This document shows, piece after piece, positions 1-64,000 of a DNA stretch of 64,000 nucleotides (the stretch's first letter is position 1; the number at the start of each line of letters is the position of its first letter). The notes beneath the pieces were generated by a model, which saw only the letters and a list, made by a program, of their open reading frames with translations, made no database searches and was not told the origin of the DNA. The position numbers and the translations under genes were made by a program. This DNA is from Mizuhopecten yessoensis. Taxonomy: Eukaryota. The stretch lies in the NCBI RefSeq assembly GCF_002113885.1, contig NW_018403513.1, forward strand, positions 706,883 to 770,882, read 5' to 3'.

Positions 1-1888
1 TATATAGAGTGCCTGATGACTATGTCTTGTGTCTACATGACTACTGTATATGTAGTGTCTATGAATATGACTCGTGTCTAAATGACTGCAGTGTCTTATG
101 ACTGTATTGTGTCTGACTGTATATAGAGTGCCTGATGACTATGTCTTGTGTCTATATGAATGCAGTAGTGTCTATGCTGACCAGGGTAAGTTTAAATGAT
201 GGAGTCGTGATGTAGGTATTAGCTAGTACATATATTCTGAAGCAGGTTACTAGGATATATCTATACAGTTTGACATTCATTATTCAGAATGGTAAGCCTA
301 ACCAATCAATTACACATCAGAAGTACTGGTGGAGCAATCCATTTAGACTCTCTGAGATGGTCACGGTGATTGCTGTCAATACTGTGTGATGTTTAGCACA
401 TGACTGTAAACAGCTGGTTGTGATCAGAGAGGGAAAGAGGTTGAAAGTCAAGGTGTTCATACATAATTTAACTTAAACTAGATGTCATGTTGTGAACATT
501 CTACTGTTCTCTGGGAGTCTTATCATAGGTTAAAGCATTTATAGATGAAATTTATTGTACATATTAGGCAGCCTTGACTGTTTATACTGTCCTGTGTTTT
601 GAGTTAAAATATGATCAATGCAGCAGGGTAAAAATTGTTTGGATATATAATACTTTTGGACTTATAAAGCCAGGATTAGCATAAATGGTAGATTGGTTGG
701 TGGGAATCAAAAGGTATGGAGTTGATGGAGGGTTGATGAGACAATACAAAGATGAAAGGAATTTCCTGGAAACTGTTTGTGTGTTCAATTAATTAGTCTG
801 AGGTTTTTTGTCTAGAGGGAGTCTGACTATATTTAATGAGACATATTAATACAATATGTTAGCCCATATTAACCTTGTAAACTGGAATAACTTCTCATTT
901 TGTCCTTCCATTTGTGTTCAACTGAAATAGCTGCTCATTTTGTTTTTTACATTTGGAAATACTGTATAGATTGTATCAGGTAAAAATATTAAGACCTAGC
1001 TTCTGTGATACATTTACTCGTAAACACACATTAAGATATCTATAACACACTGTCAGAGATAATATGAGGTTTGATTTTACTGTCATTAAATTGTTTACAT
1101 GATAATTTCTTTTGAAATTGAATCTTGCTTAAAAAAGAACATAAAATTATATAACCACAATGAAAATTCCCTGATTTACATTTATCGTTTGATTTACTTC
1201 CTTCTCTGCAAAATCAAAAAAGATTTTGACTTTTGTTTTACTGATTTCCAGATTTGACATATTGACATAATACCAGAATAAAGCTGTGCTTACATGTATA
1301 TATGTATGTATTTCATTTCATGTTTGAAAACTGAAAATGGCATCCATTTCATTGATACAGCTATTATCTGTTGTCATTTGGGAATAAGCTATAGTCTGTG
1401 TGTATGTTGCATTTTTGTTTCTTCATCTGTCAGGGGATTTCCGCCACATGTTTTTTTTTACTAAGCTTCTATTGTAACGCTGTTCCATTCCTTCTTGTCT
1501 GATGGTCTCGTTGACCTTCATATTTGTTTCAATCCTTAGTTCCTAGCTCCTGGATTTTCTTTCCACTAGATCTTTTTCCGAATTTTGTCCCATGATACTA
1601 TCCATGACCGTCCACAGTCAATATCCTTTGAGATAGTTACAAAGGTGGTGTGAAATGCTTCCGACATATCATCTTATCCCGACAGTTAATGATCTACAGT
1701 TCAATATGTAACTGTAGTAGTGTTTTCTCCAGGTTTGGAAAATAATGGGGGCATTGGTTATGTGATACAGGCAGACTATAGAAATTTATGGGGGGATGTA
1801 CACTGTGTAATACCCCCTTCTGGAGAAAACATTTGTAGCTAAAATATCACATAAGTGGTGTGACTGATACTGAAATTACATACCAACA

Positions 1889-1984
1889 TTAACTCATTCA
1901 CCCCTGATATTTCATAATGAACTATGTATTCCAATCTTTGAATTATGCAAGAGTTCAAATGTGTGTTCAGGGGTGAATGAGTTA
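1889..1984 (+). mobile_element. ~90-bp TTAA-bounded MITE (piggyBac-like family A)
   Basis: TIR ttaactcattcacccctga...tcaggggtgaatgagtta; five copies in the window. Confidence 0.75.
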
Positions 1985-2275
1985 CTATACCTCCTAGTTC
2001 TTGTAAGTATATCACTGTTATAGAATAATGACAAGATGTCATGTTAACCAACCTCAGCTTTCTGAAAGAAATAATTAAAATCTGTTCATATAGCATTTCC
2101 CTGTATGGCGCTAGGAAGACAAATGTGTATGAATATATATGGGCAGGAAAGACTCTGAGATACTGTTGTTACTAGTTAATGTTTCACTACATAAATATTT
2201 AAGGTCAAACTCAGCCATTTCATGATAATCACTAAGTGGTACTAAGTAACCAAATGTGTTCACAAGCAGCCAGGA

Positions 2276-2467
2276 CTTCTGTTAGCTGTGGGAACCCTAG
2301 CTCAAGCTTCTGTTAGCTGTGGGAACCCTAGCTCAAGCTTCTGTTAGCTGTGGAAACCCTAGCTCAAGCTTCTGTAGCTTCTGTTAGCTGTGGGAACCCT
2401 AGCTCAAGCTTCTGTTAGCTGTGGGAACCCTAGCTCAAGCTTCTGTTAGCTGTGGGAACCCTAGCTC
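2276..2467. repeat. 31-bp tandem repeat (cttctgttagctgtgggaaccctagctcaag), ~6 copies
   Basis: Direct reading. Confidence 0.92.
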
Positions 2468-2960
2468 CAGGTCTGATCAATTCTATTTTGAAATTTAACT
2501 TTATCGGACCATAATGTAAAATTTATAGAAATAAAATATCTAAAATTTAAGGTGTCTGTTAATTGGTTTATACCAGTGTTACTTAGTTCTCACTTGTCAC
2601 TGAACACTACACAGCACTCAGTGTAATAACAGTTAAAAAAAAAGCTATACAGTTGCACCCATAAGAAATTTGATATATACTTAAATGATCCTGATCACCT
2701 AAGGCGTGCCAGTCTTACTAGAAAGTGACCCATCTTGACGTGGGCTAACTAATACTGATCCATCATTGTCACAATTTTATCACTGTAAAATGTACACGAT
2801 TTATCCCTGGACATCCTGGATAGTAAATTTTGTAAGAGCCCATAGATCAAATTTAATTATAAACATACTTTCATTTTACCTTTGTTTTACTGATGGTTGA
2901 TGCAATCAGCAAGAAATCAGATGTCAATATTTACTTTCACTTTTCCTATATTTTACAGGT

Positions 2961-2980
2961 ATGTAATGTGGAGGAGTTGA
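2961..2980 (+). promoter_or_regulatory. Two overlapping uORFs (ATG-TAA 2961..2966; MWRS* 2966..2980) immediately 5' of the main ATG
   Basis: Sequence gtATGTAATGtggaggagtTGAaATGggc. Confidence 0.55.
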
Positions 2981-2981
2981 A

Positions 2982-3087
2982 ATGGGCACGCCAGTAGTTA
3001 TAACCAGCACTGTTCTGCTGCTGTACATGTTCAGTATACCAGTCGCTCCACAGCAAGCCAACCTACAGCAGCCACAGGCTTTCCAGG
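2982..3087 (+). CDS. HEXB: Hexosaminidase coding exon 1 (signal peptide: [35 protein letters not shown])
   Basis: Pyrimidine-rich acceptor ttttacag ending 2958; in-frame stop upstream of ATG 2982; hydrophobic stretch; donor G|gtaagt at 3087/3088, phase 1, matching the next exon. Confidence 0.7.
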
Positions 3088-6000
3088 GTAAGTGATACAT
3101 GTATGCTCTAAGCCACTACTGGCTACATTGTTATTTTCCCCACAGCCTGACACACAGATATAAGTGGCAGGTACCTGCACCAAATTAGTTAGGGCTGTTA
3201 AAAGTTTGTACAGAATGTGTCTCAGCTTGATATTTGTGACAATACTTTCGTGAACACTGTGAAGCTTTCGTACTCATTTAAACAAGTGATATGGCCTTGG
3301 AAATGTGTACTCCTGAGATCTATATGGAAAAACTCCAGGTAATGTATCCTGTATTCTTTTAAATTAGGAAGTTTCTGTGAGTTTCTGTCGATATGATAGG
3401 AAAGTTTTCCTGAGTGAGGTTTATCTGTATGTTACCAGCAGAGATAAAAGGTCATTGAAATCTGTTGAAAGTCAAGATGTTTTGACGTATTCTAAATTAA
3501 GGAGATCATATTTCAAATTCTAAGGAATATTACATATTACAACATTCCAGGACAGATGTCTTTAATTCTAAATAAGGGAGAGAAAGTTTTGATATTCCGA
3601 CTGAGGAATATTATATAATATGTAGTGTTAAGCTACAGACGTTTATTAACTCAAAATAATAATTAGGTAAGTGATGGAGCGTCAAAATAAGGAAGATGAG
3701 ATTATCATGTTCTGAGAAATATAAGATATATAATGGAGATGTATGTTAGACATTTGTTTATAAGTAGTGAAACTGTCGAGGAAGCAAAGATTTCTGCCTA
3801 CACCCTACGATAGTGTTCTGTTAGTAGTGTAGTAACAGATCTAGATTAAATGTACGGGGCTGTGGAGGGACATGTGCAGAATGCTCCACAGCCAAACACT
3901 CGTAAAAAAAATGTTGCGATTACATACAGAACATAGTGATACCCTGCAGGCCATGCTATTTCCTGACAACTAATGTAGTTTATTTTGGAAAACATTTACA
4001 AAAATGTTGTACAAAGTAGAAATGATAACCTCTGATTTACTACAGTGTCAGACTTTCAACGTCGGTCAGGAGATCTGAATTGAAACAGATTATTATTCAG
4101 CTTACCAAATTTTCGCCTAGATGTTTTGACCTGATACACAAATGTGTGTTAGTAAATAAGAATGCTTATAGCCTGGAGCTGTAACTCTAAATCTTGATAA
4201 GGAGTTTTTTGGTGTTCATATCTACGACCAGGCGATATTAGATTGTAGCCCAATACATGTGTTGGGTATATGTTCAGCTGATTTAGTTCCAATGTAATTG
4301 GATTCCGTCCTCAGCATATACGTCTGTCCGGCTAGTTAACATAATTGTAGGTTTCTTGGACTGTGAACTCTTCTTCAGCCTAAAAGTCATTACAGTGTAT
4401 TGTAAATGTTTACGGTACTTGAACAAAGAGCCAGTTTCCTGCAGAGAACTCGATAACCACTTCAAGATGTCTCTGTCACTTGAGTTGGAGTTTTTTCTCT
4501 CATGCACATTTTAAGTTGTTGACGGAAGCTTCAATGTATCATGAGGAAAAATATTCCCTACATTACTTTACTATGGTGATTTTATGCAATATATAATAAT
4601 ATATGTATGCTAATTGAATACAACATAATACAGTAATATTTTTTGGGGGGAATTCAATTTGGAACTCTATATACATTTGTATATATATATGTACATTACA
4701 ATTGTCTTCGCGAATAGACATATAATAACACCTTCTTTTTTCAAATTCTTTCGTAAACATTTAAATATATTTATAAATACTTTTTCTATTACAAGTTGAT
4801 ACATACATAGTCAAATAGAGTAATAGTTGAAATACATTTCTGCCTTATATCTTTATCAAATGGGGAACATCGGTGTGTTCTAGTTCAAATTATGGCTACA
4901 TTTCTTTCTTCTTCACTTTCCGTCTATATGACTTATATGGTGTTAGTATGTGAGTAGCCTACCTAGCACTTGTTTCAGGTTTGTTTTGGGGTTTTTTTAA
5001 ACTCATGGTAGATAGTGTATAGAAAGAGAACATAAACCAACCTTTTGCTTTAAGATTTAAAACACTTATATATTTGTTCTTCCTCATTTTCTACTTATAT
5101 ATTTGTTCTTCCTCATTTTCTACATGACAAAACATTTTTACTTGTAAACATTTCGTGGTGTTCCTAAGACGTTTCTTACACGTTCAGAAACTGGTATCGT
5201 GGGCCAAGATTTGAGTTTGATCTCTTTAACTGTTACATTTGGTGAGATAACGTGGTACAAGCTACCACCTGTACACTGGGGTGGATAGAACGGCCTGGAG
5301 TCGACCCCAACCCCTGACCCCAGTGGGTTACAGACCATGTGACCTTAAGAGGTGACCTTAAATCACTGATTTCTATATGTAGGTGTGTGCATATATGTGT
5401 GTATCGTGTGTACATGTGTAGAGTGTGTTCTCGATGGATAACTGATAGATGTGTATCTAATTTACACCACACAAAAATCTTATCACAGGCTGTTCAAAGC
5501 ATGATTAGCTTATAGCATCATTTCAATGCAAAACTTTCATCTTTTAGACATATAAAAATACTGAAATTCAAAATTTTAGTTACTTGTATAGAAATTCAAA
5601 TTGACTGTTTGAGGATGAAAATCACAATTTGTTATTGAAAATTTGCAGATGTTTATCAAAATTTGCATCTTAAATATCTACGTTCATGATTTGTTTAGCT
5701 AACCAGACTTTGATCAATTGGCCCCATCGTCTCGCCAACCTCTGATGGAAGTGCTAAATATAGGTTATTTCAATATCATATCCTTGCTTGATCATGTCAA
5801 TATTCTTTCAATTGGTAAAACATGTATGTTTTCATCCTAAGTGAAAAAGTTGATAAAATATTGATTGATTATTAATTGAATTCATTGATCCCTGTATATA
5901 TGTTAAATGATGGTCGTTCACCAGAGACGTAGTGTCTCGATCTTAATAGTAAGTTGTATCATGATCATCTGCTGTCATCATCTTTTTCTCTGAGTGACTT

Positions 6001-9000
6001 CTTCTTCAGAACTAAAACACCTACCATCATTATATTTAGCAAATAGGTACCAGTGATGGAGTTCAGTCAAGTTTTATTATATAAATGACCTTGACCCACT
6101 TTCAAGGTCAGAGAAGTAAAATATATTAAAAACGACAATACAACATTATCTAATAAACCATATGTGTTTTCTCCAAGTACCACATTTAGTCTCACTGCAC
6201 AACTCAATCTGGGCCAACAATATTGGCTAATAGAAGTTAGAAAAGCTTGTTTTATAATTGTTGTAAAATAAGTAAAATTTGTACTTATATCTGTGTGAGT
6301 GATATAAGCACTTTGGGCCTGTTGTTTATATATACACTAAAAAACGAGTTGTAACTTACTACCCTTAGTAAACATTCTACACACAGCTCACATAGCTACT
6401 AACACTCTACTAATTAAGCTATTGAGACACATTGACACATTAAATCTACCCTCCTAAGGATTGTAACGGTTGATACTGAGCCTTATGTCTGGTTATATTC
6501 CTATGTATCTAATGAGAATCGTAGGACATTAAAATGTATTTAGTGAGAATTCCAAGACATTAAATTCGAAGAAAGGTACAGGTGTTCACATAAATTGTGT
6601 TTTCTAGATTTGATTTCAAACTGCTCCGAGACATTTTGCAACAGATTTGTGTAATGTGCTGCGTATATAATGTATTAAGTGTGAAGATAGATGTAACAGA
6701 TGTGTAATGTTATCATTTGTATTTCTACTTTACCAGTGAGATTACCAGACAGACAAAACAACGAGGCAGAGCCGGCCGCAGCACATGGAAAAAATATAGA
6801 ATATTTAAATTCCCTCCTGAAGAAGAGGAAGGCCAAAGTGAGCAATGATGGCATTGGTGACAAACAAACTCTAAAATCACGAGTAAAACGGAAGAAGAAG
6901 AGGAGTAAATCGCTAGATGGTAAACTTTCTATAAATAAAAATCCGTCTCCAGTGAACCTTGGAAAACCTCAGGATTTTGTGCAAAGAGCCAGTATAGTGT
7001 CTCAAAACAATCAGAAGGTAGTAACTCCAGGAGTAGGCGGAGCCAACACTGGGGGTGGGGCTAATAATAACGTTGTGGGAGGGGTTAACAATAATGGGGT
7101 TGGCGCTAATAATCTAATTGAAAACAAAATTAAATCACATTTACCAAGTGCTTTCAATAACAATAATAATGATAATGATGCTTTAAAAAGGGCAGAAACG
7201 AATAACAATGTTGTGAACTCGGACGCAAGAGTAAAAGTGATAGAGACCGGTGGGGTCAAACAAGTGCCCCGCCCTCAGGACAGTCTTCCTGTGTTGTCAG
7301 ATAACATTGAGAGAAAAAGTAACCAGGATAGAGAGAAGCCAGTAGATGTTGTAGGAGGACCAAACATGATGCAGGACCCCGGCCAGCTGAGAGCAGACAT
7401 CCAGGCCAACGCTCGTCTCAACCAGGCGGACGCACCTCTCAGAGATGAGAAACCCATTCAAGTTAAAAATGAATTACGGGAAGTTGCACACGATGAGGTC
7501 CACGTCAACTCGGAAGATGAAGTTGTTGAAGCAAAGGACAACATTGTACGCGACAACAACAATCAAATCCGCGTGAATGAGCAACCTGTGCATAACCAGG
7601 AAAACAATTTCCAGGAAAACAACAGGAATTGGCAGCCTGTGATAAACAACAATCCTCCACCGATGCAACAGCATCAACAACAAGTCAACAAGCCGAAGAA
7701 ACAGGACAGCCAGCGCATCATGTGGGACTGGAGTGACTTTCTCATCAACTACGAGCAGTATGTCATGCCGGAGCAAAAGGTGAGGCGTGCTCCACACGCA
7801 ACGACAGGTGAACCGTGGCCAATGCCGCAATATTACATCACGTCGCAGACAAAACTCTTCCGGCTGGACCGGGAAAAGTTCCACTTCCGTATTTCCAAGG
7901 AGACCTGTGACATCATCGAGAAGGCAATTGAGCGATACAAAGACTATATTCTGTATGACAGTGTTCAGGACACGTACGACAACTTGCAACATGCCCAAGG
8001 TTCTAGTCTGGAGGATGTTTATGAGAAATATGGGGATGAGGTCCACACACAAGCCGGTTACATTGATGAACTCAACATTAAGATCAGGCAACCCTGCACC
8101 AGACTTCCCCATGACAAAATGGACGAATCATGTAAGTTCTCTGTCTCTTGCTTTCTCTCCTTTTGTCTCATATACATTCTTTGAATCTTTTTCAAGCTAA
8201 CAGAATACAGATTGTTTTGATAATCATGACAACAAATTCATAGAAAAAAAATACCATTAATACTAAATTCCTTGAAAATTGAGTTACCACATACAACATT
8301 GACGTTGTGTAGCTAGAAATTTAGAGACTTCTAAAAGTCAACCTTTTTAGCTGTGAAGAGATAGAAAGTTTTGAAAGGATCAACTCAGATAGTCAGGTTA
8401 TCAGTTTATTTGTTGCTGTTTTCAGATGACCTTTTTATTAAACGTACTGGAGCCTTTTTATGGGCAAATGAAGTCTGGGGTGCTCTGCGGGGCCTGGAAA
8501 CCTTCAGCCAGCTTGTCTTCAAGGGCACAAATGAAGAGGTATGTCAAAAACATATTACTGTTACTATAATATAAAATATTACTGTTACTATAACATACAC
8601 AACAATGTACCCCTTTTGTGCCCTGTAGCATTCAGATATTGGTAGAGATATTGGTCACAAGCATGACAGTGTGTTAAACACATGATAGCTTTGAACTTTG
8701 ACAATTGACCTCATTGACCTTTAACCTATTTTGATTCGGGCTTTTTGTTTATAATTAAGTTTGAAAATGTAGATCATGTTCATTTGAATATCGTGGAACC
8801 TCAGGAATCTTGACCTCCATAATTCAGAAAAGTATTGTACAGTTACTTTTTTTCCCAAATTGAATGATTAATATTCGTGCATGATATTTAAATATGCAAA
8901 TTTCATTTTTCTGACTTTTTTATGAGAATTATTTAAGTGTCCAGGTTCCACTGTAAATGATAGAAATGTAATCATAATTAAGGTTCTACAACATTTCTTG

Positions 9001-12000
9001 CATATTAAAACTGAAAGGTAAATGTGTATATCTGTTGGATTATCATCAAAAGGTACAATGAAATTAACAAAAAATGCTGTAAGTTTTGCAGACTTCATTT
9101 CATTTAAAATCGGTCCAAAAGATTTGAGCTTGAAATGATCGGTAACTTAATCATCACCAGCCTGAGTACAGGATCTATGTGATACCAAATCTGTGGAGTT
9201 TCTAGGTGAAATAATGTAGTATCAATGAGATTTTCCTGAAGATAGATGATTCTCGGATTACAGGACCAGATCATAGGAAGCATTTAACTTTCGGCCACTT
9301 TAATGCAGCTCTTCATCTGCGATATCTTTTGAATTTTTAGTCACCAGTGGGGGCTATTAATTTCGGTTTCAGTCCCAGATTTTGATCTCTGTTGTCTTGG
9401 GCTGTTAAGTGTATTGCTTCTGTCGGAATATACCAGGCGCTAATTACAAGCTCTTGGATAACTCAGATATCAATTTCCTTTTTAAACAGGAATATCATAA
9501 AACCTAAAGGCGTTCCAAATTTCACACAGGAATTTCAATAAATCCTAAAGATGTTCCGAGTATGAATCAGGCACCTTTGAGGTTCCCGAAGGGGTAAACT
9601 GTCGTATTATAAATTGCGATTGGTTGATTTAGATATTTTTTGTCTGACGAATGACTACCGTTAATATTTGCGTATAGTGCACACTTTTTTAAGGAAAAAT
9701 GAAGTGTCAAGAAAGGACTGTACAAGATTCTCAAGAACAATCCAAAACTTGTCCTTGGTCGCGACCATTTCTCTTAAATTTTACGAGGATTTTCAGAAAT
9801 GTTTTAAAATATGCACCAATAAACTGCTAAATTTCATTGAATTGTATTGTATTGTATTGCCAATTTAACAATTACAATTACAAAAAGTTGCAAGTTTAAG
9901 TCATATTATACAATAGAATCGGATAAATAAACTGGAGTAAAGTAGGCCCAACTTTTCAGGATGTTACGTTGTGAATTGATAAATACCACGTGTCGGGGAA
10001 ACATAATGAAGAATTGCATAGCATTTATCACTCTGTGGATAAAATGTTGTTCTTGGGTAAAATCATGCTGAAGTCTTTAATCTTGACAGTAGGAATGTGT
10101 CAAAGCGACATGGGTAAAGTGGCGAAGTTAGCAAGTTTGTGTACCGCAACGAGTCAAGGTAGCGTGATACTATTAACCGGCAGGAATTTACAATGAAACC
10201 GTTAATGATAAAAGTTTGAGTTTGAAAAATAAATATTAATGGGTTCAAAACAGCCAAATACATTCCGATCTTTTCTTTTCAAAGGAGAATTGCTGAAAGG
10301 TGTTCCTCAAGTCAACGCTAACGTTATATTTGCGACATGCTTTCTTGTTAATTCCATGTGTTGACATAGCTAACCTGAACAGCGTGTATGTATTTACATC
10401 TGGTCATTGATTACCATTTTGATTGACAGTTGGAAATATATCCGTTGTAGCTTGGTCAATGATTTATCGGAAAATGATCATACAGAATGATGGGGTGACT
10501 TTCATGTCATTCTGACATATTTCTAGTTTTATTTCTGTTTTCTTTAACACCTGATAAATACTATGGGTCCTTATCACTGCCAAAAAACTATTCACTGGAA
10601 ACTGTCTGTACGACTGCCACTGGCTAAACATTTCTGAAAAGAAAACCATACAATGTGGAACTTAAATGACAAAATCATAGAGATAACATAAAACAAAGCA
10701 ACAGCAGTGTTTTGAGTGTAAAAATACAAAGGAGTCAGACCAGGACTTGAACCCTGGGCCCCTAATCATTGTACTGTTTTTCTAACCAATGATAAAACCA
10801 TGTCTTGATTGAGCTAGAAATATCCAGAACGACATTAAGGGGAGGTTACTATATGTACGAAAATCTACATTGGAATTATCTGGAGTTTGACAGGGATCTT
10901 TAAATATGTAAAGGAATTGTAGCAATATTAAATATGTAAAGGAAATGTAGCAATATTAAATATGTTTAAAGGAAATGTAGCAATATTAGATATGTACAGG
11001 AAATGTAGCAATATTAAATATGTAAAGGAAATGTAGCAAATATTAAATATGTAAAGGAAATGTAGCAATATTAAATATGTAAAGGAAATGTAGCAAAATT
11101 AAATTTGATGAATTCTTTATTTTGAGAGATTTCAGTAAAAGAATGAACAGTTTTTCCCTTAAGTATAACCCATTACTGCTATGTGTAGAAATCGTAACAT
11201 TTCTTACTGATTTTGCAGCTCTACATCAGAGACACAGTCATCAATGATTACCCACGTTTCTCGCATCGAGGCATCCTCCTAGATACCGCACGTCATTTCC
11301 TCTTCAAGGACACCATCTTTGATGTCTTGGTAAGTTTTTGAGATATGATACAGTTGTCTAATGCTCTTCGGTCCCTGAGTTAACCAATTATTGCATATGG
11401 CATCACTTTTGTACAATTTACAAATCTTGTAGTATCTTCACATTTCCAGTTGACGCAGCCCCAGTGAGGATTGTTTATCTTGAATTCGGAGTGAATGCCC
11501 TTGATTATGATGTATGATTTTCCTTGTGTTGTCCCAATTGCAGCATCAAATTCCACTAACCAACTTCCTGAGAATGGCTTTTTCTTCTATTGAATTTGTT
11601 TACAGCGCTGTTTTTGAATTTTTATGGTTTATCGAACAGAAGACTATAGGGAATGTAATCAGCAAGTTTAACGAGATTTAATCTTACGAGAGAATTAAAC
11701 ATTATCGCTAACTATCCTCAGTATGTGCTTAAACCGTAACAAAGCTAAGTCGATACCGTTGTTGTGTTTGTGTAATCAACATGCGATTTGTTTTCTCGGA
11801 GTGTAAATTCCAATTAACATATATTAATTGACACGTGTACCACTTCAATCAAGAAAACGCGGTAAAACTATATTATCCCGGACATGTAAAGCCGTGGTTC
11901 CTACTAATCAGTCTTCAGTAGCACTAACCGGAACAAACAAAAGAGCCGATTAAGCCTGGTTGATCTAAATGCATTGTAAGATTAATGAACCGAGTGAAAA

Positions 12001-27000: not shown

Positions 27001-30000
27001 TTCTTACCATATCAGTTGATAAAGTATCACCCATTCTAACCATATCAGTTGAGATATCACCCATTCTAACCATATCAGTTGATATATCGCCCATTCTAAC
27101 CATATCAGTTGATGTATCCCCCATTCTTACCATATCAGTTGATATAGTATCACCCATTCTAACTATATCAGTTGATATATCACCCATTCTAACCATAGCA
27201 GTTGATCTATCACGCTTACTTAAATGTACCATATCAGTTGATATATCACCCAATCTAACCATATCAGTCGATATATTAACCAATCTAACCATATCAGTTG
27301 ATATATCACCCATTCTAACCATATCAGTTGATATATCACTCATTCGAACCATATAAGTTGATATATCACCCATTCTAACCATATCAGTTGATATATCACT
27401 CATTCGAACAATATAAGTTGATATATCACCCATTCTAACCATATCAGTTGATGTATCACCCATACTTACATTCGAGTGTGATGCCCATGAGCATCAATTA
27501 CTAACCATATCAGTGGATATATCACCCATTCTAACCATATAAGTTGATATATCACCCATTCTTAAAGCCCTGTCACACCTAGCCGCGTTGCCACTGCGAT
27601 TGCACAGCATTGTTAAATTTCCCAGAGCGCTGTGAGATCGCAGGAAAAATTGACATTTTTCATGAGGATGTCGATGTCACGGTGTTCTCACAGCGACCAT
27701 CGCGTTTCTACGGCGCTCCATGGTGTTCCACCGGGTTCCTACAGAGTTAATAGTTGGCGATTGTCTGCGCTCTCATGGCACTCTCACGGTGCTTCCACTG
27801 CGTGCATCGAGTTGTCACAGCGCCGTATAAGCGCGGTAGAGACGCAGCCTCATCTCAGAGAACGCCATACGATCGCTGTGCAAGCGCCACCGCTAACCAT
27901 TGCATTCGCACTGCGACCTCTACCAGAACAATAGTAATATAATATATGTATTTTGATGTTTTCAGGAGGGTATGACACAGAACAACAGTAATATAATATA
28001 TGTATTTTGATGTTTTCAGGAGGGTTAATATAATTCTATGACACAGAACAACAGTAATATAATATATGTATTTTGATGTTTTCAGGAGGCTATGTCACAA
28101 AACAAGATGAATGTATTACATTGGCACATCGTCGATGACCAGTCCTTCCCATATCAGAGCAAAGTCTACCCCGACCTCAGCGACAAGGTACGTACTGGAC
28201 TGACCATAACCTCAACTGACTAAAGTGGTCAGGCAGACCTGAACTGGCAATAGTGATAAATCTGTCTATTCACTAAAATGACCACAATATATACTAATCA
28301 CATTTTGCTAAGGATCGCTTTTATTTTTGGGCAAATGTGAAAATAAAAATATTTCATTTGGTTTATACCGAGATTATTTTTGAAAAGTTGATTGTTCTTT
28401 CAATTCAACAGCATGCAAAAATTCCAAAAATCGTAGCCACAGGAAAAGGGTTACCCTTGAAATTGGTAACAATGAGGTGTTCACTAAAAAACTTGAATTG
28501 AACAAAACTCATCCTAAATAAACAGAAACTGTTTTAGTATCGAGTGTGATGCCCATGAGCATCAATTACAGCTTCACAACGTCTGCGCATGCCCCAAATG
28601 AGATTGCGTATCCGGTTTTGTGTGATAGCGTTTCACTCTGAGCTACCAAAGGTGTTCCCAGGTCCTAGAGCGTTCTTGGCTGAACATTTCTGGCAGACAG
28701 AGCTGTCTGCAGCATGTCCCACACATGCTCGATGGGATTTAGATCCAGGGAGCGGGCTGGACAATCCATTTGTTGAATAGTCTCTTGCTGTAGATACTGC
28801 TCAGTCACCCTTGCTCTATATATATGTGGCCTAGCATTATCGTCCATAAGGATGAAGACAGGGCCGATAGCCCCAGGGTAGGGTCTGATGTAGGCATCAA
28901 AGATTTCATGGCAGTAAATAGAACCGGTTCCCATTCCTGAAGAGTCCAAGTGCTGTGAACTTGGGCCCAATCCAATCGGTCCCTAATATGGCAGGCAGTT
29001 AAGGGAACTCAAATTGCTGGTCTACATGACCTTAAACCAGCATCATGAGGACGGTTCCTAACTGTCTGAGTGGCTACCCGGGTACCAGAAGCATTTAGGA
29101 GGTCAATCCTTAAAGCTGTGGCAGTCTGGAACCTGTGACGCTGTGCCTGTATGAGCAAAAGTCAGTCTTGGCGCTGTGTTGTAGCCCTAAAATGACCTCC
29201 AGCATGACGTCTGGAAGGGTTTCCGTTAGTTTGAAAACAATTCCAGATCTTGCCACCACACTTTGAGACACCCCAAGGTCTAGCTGCTGCAACCTGACGT
29301 TGAGACATGCTAGCTTGCAGCATTCCGATGCCCCTATTCATTTCACCGTCATTTAACCGTTTTCTAGTTTGTCTTTGTGCCATATTAAAACAAAAACACA
29401 CAAAGAATCAAATTGATTTCCTTAACAATTTGAACAACGCCTTACTTACCCTAGCTTAGCTTTTGAAATGGGTGTACACATGGAAAAACGTGCACACGCT
29501 TTTATGGTTTACTGAACACACCCACACAGGATGATCTGGAAGGCTAACATATTCACCCTAAACAGTACGGAAGAAAAACATAATATCCTTTCTGACATTT
29601 TGATTTAATTTTTTCAAAATATAGGTGATCCATAGCAAAATGTCAGTAGTATAGATTGACAATAGGGCTGAGTTAGGCTCTAAATGGTTCTTTACTGCAA
29701 TTCTGGAACTTTTGATTTGAAATTTTTCTGATTGGGACAGTATCCATTAGTTTTCATTATAATTACAAAAGAAACAGTGAGTTGAGTCAATATTAATAGT
29801 CCAGGCAAATTTTAATACGAACATACACTTAGGGAAATTTCAGGGAACTTACAAAGAGTGACTCAACCATTAACTTGGATTATAACAGATGGATTTTCTT
29901 CATGTCGTCTTATTGACCTGCATTCATGTGCTGATAAATGATAAAAAGTTCTTGCGAATGGTAGCCGATGTTTTTCCATTATGTATTAATGTATCCCATC

Positions 30001-33000
30001 CCTTTCCCTTGTCTGACATGACATCGCTATGCATTGGTGAAGGCAATTACACCACATAGCCAGCACTGGTCTTTAAAATTCTACAAAAAGAAGAGACTTT
30101 AAACTCTAAAAAAAGTCAGTTAAAAAAGTTCTGAATTTGACAGAAGTCATGTTAGAAGTGTATGTGATTCAGGATATATAAAGAGCAATGACAAAAACAC
30201 AGTGGTAACATTTGGGGGGTGGGAGATCCAACGTCCATGCTAGGAGCTCAGCCAAGTACTGTGTTACCCAGCAGTGGTAAAGTTGTTTTATGTGTTAAAG
30301 TTCTGTAGTCAGAAACACAAGTGTTATAGTTACAAAATAAGGCTGGTATAATTGACAAGTATAATTTGGTTTATCCCATGATTGTCATGATATTCAGCGA
30401 ATACATCCACGACACATTTTTTGCGTGTTAATATAGGTAATAAGACCCACTGTGACATCATAAAATAATAATCAATAAGATAATCACAGATTTCCGGATT
30501 ATATTTTGACATCAAAATGGGAAAAAATTGATGTAGAGCCAAGATTTCTGAATATTACAGACTACAGGACTGACTTGGAAAAATGTCGATTTTTTTTCCA
30601 GAAATATTATTTCAGTGATGAAATCCTAACAATTTTTTTGTTTTAGCTCGGCAGAGGCTCACTTTAATGAAGAATTCATAAAACGCCTTTCATAAAAGTC
30701 ATGTCAAAAGAAAACTCCTGTAAACAAACAAGATGTTTTTCAATTGATTTTAAATATCCATGCTAAACTCTTTACTAGAAGTGTTGTATATATATAAAAG
30801 GAAAATCAAGCTCTCCAACTTAGTCCAGTCTCTGTGTTTGCTGTAACATCGAAGTCTGTGTACCATAAAAGCCATATTACTCCTGTTGCTATAGTAAATG
30901 ATAGATTTCCGGAGGATGCTGTGTATGTAAGAGGAGACATTTATATAAACTACAATATGATGCTATAATTGTAGGTGGTATGGGCTCGTTTATCAAAATA
31001 TTTTGTGGAGTTGTGCTGTCAAACAATGCATCGTGTACTTGGTGTTTCTGTGTACAAAAGTGATAGATTCCATTCAATTATCGTACTCGCCCGCATATAT
31101 GAATGTAAAACAGCAACAATTATCGCTGATGTTGGATCCATCTCCATTGTGTAATAAGACCACAGAGGGACTCTAATGGGCAGGCAACCAGAGATTCACA
31201 AGTACAATTAATGCCGTGGATGTTTGGTCATGTCCAAGTCGCGTCAGAGTGATCAATTTAGACTCCCGATTGACCTTGACAGGATTTTTGACCTTCAGAC
31301 TTGCTTCTAAAGCCTAATCAATAGCTATTTACTCATCCGTGCTTAAACCTTACATCAACTGACTCGGGTAATTGAAATCAGTACTAGTTCTACGGCAACG
31401 TTTCACAGTCGGCTGGTAGATTGTTTACATATGTAGCTCTGGGTCTGTCATTCTGTAATGTTTACCTATGTAGCTCTGGTCTGTCATTCTGTAATGTTTA
31501 CCTATGTAGCTCTGTGTCTGTCATTCTGTAATGTTTACCTATGTAGCTGTGGGTCTGTCATTCTGTGATGTTTACCTATGTAGCTCTGGGTCTGTCATTC
31601 CGTAATGTTTACCTATGTAGCTCTGGGTCTTTCATTCTGTAATGTTTACCTATGTAGCTCTGGGGCTGTCATTCTGTAATGTTTACCTATGTAGCTATGG
31701 GTCTGTCATTCTGTAATGTTTCCCTATGTAGCTCTGGGTCTGTCATTCTGTTATGTTTTCCTATGTAGCTCTGGGTCTGTCATTCTGTTATGTTTTCCTA
31801 TGTAGCTCTGGGTCTGTCATCCTGTAACGTTTACCTATGTAGCTCTGGGTCTGTCATCCTGTAATGATTACATATGTAGCTCTGGGTCTGTCATTCTGTA
31901 ATGCTTACCTTTGTAGCTCTGGGTCTGTCATTCTGTAATGCTTACCTTTGTAGCTCTGGGTCTGTCATTCTGTAATGCTTACCTTTGTAGCTCTGGGTCT
32001 GTCATTCTGTAATGACTACCTATGTAGCTCTGGGTCTGTCATTCTGTTATGTTTTCCTATGTAGCTCTGGGTCTGTCATCCTGTAATGATTACATATGTA
32101 GCTCTGGGTCTGTCATTCTGTAATGACTACCTATGTAGCTCTGGGTCTGTCATTCTGTGATGATTACCTATGTAGCTCTGGGTCTGTCATTTTGTAATGT
32201 TTACCTATGTAGCTCTGGGTCTTTCATTCTGTAATGTTTACCTATGTAGCTCTGGTCTGTCATTCTGTAATGTTTACCTATGTCGCTCTGGGTCTGTCAT
32301 TCTGTAATGATTTCCTATGTAGCTCTGGGTCTGTCATTCTGTGATGATTACCTATGTAGCTCTGGGTCTGTCATTCTGTTATGTTTTCCTATGTAGCTCT
32401 GGGTCTGTCATTCTGTTATGTTTACCTATGTAGCTCTGGGTCTGTCAGTCTGTAATGTTTACCTATGTAGCTCTGGGTATGTCATTCTGTAATGTTTACC
32501 TATGTAGCTATGGGTCTGTCATTCTGTAATGTTTCCCTATGTAGCTCTGGGTCTGTCATTCTGTATTGTTTACCTATGTAGCTCTGGGTCTGTCATTTTG
32601 TAATGTTTACCTATGTAGCTCTGGGTCTGCCATTCTGTAATGTTTACCTATGTAGCTCTGTGTCTGTCATTCTTTAATGTTTACCTATGTAGCTCTGGGT
32701 CTGCCATTCTGTAATGTTTACCTATGTAGCTCTGGTCTGTCATTCTGTAATGTTTACCTATGTAGCTCTGGGTCTGTCATTCTGTAATGATTTGTTTTTC
32801 ATTTCTTGTATCTGTAGTAGATACTGCTTTCATTGATGTTTCAAGCCGACACAGAATGTTTAAAATGATGACAAATTAACCATTTATTTACTCAATAAAA
32901 ACAAATTAGTATGGCCGAACGCGTGTATTCCTTGTGGAATCTGTCTGCACGGTAACACAGACCTTTGCAGAACTCTTTGCACAGACGTTGGATATCCCAC

Positions 33001-36000
33001 TCCCGTATATTATAGAATTGTGCTTTTAACAATGGCATAATAAAAAGCATCTCCTAGCTGGAAATTGCAATTATTTGAAAAACAAAACTAAAAAACAAAG
33101 AAACAAAATTTTGATAATTAATTAAATATGTCGAAAACTTGTAATGATGGAATATGTAGTGCTTAATTGGATATTTTTTTAACGATCAGTGGGGACTTAT
33201 GGAAGGCATCTGCTTGAAAAGCATATAATTATACATAAACAAAATTTTGTCCATTTAAAAGCATTATTTGAGTTTCATGAACTTAAATAATTTATTCCCG
33301 AACGTTTGTAAAACTGGAGCCAGGTGAGAGAAATCATACAAATTTGACATCGTTAAAATATACACTTTTCTCTCTCTTGTGTCAAAGTTGTCATTGCAAT
33401 TAACAGAAGATGATTTTGTTGTTAGTTAAACGTGTAACTTTTCTTTCCCACCTTCCTATTGAATATTGTAACAGATGATTAATTGGCTGTCACTTGGGTC
33501 AATGACCATGTGGTAGGAGAAATAAAGTAACACTAAACTGTTTCTCTCCAATTTTTCAGGGAGCGTACCATCCTACTTTTGTCTACACTCATGAAGACCT
33601 GGATGAGATAATTGAGTATGGTAGGATGCGTGGGATCCGGATCATGCCCGAGTTTGACACACCAGGTGAGTACAATACAAATAAGGCAAGAGTTTCTAAG
33701 ATTCTATGAATGTCCAATTCAGGTGATAGGCTTGGAGAAGTTATCCAGATCTGACCTGTACTGTTTGTTCTTTAGACAATTGGACTCAATGTCGTATAAA
33801 AGGAGGTTGTTGCTGTTCCCCCCCCCCCCACCCCTGGGGCAGAAAGGTGTGGCCTATTTAGGTGAGGTAAATGTTAAAAACTTTCTCCTTCCTCCTTCTG
33901 TATGGATTAAAGCATTTCTACCAGATTCAATCTGGAGCATCCTTGGATCGAGTGGGCTCACTGATGTGTAAAGGAAGGTGTGCCATCTCTATTTGACCTT
34001 TGACATTGACCTCAATTACTAAAACATGTAATACATGTTTCGTAAGCACTTTGCACATAGGCACAGGAATTTGGTGTGTCGTGTACTAAAATGAGGTCAC
34101 ATTGACTTCTTTTTGACATTTGACCTGGACCCCAAGTACTAGAATAAAGTGTTACCCAGATTTCTATATCATACCTTGGCTTCTGTTTCATTATGGACTT
34201 CAGACTTACTGTAAAGGTACTTAATGGTCAAGCAATATGTCTCGTAATAAAATTGTGAAATCAATATGACTTCAACTTGATGTGGAGGTACATCATTGTC
34301 AGGTGGTGTGTCATGGAATGTAATGAGGTTTATAAGGTCATTGAGCAAGTATTTGACCTTGGTCTCAAGTACCAAATATTTTAAATGCAGCATAACATAG
34401 CTTTCAGGAAGTTTATAACTTTGGAAATATTCCGTTTGTAGGAAATGTTGAATAAATATGTTAGTTTAGATCTAATATAATGTGTAATCAATCTATCATC
34501 ACATCAACAATACCATATAGAAACAGATATGTTGGGTGCAGGGGTTTCCGTGAAGCCAGTGCTTCAAGGTAAATCTAGTTTGTTATGTTGTGAGAAAATA
34601 GTATCAAACCGTATTACAGGGTAGGAATTCAATGTTTTCTCCTGAATAAAACTTTTGTACAAAATGTTCAGCTAATGAGAACCAGGTGCATGGTAGCACT
34701 AGTACTCTGAATGGTCTTCCGCAAAATAAATACCTGGATTGAAATGAAACTGTATGACAGGTATCATTATAGTTATGTAATGTTGTCTGATAATCTATTC
34801 ACAACTTGCTGTACGCATTTCACCTAATATTCTGGCGCCAGGTGCAGGTAAATGACAAGGGTTGATTTTGTTATTCAGAACACATTGTTCCTCAAACAAT
34901 AGACCTTAGGTTTGAATTATTTTTCCCATCAGAGCAGAGACACAGAGGTTCCACAACGAGTGGTGGTTGGTTATCGTGTTTATGTAACATGAGTAAGTTA
35001 TTGAATTAATTTTAATTAGAGTTTGATAAACATGATAATCAACTTACTATCATGAGTTTAGGGATGGTTTTCTCCCAAAATGTTCAGGTATTATATCTAG
35101 ACAGGTATTATATCTAGACAGGTGTTATATCTAGACAGGTATTATATCTATAGACAGACAGGTATTATATCTAGACAGGTATTATATCCAGAAAACTGTG
35201 TGTTTCTCTTGGGAATACGATATTCCTGTTTTCTTTCAGAGAAACAATTGCTATAATCAATGACATCACAATGGAAGATGAGGTTGAAAACCATTGTCAC
35301 TAAGTGACATCATAAGATTGGCCAATGAAATAAGTTCCAAGTGTTTTTTAAATTCCGAAAATTTCAAATCAGGAAAGGAGAAAATTCAAAAAGATTTTGT
35401 CAGTATTCAAGTTATTGTTTCAAAATCCCTGGGGATTTTCTCATTATGTAAAACACGTATTTTAATGAATACTCCATTTACCTTAATATTTTCACCAATA
35501 CAAAAGCGTAAACGTTCTGAACTGTTTAAGATAACGACACCACTGATGATAAGAGTCACATGAATGTCTGTCTAGATTCTCAGTCCTGGTTGATATGTAC
35601 AGCTAAGTTTATGCAAACAGTTCTTATTTCTGTTTGTATAGGGTTTATAATGTAAGAGTTGGTCAGTTTTAGTTGGCTGAATCTGTTGTTGCCTTTTAAC
35701 ACTTCCTGTAATGCATATCATTTTGTGGTAACTCTCCAAAGCCATTTTTATCATGGATCACTTTTATGTAAAATTCTTCATATTTTATCAATATTTTTGA
35801 CTACATTACATTCTATTGAATGAATGAATTATTTATTTCAAGAGTCACAAATCAGTTAAGAAATGCTAAATGACAAAAGGTTCTCTGATATAGTAATTCA
35901 TACCTTTAGTTTTATCAAACTGGTGCACAACTCAGGAAAATCCCCAGTAAATGGTGTCTATAGGAAAATGGTACTTAGGAGTTAATGATAAATGCTTGAG

Positions 36001-39000
36001 GCGGAAGTAGTATGGCCAGCTAAAACCCAGTGGACGTTTCACTCGGCCATATGACTGCATTTCCTCGTCATGTGGATAGACAATATTGATACATAAAAAG
36101 GGCTTTAAATCTTAAATGAGATACCCGACCCATTATGTGAAGATGTATATATATATACACATATAAGGTCTACTGACATGGAAACCTATCATCATTACAC
36201 AATCATAAAGAAATTTGTGACAAGATTATAAAAAAATAATAATCCCAAAACTGTCCCTTTAATAGAAGTTCCATACAATATCACTTAGTACTGTATTGCG
36301 GTTTAAATTTGCGGGGTCAATAATTTGCAGTTTCGTATTCAGTACATATTCGCGGGGGTTACATTTTGCTGTGCACCCAAATCCCATGTGTCATGCAACG
36401 TACTTGAGTGTCATCATTTAAGGGTTAAATCTCAAATTACAAGTAAACCGTTTGAAAACACTGATCCCGATTGTTGTCATCCGCTAGTGACTTCACTCAA
36501 AAGAAAATCAAATGTGTATGTACCTTTGTAGGAGTGGTGATAATCTTATTTGAGTTCATTTAAGCTTACATAACAGCGTTGGGTTATAAGTATTTTCAAC
36601 ATGTTGTGATAAGGTCCGTAAAAGTGGTTAACATTTTTGATAATTTCCCTGATGTTTAGCATTCACAGATATTAGTCAAAGCTTGAATATAGGGAAAATT
36701 ATAACCTCCCGCGATATGTAACCGCTATACAGTAGACAATTTTTGGATGAAGATGGTCCTGTATTCATGTTTAAACTGTGACTATGTACATGTTTTATAT
36801 TTTTCATTGTATAAAACTAGCTATAACTTCTGAAATATCTGTCAAATTCTGACCAGGGGTCAACTCCACAAAGAGTAATATAAGAGAAATGTCTCAGTCA
36901 ATCCATGGTAAATCTGAAATGTGTTTTTAAACGAAAAAGTCAAACACCTGCAACACAGGATATATGGAGAATTTTATAAATTGCTAGCGGACAACTGGAG
37001 GGAAGTATGGTGCTGGAATTTTCATATCGAGTTACATCATTATTGGATTACAAGCTAGCATATGTCTTCATTAGACTGAGGGACACAGACAAGGCAACAG
37101 TCCCGGTCAGTCCTATCTTGATACCATCCAGAAATTATTGCTTTTCTGTATGTTATCAACGTAATGATATACAATTTTTTTCAAATGGAAATATTCGATG
37201 TACATCTAAGTGAGGCAGAAGTAAAAAAAAATACAAAAAAAATCGTTAAAAAAGTGTCTATATTTTTCCATGTTTCCTGCATCAGACTTTAAAAGTTGAT
37301 TTTTTTTTCAATCATTATTTCCCATGAAAGTCATACAATTCTGAAGGAGATAAATAAATAAATGCTTGGCTTCACTTTATTGGAACCTGAATTTACTCAA
37401 TACTTTTGCATGTAAAAATGTATTTATGTTGAGGGAAAGTAGATAATAAATTGTGTTTTGTGAGAAAATGATTTTCAGAGTCAATGGGATAAATAGCATA
37501 GGTATGACTGATAGTAATGATTGACAGATCACCAGTAGTCACAAGAAAGTGCATTGTTCTTTTATAATGGAGACTTGAACCTGTATAACCTGTCCTTGAC
37601 AGTTTGTTTGTTCAGACATATGTTACACTTATTACTGGTGAATGTCATAGTAATTAAATTAAGGGTCATACAAAAACCCAATGTGGCAAAGTTAGGAAAA
37701 ATTTCAACATACACAATTGCATGATAGTTTTAGGGGGGACTTCTTTGTATGACAAAGTCAGGGACAAACACAGTGCATGACAATGTTTGAAAGACACAGG
37801 GGCATTACAACTTAAGTTCTGACAAGGTAGGGGCAAACTCAATGTTTGAAAGACACAGGGGCATTTCAACTCATGGTCTGACAAGGTAAGGGTAAACTCA
37901 ATGTTTGAAAGACACAGGGGCATTACAACTCATGGTCTGACAAGGTAAGGGTAAACTCAATGTTTGAAAGACACAGGGGCATTACAACTTAAGGTGTGAC
38001 AAGGTAGGGGCAAACTCAATGTTTGAAAGACACAGGGGCATTACAACTCATGGTCTGACAAGGTATGGGTAAACTCAATGTTTGAAAGACACGGGGGCAT
38101 TACAACTCATGGTCTGACAAGGTAGGGGCAAACTCAATCTTTGAAAGACATATGCAGGGGCATTAACTCAAGGTAGGGGCAACCGTATGGAGAAACTGTG
38201 CCTGACAGAAACAGGGACAAACTTCATGTTTGATAGAAAATGGGTATTACAGCTAAAAGTCTGACAAAGAAAGTCGATGTCTGACAAAGAGGTTGGGAAA
38301 AACTTGATGAAAGAGAGATTTTGATGTCTTACAAAAATAGGGACAATTATGCTCAAGGTCTGCTGACTGCAGGGAAAAACAATGTCTGGCAGGGAAAAAC
38401 AATGTCTGACAGAGTCAGGAAAACTACATGTCTTTGGAAAGATGGAGAAAACTTGTTATCTGACAAAATAGGAATATTGAATAATAATTCTGAGCTTGGA
38501 AAGAGCTAGTTAGGGACAAACTCTGTGTCTAGCAGTGGTAGGGACTAATTGAACCTCTGACTGTAGAAAAATACACATTGTCAGGACGACTAAGGTCAGG
38601 ACGACTAAGGAAAGTACTTGGAATGTTTGAAAGTAAATTGAGCACTATTTCAGAAACAACATGGATATCTATACTAATTCTACATTGTCTTTCAATGTGG
38701 TGTTATAAGTTCCCTAATTCAAAACCATGTTCAGTTTTGTAGTTTTACAAAGAGAAAGAAAAATGACGACATTGATGATGTTGTCTTCAGATCTTGTTAG
38801 TGAGCGCCTAGCAACGAACTAAGTATAGCTTATGGTTATGTCTGTCCCTTTACTTCTGGTTGGTAATGAATCATTGTTACAGTTTCTAGAGCTATTTACC
38901 GAGGTTGTTCGCACTGCAATGTTTGTGCTATGTTGGGTAGTATTATCTGATTAGTGCCTGTGTTTACAGTAACTATCCTTCTGAAAGCCACCTCAGAACA

Positions 39001-42000
39001 AAACAACAATTGAACATGTTCAACTTTTTGTTGAAATGTCAGAACCTTTTCTTTTCCACTATGTGTTCAAAAGTCACTTGTCTGTTGACTTGGAGGTATT
39101 TCACAGTTGTAGCATTTCATCAAAGATGTGGGATGTAACACTCCTTGTGAAGTTGTGCACATTTGATTTTTTTCTCCTGAATAATGTAACATTACGGGCC
39201 GAAGGTAGTCTGGCTGACTGAACCTGCCGTGACCCACGCGTCGTCGCTGGACAGTTTACACAGGCTAATTGTACTTAAATTGGCAATCTAACCGGATCCT
39301 TCCTCAATTCTTTTACAAAACCTTTCACCCCAATGACGTACAAGTTAACTTGTTATTCACATAACCCTAGTCCGCCCCGTGTTGTGCATTACGTCCGGTA
39401 CTTAGCAGATGTCACAAGAGACACAACACAAAGGATCAGGATTTAACCTTTTTACTGAGTAAAGGAACCTAATGTGTCACATTGCCGGCTTATATTGCAA
39501 TGCTATCATTTCAGAAACGTGACTTCTCAGATCTAAGGATCAGTCGTCTGCCGGTTCATGCACCTAGTAAAAACATTTTTTTCTATTTGTGCAGTATTTT
39601 TAGACAAGTTATCATAAAGAACTGTCAGTAGGGCAAATCAACTTTTAAAGTTCTGGTTTTGACCTGGTTAAGTTCACTTTTACAAAAACATGTGTATAAT
39701 AATGTACAAAAAATGGTATTTTTTAGTTGTAATTCTTCTTGTTTTCAAAAAGAAATAAAAATTTGCGAAAATTCAAGAGCGAATGCATATTCTAACTCAA
39801 ATCCCATATTCTGATGCTGATTCAGTAAAGTCAGTTGGATTGAAGGTGTGAAGATCTGTTGGATACAGATATTTAAAATGGTGGTCTGTTGTTTAGAGAA
39901 GATCTCTTCTTCCCTTGATAACTTGATAATGCACCATTGTCAAATAGTGAATTGATCAAAGTGGTATAGCTTTTAACTATATAGCGGATCCTCAAAATAA
40001 CAAGTAAGTAGCTAAAATATCTTAAATCTATGTTACATTTACAAACATATTTCATTTTAAAAGAATTGCGTCAACAACAAAACAAAAACGTAAACAGAAT
40101 TTACTTTCTCAATTTGGACCGAAACTTGAATTTTTAGCACCATATTGGAATTTGATAGTATTACATCACAGCTCCAGTGTCACCAGTGGGCAGGTGTGAC
40201 CACTTCTCCAGTGTCACCAGTGGGCAGGTGTCACCAAAGCTCCAGTGTCACCACAGCTCCAGTGTCACCAATCGGGCAGGTGTCACCACAGCTTCAGTGT
40301 CACCAATCGGGCAGGTGTCACCACAGCCCCAGTGTCACCAATCGGGCAGGTGTCACCTCAGCTCCAGTCTCACCATTGGGGTCGGTGTCACCACAGCTCC
40401 AGGGTCCCCAATCGGGCAGGTGTCACCACAGCTCCAGAGTCACCATTGAGCAGGTGTCACCACAGCTCCAGTGTCCCCATTGGGGTCGGTGTCACCACAG
40501 CTCCAGGGTCCCCAATCGGGCAGGTGTCACCACAGCTCCAGTGTCGCCAATCGGGCAGGTGTCACCACAGCTCCAGGGTCACCAATCGGGCAGGTGTCAC
40601 CACAGCGCCAGTGTCACCAATCGAGCAGGTGTCACCACAGCTCCAGTGTCACCGTTGGGCAGGTGCCACAACAGCTCCAGTGTCACCAATCGGGCAGGTC
40701 TCACCACAGCTCCAGTCTCACCATTGGGGCCGGTGTCACCACAGCTCCAGTGTCACCAATGGTCAGGTGTCACCACAGCTCCAGTGTCACCATTGAGGAA
40801 GGTGTCACCACAGCTCCAGTGTCCCCAATCAGGCAGGTGTCACCACAGCTCCAGTGACACCATTGGGGCCGGTGTCACCACAGCTCCAGTGTCACCAATT
40901 GGGCAGGTGTCACCACAGCTCCAGTGTTCCGTGGGCAGGTGTCACCAAAGCTCCAGTGTCACCACAGCTCCAGTGTCACCAATAGGGCAGGTGTCACCAC
41001 AGCTCCAGTGACACCATTGGGGAAGGTGTCACCACAGCTCCAGTGTCCCCAATTGTGCAGGTGTCACCACAGCTCCAGTGTCACCAGTGGTCGGGTGTCA
41101 CCACAGCTCCAGTGTCACCAATGGGGCAGGTGTCACCACAGCTCCAGTCTCACCAATGGGGCAGGTGTCACCACAGCTCCAGTCTCACAATTGGGGTCGG
41201 TGGCACCACAGCTCCAGTTTCCCCAATCGGGCAGGTGTCACCACAGCTCCAGGGTCACCAATCGGGCAGGTGTCACCACAGCTCCAGTCCCACCATTGGG
41301 GTCGGTGTCACCACAGCTCCAGTGTCACCAATGGTCAGGTGTCACCACAGCTCCAGTGTCACCACTTGGGGCGGTGTCACCACAGCTCCAGTGTCCCCAA
41401 TCAGGCAGGTGTCACCACAGCTCCAGTGTCACCAATCGGGCAGGTGTCACCACAGCTCCAGTCTCACCATTGGGGTCGGTGTCACCACAGCTCCAGTGTC
41501 CCCAATCGGGCAGGTGTCACCACAGCTCCAGCGTCACCATTGGGGAAGGTGTCACCACAGCTCCAGGGTCCCCAATCGGGCAGGTGTCACCACAGCTTCA
41601 GTGTCGCCAATCGGGCAGGTGTCACCACAGCTCCAGTGTCCCCAATTGGGCAGGTGTCACCACAGCTCCAGTGTTCCCAATCCGGCAGGTGTCACCACAG
41701 CTCCAGTGTCACCAATTGGGCAGGTGTCACTACAGCTCCTGTGTCCCCAATCGGGAAGGTGTCACCACAGCTCCAGTGTTCCCAATCCGGCAGGTGTCAC
41801 CACAGCTCCAGTGTCACCAATCGGGCAGGTGTCACTACAGCTCCGGTGTCCCCAATCGGGAAGGTGTCACCACAGCTCCAGTGTCACCAATTGGGCAGGT
41901 GTCACCACAGCCCCAGTGTCACCAATCGGGCAGGTGTCACCACAGCTTCAGTGTCACCAATCGGGCAGGTGTCACGACAGCTCCGGTGTCCCCAATCGGG

Positions 42001-45000
42001 AAGGGGTCACCACAGCTCCAGTGTCACCAACGGGCAGTTGTTTCATGTTAAATGTTTTTACCTTAAAGTACAAGGGAGTCATGACGCAGAACCATAAATG
42101 TACCATAAATAAAACAAAATATGCTTTTGTCTTTTACATCACAGCTCCAGTGTCACCAGTGGGCAGGTGTCACCACAGCTCCAGTGTTCCCAATCCGGCA
42201 GGTGTCACCACAGCTCCAGTGTCCCCAATCGGGCAGGTGTCACCACAGCTCCAGTGTCACCAACGGGCAGGTGTTTCATGTTAAATGTTTTTACCTTAAA
42301 GTACAAGGGAGTCATGACGCAGGACCATAAATGTACCATAAATAAAACAAAATATGCTTTTGTCTTTGGCCAACGTTAAATGTTTTGTGACAATGAAAGA
42401 GTTAAATAATTTCCAATTATAGCAGAAAAGGCAGAAACAGTTAGATTTGTTTCAATTATATTCCAAAGTGAAGATGGTGTTCGTCAGTTTTGAAAAATGT
42501 ATTATACAGAATTGCCAGTTGTCATTGCATAGAGCCACACTCGAAAGTCTGTTAATTCGATTGAAGATGGAAGTTATTAAAGAACAAGGAACTTCCTGCA
42601 TTTGTTTGTTATTCTGTTTCCTCAGCTTTTGTTCAAGTGATCAATAAAACCGCTACATGTACGGAGAAGATTTTGCATCATTATGACAACATGAAAGGAA
42701 GGGCTGACGGAGCTTCATTTATTGTTCCATCTAAATCAATATACATCGCGCCTCAGTTGTGGGATGGAGCTTTGAATAACCCTCATCAAAATCATACGTC
42801 AATCTATTCCTTCGTTTCTAGGAATAAATCTAAATAGAAAAAAATGTGATATTTTCTTTGAATCCAATTTTCACCATGTTGGCTAAAACCCAATTTCTTC
42901 AAAAGGGGTTTCAGAAATATTGTAATGCTGCAATTTAAATTTAGACAATCAGCTTGAACAAAGAACTATGCTTTAAAGTGCTACTTGTACTAAATGGCCC
43001 AGTAGATTTGGACTAAATTTGGTCTGGAGCATCCTTAGGCCATTAGGAGACTCAATTTTGTATAAACTGTGGATGTGGCCCCCTTGGGGGCAGAGGGGTG
43101 GGTCCCAATAGGGGAAATAGAGGTAAAACCTTTAAAATCCTTCTTCTACCATGGAGATTCAGGGATTTCATCCCAATTTGGTCTGGAGCATTGTTGGGTG
43201 ATCAAGGGGACTCAATGTTGTATAATTGGTGGGTGTGGACCCCCTAGGAGTAGAGTTGCCGGGCCAAATAGGGGAAATAAAGAGTTAAAACCTTTAAAAT
43301 CCTTCTTCTACTGTACCATTGGAGGGATTTTATGTAATAAGAATAATTTCCCATGGTTGCTTTATTATCCAGGTGAGCGATACAGGCCCTCTGGGCCTCT
43401 GGTTTACAGATATAAATGAATTCAGCTTTACAAGGAAAAGTGTGAAGGAAAGAGGTCACTGCTAGATTCAAAGTTGTAACTGTCAAAGTTTTGGGACATC
43501 AATCGTTTATGTGATTAATAGGAGAATGAATTCATAATAACAGAAACAACTGTAAAGGCCAAGAAAAAAAATGTGTGTTTCCGATTTCCTTACCAACCCT
43601 AGATTTTTGTGCCTTCCCTAAAGTTTTTATTGGCATTTAGTGATGAGCAATGTTAAAAGTCAGAAGTCCTGCTCTATATAAGCGTAGTAATAAAAATTAA
43701 AAAAATTGGCTACCTGCCGACCCCCAGTAGAAACAGGAAACACACATATTTCTTTTTTGGCCTTATATGGGTGGAAAAATCTATGTTTTGTAGAATTCTG
43801 GTTCTAAAATGCCAAAAGTATGCTGCATCCAGTCTGATTTTGGATTTAAGAGAATTCAGTTGTTTTCACTTTGAATTCTACAGATTTCTATAACCTTATC
43901 CCTCACAGGTCACACCTATTCCTGGGGCCTCAGTCGACCTGACCTTCTTACCCAGTGTTACCAGGGAACACATCCAGTCAATGGCTACCTGGGACCCCTC
44001 GACCCCAGCAAGAATGAGACATACCGTTTCCTCAAAAATCTCTTCAATGAGGTCCTCCATGTTTTCAAGGATGAGTACATTCATCTGGGAGGGGATGAAG
44101 TTCCCATGACCTGTTGGTAAGGAAAAACACCTATGAATCACTTAAATTTTCACGAGATGTTTTTTGTATGTTTATTACCAAAGAAAGTCAAACGTAAGTT
44201 CAAATATCTCACAAATATTGAGACGAAGTCAAACAAGAAAGATTTATTGAGATTTATTGGTCTTTTCATACCGGTAATTAACACAATCACCCCTGAAATT
44301 TGAGGATGGATTATTCCAACCTTTGAATTGGAAGAGTTCAATTGTGTCTTCAGGGATGAATGAGAAAAAATCCGTACAAATTAGTGGTTTATAGAACAAT
44401 TATATACATTTAAAATTAGTGGATTTTACATAAGTATGGTCATAATGACCGGAGAGAGATTTACCCAGCATATCCGGAGAGTAACAGAGCTGATATAGTC
44501 TTCATTTTCTAGGAAAGCTTTCTTGCAGACGTGAAAGCTTAGAACATGGCGTAATCATAATAAAATTTGTTATCGGAAAAACCAATCAAACATTTGCTTT
44601 CTATAAGATTCCTCGTAATCCAAATATGAAAAAAGAAAACTTGTTTACTGCAAGTTTTCAGAAAGCCAATCTGCCTGAGTTTAACAAAAACCTTAGAGTG
44701 AAGATATCCCAAAGTGACATATAAGATGGAACTCAAGTCAGTAGTAATGTAGCATGAAATAAAATTTGAAAGAACTTGTATAAATTTCTTTTCAATATCA
44801 GGTCATCTAACCCCGAAGTCCTTCAGCTACTCAACAAACTGGACGGTAAACCAGACGAACCAATCAACCTTCAGAATGTCGACCCCTACATGTACAGCTA
44901 CGACATTCGGAAAGTCCTCGAGTTCTACGAAAAACGGTATACAAATAATGACATACATGTCAGGAACACAAAGAGCATGAATTCTTATTAAATTCGTTCC

Positions 45001-48000
45001 TCGACACAGACAAGAGTACATTTTGCCAACAATTGATGTCTTGCCTTTTGTTGTTAGGATCCCATTGGTTAAATCTAATACCAAGATTTTGATGTATTTT
45101 GTAATGTGACATGATTTAAAAAATATGAAATCTCGGTACACTGCCATGATGAATGATTGTATTGTATATTATTGACATTCCGTCAACTATTCAACATGAT
45201 TGATATATTGTCTGTCTTGTATGTGATTTGTTTTAAAATAAAAAAACATTTTTTCCTAGACTGACACAAGATCTGAAGGAAATTGGTCGTCGAAGGAAGA
45301 ACGGAGTGCGATTTGTCATGTGGCAGGAGATTATGAATAACAATGTGCAGGTACATGTGATAAAAAAATTCATCTAAATTTTGTGTCGTTGGTCTTCCTG
45401 GTAAACTTGGGAGAGCTTGTGGCATTAACCACTTTTTATTCTTCTTTATCTTTGACTTTGAATTTGTTTCACACTTTTCTTAAAATCTACCTTCTAGATT
45501 TTAATTTTAAATCTACCTACTAGATTTTAATGAAGTTTTTATGACTGTTGATGAGCATGTGTAAATATGCATGTAACTTTTTCTCCTATCCAACATCCAA
45601 GATGGCTGTCATGGCCTTAGATTGACTGACACATTTAGGAGTTTTATACAGAGTTTTATAGGTCTATAACAAGCTACAAACCTCACCTTAAGTCTATAAC
45701 AAGCTACAGACCTCACCATAAGTCTATAACAAGCTACAGATCTCACCATAAGTCTATAACAAGCTACAGACCTCACCATATCTCTATAACAAGCCAGACC
45801 TCACCATATGGCTATAACTGATGATGATTTGTCTATAACAGTTGCCCAATGACACCATCATCCAGATTTGGCAGGGAGACATGGGAGATGTCCAGCGAGC
45901 CATAGACATGGGATATAACACCATATACTCCACCTGTTGGTACCTCGACCTCATCGAGTATGGCGTCAAGTGGCCCAAGTACTACAATTGTGACCCAGCT
46001 GACACAAGCATGGGTAAGTTTATATCGTTAACTGATTACTAAACTAAACAATAAGATATTCATTAAATGATTCATAATTTTGTAAAAAAACAACAACTGC
46101 AAGGACTCGTTTGAAAAATTTAGGTTTGAGAATCTCATTGGACATTGTCTTTTGCCTGGAATATGAAAATCTTCCAGAAAAACAGTATCTTAATTCATCC
46201 AGCATGTTTGGGGGAAAGGAAAGAACTTTTAGTTCACAGTGGTGCCTGTAAAAATAGTTAAATTTGCCCCCCTCCCTCCCGGCAGAATTAAGTAACATTC
46301 TTCAATGCACTGTAATTGTGGATGTTGAACATTGCATTATCTTGGCACTATCTTTTTCAGTTTCTCCCAATGGGGGTCATGACCCCCATTGGGAAATTCT
46401 GTGGGGGGTGATAACGCGAGAACGAAAATTTGTGTGGAAATTTAATAATTTCGCGGGGTCTCGGCTTTACGGCGTATTATGTTTTGTCTTCTGGCAAGAT
46501 CAATGACTTTTTTTGAAAATAACAAAACATTTTATCACACCTTCATTGTTTTATTACATATTCTTAATCAATATACATGTTCTTCTTTTCCTAGGTGCAT
46601 TCTGAAAGCATGAACCATGTTGATTTAGTTTTGCACATAACAAAGCACATATTGTATCATTTCTTAATTCAGATCTCCCTTCTGTCTGGATCTTCTTCAA
46701 CATGGAAAATGTTCTCTCAGAGTCAGCATTACTCACTGAAAGTACCAAACATGCCTTCATTAGCCTACACAACACACCAAACCTAAGATCATTCTCAAAG
46801 GGTTCTTTAACTGCATGCCTTTTGATATCGTACGTAGCACCCTAAGCTACCGAAAAATGATTGGTACACAGTTTACAATAGGCATGATCGGGTCCAATAT
46901 TACTCTTCTGAAGCCACTCATAATCTTATTCCCACGAAGCATTGTACTTACAGGCATACTTTTTCTTTTTTGACGATGAACACTAAAATAACGAACGTTT
47001 TCTCGGGTTAGAAGCCATTTGTGAAAGTGAAATGACAAGCGCTACGATCGGGATTATATGCATTGTAGTAACAGTGAACAGTACTCACCTTTTGAATTTG
47101 CCAGGCTGGTTCCGAAACAGGGACGCCATTGTGAAAACAAATCACTTAGTATACGGACTTTACCTATAACTGAAAGCTAAACTTCCGAGAGACACGAACG
47201 GAACATTTCCGGAGGTACAGAGATCCTAATAAAAGACGCGGATGCGGGTGATTGCGGGTCATATTTACGGAAAGCGGGAGATACGTATGACCTGCGCGGG
47301 TCATAAGATCGTCGCGGGTGATAGGTTCATTTTGCGGGTGTGACCCGCAGAATGCGGGTCATTTAGCAAGTATGTCTTGTGTACCTTTAAATGTTCATCA
47401 ATTCTTCTGTACCTTTCAAATGTGTCATCAGTTCTTGTGTACCTTTCAAATGTGTCATCAATTCTTTATACCTTTCAAATTTGTTATTAATTCTTGTTTA
47501 CGTTTCAAATATGCCATCAATTCTTACCTATCTCTCAAATGTATCAACGTTCAGTTTGTAGCCGAGGTCACTTAATCTGCCAAGTGAGTCCTCTAAGGGT
47601 TGAACCAAACAATAAATCAGGAAATCCATGGCCAGTGCTATTCATATTGAGCTGAAGGGAAGTTCCCTCTAGCCTAGTATTTAACAGATGACTAGACTTA
47701 TCATGGTGACAAATTAAACCGGTCTAGTTACCATTTATGAAAATATCTTCCAATTTTTTTAGTGTGAACCTCTTTTTGAAAGAAAAATATGTTGAAATAA
47801 GGTAGCATATACTGTAGATTTCACTTTATATCACTTTTCATTTGTCGGAGAAAAACATGAGTGTATACTTAAATGTCAGTCCAACAAATAAAAAAATTAG
47901 ATCCCTAAGCATTATACACCACTATGTCTAATACATTTTGTTGTGTTATGTCTTCTGGTTGGGTTGATGAATTGTCAGAATACTTGAAAAACACATTTCT

Positions 48001-51000
48001 TACTTAATCTGAAGGAATATTGATTTATGGGTTGACATTTTTATACACCATTATGTTTCCTTGTTGATGGATTTTATCTCATTCTTGAAGACATTTAAGT
48101 TATAAGGTCTTTAGCCTGTGCCATATGTTAACCTCAGGTGTCACACAGAAGGATAGAGATTTCCAGGTTATTTATTTGTCATAATAAGATAAGTGTAAAA
48201 TAATTGTCAATAGGATTTAAGAGGAAGTCGGTGAATTCCTGATGAACTATATGTGTGTACTATAAGTATTCATAATAATGAAGTAAAACATCTTTGTTGG
48301 GTTGAAACAGGAGGTAAACTATGGTGATTTATCCATGTTTCTTTTGCACTGGTGATCTTGTGTCTGTATGTGGTATACCTCAGGGCTAAATGATAAATGA
48401 TGTTAGCCATTTCTTCCTGTTAATGAGGAAATGCTACATGCTAATACATTTTACTGAAACCATGAGTGCATGTCATCAGAGTGAGACTATGACTCATCAT
48501 TTACATACATACAAAATTTATAAAGCTTTTAACAAATGTCAAGAAATTTAAATCAATTTTTAAAATTAATTTAATAAAAAAATATTTATGCAAGTTCAAT
48601 TTTTAGCTCACCCCGTCCGTCAACTTTTCCTTTAAAACGTTACTAGTCCTGAACGGCCCAGTAGATTTTGACTAAATTTTGTCTGGAGCATTCTTAGGCC
48701 AAGGGGACTCAATTTTGTATAAACGGTGGGTGTGGCCCGCCTGGGGGCAGAGAGGTGGGCCCAATAGGGGAAATAGAGGTAAAACCTTCAAAATCCTTCT
48801 TCTACCGTAGGGATTAAGGGATTTATCCTAATTTAGTCTTGAGCATCCTTGGGTCAAGGGGACTCAATTTTGTATAAATGGTGGGTCTGGCCTGCCTGGG
48901 GGCAGAGGGGCGGGGCCCAATACGGGAAATATAGCAAATTCTTTAAAATCCTTCTTCTTCTGTAGGAATGAATGGATTTGTTCCATATTTGGTCTAAAGC
49001 AACCTTGGGTGAAAGGGAACCAATTTTGTATAAACCGTGGGTCTGGCCCACTAGGGGCCTGAGGGGCGGGGCCCAATAGGGGGAAATATAGCAAATTCTT
49101 TAATATCCTTCTTCTTCTGTAGGAATGATAGGATTTGTTCCATATTTGGTCTAAAGCAACCTTGGGTGAAAGGGAACCAATTTTGTATAAACCGTGGGTC
49201 TGGCCCACTAGGGGCCTGAGGGGCGGGGCCCAATAGGGGGAAATATAGCAAATTCTTTAATATCCTTCTTCTTCTGTAGGAATGATAGGATTTGTTCCAT
49301 ATTTGGTCTAAAGCAACCTTGGGTGAAAGGGAACCAATTTTGTATAAACCGTGGGTCTGGCCCACTAGGGGCCTGAGGGGCGGGGCCCAATAGGGGGAAA
49401 TATAGCAAATTCTTTAATATCCTTCTTCTTCTGTAGGAATGATAGGATTTGTTCCATATTTGGTCTAAAGCATCCTTGGGTAAAGGGGAACCAATTTTGT
49501 ATAAACTGTGGGTCTGGCCCCCCAAAAGGGGCCTGAGGGGTGGGGCCCAATAGGGGAACATAGCAAATTATTCTTTAAAATCCTTCTTCTTCTGTAGGAA
49601 TGATAGGATTTGTTCCATATTTGGTCTAAAGCATCCTTGGGTAAAGGGGAACCAATTTTGTATAAACTGTGGGTCTGGCCCCCCAAAAGGGGCCTGAGGG
49701 GTGGGGCCCAATAGGGGAACATAGCAAATTATTCTTTAAAATCCTTCTTCTTCTGTAGGAATGATAGGATTTGTTCCATATTTGGTCTAAAGCATCCTTG
49801 GGTAAAGGGGAACCAATTTTGTATAAACTGTGGGTCTGGCCCCCCAAAAGGGGCCTGAGGGGTGGGGCCCAATAGGGGAACATAGCAAATTATTCTTTAA
49901 AATCCTTCTTCTTCTGTAGGAATGAAAAGATTTGGTCCATATTTGGTGTGGAGCATCCTTGGTTAAAAGGGGAACTAATTTTGTATAAACAGTGGGTGTG
50001 GCCCCCTTGGGACCTGAGGGGCGGGGCCCAATAGGGGAAATAGAATTAAAACCTTTGTAATCCTTCTTCATAGGGATTAAGGGATTTTCTCCTAATTTAG
50101 TCTGGAGCATCCTTGGGCATAAGGGACTCACTTTCGTATTGACAGCAAGGTTGGCCCCCCTGGGGGCAGAAGGGAGGGGCCCAATAGGGAAAACACAGCA
50201 AACTTTTCAAATACCTTCTTCTTCTGTACGAATGACAGGATTTTGTCCAAATTTGGTATGAAGCATCCTTGGGTTAAGGGGAACCAATTTTGTATAAACA
50301 GTGTGTCTAACCCCACTGGAGGCAGAGAGGCAGGGGCCAATAGGGGAAATAGAGGTAAAACCTTTAAAATCCTTCTTCTACCATTGGGATTATGGGATTT
50401 TATCCTTATTTACCGTCTGGAGCATCCTTTGGCCAAGGGGACTCAATTTTGTATAATTGGTGGGTATGACCTCCCTAGGGGCATAAGGGTGGGCTCTGTT
50501 TGAAGATTGTTCTTGCTATATCTCAAGTACTGAATGGATCTTCCTGAAATTCATATGTACTTACAGCACCTACCATGGAGTGTTATAGGTTTACTTCATA
50601 CCAGTTATTTTAAACATATTCAGGTGAGCAATACAGGCCCTTTGGGCCTCTTGTTCATGATTTCTTTTTTCAATTTCATTAAATTTAATTACACAATTCA
50701 ATCTTAATTGAATTATAAAAAAGCTTATTCAATGATACTATTTAGTTTGTTGAAATGTTGGGTTAGCCATATTTTATTAGGAATTGGTGTGTGTATAATT
50801 GCAGGATACCAGATTGATGAGAAGAAAGTTCTGGGCGGTGAGGCGTGCATGTGGGCAGAATATGTGGATAACGAAAACGTGATGACAACATTGTGGTAAG
50901 TTTACACGAGTTTTGCTTGGGTTTCCTAAAATGGATTAAGGAAAATTGGAATCAAAGGACGTTTTAACAATGGTCAGAAAATGTGAAACAAATTGACATT

Positions 51001-54000
51001 TTACATAGGCACTGGCAAGAAAAATGTGAAACAGATGTTAATAATTTTTACATTACTCAGAAAAATATGAAGCAAAAGGACTCCATATATATGTCAGAAA
51101 AAATGTGAAACAAAAGATTTGGTGACAGTTTTTGAAACAGGTAAGATTGCATTTCAGACGAAAATGCTGTTCATCCATTGGTGAAAAATGGTCAGGTACT
51201 GAACCACTTAAAAGCTATCAATGGATCAGTAAGGACATCTCATTATGATGTCTCAATTGACTAAAACAATTTTGCTGTCTAATAATTTTCTGGTTAAGCA
51301 ATATCATACTTTGACATGAGATTGATAAAAACATAAAGTTCAATTTACAATGAAGAAATTTCAAGAGTTGTTGATGTGGTGAAATGTTCATGTAGTTTGT
51401 CACAACAAGGTGAATAGTGTTAGTGATAACAATAGAACTAACGATAAACTATGTAACTAACGATAAGCTATGTAACTAACGATAAACTATGTAACTAATG
51501 ATAAACTATGTAACTAATGATAACTATGTAACAAATTATAAACTAAGTAACTAACGATAATCTATTTAACTAACGATAAACTATGTAACTAACGATAAAC
51601 AATGTAACAAATGATATACAATGTAACTAAAGATAAACTATGTAACTAACAATAAACAATGTAACAAATTATAAACTATGTAACTAACGATAAACTATGT
51701 AACAAATGATATACAATGTAGCTAAAGATAAACTACGTAACTAATGATAAACTATGTAACTAATGATAAACTAAGTAACTAATCATAAATTGCTAATGAT
51801 AAACTATGTAACTAATGATAAACAGCTAATGATAAACTATGTAACTAATGATAAACTATGTAACTAACAATAACCTATGTAACTAATGATAAACTATGTA
51901 ACTAATGATAAACTATGTAACTAATGATAACTATGTAACAAATTATAAACTAAGTAACTAACGATAATCTATGTAACTACGATAAACTATGTAACTAACG
52001 ATAAACAATGTAACAAATGATATACAATGTAACTAAAGATAAACTATGTAACTAACAATAAACAATGTAACAAATTATAAACTATGTAACTAACGATAAA
52101 CTATGTAACAAATGATATACAATGTAGCTAAAGATAAACTATGTAACTAATGATAAACTATGTAACTAATGATAAACTAAGTAACTTATCATAAATTGCT
52201 AATGATAAACTATGTAACTAATGATAAACAGCTAATGATAAACTATGTAACTAATGATAAACTATGTAACTAATGATAAACTAAGTAACTAATGATAAAT
52301 TGCTAATGATAAACTATGTAACTAATGATAAACGGCTAATGATAAACTATGTAACAAATGATAAACTGCTAATGATAAACTATGTAACAAATTATAAACT
52401 AAGTAACTAACGATAAACTATATAACTAATGATAAACTAAAAAACTAATGATAAACTGCTAATGATAAACTATGTAACAAATTATAAACTAAGTAACTAA
52501 CGATAAACTATGTAACTAATGATAAACTAAGTAACTAATGGTAAACTATGTAACTAATGATAAACTATGTAACTAATGATAAACGACTAATGAAAAACTA
52601 TGTAACTAATGATAAGCGTCTAATGATAAACTATGTAACAAATTATAAACTAAGTAACTAACGATAAACTATATAACTAATGATAAACTAAGAAACTAAT
52701 GATAAACTGTTAATGATAAACTATGTAACAAATTTTAAACTAAGTAACTAATGATGAACTATGTAACTAACGATAAACTATGTAACTAATGATAAACTGC
52801 TAATGATAAACTATGTAACAAATTATAAACTAAGTAACTAACGATAAACTATGTAACTAATGATAAACTAAGTAACTAATGATAAACTATGTAACTAATG
52901 ATAAGCGTCTAATGATAAACTATGTAACTAATGATAAACGGCTAATGTAACTAATGATAAACGGCTAATGATAAACTATGTAACTAATGATAAACGGTAA
53001 ATGATAAACTATGTAACTAATGATAAACGGCTAATGATAAACTATGTAACTAATGATAAACGGCTAATGATAAACTATGTAACTAATGATAAACGGTAAA
53101 TGATAAACTATGTAACTAATGATAAACGGTAAATGATAAACTATGTAACTAATGATAAACGGCTAATGATAAACTATGTAACTAATGATAAACGGCTAAT
53201 GATAAACTATGTAACTAATGATAAACGGTAAATGATAAACTATGTAACTAATGATAAACGGTAAATGATAAACTATGTAACTAATGATAAACGGCTAATG
53301 ATAAACTATGTAACTAATGATAAACGGCTAATGATAAACTATGTAACTAATGATAAACGGCTAATGATAAACTATGTAACTAATGATAAACGGCTAATGA
53401 TAAACTATGTAACTAATGATAAACGGCTAATGATAAACTATGTAACTAATGATAAACGGCTAATGATAAACTATGTAACTAATGATAAACGGTAAATGAT
53501 AAACTATGTAACTAATGATAAACGGCTAATGATAAACTATGTAACTAATGATAAACGGCTAATGATAAACTATGTTACTAAGTACAAGGGGAAATGAGAT
53601 CCAACGTCCGCTAGTGGATGTTCAGTGAAGTTCTGCGTTCCCCAGTTGATTGATTCCTAAATGGAATACACCAGTCCAGCAATAAGGGTAATAGAAATTC
53701 ACTAGTCCAGCAATAAGCTTGGGTAATAGAAATTCACCTGTCCAGCAATAAGGGTAATAGAAATTCACCAATCCAGCAATAAGGGTAATAGAAATTCACC
53801 AGTCCAGCAATAAGGGTAATAGAAGTTCAAAGAAGAGACGACCAGACAACATCAAGTGGGGAGTCTCTGCACATTTTTGTCCAGTTTACATGTTTCAGTC
53901 CACATCATGTAAACTGGATTAAATTTCCCGAGATTCCCCATTTGATGTTGTCTGGTCATCTCTTCTTTGAATATGTAACTAAAACTATGAACTTATGATA

Positions 54001-55987
54001 AACAATGTAACTAAATATAAACTATGTAATTAATGATACTGTAATTAATGACAAACAATGTAACTAATGATAATCAAGGTAGCTAATGATAAAAGAAAAA
54101 ATCTAAGTTTACTGATGTCAAAACTTTTGTATGCGTCAAGATTACATTTAGGATTCTACCAATGTTAAGAAATTGTGAAATATAATCTCACTAAATTTGT
54201 CCTGTCTGCTTTAAGTGTATAATAGATGGTGACCTATCTTGTGTTACAGGCCTCGGGCATCTGCTGTGGCCGAGAGACTGTGGAGTAGTAAAGACGTGAA
54301 GGATGTGGATGCTGCAGGTAAACGGCTGTCAGAACATCGCTGCCGTATGCTCAGGTATGACATCGTATACACTACAGTATACAGTTGTTGACTTGGAATG
54401 AGGGATACAGGTGCTTTGTTCGACCCTCAGTCAACCTGGTGCCATTGAAGTTAACAAAACATCCGTTCCTCAGAGATTTGTACTTGACAAAAATATTACA
54501 AATCTCTTATGCTCAGTGTCATAGAGAATTTAGATTTACTGGAATAGATTGTGGGAAATCAAGGTAAATGTAGGCTTATAGAAAGGTCACTCCCAAGTTC
54601 AGTAATCAGGCGGGATCAAGTATAACAAACCTTGTTGACCTCCTGTCATTTTGAGTGTTGTCATTTATTAAGAGAAATGTTAAGGAGGCACAGTTGTCTA
54701 GTGTTAGGACGCCGGGCTCGTGACCCAAGGGTTGCAGATTCAAGTCATGTTATAGCACTGTGTTGTATATTTGAACAAGATACTTAACTACGCTTGTTCC
54801 AGTCTACTCAGCTGTAAATGAGGTTGTGGTTTGGCAGTGCTGGAATTGTTGAATGTTAGCTGTGAGCACCGAAATGGTAGCACCGGCTGTATGCTCCCCA
54901 GGGAGTTGAGAAAGATGGTTGCAAAGGCCCAATAACCACAGATAATAGTTTGTGAACCGCTTTGAGACTACCTAAGACCTAGGTTATGATAAAGCAGTAT
55001 ATGAAAACCTCAAATGATTATTATTATTATTACCCCATTTTGCATGTGGTGCAACCTTTGCTGATTGTTTTTACTTGTGTCCGTCTAGTCGAGGCCTACC
55101 AGTGGGGATGATCAGTGGTCCAGACTACTGTCTCCGACGAGGACATCGCCGAGACAGAGACAACTCCTCCAACTGCTCCGTCGGTCACTGCTTCCAGAGC
55201 AAGGACACCGTCCAGATAGAAAAGATCAATGTCCGAGTCCAACAGAGGAGTCACAACCTGCCAGTTCCCGACTGTAACCAGGTAAGGCCAGCAACAAAAG
55301 ACAAAAAGAAAGGAAATTAAATTCAAATTTCAATTTCAGATATAATTCAGGTACTTTTGTTCCTATTATAGCTGTTACAGATTCCTAATTATAATATAAA
55401 CTTTATTTATTTTACAACAATTATAAAACAAGTAATTTCATCTTATATTAATCACTTCTTGTTGGCCCGGATGGTAGCATGCGGGGGTCTTATTGTGGGA
55501 GGAAACTGGAATACCCGGAGAAAACCTACTTCGTAGGGCAGTTGACCCATACCTTTTTATGTCCAATCGGGTAATCAAACTCCAACCGCCTTGGTGAAAA
55601 GGAATTGCACCACCCGACCACCCTGATTACTGAAATATTAATTGTCACTTAGATCTCATTTGATATAAATATGATTATAGTTTTAAGTCTTCGTATATAT
55701 GACATCATTATATTTTCCCATTTCAGATAATTTCCCAAGGAGGAAACATGATTACCATAGCAGTAGTGATAGCTTTGTTCATTGTTGTCATTGTCAGCAT
55801 CAAAGCCACAGGAAACAGAATGATGCAGGGACGGTTTTGTCGAAATAAGAACATCTTCATCGCATTCATTGTTGTCATTCTCATATATTTTATGTGTTCA
55901 ACATCACTTTGGATGCAGGTCCTGGAATTCAAGGGTTCTTTTGAAAAACGTGTGAAATCGTCCTACTCCGACAAGGGTTCAATATAG
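2982..55987 (+). CDS. HEXB: Beta-hexosaminidase (GH20, HEXB/HEXA-like), 14 coding exons, ~1062 aa, with long N-terminal stem and C-terminal double transmembrane extension. join(2982..3087,6737..8131,8426..8538,11219..11329,28086..28187,33560..33665,43909..44116,44802..44936,45260..45350,45842..46013,50805..50895,54250..54354,55089..55281,55727..55987)
   Basis: Manual splicing gives a stop-free frame with GT-AG at all 13 introns and matching phases. GH20 motifs occur in order: [82 protein letters not shown] (catalytic DE), [44 protein letters not shown]. The symbol is family-level; orthology to vertebrate HEXB vs HEXA is not established. Confidence 0.9.
6737..8131 (+). CDS. HEXB: Exon 2: low-complexity stem plus N-terminal GH20b domain (EPWPMPQ...PHDKMDES)
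   Basis: Lies in the 494-aa ORF 6700..8184; acceptor ctttaccag|TG (phase 1); donor T|gtaagt at 8131/8132. Confidence 0.88.
8426..8538 (+). CDS. HEXB: Exon 3 ([38 protein letters not shown])
   Basis: ttttcag acceptor, gtatgt donor, conserved [13 protein letters not shown]. Confidence 0.95.
10900..11104. repeat. 28-bp tandem repeat (taaatatgtaaaggaaatgtagcaatat), ~7 copies
   Basis: Direct reading. Confidence 0.9.
11219..11329 (+). CDS. HEXB: Exon 4 ([37 protein letters not shown])
   Basis: ttttgcag / gtaagt; start of the GH20 catalytic domain; 111 nt. Confidence 0.95.
13925..15135. repeat. Degenerate ~21-bp minisatellite (ggagataatgtcaatataaat) arranged forward/inverted/forward
   Basis: The block at ~14360..14828 is the reverse complement of the flanking blocks. 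Confidence 0.85.
16743..16853. mobile_element. ~110-bp hairpin MITE
   Basis: ctgggtccacttgtataaacatctcaa ... ttgagatgttttatacaagtgggcccag. Confidence 0.7.
20788..20878 (+). mobile_element. MITE family A copy
   Basis: Perfect TTAA-CTCATTCACCCCTGA TIRs. Confidence 0.8.
21403..21899 (-). mobile_element. Non-autonomous AcademH-like DNA transposon (~100-bp TIRs, 9-bp TSD, RecQ-like helicase remnant)
   Basis: TIRs 21403..~21502 / ~21800..21899; TSD attagatgt at 21394..21402 and 21900..21908; minus-strand 21724..21596 reads [42 protein letters not shown]. Confidence 0.8.
22140..22230 (+). mobile_element. MITE family A copy
   Basis: Same TIRs and interior; TTAA at both ends. Confidence 0.8.
24172..24400 (+). 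mobile_element. tRNA-derived SINE with V-type central domain
   Basis: A-box-like tagcgcagtgg, B-box-like gttcaattccc, core gggttttctcaggtactccaatttcctcccaca; related inverted copy at 55460..55625. Confidence 0.7.
25197..27562. repeat. ~30-bp minisatellite (ccattctaaccatatcagttgatatatcac), ~75 copies with 33-bp variants
   Basis: Direct reading; produces the [10 protein letters not shown] pseudo-ORFs. Confidence 0.95.
27563..27925. mobile_element. GC/CpG-rich truncated DNA-transposon end (PIF/Harbinger-like)
   Basis: Begins taa-agccctgtcacacct, with internal short repeats and a sharp GC shift; second TIR not found. Confidence 0.45.
27925..28105 (+). repeat. Three tandem copies of the intron 4 3' end plus first bases of exon 5
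   Basis: agtaatataatatatgtattttgatgttttcagGAGG x3 (AG ending 27965, 28019, 28085). Confidence 0.92.
28086..28187 (+). CDS. HEXB: Exon 5 ([34 protein letters not shown])
   Basis: ttttcag / gtacgt; HWH-DDQSFP motif; 102 nt. Confidence 0.95.
28292..29651 (-). mobile_element. Tc1/mariner transposon, decayed
   Basis: TIRs tactaatcacattttgctaaggatc / gatccatagcaaaatgtcagtagta, TA-flanked; transposase remnants inside. Confidence 0.9.
28534..29383 (-). pseudogene. Tc1-family (DD34E) transposase pseudogene
   Basis: HTH-like [46 protein letters not shown]-terminal [18 protein letters not shown]; frameshifts and deletions. Confidence 0.88.
31423..32790. repeat. 37-bp minisatellite (gtttacctatgtagctctgggtctgtcattctgtaat), ~37 copies
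   Basis: Direct reading. Confidence 0.95.
33560..33665 (+). CDS. HEXB: Exon 6 ([35 protein letters not shown])
   Basis: tttttcag / gtgagt; RGIR..PEFDTPG motif. Confidence 0.95.
35085..35192. repeat. 17-bp tandem repeat (caggtattatatctaga), ~6 copies
   Basis: Direct reading. Confidence 0.85.
36289..36734. mobile_element. TA-flanked MITE (Tc1/mariner-type)
   Basis: tactgtattgcggttt..tttgcgggg / ctcccgcgatatgtaaccgctatacagta imperfect TIRs. Confidence 0.65.
37780..38185. repeat. 59-bp tandem repeat (caatgtttgaaagacacaggggcattacaactcatggtctgacaaggtaagggtaaact), ~7 copies, decaying to ~38550
   Basis: Direct reading. Confidence 0.9.
40161..42367. repeat. 35-bp GC-rich minisatellite (caggtgtcaccacagctccagtgtcaccaatcggg), ~55 copies, with duplicated right flank
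   Basis: Direct reading; the unique flank 42040..42135 is repeated at 42274..42367. Confidence 0.95.
42985..43405 (+). mobile_element. Helentron/HINE-type element, 5'-truncated copy
   Basis: Same ~160-bp internal repeat as 48601..50655; 3' end caggtgagcgatacaggccctctgggcctctggttt. Confidence 0.75.
43909..44116 (+). CDS. HEXB: Exon 7 (GHTYSWG...[13 protein letters not shown]), contains the catalytic Asp-Glu pair
   Basis: ccctcacag / gtaagg; HLGGDE motif. Confidence 0.95.
44278..44364 (+). mobile_element. MITE family A copy (degenerate)
   Basis: Same interior (ttccaacctttgaattggaagagttca..tgtgtcttcaggg). Confidence 0.7.
44802..44936 (+). CDS. HEXB: Exon 8 ([46 protein letters not shown])
   Basis: atatcag / gtatac; W-x-SNP and L-E-F-Y landmarks; phase 2-2. 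Confidence 0.88.
45260..45350 (+). CDS. HEXB: Exon 9 ([30 protein letters not shown])
   Basis: ttttcctag / gtacat; WQE motif. Confidence 0.9.
45661..45841. repeat. 30-bp tandem repeat (gtctataacaagctacagacctcaccataa) abutting the exon 10 acceptor
   Basis: Direct reading, ~5 copies. Confidence 0.88.
45842..46013 (+). CDS. HEXB: Exon 10 ([11 protein letters not shown]...[28 protein letters not shown])
   Basis: taacag / gtaagt; DTIIQIW and WYLD motifs. Confidence 0.93.
46360..47373 (-). mobile_element. Internally deleted hAT transposon (zinc-finger and dimerisation-domain remnants)
   Basis: Minus strand [51 protein letters not shown] (~46812..46975) then [38 protein letters not shown] (~46640..46760); terminus gcaagtatg at 47373 with gcggg subterminal repeats; left boundary approximate. 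Confidence 0.8.
47374..47548. repeat. ~30-bp degenerate tandem repeat (tcttgtgtacctttcaaatgtgtcatcaat)
   Basis: Direct reading. Confidence 0.8.
48601..50655 (+). mobile_element. Helentron-associated (HINE/DINE-1-like) element carrying ~11 internal 157-161-bp tandem repeats
   Basis: 5' ttttagctcacc subTIR, ccgtccgtc microsatellite, central array, 3' caggtgagc subTIR plus ggccc-ttt-gggcc hairpin, T-rich site. Confidence 0.85.
50805..50895 (+). CDS. HEXB: Exon 11 ([30 protein letters not shown])
   Basis: ttgcag / gtaagt; GGEACMWxEYVD motif; 91 nt. Confidence 0.95.
51436..54092. repeat. 19-bp minisatellite (taactaatgataaactatg) turning into a 33-bp composite unit, interrupted at ~53582..53971
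   Basis: Direct reading; the 33-bp unit gives the [11 protein letters not shown] pseudo-ORF. Confidence 0.95.
53826..53971. mobile_element. Near-palindromic hairpin element, preceded by a 31-bp tandem repeat (53669..53825)
   Basis: ttcaaagaagagacgaccagacaacatcaagtgggg ... ccccatttgatgttgtctggtcatctcttctttgaa, plus inner ccagtttacatg/catgtaaactgg. Confidence 0.75.
54250..54354 (+). CDS. HEXB: Exon 12 ([35 protein letters not shown])
   Basis: gttacag / gtatga; [12 protein letters not shown]; 105 nt. Confidence 0.95.
54684..55032 (+). mobile_element. tRNA-derived CORE-type SINE with (TTA)n tail
   Basis: tRNA-like head (cagttgtctagtgttagg...gattcaagtc), core ttgaacaagatacttaac...ctcagctgtaaatgagg, tail attattattattatta. 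Confidence 0.65.
55089..55281 (+). CDS. HEXB: Exon 13 ([15 protein letters not shown] plus non-canonical extension [20 protein letters not shown]...PDCNQ)
   Basis: gtctag acceptor; RG...GPDYC is the usual Hex C-terminus; the frame stays open to a strong CAG|gtaagg donor. Confidence 0.85.
55460..55625 (-). mobile_element. V-type SINE copy in intron 13
   Basis: tgtgggaggaaactggaatacccggagaaaacc is the reverse complement of the SINE core; ccttggtgaaa is shared with the 24172 copy. Confidence 0.65.
55727..55987 (+). CDS. HEXB: Terminal exon 14 encoding two predicted transmembrane helices and a short tail
   Basis: Acceptor ttttcccatttcag, phase 0, in frame with ORF 55748..55987; hydrophobic runs [17 protein letters not shown] and [20 protein letters not shown]; TAG stop. 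Confidence 0.78.
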   Translation: MISQGGNMITIAVVIALFIVVIVSIKATGNRMMQGRFCRNKNIFIAFIVVILIYFMCSTSLWMQVLEFKGSFEKRVKSSYSDKGSI

Positions 55988-56669
55988 TGCTGTGTTATTG
56001 TTTTCATTTTTGATGGCTGACTAAAATAGACCGCAAAAATAATTAAAGGACGATATTTGTGCAGACATTGTTCAATGTTATCTCCGAGTTAATGAACTGC
56101 GTATTTTCACTTCTGAAATGGCCTAGTCATATTTAATTTTATCAGGACTTTATTTGTGATTCAGAAGTAAAGCTTGTTCTAGAAAAGTCATTGGAAAAAG
56201 ACTTGTTTTCAGAAAATGGGCAAATAAAGAGTTTTTTCTGCATGATGTATCATATAATTTTTAATTTAAAAATTGTATAGTGAAGGTCACACATGTATCA
56301 TGATCTATATATCCCTAGAGCTATTTTCCAATAGAAACTGAAAATGGTTGATTCATTAATAAACACCAGCACCCTGTTGGTGAAGTTTAAACTACTGTTT
56401 TAAGAATATCCTCAGTCAAAATTGATTGACCCAGTAAGCATTTTAAGGTCACAAATCAATGTCGTGATCAGCTGGCATGGAATCATGTTGGTAATATTTC
56501 CATAATAGTCAAGGTCAAACGTCACTTACCTATATACTTAAGAAAAGTTGTATGTACATATGTGTATTCCATAGATAGGTACTGACCCAGAGTCTATAAT
56601 TAGGCCTGAGAATACAGCTTAATCTTTATGACAAGACAATACATGTGCAAACCTGTATTAAGAGACCAT

Positions 56670-56760
56670 TTAACCCTTTCACCCCTTTGTAACTTTAGTT
56701 AACTCTTCCATGCATTGATCTGGATAAGTCCATTTTGGTCTCCAGTGGTGAAAGGGTTAA
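56670..56760 (+). mobile_element. ~90-bp piggyBac-like MITE family B (TTAA-CCCTTTCACC...GGTGAAAGGG-TTAA), nested in a larger inverted-repeat element (~56640..56887)
   Basis: TTAA at both ends, CCC...GGG termini; second copy at 63504..63593. Confidence 0.75.
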
Positions 56761-58419
56761 AACTACATGTTGCAGTTATTTTCATGTTCATAATCCAATC
56801 TGTTTTTAGAGACCACCTTGTATCAGTCTGTTTTATGGACCTTTTGAATGAATGTGGTCTCTTAGTACAAGTTTGACGGTACATGTACGTTCAGTTATTA
56901 ACTTTTTCTGGTTTGTTTTTTTGTCAGAGGTTATTTTTACACGGTATTGTTTCACTACATTCTCAAATTAAAAACCTGTAAAAAATGCTACTGCTGCAGT
57001 TTGATTACCTGTGTATGCTGTGAGGATGTGAACGATGGTTGTAGCAATGCATTTCTAAAACACAATCCAACAATTTGATGGCAATCAGTTTGTTTTGTAA
57101 AGTTTTAACTTATTTTTGTCAACACCCCATTGCAGGATTATTTATTCATGTCATGTCATTTGCATTTTACTGATAATATTATGATTCATATTACTCTGCC
57201 ACAAATTAAAAACATTGTAAATAGGCATGAATGTATTTTGATTTTAAATGTCTTTGGGAAAAAACTATGGTCCATTTTGTGAAACACCAAAACATACTGT
57301 TGAATCTCTTTATCAAAGACTTTGGAAAACTTGAAATACATTTTTTGTATTCCCTGTTTTACAGGTAACTTTGTATGTTGCATTTGGTCAGAATTTCTTT
57401 TTTTAATATAAAGAAAAATGGTACGTTAAAATAAAAAAATAAACTGATTTCTTAAAAATCATCCTTGAGAAGTTAAATGCTCAATTACCTTAGCTATCCT
57501 GAATGTTAATAGTTTTACCCCCTTACTATGGACGACAAATTTTACAGTAATTGACATCAGATATAAAAGAAGTAAGTTGTTGAGGAAAATAAAAGTTTAA
57601 TATGAATCCTTATTGGACATGTATAGTTTGTAGATAATTTTACATTTTTATTTGAATTTTACCTCAGTACCAATGTAACTAAGGTACTTAGCTTTAATAG
57701 GGACTGTAGTTGTGAGAATGCTATTATAGAAGTGGAAAGCTGGGATAACCTGACTTTCCCGATACTTGTACATAGCACCAAAGTTCCTCTGTTTTGAGGG
57801 CAGATGAGAATTCATGTGTGCAATTATTTCTATGTGGTGTATGGAGATGATTTCAGCTCATCTCACATTTCTCACCTTTTTGTTAATTTTACCTGATTTC
57901 TAAAATTACCTTAGTATTTATCATACTAGAATGTTTTGTTTATTTGTGTTTAGGAAAATGCATGCAACTCAAGATAAATCATTGTCCACCTATTTGCCAA
58001 ATGTTGATTTGAATTGATTGATTTTGATCCTTTATTACTTTCATTTATAACCACTCCACAGGAAAAGGAAATCAATTTGTTGTGACTTGTTACAGTTTCA
58101 TCAAGTGCATCATTTCACAACTGGATCTACAACAGGGATAGTGAAACATGTAAAAACAGTATTTGATATCGTATATAAACCCATATCTTGTGTAAGGTCT
58201 ATCTACCTAGAGCTTAATAGAATCCTTTTCTTAGAAGTTTAGAGTTGGATACCTGTGACCTTCCATATTCTCATTGTTTTTGTACATATCTCGCATCAAA
58301 TGCATATTGTTCAAATGAGTTTCCGAGGGAGAAAGCGTGAGAATGTGTAAGCAAAAACAAATGAGTTGAAAATTTATTTATCGTTGATTTATTTACTCTA
58401 ATCTGTTGACATTATGATT

Positions 58420-58810
58420 ATAGGATATGTCAGTTCAAGAATTGATGACATTTTAAGTTGTGCCTGTAGAAAACACTGATTACATCATAAAATATGTCTA
58501 TTCAGCAACTGAGGACATTTAAGTTCTGTATACACAAAAACTGATGACATCATAGAATATGTCGGTTCAAGAATTGATGACATTTTAAGTTGTGCCTGTA
58601 CAAAAACTGATGACATCATAGAATTTATCTATTTAACAATTGATGACAATTTATGTTTGATCTATACAAAAACTGATTACGTAATAAGTTTTGTCTATTT
58701 AACAACTGGCATTATTAAGGTAATCTCTACACAAAAATTAATGGCATCTTTTTTGAAAAGTTCATGACATCATATAAGCTTAATCAATACAGAAACTGAT
58801 GACAGCACAT
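58420..58810. repeat. Degenerate tandem repeat (aactgatgacat core)
   Basis: Recurring caaaaactgatgacatcatagaa / aattgatgacattttaagtt. Confidence 0.65.
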
Positions 58811-60531
58811 GAAAATGTTAGGAGAGAAATCCTTTATTAAGTCTTTTCCTCGGTAAAATTGCTTTGTGACACTTTTTGATTTTAATGCAAAAATTATGAC
58901 ATGGTGAGTGAATCAGATCAGTTTTAAATTGTGTTTGAATGACCTTTACAATATCCAATCAACGTATACGACATTGTTATCAATCCTGTTTTAATTGGCT
59001 GTTGTGGCATTTATACGTTATAATGATGAAAGATAATTTTTTGTGTTTGTTTTGAAGGGCAATAATTGTTTTCAAGTTCTTCCGACACGTTAAAATAAAC
59101 TTCAAATTTTATAGTTTTCTTTGCACATTTTGTTAAATTTAATGCTGCATATTCCACCAAAGTCTACCAATGATGAAATTCTTTGGTTGATTTGAGCGTT
59201 CCTTTATGCTGAAGCTGAAGTTAATTGTTTTCTTTTAACTTAAAATAGTCAACTTATTAGCAAAAGAAAAAATCTGGTTGACACATAATTATCCATTTTA
59301 TGAAAGTTAACCTGTACACAGAGCTCAAACAACAAAGAAATATGTATACCCCAAATGAACCTGTATGTTGAGCTTGTCATTAAATCTTGTTTGGTTTTGC
59401 ACTGGCTTCCATACATATTTAGCAGGAAAAAGATTCTTCAGTATATTCCATTGAGACATGCTCAGTGTAATAGATCCAACAGCAAGGATTTGGTTTTACT
59501 ATTGGTTTGTTCTACTGTGTTCTAATATGCTGAAATAAAATGCATATGTTTGTATATATATAAACAGCGGGGGCTGTTTATTTCCACTGTGTGGAACATA
59601 TTCTAGCTTTTATAATCGTGTATGAATATACAATATAGTACATAAACAACATATCATTTTTTGATGTTACTTGTTTTTTCCGTGTGAGCTTTTTGACAGT
59701 CCTTCAGTTTATGTTTGGATACCATCAAGTGAAAAAGCATTGTGATTATCGTCACCAAAAATATGCATAATTGTTTCAATGTTTGAGTTAATTGACTTTT
59801 TACCTGTGAAAAATGCAAGAGGGACGTACTATCTCATACGACAGTCCTCTCATGTATAACACTCTTGTAGATTTATAATGTAATATCAAATTTTCATTCA
59901 GAGATAAAACTTTTAAAATAGAGTATTTAGTCATCTGCCAATAAGAAGGTTGTAGATTGAAAATTTGTTTTCTTTCGAAAATGCCATAAAGGATATAGAT
60001 CATATAGATACAGTCCTGTTCTAGACAATGATCTAGTAAAACTGTTGTTTCTTCAATATTTTAATCCAAAAGTCTACACCAACCGACTGTCTGTCAGGAT
60101 ATTTGTTGATAAATATCTTCACTGATCAAGACATATATATATTCCATTGTGAAATAAGATCTCTCTTGATGGCAAGCTATTTTGATCTGTATCAGTAGAG
60201 AGCTTTGTTATAGAAATCTGAATCTGTAGAGAGCTTTTTATGTTAAATAGAGATCTGGGCTGATTTCGTTTATCCCGAGCCAAAGGAATGAACCGGTTGA
60301 ATCAGAGTTTTTTATTTATGAAATCAAGTCGAACATATTAATCTGATGCTGCTTTCAATTGAGCCTTGACAAAGCCTTGCAAGGCCTGCATAACCATTTG
60401 CAGGTCCGCCAGGATTCATACCCGAAAATGTTATACATATAACCAGGTTCTTCAGCATAAACAAACAGACCCCTGTATCAATAGATCTAGAGAGCTTCAT
60501 TAATACAGATCTCTATCAATAGGGAGCTTTC

Positions 60532-60621
60532 TTAACTCATCAACCCCTGAAGACACATTTGAACTCTTCCAGTTGAAAGGTTGGAATAGTTCATTATGAA
60601 ATTTCGGGGGTGAATGAGTTA
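60532..60621 (-). mobile_element. MITE family A copy, inverted
   Basis: Reverse complement of the family interior, same TIRs. Confidence 0.75.
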
Positions 60622-60987
60622 CTTGAAATCTGTGTTGATAAAGAGCTTTGCCAAGTCAAATGTAAAGACATGTAAACACAGTAGTTACCAGTAATTAGTA
60701 GAAGTGTCTTATGTTGACAAATCATGTTCGTTATAATATTACCCGTAGATGATTCTTATACTGTAGTATGTTGATATGGTTTACTCACATTGTCACTCTT
60801 AATAATCTAAAACCACCCAAAAGGACCACTTCAAAACCTTATTGTCCTCCAAATGTTTGTATTGTGTGGTCATGTATTACTTGACACTTTTCCTGCTGAC
60901 CTAGGGGGAGAATTTCTATATCCAACATGTAGACATAATGTCAACTCTTTTTCTCCCAAATCTTACTCGAAATTTTAATGGAACATG

Positions 60988-61739
60988 ACATTAAAACATG
61001 GAAATGCATTACTTTATATGGCAAACTTTCTAGATAATTTCTAGGTAACATACACTTATAGAGAAAAGTATGGTAAACCAATGGTAATTAAACTCAAATA
61101 AAAAAAAAAAACATGCCAGATCTTCATGACAAGCTTGTGCAGTAATTCCTGTAATCTTGAGGTGGTGTCAATTACCGATGGCAAGAACGACACAGTCAGT
61201 CAAACAGCTTTTGACTGACTGTAAAGTCGTCATCTGAATTTGGGTGTCTTCATTGTGAAGGTCATGTCGTAATTTTAATGTCGGATACCACTGACAAAAA
61301 TGCATGAGACGTATACTTTTTTTAATTAAATGCTGAATTTCGATTGATTCATTTAATTTCCTATGAGATCATGATATTTTGAAATTGTAATTTAAGGACA
61401 GAACTGCTAGCATGATTTATGGAATTTGTCATTTCCAGTTTGCATTCATATTAACTATGAATGTCAACTGATAGCACTTAAATGGCTAAATGTATGAGTT
61501 GCATACAAAATGAGTTTTGTATGTAATGTCAAATCCCCTATACATTTGATTATGTCTCTTAAACATGTAGAACATGTAGCAGGCATAAAAGATAAAAACA
61601 GCCTGGGAATTTTCGTAGAATTAGCAAAACCAATACATTAAAACATGGAAATGCATTACTTAATATGGCAAACTTTCTAGATAATTTCTAGGTAACATAC
61701 ACTTATAGAGAAAAGTATGGTAAACCAATGGTAATTAAA
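60988..61739. repeat. ~104-bp near-identical direct duplication (60988..61092 and 61635..61739)
   Basis: acattaaaacatggaaatgc...ccaatggtaattaaa occurs twice with one mismatch seen. Confidence 0.88.
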
Positions 61740-62059
61740 AGTAAAACCAATTCTGCCAACATCGAAAATTTACACAAGTCCTCCACATACAGGTATTACA
61801 ATATATTGACAATGTTGTGAAAATTTAGCCAACATCGCAGATTTCTATAAATTCTTCAATATGTAATGTCGACTATTCCTTAATTTTTTTTATGGCTTTA
61901 CTGCAGTGAAACAAGGCAGATTGAAATTAAGATGAAATCCCATTATATGAAGGAGACTAGAATTCTTCCTCTCAGAACAATTTCGTTTTTGTATTTACTC
62001 CCCTGCCTTCTTTTTTCTGTCTACACCCCTGTCCCCACCCCCAACTCTCAACCCCCAAA

Positions 62060-62383
62060 NNNNNNNNNNNNNNNNNNNNNNNNNNNNNNNNNNNNNNNNN
62101 NNNNNNNNNNNNNNNNNNNNNNNNNNNNNNNNNNNNNNNNNNNNNNNNNNNNNNNNNNNNNNNNNNNNNNNNNNNNNNNNNNNNNNNNNNNNNNNNNNNN
62201 NNNNNNNNNNNNNNNNNNNNNNNNNNNNNNNNNNNNNNNNNNNNNNNNNNNNNNNNNNNNNNNNNNNNNNNNNNNNNNNNNNNNNNNNNNNNNNNNNNNN
62301 NNNNNNNNNNNNNNNNNNNNNNNNNNNNNNNNNNNNNNNNNNNNNNNNNNNNNNNNNNNNNNNNNNNNNNNNNNNNNNNNNNN
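62060..62383. other. Assembly gap (324 N) in a C-rich tract
   Basis: Run of n. Confidence 0.99.
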
Positions 62384-63503
62384 ACCCCCCCCCCTTCTTT
62401 TTACTCCACTGTAACCAGTGGTGGTAACACATCTGTACACACAAAGATACATGTAGCACTATTTTCAAAATGGTGTGATAAGATAAAAAAAAATCCCACC
62501 TTGTAATTCATGTCAGGAATTACACAGTTGAACTGCTGTATCATGGTAATAGTGCTGTAGTGTTTTAGAACTATCTACTCCGCAGTAAATTTCTACTAAT
62601 ACATACATCTAAAAATACTCCTAACTGTATTCCATTTTTTTAGTTTTAGAGTTGTATTGATAACATTTTTCTCTTTATTTCATTCTAATCTGTTTGATTT
62701 TTCACCCTGCTTCCAATAGATTTTATTACAGGAGTTTGAAGTATTTCCATCAGATAGTTATGTTGATAAGTTCTAAATGATATATTTTTGCTAACTACAA
62801 TGTTTACGGAGTGGACGTTTTAAAACTTAATACCTTAGATTTTCTGTTTTTGCACTTTTCCTACAGGGTGTTGTGTTACTAGCCTTGTTCCATTGTGCAG
62901 TGTTAAGTTTTTGCAGTGAAAGTTACCGTAGAAGTTGCAGTAAAGTATATGATGCTTTTATTTTTAGTCACTATGCAGTTTGAAGTATGAATGAATCGTT
63001 GTATTTGTAAATCCAATGTTTTAGTTTTATTTCTGTATATAACCATGTATATATTTTGTGTAGGTGACCATTTCAATATCCCCTGAATGGTTTCTTGATA
63101 TTCAAGATTACTTATATCTGGAGAAAGTACTTTGTGGGTAAATTTATGGTAAACATCAAATGCGAATTTAAGTTTCATCAGAAGATTTATATTTATGTAA
63201 TATCAGACATGCAAGTGGAGGGAAATACACACTAATTATTGTCCTTGCAAAGAAATATGGAAAGGTAAGGTCACAGAATGGAGTATAACCCAAACATAAG
63301 TAATCTTTAGTATTTGGCTGTTTGTTATATCAATAATTTTATAAGGATGTGTAAGTTTATTAGTAAAGTCATATTGATTCTTACTACAATTTTTCGTTTT
63401 TTTGTTTTTTTAATCTGAATGATGAGTGTGAAGAAGTGAATATTTCCGAGAGAATTCTAGATGTTATTTGAGAGTGTTTGTGTAGAGTAGATGATTTCTA
63501 CAT

Positions 63504-63593
63504 TTAACCCTTTCAACCATTAGTAACTTTAGTTTTAGTCTCTACCATACAACTGGATGAGTCCATTATAGTCTACAGTGGTGAAAGGATTAA
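63504..63593 (+). mobile_element. MITE family B copy
   Basis: ttaaccctttcaacc...ggtgaaaggattaa with shared interior. Confidence 0.7.
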
Positions 63594-64000
63594 GTAGACC
63601 CATGTTTAGGGGATACATAACCCCAAACAGCTGTCAACATTTCTCACTTTTGTTTTCCAACAACGTAGTGTTTAGTGCATGTGTGTAACCAATTTTCATC
63701 ATTCAATATTAGAAGTGCTTCTTTTTTCATTACTGTAACACTGGTCTCGATCTCTTCAATCAGTGTTAGCATAATAATAGTATTGGTTGTTTATACAGTC
63801 TTAACGCAATTCGGTCTGGAAATTTAAGTGAAGAAAATGTGCTTGTAGAAATAGCAACTGTGACATCTTCAGATTCATTACAACATTGCTGTAACACTTT
63901 GTTGTGAAGGGAGATAACTCTTGTTTGACAGCCATTACATTCAAATACATCTGTAGGGTTTTAGATTTGATTGTAAACAAATTCACCGCAATGTATGCAA

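Follow-up and report, generated by a model that had tools for sequence, protein, structure and literature searches.

The question raised by this locus, which lies in a 64-kb stretch of DNA from the scallop Mizuhopecten yessoensis (the window), is why a hexosaminidase of family GH20 should carry so long a run of biased sequence in front of its catalytic domains, and whether that run stays on the enzyme. An earlier note, made from the DNA letters, had described a low-complexity stem ending at 7790, with polybasic convertase-like sites, and had proposed a disordered pro-region or spacer cut in the secretory pathway, with a conceivable role in the shell matrix.

Gene structure and RNA support for the stem

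The open frame over the studied stretch is a 100% match to LOC110447083 (Mizuhopecten yessoensis, 1062 residues), a gene of 14 coding exons, all of them within the window, running from 2982 to the stop codon at 55985-55987 (Table 1). The hydropathy maximum of the protein falls at residues 4-22 and, on hydropathy, the N-terminus is predicted to be a signal peptide. Exon 2 is flanked by AG/GT splice ends and forms a single open frame, and the basic block, Gly/Asn run, acidic segment, Asn/Gln/Pro block and EPWPMPQ motif that the earlier note had read in a 1395-nt exon were all located there in frame. A longer, frameshifted N-terminus in exon 1 was considered and rejected; no indel is listed there in the RNA reads, and two other scallops share the start Met. 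Elsewhere in the window, long open reading frames at 25-27 kb and 40-42 kb overlap intronic tandem repeats.

Table 1. Positions of the features of LOC110447083 in the window, with the basis of each assignment.
Feature	Nucleotides	Strand	Residues	Basis or remark
Coding exon 1	2982..3087	+	1-35	Start codon and signal-peptide-like hydrophobic segment; matches LOC110447083 aa 1-35
Coding exon 2	6737..8131	+		1395 nt; leader, hairpin element, first dibasic site, start of GH20b
Asn/Gln-rich leader	6737..7704	+	36-358	Predicted disordered; composition kept, sequence not
Polybasic block with RVKR	6820..6909	+		Furin consensus at 6880-6891; lineage-restricted
KKRKAK	6820-6837	+	64-69	Translation of exon 2
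Ten-residue segment (10 protein letters not shown)	6880-6909	+	84-93	Translation of exon 2
Gly/Asn run	7051-7098	+	141-156	Translation of exon 2
Acidic stretch		+	288-300	Exon 2, translation
Asn/Gln/Pro block		+	335-351	Exon 2, translation
W-D-W-x-D-F element, predicted beta-hairpin	7705..7776	+	359-382	Alignment and model
K-V-R-R, candidate convertase site at leader/enzyme junction	7777..7788	+		Cut would fall after 7788
GH20b + GH20 catalytic unit	7810..55131	+	394-926	Exons 2-13
EPWPMPQ	7810-7830	+	394-400	Translation of exon 2
HLGGDEV catalytic motif	44082..44102	+	703-709	Aligned to HexB
RRGHRR, second dibasic cluster, candidate release site	55135..55152	+		Directly after catalytic domain
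Predicted transmembrane helix 1	55745..55801	+	983-1001	Hydropathy 2.9; helix in model
17-residue basic loop with conserved Cys, predicted cytosolic	55802..55852	+		Orthologue comparison
Predicted transmembrane helix 2, conserved polar tail, stop	55853..55987	+	1019-1037 (helix)	Hydropathy, alignment

Two raw RNA runs without tissue labels contain reads across the junctions 3087 to 6737 (4 and 6 reads), 8131 to 8426 (14 and 3) and 8538 to 11219 (14 and 5), and one RNA contig (run X14) spans 6736-8131 ungapped, with two differences, and extends into exon 3. Raw depth at 6885-7110 is only 0-1.5, and that part is carried by the X14 contig. The stem would be intronic if transcripts used an internal acceptor near 7700. 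However, neither raw run lists a splice joint or loose end there, mapping at 85% likeness lists no joint, indel or loose end within exon 2, and the AG dinucleotides near 7700 have 3-9 pyrimidines in 15, as against 11 at the true acceptor. The stem is real, exonic and present in the message.

HexA and HexB are soluble lysosomal enzymes, and canonical Hex subunits do, as the earlier note had it, reach the WPxP motif soon after their start. Among 125 other GH20 hits examined, the 79 that have both a start Met and a WPxP place it at a median position of 36 (at or before residue 70 in 71 of the 79), compared with 396 in LOC110447083. This late WPxP and two hydrophobic helices set the scallop protein apart from the canonical soluble lysosomal pattern.

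The catalytic unit

Pfam places GH20b (PF14845) at residues 395-530, with an E-value of 7e-19, and GH20 (PF00728) at residues 552-890, with an E-value of 4.5e-89, both above the curated cut-off. The H-x-G-G-D-E motif is intact as HLGGDE at residues 703-708 and, by the pattern used, is found in 28 of 31 proteins of the orthologue group. The closest solved relatives by sequence are human HexB and HexA (E 1.8e-128 to HexB). Fold comparisons covered the enzyme core, the leader and anchor lying outside their reach; residues 393-928 of the model overlay residues 54-553 of human HexB (its solved extent) with a Z-score of 45.0 and an rmsd of 1.4 over 472 residues, compared with a Z-score of 36.5 for OfHex1. 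In one alignment, model residues 362-926 were placed on OfHex1 32-588, with the hairpin overlaying the insect N-terminal extension, which is present in the solved OfHex1 enzyme. By domains, motif, sequence and fold we class LOC110447083 as a HexA/HexB-type GH20 enzyme. Its YLDL lies at the HexB-type position, and we take this Asp-Leu signature of HexB to mean a preference for neutral substrates, which suggests the same preference for LOC110447083.

Composition and conservation of the leader

The stem has a skewed composition (24% N+Q, 1.8% aromatic residues, 3.85 bits, Cys absent), and Pfam gave no match above cut-off over residues 36-394. It is not repetitive; the Gly/Asn patch covers only 24 residues, glycine makes up 6% of the whole, a single GN/NG dipeptide is present and the repeat search returned just a weak 21-bp duplication. 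An AlphaFold2 model built with 116 sequences, which replaced a poor run with 20 (mean pLDDT 47.4), has pLDDT below 50 across residues 20-349, so that the proposed disordered pro-region is borne out as a prediction. The description of a low-complexity stem reaching 7790 stands as to biased composition but not as to extent or repetitiveness, since the bias ends at about residue 358 (nucleotide 7704) and 7705-7788 encodes a conserved, predicted fold.

Orthologues were collected by three word-seeded searches and a profile search of 1.84 billion representatives (best 150 listed), giving 28 full-length proteins of the orthologue group from bivalves, gastropods and octopus; 14 partial gene calls (358-608 residues) were left out of the full-length counts and retained for the junction counts. 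The earlier note had allowed that orthologues might lack the stem. A leader is found in all 28, with lengths of 120-487 residues and a median of 349 (octopus 120, Solemya 207), an N+Q content of 18-42% (7-10% in the catalytic part), few aromatic residues and no more than two Cys; the 27 full-length bivalve and gastropod orthologues all keep this bias and the low Cys count (0-2) over more than 200 residues. The sequence itself is not kept; identity is 60-63% to two scallops and 5-17% to 17 other molluscs, and none of 323 leader columns is invariant, compared with 63-97% identity in the GH20 domain. Differences among the reads agree with relaxed constraint, although the numbers are small, because six of 12 in the leader change the amino acid, compared with one of eight in residues 359-500.

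Within the leader, the polybasic block had been singled out as a possible processing site. A density of eight K/R in ten residues arose in only 15 of 20000 shuffles of the stem, and RVKR is a true furin consensus according to the available part of PMC12405487. By contrast, R-x-K/R-R appears somewhere in 2825 of 20000 shuffles (14%), and RVKR alone is therefore weak evidence. Blocks of 8-9 K/R in ten occur in seven of the 28 orthologues, all of them scallop, oyster or ark-clam proteins or rows grouping with these, and R-x-K/R-R is present in the leader of seven of the 27 bivalve and gastropod orthologues, six times in the basic block and once elsewhere (Aplysia). A cut at RVKR would remove only about 65 residues, and some 270 residues of the leader would stay attached to the enzyme. 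On these comparisons the RVKR site is a lineage feature and not the conserved site. Cleavage in the secretory pathway is still plausible, but at other positions: an RVKR-type site lies in the block of six of 27 orthologues, whereas K-x-R-R followed by A or S stands at the stem/enzyme junction in 43 of 43.

The conserved element at the leader/enzyme junction

Nucleotides 7705-7788 encode an element of fixed length, 28 residues, comprising W-D-W-x-D-F and then E-x-K-x-R-R-A/S, 11 residues before EPWP; it was found in all 43 homologues that have the region (44 were examined, one of them a Pinctada model without the N-terminus). Trp365, Asp366, Trp367, Asp369, Phe370 and Glu381 are invariant in 45 of 45 homologues, as are Lys383, Arg385 and Arg386, these 45 junction rows including close relatives and single-exon gene calls and so not being independent. 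The residue that follows is A or S, and the one between Lys383 and Arg385 varies (V in 20, I in 19 and N in six). The model has strands at 363-366 and 371-374, with pLDDT of 62-82 over residues 351-390, and a beta-bridge at residues 384-385 of moderate confidence. An atlas search with residues 355-560 returned GH20b clusters only.

K-V-R-R conforms to the pattern given for convertases in general, (R/K)Xn R in the available part of PMC12405487, and stands at a domain boundary (K-x-R-R in 45 of 45). The furin consensus R-x-K/R-R is absent from this junction; P4 is lysine in 45 of 45, and the same source has it that lysine at P4 is not read by furin, which points to a PC1/3-, PC2- or PC5-like convertase. 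Nine convertase P-domain matches are present in the scallop genome. Position 385 is the sole [KR]R kept in all 20 rows of alignment A1, and the best-kept such positions, 385 (20 of 20), 928 (18) and 932 (17), mark the two ends of the catalytic unit. The W, D, F, E, G and P residues around K-V-R-R are as invariant as the motif itself, and this surrounding block, together with the predicted beta-bridge, means that K-V-R-R may be structural. Outside the orthologue group, [KR]R followed by A or S is seen in five of seven other mollusc proteins and one of ten non-mollusc relatives, the remainder reading x-R-A/S-P, RKG, RMG or HAP at the junction.

The second dibasic cluster and the predicted C-terminal anchor

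In 30 of 31 proteins of the orthologue group, octopus being the exception, the last catalytic Cys is followed by a [KR]R at a distance of at most 16 residues, compared with a baseline of 7-9% of 16-mers and with three of 28 further along the linker. Both sequence and offset vary (the scallop has RRGHRR, many clams have RRGKRR, and pulmonates and Aplysia have PPKRR or PPRRR); ten of the proteins have the furin consensus R-x-K/R-R in this cluster, and 14 of 16 wider relatives lack the second dibasic.

Beyond the linker, two C-terminal hydrophobic helices are found in 29 of 30 proteins of the orthologue group, the exception being a Solemya model with a divergent tail. In all 29 two-helix orthologues the loop joining the helices has 14-19 residues, with 3-6 K/R and no D/E. 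Basic loops stay on the cytosolic side (the positive-inside rule), so that the loop would be cytosolic and the enzyme luminal; leader and enzyme are accordingly predicted in the lumen. An atlas search with the C-terminal 138 residues found no usable match, and a word-seeded search with the C-terminal region, of a kind weak on other relatives, returned ten proteins, all bivalve-type GH20s of this group.

Proposed mechanism and alternative explanations

Our preferred reading, which we hold with about even confidence, is that the stretch encodes the spliced-in, Asn/Gln-rich, predicted disordered front segment of a hexosaminidase of HexA/HexB type whose C-terminal part has two predicted membrane helices, the protein being a tethered precursor that a convertase cuts at paired basic sites flanking the enzyme core. 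The signal peptide would send the chain into the secretory pathway and then be removed, while the helix pair would tether the precursor to the membrane. A non-furin convertase (PC1/3-, PC2- or PC5-like) would cut after Arg386 and, from the nature of such a convertase, would probably do so in the late Golgi or a granule. That cut would drop leader and hairpin together, or the hairpin might stay bound non-covalently as in fungal hexosaminidases; cleavage at RRGHRR as well would free a soluble, canonically sized subunit. This subunit would trim neutral terminal GlcNAc or GalNAc, as the YLDL signature suggests, and the leader would be a fast-evolving sorting or solubility segment and not a mineral-binding domain. 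In favour of cutting are the splicing of the exon into the message, the presence of the leader in every full-length orthologue, the invariance of Lys383, Arg385 and Arg386, the dibasic after the catalytic domain in 30 of 31 proteins, the fit of the unit between the two sites to human HexB, the first site kept in four scallop paralogues and the fungal precedent. Against it, the first site decays to a single arginine or to none in nine of ten non-mollusc relatives and two of seven other mollusc proteins and lies in a wholly invariant block with a predicted beta-bridge, the hairpin overlays the retained OfHex1 extension in one alignment, and the second dibasic is missing from octopus and from 14 of 16 wider relatives.

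Alternatively, the protein might stay whole and in the membrane, either in the Golgi or on the cell surface. K-V-R-R would then belong to an N-terminal extension that is folded, and the leader would form a luminal brush; such an enzyme might trim GlcNAc from N-glycans, like insect FDL and nematode HEX-2/3. We consider this somewhat unlikely. At least one helix is present in 13 of 14 wider relatives, as two are in nearly all orthologues, which makes the anchor older than the dibasic sites; the orthologues show short branches and a species-like branching; and the hairpin overlays the OfHex1 extension. In one HEX-2-like scallop exon the catalytic DE is replaced by GR. In the parts of the sources available, paucimannosidic N-glycans are a feature of molluscs (PMC11065688), and several separate origins are considered possible for processing hexosaminidases (PMC4339880). 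Yet dibasic motifs stand at both ends of the catalytic unit, the second being as variable as a linker site, both sequence and fold lie nearest to HexA/B and not to OfHex1, and the genome holds a second HEX-2-like match.

It is improbable, in our view, that the leader is a tolerated spacer drifting by slippage, with only hairpin, enzyme and anchor of consequence. The lack of any invariant column, the spread of lengths over 120-487 residues, the excess of amino-acid-changing read differences and the short leaders that suffice for paralogues would all fit such drift, but not the length above 200 residues, the shared bias and the scarcity of Cys in all 27 bivalve and gastropod orthologues, nor the basic block kept in scallops, oysters and one ark clam. 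Drift of this kind can be reconciled with the tethered pro-enzyme.

Highly improbable is the suggestion that furin cuts RVKR and that a Gly/Asn-rich stem acts in the shell matrix like nacrein, whose insert is a long Gly-x-Asn repeat array: the true consensus within a block unlikely to arise by chance and the longest leaders, which belong to bivalves and gastropods, speak for it, whereas the restriction of RVKR-type sites to six of 27 blocks, a leader with a slight positive and not an acidic bias (+0.027 net charges per residue) and in which composition and repeat searches found no Gly-x-Asn array, the two predicted membrane helices and an orthologue in octopus speak against it. Beta-hexosaminidase domains are listed in a study of bivalve shell repair, with the subtype not stated in the available text (PMC8382897). 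The shell hexosaminidases named in the available parts of a nacre proteome preprint (10.1101/2022.09.07.507049) and of MolluscDB (PMC8059625) carry CHB_HEX, a domain for which eight of eight proteins scanned, LOC110447083 included, gave no match at E-values up to 1, and which has eight matches elsewhere in the scallop genome. The shell-matrix role raised by the earlier note is thus not upheld.

Range of the family

The catalytic part was used for an IQ-TREE analysis of 58 rows, namely the named rows and 22 unnamed hits, with a short search and midpoint rooting; eight rows were dropped as near-duplicates or gappy, and FDL is absent from the trees. The orthologues and one Haliotis paralogue group with an SH-aLRT of 99, all mollusc members with 96, and the mollusc members together with proteins of flatworms (Schistosoma, Heterobilharzia, Sparganum and Hymenolepis), an annelid (Ridgeia) and a nemertean (Tubulanus) with 98. 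FastTree on 100 rows agrees with this grouping at lower support. The spiralian tail-anchored HexA/B group would be a clade only if the root falls among the canonical-type rows. Proteins of Owenia and Watersipora share an R-A-P motif, yet are placed outside the group.

Of the 14 wider members, 13 have one C-terminal helix or more, and six have two. The scallop has four more genes of the group, whose leaders are short in the exon read and which all keep [KR]R followed by A or S (RIRR-A, TIRR-S, HIKR-A and KLRR-A); the first site is absent from two canonical-looking scallop genes. Because the wider members have helices and the paralogues short leaders, the anchor appears to predate the long leader.

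HEX-2 is held by an N-terminal signal anchor. Its nematode structure, 8qk1, is found by another scallop gene and is not among the 53 solved-structure sequence matches of LOC110447083, whose best matches are HexA/B, so that a sequence relation to FDL or HEX-2 was not found. A second HEX-2-like match in the scallop genome is C4686.

We suggest, as a speculation that we think quite unlikely, that the tail-anchored HexA/B clade of molluscs, flatworms, annelid and nemertean is the spiralian counterpart of FDL/HEX-2: a secretory-pathway hexosaminidase, independently recruited, that would shape N-glycans. Its anchor would be the pair of C-terminal helices, and in molluscs convertase cuts on either side of the enzyme would decide between a tethered and a soluble form.

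Enzymes of this family are well known, and we did not find this architecture described. In the literature searched, available in part and with subscription papers mostly outside it, there was no description of a C-terminally anchored, long-leader GH20 in molluscs or of a tail-anchored spiralian HexA/B group; the locus identifier LOC110447083 matched no papers in that literature, and PMC13425148 does not mention GH20. As far as their accessible text goes, a survey of mollusc glycoside hydrolases reports GH20 expansion and CBMs and mentions no anchor (PMC7560691), and a GH20 phylogeny makes no mention of molluscs and ascribes membrane forms to uncut signal peptides (PMC2492878).

Comparison with known systems

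With human HexB and HexA (PDB 1o7a, 1nou and 2gjx) the scallop protein shares the GH20b + GH20 fold, 46% identity, HLGGDE and YLDL, but adds about 320 biased residues, the 28-residue conserved element, inserts in GH20b and GH20, a Cys-containing linker and the two predicted helices. It is linked to PAM and IA-2/phogrin, granule precursors that are tethered to the membrane and shed their luminal parts by cuts at basic sites, only by analogy, as a likeness of precursor design, and those proteins are single-pass.

Another parallel is the GH20 of Aspergillus oryzae (PDB 5oar), since the fungal pro-part ends at a dibasic cut and the scallop protein has a conserved dibasic site at a similar boundary; according to the available part of PMC4384365, a dibasic peptidase severs the propeptide in fungal GH20s, and the propeptide afterwards reassociates. 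The fungal enzyme belongs to another GH20 branch (31% identity), however, and the scallop pro-part is mostly predicted disordered, is accompanied by membrane helices and would be cut only on the reasoning given above.

Insect FDL and nematode HEX-2 and HEX-3 resemble the scallop protein as membrane-anchored GH20s of the secretory pathway (PMC2492878 and PMC4339880, in the parts available), and the former source gives Hex3_Dm, of FDL type, an N-terminal signal anchor, whereas the scallop anchors are predicted to be C-terminal and the sequence is HexA/B-like. The CHB_HEX-type shell GH20s (hic118; MolluscDB OG0020309, in the part available) are likewise molluscan, long and secretory, but carry the CHB_HEX domain that the scallop protein lacks. 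Setting this gene apart from them is of practical use, as shell studies based on annotation could confuse the two.

The same GH20 phylogeny, in its accessible part, gives HexA/B as soluble lysosomal enzymes (PMC2492878); animal HexA/B are so treated, and where the sources available describe anchored GH20s, the anchor is an N-terminal signal anchor. Placement by a pair of C-terminal helices, in a conserved branch that also has basic sites like those of prohormones, would be a different solution for such an enzyme, and the gene is a concrete candidate for GlcNAc trimming in the glycan pathways of molluscs and flatworms.

Conserved regions of the LOC110447083 protein

When LOC110447083 was compared with proteins from outside scallops, the region encoded at 55853-55987, comprising the second predicted C-terminal helix and the 25-residue tail, was better conserved than the first helix, with identities of 42-68% for the second helix and 32-76% for the tail, against 0-38% for the first helix. 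The loop between the helices carries an invariant Cys, and these elements may serve in binding, sorting or palmitoylation. The GH20b domain contains a group-specific insert at about residues 441-475 (positions 7930-8060 encode residues of about 435-478), which is kept across molluscs; in the structure model, the prediction confidence falls around residues 450-460.

Minor splicing and intronic arrays

A minor splice donor at 3338 was joined to exon 2 at 6737 in two reads of RNA run X18. The contig depth for this joint was 69 in run X13 and 30 in X14, compared with 724 and 555, respectively, for the main joint. Read from the start of exon 1, this form meets stops, and a signal-bearing product would therefore not arise from it. 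At five intervals, long intronic tandem arrays account for sizeable open reading frames and for swings in GC content.

Long intronic tandem arrays
Interval	Unit (bp)
25198-27562	30
31422-32789	37
40177-42367	35
48701-50489	157
51436-53581	19/33

Related GH20 proteins

Four partly assembled scallop paralogues of the same group (loci L001-L006, L009-L010 and L016; contigs G000:C1812, C4580 twice and C1335), two of them in tandem, share the large first catalytic exon, a W-containing element and the candidate convertase site [KR]R|[AS]. Two HexA/B-like proteins, P0059 (Owenia) and P0081 (Watersipora), have anchor-like N-terminal segments, 145-212 residues preceding WPxP and an R-A-P motif; the tree places them outside the tail-anchored clade, and they are possibly a separate type II form.

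A further scallop GH20, at L023:3370-4494 on the minus strand (G000:C4212), has a signal-anchor-like N-terminal segment, and a downstream frame encodes a 20-residue repeat tail. This GH20 resembles nematode HEX-2 (8qk1, E 1.4e-38) and is a candidate inactive enzyme, because GAGRA replaces the GADEV of HEX-2.

What the first reader, a model, noticed from the sequence alone, without database searches (positions are those of the whole stretch)
55089..55987. Hexosaminidase with a C-terminal double-transmembrane anchor added by an extra exon
Seen: after GPDYC, near where HEXA/HEXB-type subunits end, the frame continues ~50 aa and splices (CAG|gtaagg ... tttcag|ATA, phase 0) to an exon encoding [17 protein letters not shown] - [17 protein letters not shown] - [20 protein letters not shown] and a ~24-aa tail. 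Known: lysosomal HEXA/HEXB subunits are soluble, and the membrane-bound animal GH20 enzymes I know (e.g. insect fused lobes) use an N-terminal type II anchor. Inference: with an N-terminal signal peptide the catalytic domain is lumenal/extracellular and the K/R-rich loop is cytosolic (positive-inside rule). The result is a hairpin-anchored hexosaminidase. The short (~17-20 aa) helices are compatible with Golgi residence, so it could be an N-glycan-trimming or cell-surface/chitin-remodelling enzyme rather than a lysosomal one. I cannot confirm novelty without a search.
Basis: partly seen in the sequence, partly recalled or inferred. Interest (0 to 1): 0.9.

Follow-up and report, generated by a model that had tools for sequence, protein, structure and literature searches.

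The report
Scallop hexosaminidase with C-terminal membrane hairpin
The last two exons of this scallop gene do add a conserved linker and two membrane-spanning helices to a HEXB-like sugar-trimming enzyme; molluscs from scallops to abalone share this build, it is already in the databases as an "uncharacterized protein", and its function has not been studied.

Summary
Observation confirmed. The window is Mizuhopecten yessoensis gene LOC110447083.

- **Gene structure.** Exon 13 (55089-55281) ends the HEXB-like GH20 domain at GPDYC and adds a basic linker with three cysteines. A canonical phase-0 intron (CAG|GTAAGG ... TTTCAG|ATA) leads to exon 14 (55727-55987). Exon 14 encodes two strongly hydrophobic helices, a 17-aa loop (+5, no acidic residue) and a 24-aa tail.
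- **Conservation.** Exon 14 is single-copy in this genome. It sits at the C-terminus of GH20 orthologues in at least 11 named bivalves and gastropods. Four intron-free oyster contigs carry the whole ORF, hairpin included.
- **Selection.** Between scallop and Pecten, dN/dS is 0.05 for both exons, while the intron is unalignable.
- **Pattern within the hairpin.** Helix 1 keeps only its hydrophobicity. Helix 2 and the tail keep their sequence.

Best reading: a membrane-tethered, lumenal or extracellular HEXB-type hexosaminidase. Its location (Golgi, cell surface or lysosome) and substrate are untested. I found no paper describing this build. It is a new variant of a known kind, of moderate interest.

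The parts
2982..55987 (+). Whole coding span of LOC110447083: 14 coding exons, 1062 aa. Signal-type N-terminus, about 350-aa N/Q-rich region, GH20b2, GH20 catalytic domain, linker, two-helix hairpin.
   Evidence: tblastn of P0026 (RefSeq XP_021348205.1) on the window gives 14 blocks at 93.9-100% identity, the lower values at block ends that run past exon borders. Pfam PF14845 at residues 395-530 and PF00728 at 552-890.
2982..3086 (+). Exon 1: N-terminal hydrophobic segment [22 protein letters not shown] (signal-peptide type).
   Evidence: KD 1.9. All full-length orthologues start with a similar short hydrophobic segment.
54251..54354 (+). Exon 12: [34 protein letters not shown], the end of the GH20 fold. 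Donor is AG|GTATGA, splitting the Ser codon.
   Evidence: Aligns to human HEXB.
55089..55281 (+). Exon 13. 55090-55131 encodes [14 protein letters not shown], the normal HEXB-type C-terminal end. 55132-55281 encodes a 50-aa basic linker with three cysteines invariant in 12 orthologues and NSS/NCS sequons.
   Evidence: (invariant C45, C50, C78 of alignment A1). dN/dS 0.05 against Pecten. Single copy in the genome.
55282..55726 (+). Intron 13: 445 nt, GTAAGG...TTTCAG, phase 0. Read-through would add [12 protein letters not shown] and stop at 55318-55320.
   Evidence: Not alignable to the Pecten intron apart from 19 nt at the acceptor.
55727..55987 (+). Exon 14: the terminal coding exon, 86 codons plus stop at 55985-55987.
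   Evidence: single copy; conserved; 25 synonymous against 7 non-synonymous differences, dN/dS 0.05.
55751..55801 (+). Helix 1 (residues 985-1001, [17 protein letters not shown]). Only the hydrophobicity is conserved.
   Evidence: KD 2.9. 18% bivalve-gastropod identity. AF2 helix at tail-model residues 85-111, pLDDT about 49-77 in 10-residue blocks.
55802..55852 (+). Loop (residues 1002-1018, [17 protein letters not shown]). +5 with no acidic residue, so predicted cytosolic. Contains an invariant Cys and Asn.
   Evidence: charges. (invariant C118 and N120 of A1).
55853..55912 (+). Helix 2 (residues 1019-1038, [20 protein letters not shown]). The sequence is conserved (motif YFMC-T--W).
   Evidence: KD 2.6. 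57% bivalve-gastropod identity. Invariant I, F, Y, C, T, W. AF2 helix with pLDDT about 72.
55913..55984 (+). C-terminal tail (residues 1039-1062, [24 protein letters not shown]). Predicted to lie on the same side as the catalytic domain.
   Evidence: 85% identity among bivalve orders and 43% to gastropods. +5/-3 charge.
55988..56228 (+). Probable 3' UTR, with ATTAAA at 56042 and AATAAA at 56223.
   Evidence: 77% identity over 87 nt to the Pecten 3' flank. Transcriptome-sized runs hold 41-54% of the 31-mers of 55089-56250.

Best explanation
Exons 13 and 14 are the genuine, constitutive 3' coding end of a mollusc-specific paralogue of the HEXA/HEXB-type (GH20 subfamily 2) beta-N-acetylhexosaminidase.

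Proposed topology:
1. A signal-type N-terminus sends the chain into the ER. The N/Q-rich region, the GH20b and GH20 domains and the Cys-rich linker are therefore lumenal or extracellular.
2. Helix 1 crosses the membrane outwards to inwards.
3. The short K/R-rich loop, with its invariant Cys, stays in the cytosol.
4. Helix 2 crosses back, and the conserved 24-aa tail ends on the catalytic side.

The enzyme would thus be an intact exo-hexosaminidase (DD, HLGGDE and GGEA-W-EY motifs present, HEXB-like 'DL' pocket) held at a membrane by a C-terminal helical hairpin, not released as a soluble lysosomal protein.

Helix 1 looks like a generic anchor. Helix 2 and the tail are under sequence-specific constraint, so they probably also mediate packing, oligomerisation, sorting or partner binding.

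Shown here: the gene structure, the conservation, purifying selection, the hydrophobicity and charge pattern, the intact catalytic motifs, and mRNA-level joining in oysters.

Inferred: signal cleavage, the in/out topology, membrane residence, and the site of action. My best guess for the site is the late secretory pathway or the cell surface, trimming terminal GlcNAc/GalNAc on glycoproteins or chitin oligomers next to the membrane.
For: - **Sequence and splice sites:**
- **Same model in RefSeq:** the P0026 C-terminus is identical to the window, and its 14 exons map onto the window.
- **Domains:** Pfam GH20b2 plus GH20.
- **Closest structures:** human HEXB at 436 bits and HEXA at 414 bits, against about 200 bits for the insect OfHex1-type structure. 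The alignment stops at residue 919.
- **Catalytic motifs** are conserved in the HEXB alignment.
- **Exon 14 homologues** sit only at the C-terminus of roughly 1000-aa GH20 proteins of Pecten, Argopecten, Mizuhopecten, Magallana/Crassostrea, Saccostrea, Pinctada, Tegillarca, Haliotis (two species), Gigantopelta and Pomacea, or occur as lone exon ORFs. An unnamed caenogastropod contig has the same exon order.
- **mRNA-level joining:** four Logan contigs of 3.5-5.2 kb (SRR5451712, SRR5451721, SRR5830801, SRR5830810) carry an uninterrupted 987-codon ORF that includes the hairpin. A 3428-bp contig carries a 1017-aa orthologue.
- **Selection:** dN/dS is 0.05 for exon 14 and 0.05 for the exon 13 extension against Pecten, with splice sites at the same codons and the intron unalignable.
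- **Copy number:** both exons are single-copy in the 988-Mb genome.
- **Hydropathy and charges:**
- **Segment-wise conservation:**
- **AF2:** predicts two helices.
- **Transcription of exon 14 here:** 14 transcriptome-sized runs from 8 studies hold 41-54% of the stretch's 31-mers. That is about what the exons plus UTR without the intron would give (0.44-0.58 by my count). DNA-like runs hold 84-91%.
Against: - The run kinds are guesses by the tool.
- No dedicated signal-peptide or TM predictor was available. The topology rests on hydropathy, the positive-inside rule and lumenal-type features (cysteines, sequons).
- The AF2 models are of low confidence: mean pLDDT 50, pTM 0.22-0.43.
- RefSeq lists an oyster isoform of 855 aa that ends before GPDYC and lacks the hairpin, so a soluble form may coexist.
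- A basic cluster (LRRGHRRD) directly after the globular domain could allow proteolytic release.
- Nothing here bears on localisation or substrate.
Confidence: 0.78

Rival explanations
1. Sub-case of function: the hairpin retains the enzyme in the Golgi. There it removes the GnT-I-added GlcNAc to make paucimannosidic N-glycans. It would be a mollusc counterpart of insect FDL and nematode HEX-2/-3 that reached membrane tethering by a different route.
For: - Short helices of 17-20 residues.
- Molluscs make paucimannosidic N-glycans, and a trimming beta-N-acetylglucosaminidase is assumed but unidentified (PMC11065688).
- The known N-glycan-processing hexosaminidases are membrane-bound and non-orthologous between phyla (PMC4339880; PMC11308363; title of Gutternigg et al. 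2007 cited).
Against: - Golgi glycosidases are normally type II proteins. A roughly 350-aa N/Q-rich N-terminal region and a C-terminal hairpin are unusual for them.
- The catalytic core is much nearer to HEXB than to the one insect subfamily-2 enzyme in the PDB.
- Orthology to FDL was not tested, and no FDL sequence was on hand.
- The genome holds many other GH20 loci that could do this job.
Confidence: 0.22
2. Sub-case of function: a cell-surface ecto-hexosaminidase, for example on mantle or larval shell-field epithelium or on gametes. It would trim chitin oligomers or matrix glycans, with the N/Q-rich polybasic region binding matrix.
For: - Beta-hexosaminidase-domain proteins belong to the bivalve biomineralisation toolbox and rise during larval shell formation (PMC8382897; PMC6662379).
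- The long low-complexity N-terminal region would project away from the membrane.
- The exoplasmic tail is conserved.
Against: - The helices are short for plasma-membrane proteins.
- The papers do not identify this gene.
- No expression data for this locus were obtained.
Confidence: 0.3
3. Sub-case of function: a catabolic endo-lysosomal enzyme. It is made as a membrane-bound precursor, sorted by the hairpin, and then cut at the basic cluster after GPDYC (and at KVRR|AP upstream) to release an ordinary soluble HEXB-like enzyme.
For: - HEXB-like core and 'DL' pocket.
- A basic cluster follows GPDYC in all 12 aligned orthologues (LRRG-RR in bivalves, more divergent in gastropods), and K-x-RR-AP precedes GH20b in the full-length ones.
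- A hairpin-less isoform is predicted in oyster.
Against: - The sites are not canonical R-x-K/R-R furin sites.
- Strong sequence constraint on helix 2 and the tail is more than a disposable sorting tag needs.
- No tyrosine- or dileucine-type lysosomal motif is visible in the 17-aa loop.
Confidence: 0.22
4. Artefact: exon 14 belongs to another small membrane-protein gene, or is UTR or pseudo-exon wrongly fused to the hexosaminidase by gene predictors.
For: - No junction reads were seen in this species.
- Several database hits are lone exon ORFs.
Against: - Uninterrupted cDNA-type contigs in oysters join GH20 to the hairpin.
- The same phase-0 junction occurs in 11 species.
- The exon has no upstream in-frame start: the lone ORFs begin in intron-like sequence just before the acceptor.
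- dN/dS is 0.05.
Confidence: 0.03

Closest known systems
Human lysosomal beta-hexosaminidase subunits HEXB / HEXA (GH20 subfamily 2; PDB 1NOU, 2GJX)
   Same: - GH20b plus GH20 architecture.
- 436 and 414 bits to the PDB chains.
- The DD, HLGGDE and GGEA-W-EY motifs are kept, as is the C-terminal Cys pair (HRC...GPDYC).
- 'DL' at the position that separates beta from alpha subunits. The last point rests on my own knowledge of Lemieux et al. 2006, read on the alignment.
   Different: - The human subunits end a few residues after the last Cys and are soluble.
- The scallop protein adds 143 residues (linker, two helices, tail) and about 350 N-terminal low-complexity residues.
Insect fused lobes (FDL) and nematode HEX-2/-3 N-glycan-processing hexosaminidases
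   Same: They are membrane-bound GH20 enzymes with a lumenal catalytic domain. FDL is in the same GH20 subfamily 2 (PMC11308363; PMC4339880).
   Different: - They are anchored by an N-terminal cytoplasmic-TM-stem arrangement (type II), with no C-terminal hairpin.
- HEX-2/-3 belong to subfamily 1.
- Orthology and substrate specificity were not tested here.
Bifidobacterium bifidum extracellular GH20 enzymes with a C-terminal transmembrane region
   Same: GH20 enzymes held on a membrane by the C-terminus (papers listed, e.g. PMC10245121).
   Different: They are bacterial, multi-domain and have a single C-terminal anchor. There is no relation to the mollusc hairpin exon, since no such hits appeared.
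RefSeq / GenBank predicted proteins XP_021348205.1, OWF56498.1, XP_033755247.1, XP_034339203.1 and others
   Same: The same protein or its orthologues, with the same terminal exon.
   Different: They are labelled 'uncharacterized protein' or 'Beta-hexosaminidase subunit beta'. I found no description of the hairpin or of any function in the searchable literature.

Membership tests
GH20 subfamily 2 (HEXA/HEXB/HEX-1/FDL type) beta-N-acetylhexosaminidase | GH20b2 N-domain followed by the GH20 (beta/alpha)8 catalytic domain | tested here: met
   PF14845 at 7e-19 (residues 395-530) and PF00728 at 4.5e-89 (residues 552-890). Individual exons also hit PF00728.
GH20 subfamily 2 (HEXA/HEXB/HEX-1/FDL type) beta-N-acetylhexosaminidase | Catalytic Asp-Glu pair in H-x-G-G-D-E, plus the substrate-assisting DD and GGE motifs | tested here: met
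   [20 protein letters not shown] and [10 protein letters not shown] align with the same motifs of HEXB.
GH20 subfamily 2 (HEXA/HEXB/HEX-1/FDL type) beta-N-acetylhexosaminidase | Hexosaminidase activity | not testable with these tools
   Needs an enzyme assay (4MU-GlcNAc/GalNAc, N-glycans, chito-oligomers).
Soluble lysosomal HEXA/HEXB-type subunit | The chain ends shortly after the last disulfide Cys and has no membrane segment | tested here: not met
   143 residues follow the HEXB-alignable part. They include two segments with KD 2.9 and 2.6, conserved in 12 orthologues.
FDL-type / type II Golgi N-glycan-processing hexosaminidase | N-terminal cytoplasmic tail, signal-anchor and stem | tested here: not met
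   The N-terminus is a short hydrophobic segment at residues 1-22 with no cytoplasmic tail, which is signal-peptide type. The anchor is C-terminal.
FDL-type / type II Golgi N-glycan-processing hexosaminidase | Orthology to insect FDL and specificity for the alpha1,3-arm GlcNAc | not tested
GPI-anchored protein | A single C-terminal hydrophobic signal at the very end, with no hydrophilic tail | tested here: not met
   There are two hydrophobic segments separated by a basic loop and followed by a conserved 24-aa hydrophilic tail.
Bitopic helical-hairpin membrane anchor (N-out, loop-in, C-out) | Two TM-length hydrophobic helices with a short positively charged connecting loop | tested here: met
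   Segments of 17-20 residues, a 17-aa loop with 5 K/R and no D/E. AF2 gives two helices.
Bitopic helical-hairpin membrane anchor (N-out, loop-in, C-out) | Experimental membrane integration and topology | not testable with these tools
   Needs carbonate extraction, protease protection or glycosylation scanning.

The most novel reading that the evidence does not exclude
The hairpin is not just an anchor. It is a conserved module, more than 500 million years old if it dates to the bivalve-gastropod ancestor, whose second helix and exoplasmic tail dock the enzyme to a membrane partner or sorting machinery. That would make this the missing membrane-bound N-glycan-trimming (paucimannose-forming) or chitin-remodelling hexosaminidase of molluscs. 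It would also be an independent solution, alongside those of insects (FDL), nematodes (HEX-2/-3) and plants (HEXO), to keeping a hexosaminidase at a membrane, possibly switchable to a soluble form by splicing or cleavage.
Probability: 0.2. Interest if true: 0.7.

Novelty: new variant of a known kind. Interest (0 to 1): 0.45.

Why it matters
Animal HEXA/HEXB-type hexosaminidases are textbook soluble lysosomal enzymes. The known membrane-bound animal GH20 enzymes (FDL, HEX-2/-3) use N-terminal anchors. A C-terminal two-helix anchor on a HEXB-like core, conserved across bivalves and gastropods, is a distinct architecture. It points to a non-lysosomal or membrane-proximal job in a phylum where GH20 is expanded, where paucimannosidic N-glycans exist without an identified trimming enzyme, and where hexosaminidase domains recur in shell-formation gene sets. 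It gives glycobiologists a concrete candidate to clone and assay. It does not open a long-standing question by itself, and the sequence is already public.

Tried and rejected
No junction counts exist for this species. Those places were sent to no search afterwards. They were masked or skipped in scripts.
- **Pfam on the two exons alone:** nothing for exon 13. Exon 14 gave only sub-threshold hits to assorted membrane DUFs, so it is no known domain.
- **Search with the cut-out tail P0001:925-1073:** one short hit only, P0024, an oyster contig in which exon 13 is flanked by intron-like sequence. It is uninformative about splicing.
- **AF2:** the 676-residue ectodomain plus tail and the 166-residue tail, each with a 12-sequence alignment, both gave low confidence (pLDDT 50). 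I used them only for helix positions and ran no fold search.
- **Repeat or transposon origin of exon 14:** rejected, because it is single-copy in the genome.
- **GPI signal:** rejected (two segments plus a hydrophilic tail).
- **Literature:** searches for the locus or accession names and for a C-terminal TM on animal GH20 found nothing relevant.
- **Joined model:** I never typed or joined the spliced model. The identical database protein P0026 was used by its id instead.

Full report
**What is in the sequence**

- Frame 55090 gives [14 protein letters not shown], followed by [50 protein letters not shown].
- The next bases are GTAAGG. At 55706-55726 there is a pyrimidine tract ending in TTTCAG.
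- 55727-55987 then reads IISQGGNM / [17 protein letters not shown] / [17 protein letters not shown] / [20 protein letters not shown] / [24 protein letters not shown] / stop.
- The junction is phase 0.
- If the donor were ignored, the frame would add 12 codons ([12 protein letters not shown]) and stop at 55318.
- Polyadenylation-type hexamers lie at 56042 and 56223.

**Which gene it is**

- The window lies in a 987,588,634-bp assembly of 82,659 contigs.
- A search of 1.84 billion representative proteins with exon 14 alone gave 19 hits.
- Follow-up searches returned P0026, RefSeq XP_021348205.1, 'uncharacterized protein LOC110447083 [Mizuhopecten yessoensis]', 1062 aa.
- Its C-terminus is letter for letter that of the window. 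tblastn places its 1062 residues on the window as 14 exons between 2982 and 55987.
- GenBank OWF56498.1 ('Beta-hexosaminidase subunit beta', 1066 aa) differs only in the last few residues.
- I used this database protein by its id, and searched window exons by reference.

**The enzyme part**

- Pfam finds Glycohydro_20b2 (residues 395-530) and Glyco_hydro_20 (residues 552-890, E 4.5e-89). Single exons also hit PF00728.
- Against the PDB, the best matches are human HEXB (436 bits) and HEXA (414 bits). The insect OfHex1-type enzyme scores about 200 bits.
- The HEXB alignment keeps [19 protein letters not shown] and GGEAC-W-EY, and stops at residue 919 of 1062.
- At the position where HEXB has Asp-Leu and HEXA has Asn-Arg, the scallop protein has WYLDL, which is beta-like. 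The assignment of those residues is from my own knowledge of the HexA structure paper.
- In the nomenclature of PMC11308363, this is GH20 subfamily 2.
- The genome holds many other GH20 loci (41 exon-level matches on 13 contigs). This agrees with the reported GH20 expansion in molluscs (PMC7560691). Only this locus has the hairpin exon.

**Is the extra end real?**

Four independent lines say yes.

1. **Conservation.**
   - Exon 14 matches the C-terminal 75-85 residues of GH20 proteins of 987-1077 aa. These come from Pecten maximus, Argopecten irradians, Magallana/Crassostrea, Saccostrea cucullata, Tegillarca granosa, Haliotis rubra, H. rufescens and Gigantopelta aegis.
   - It also matches partial models from Pinctada imbricata and Pomacea canaliculata.
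   - An unnamed caenogastropod contig shows the same exon order of GH20 exons, linker exon and hairpin exon.
   - The other hits are lone ORFs that start in intron-like sequence just before the acceptor. They are the same exon in unannotated contigs.
2. **mRNA-level joining.** Four Logan contigs of 3.5-5.2 kb carry an uninterrupted 2964-nt ORF for the 987-aa oyster orthologue, hairpin included. A 3428-bp contig encodes a 1017-aa orthologue of another bivalve. Genes of this family span about 45-53 kb with 13 introns, so these contigs must derive from spliced RNA.
3. **Selection.** In the Pecten maximus genomic locus, the donor and acceptor sit at the same codons.
   - Exon 14 differs by 25 synonymous and 7 non-synonymous changes, giving dN/dS 0.05.
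   - The 50-codon extension in exon 13 also gives 0.05, and the catalytic exons give 0.01.
   - The intron is unalignable apart from 19 nt at the acceptor.
4. **Copy number.** Both exons are single-copy in the genome, so the exon is not a repeat.

The indirect evidence is as follows.

- Fourteen transcriptome-sized runs from eight studies hold 41-54% of the 31-mers of 55089-56250. Four large DNA-like runs hold 84-91%.
- By my count, exon 14 plus UTR alone would give 0.44. Both exons plus UTR, without the intron, would give 0.58.
- This fits transcription of exon 14 with the intron removed, but the run kinds are the tool's guesses.

**Anatomy of the extension**

Alignment A1 of 12 orthologues and the segment statistics show a graded pattern.

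| Segment | Bivalve-gastropod identity | Identity among bivalve orders | Notes |
|---|---|---|---|
| Linker | 30% | 57% | Keeps a basic cluster right after GPDYC (LRRG-RR in bivalves, more divergent in gastropods) and three invariant cysteines. Most bivalves have an N-C-S/T sequon. These are features of a lumenal or extracellular segment. |
| Helix 1 | 18% | 34% | Only the hydrophobicity is kept, like a generic anchor. |
| Loop | 36% | 54% | Keeps an invariant Cys-(R/K)-Asn and its positive charge. |
| Helix 2 | 57% | 66% | Invariant I, F, Y, C, T, W (YFMC-T--W). |
| Tail | 43% | 85% | Consensus [15 protein letters not shown]. |

- Hydropathy means over 19 residues are 2.9 and 2.6 in the scallop. 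In eight orthologues they are 2.2-3.0 and 2.15-2.6, and the seven full-length ones also start with an N-terminal signal-type segment of 1.6-2.0.
- The loop has five K/R and no acidic residue. The tail has five K/R and three D/E.
- AF2 with these shallow alignments is of low confidence (mean pLDDT 50). It does place helices at residues 981-1007 and 1017-1056, with pLDDT of about 49-77 in the membrane parts.

**How it most likely works**

- With a signal-type N-terminus, the catalytic domain and linker are lumenal or extracellular.
- By the positive-inside rule the loop is cytosolic, so the chain goes out-in-out and the conserved tail returns to the catalytic side.
- The invariant juxtamembrane Cys in the loop is a plausible acylation site. 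This is inference only.
- HEXB-type enzymes act as dimers, and the partner-contributed Tyr (DLIEYG) is kept. A dimer would therefore bring four helices together, and the sequence constraint on helix 2 and the tail may reflect that packing or a partner protein. This is also inference.
- I commit to the reading 'membrane-tethered, catalytically competent HEXB-type exo-hexosaminidase' with confidence 0.78.

Where it acts is open. I rate the options as follows.

- **Cell surface or matrix: about 0.30.** Hexosaminidase domains recur in shell-formation sets (PMC8382897, PMC6662379).
- **Golgi N-glycan trimming: about 0.22.** Molluscs have paucimannosidic glycans and no identified trimming enzyme (PMC11065688).
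- **Endo-lysosomal precursor that is later released: about 0.22.**
- **Mis-annotation: about 0.03.**

RefSeq oyster isoforms hint at regulation. One uses an internal donor that removes 22 linker residues but keeps the hairpin. Another, of 855 aa, ends before GPDYC and lacks the hairpin.

**Comparison with what is known, and novelty**

- The protein is a member of GH20 subfamily 2 by every sequence criterion tested.
- It fails the 'soluble lysosomal subunit' criterion and the 'type II N-terminal anchor' criterion of FDL and HEX-2/-3.
- It is not GPI-like.
- Bacterial GH20 enzymes with a single C-terminal TM exist but are unrelated.
- Four literature searches, including the locus and accession names, found no description of this architecture. 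The library lacks most subscription journals, so this is not proof of absence.
- The sequence and the gene model are already public.
- I therefore class the finding as a new variant of a known kind with moderate interest (0.45). It is a solid, conserved and unexplained feature that is directly testable, but it is not a surprise that overturns anything.

Noticed in passing
window 6736-8130 (exon 2); P0026 residues 36-390: About 350 aa of N/Q-rich low-complexity sequence with polybasic runs ([16 protein letters not shown]). It ends in a conserved block, [24 protein letters not shown]|AP, just before GH20b. The K-x-R-R-AP site is conserved from scallop to abalone and could be a convertase site.
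   Followed up: partly
oyster orthologues P0047 (965 aa) and P0050 (855 aa): RefSeq predicts one oyster isoform that skips 22 linker residues through an internal donor but keeps the hairpin. It predicts another that ends at ...SRGLTVV, before GPDYC, and lacks the hairpin. A soluble form may therefore coexist with the anchored one.
   Followed up: no
window 55979-55987 versus P0031 (OWF56498.1): The GenBank model of the same gene ends ...SYSDKGDHFNIP (1066 aa), while RefSeq and the window's open frame end ...SYSDKGSI. Pecten and Argopecten end at ...DKG. The extreme C-terminus is variable or modelled differently.
   Followed up: no
window 25198-27562, 31422-32789, 40245-42041, 48701-50489, 51436-53581: The introns of this gene carry large tandem arrays: 30 bp x 76, 37 bp x 37, a GC-rich 35 bp x about 52 (local GC 57%), 157 bp x 11 and 19 bp x 121.
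   Followed up: no
window 28668-28982 (-) and 46557-46841 (-): There are transposase remnants inside introns: a DDE_3 (Tc1/mariner-type) fragment at E 1.3e-6 and a hAT C-terminal dimerisation domain at E 2.3e-9.
   Followed up: partly
L004 = G000:C4580:1958251-1961376 (- strand): A paralogous HEXB-like gene has its own roughly 58-aa extension after GPEYC (VRKKTSRTVQ...VSMK) in the open frame, with no hydrophobic segment. C-terminal extensions may be common among scallop GH20 paralogues.
   Followed up: no
window 62060-62383: The only run of N in the window (324 bases, an assembly gap). It was left as is.
   Followed up: no
The flanking intron sequence looks like a short interspersed element. 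The stretch was not examined further and was sent to no search.
   Followed up: no
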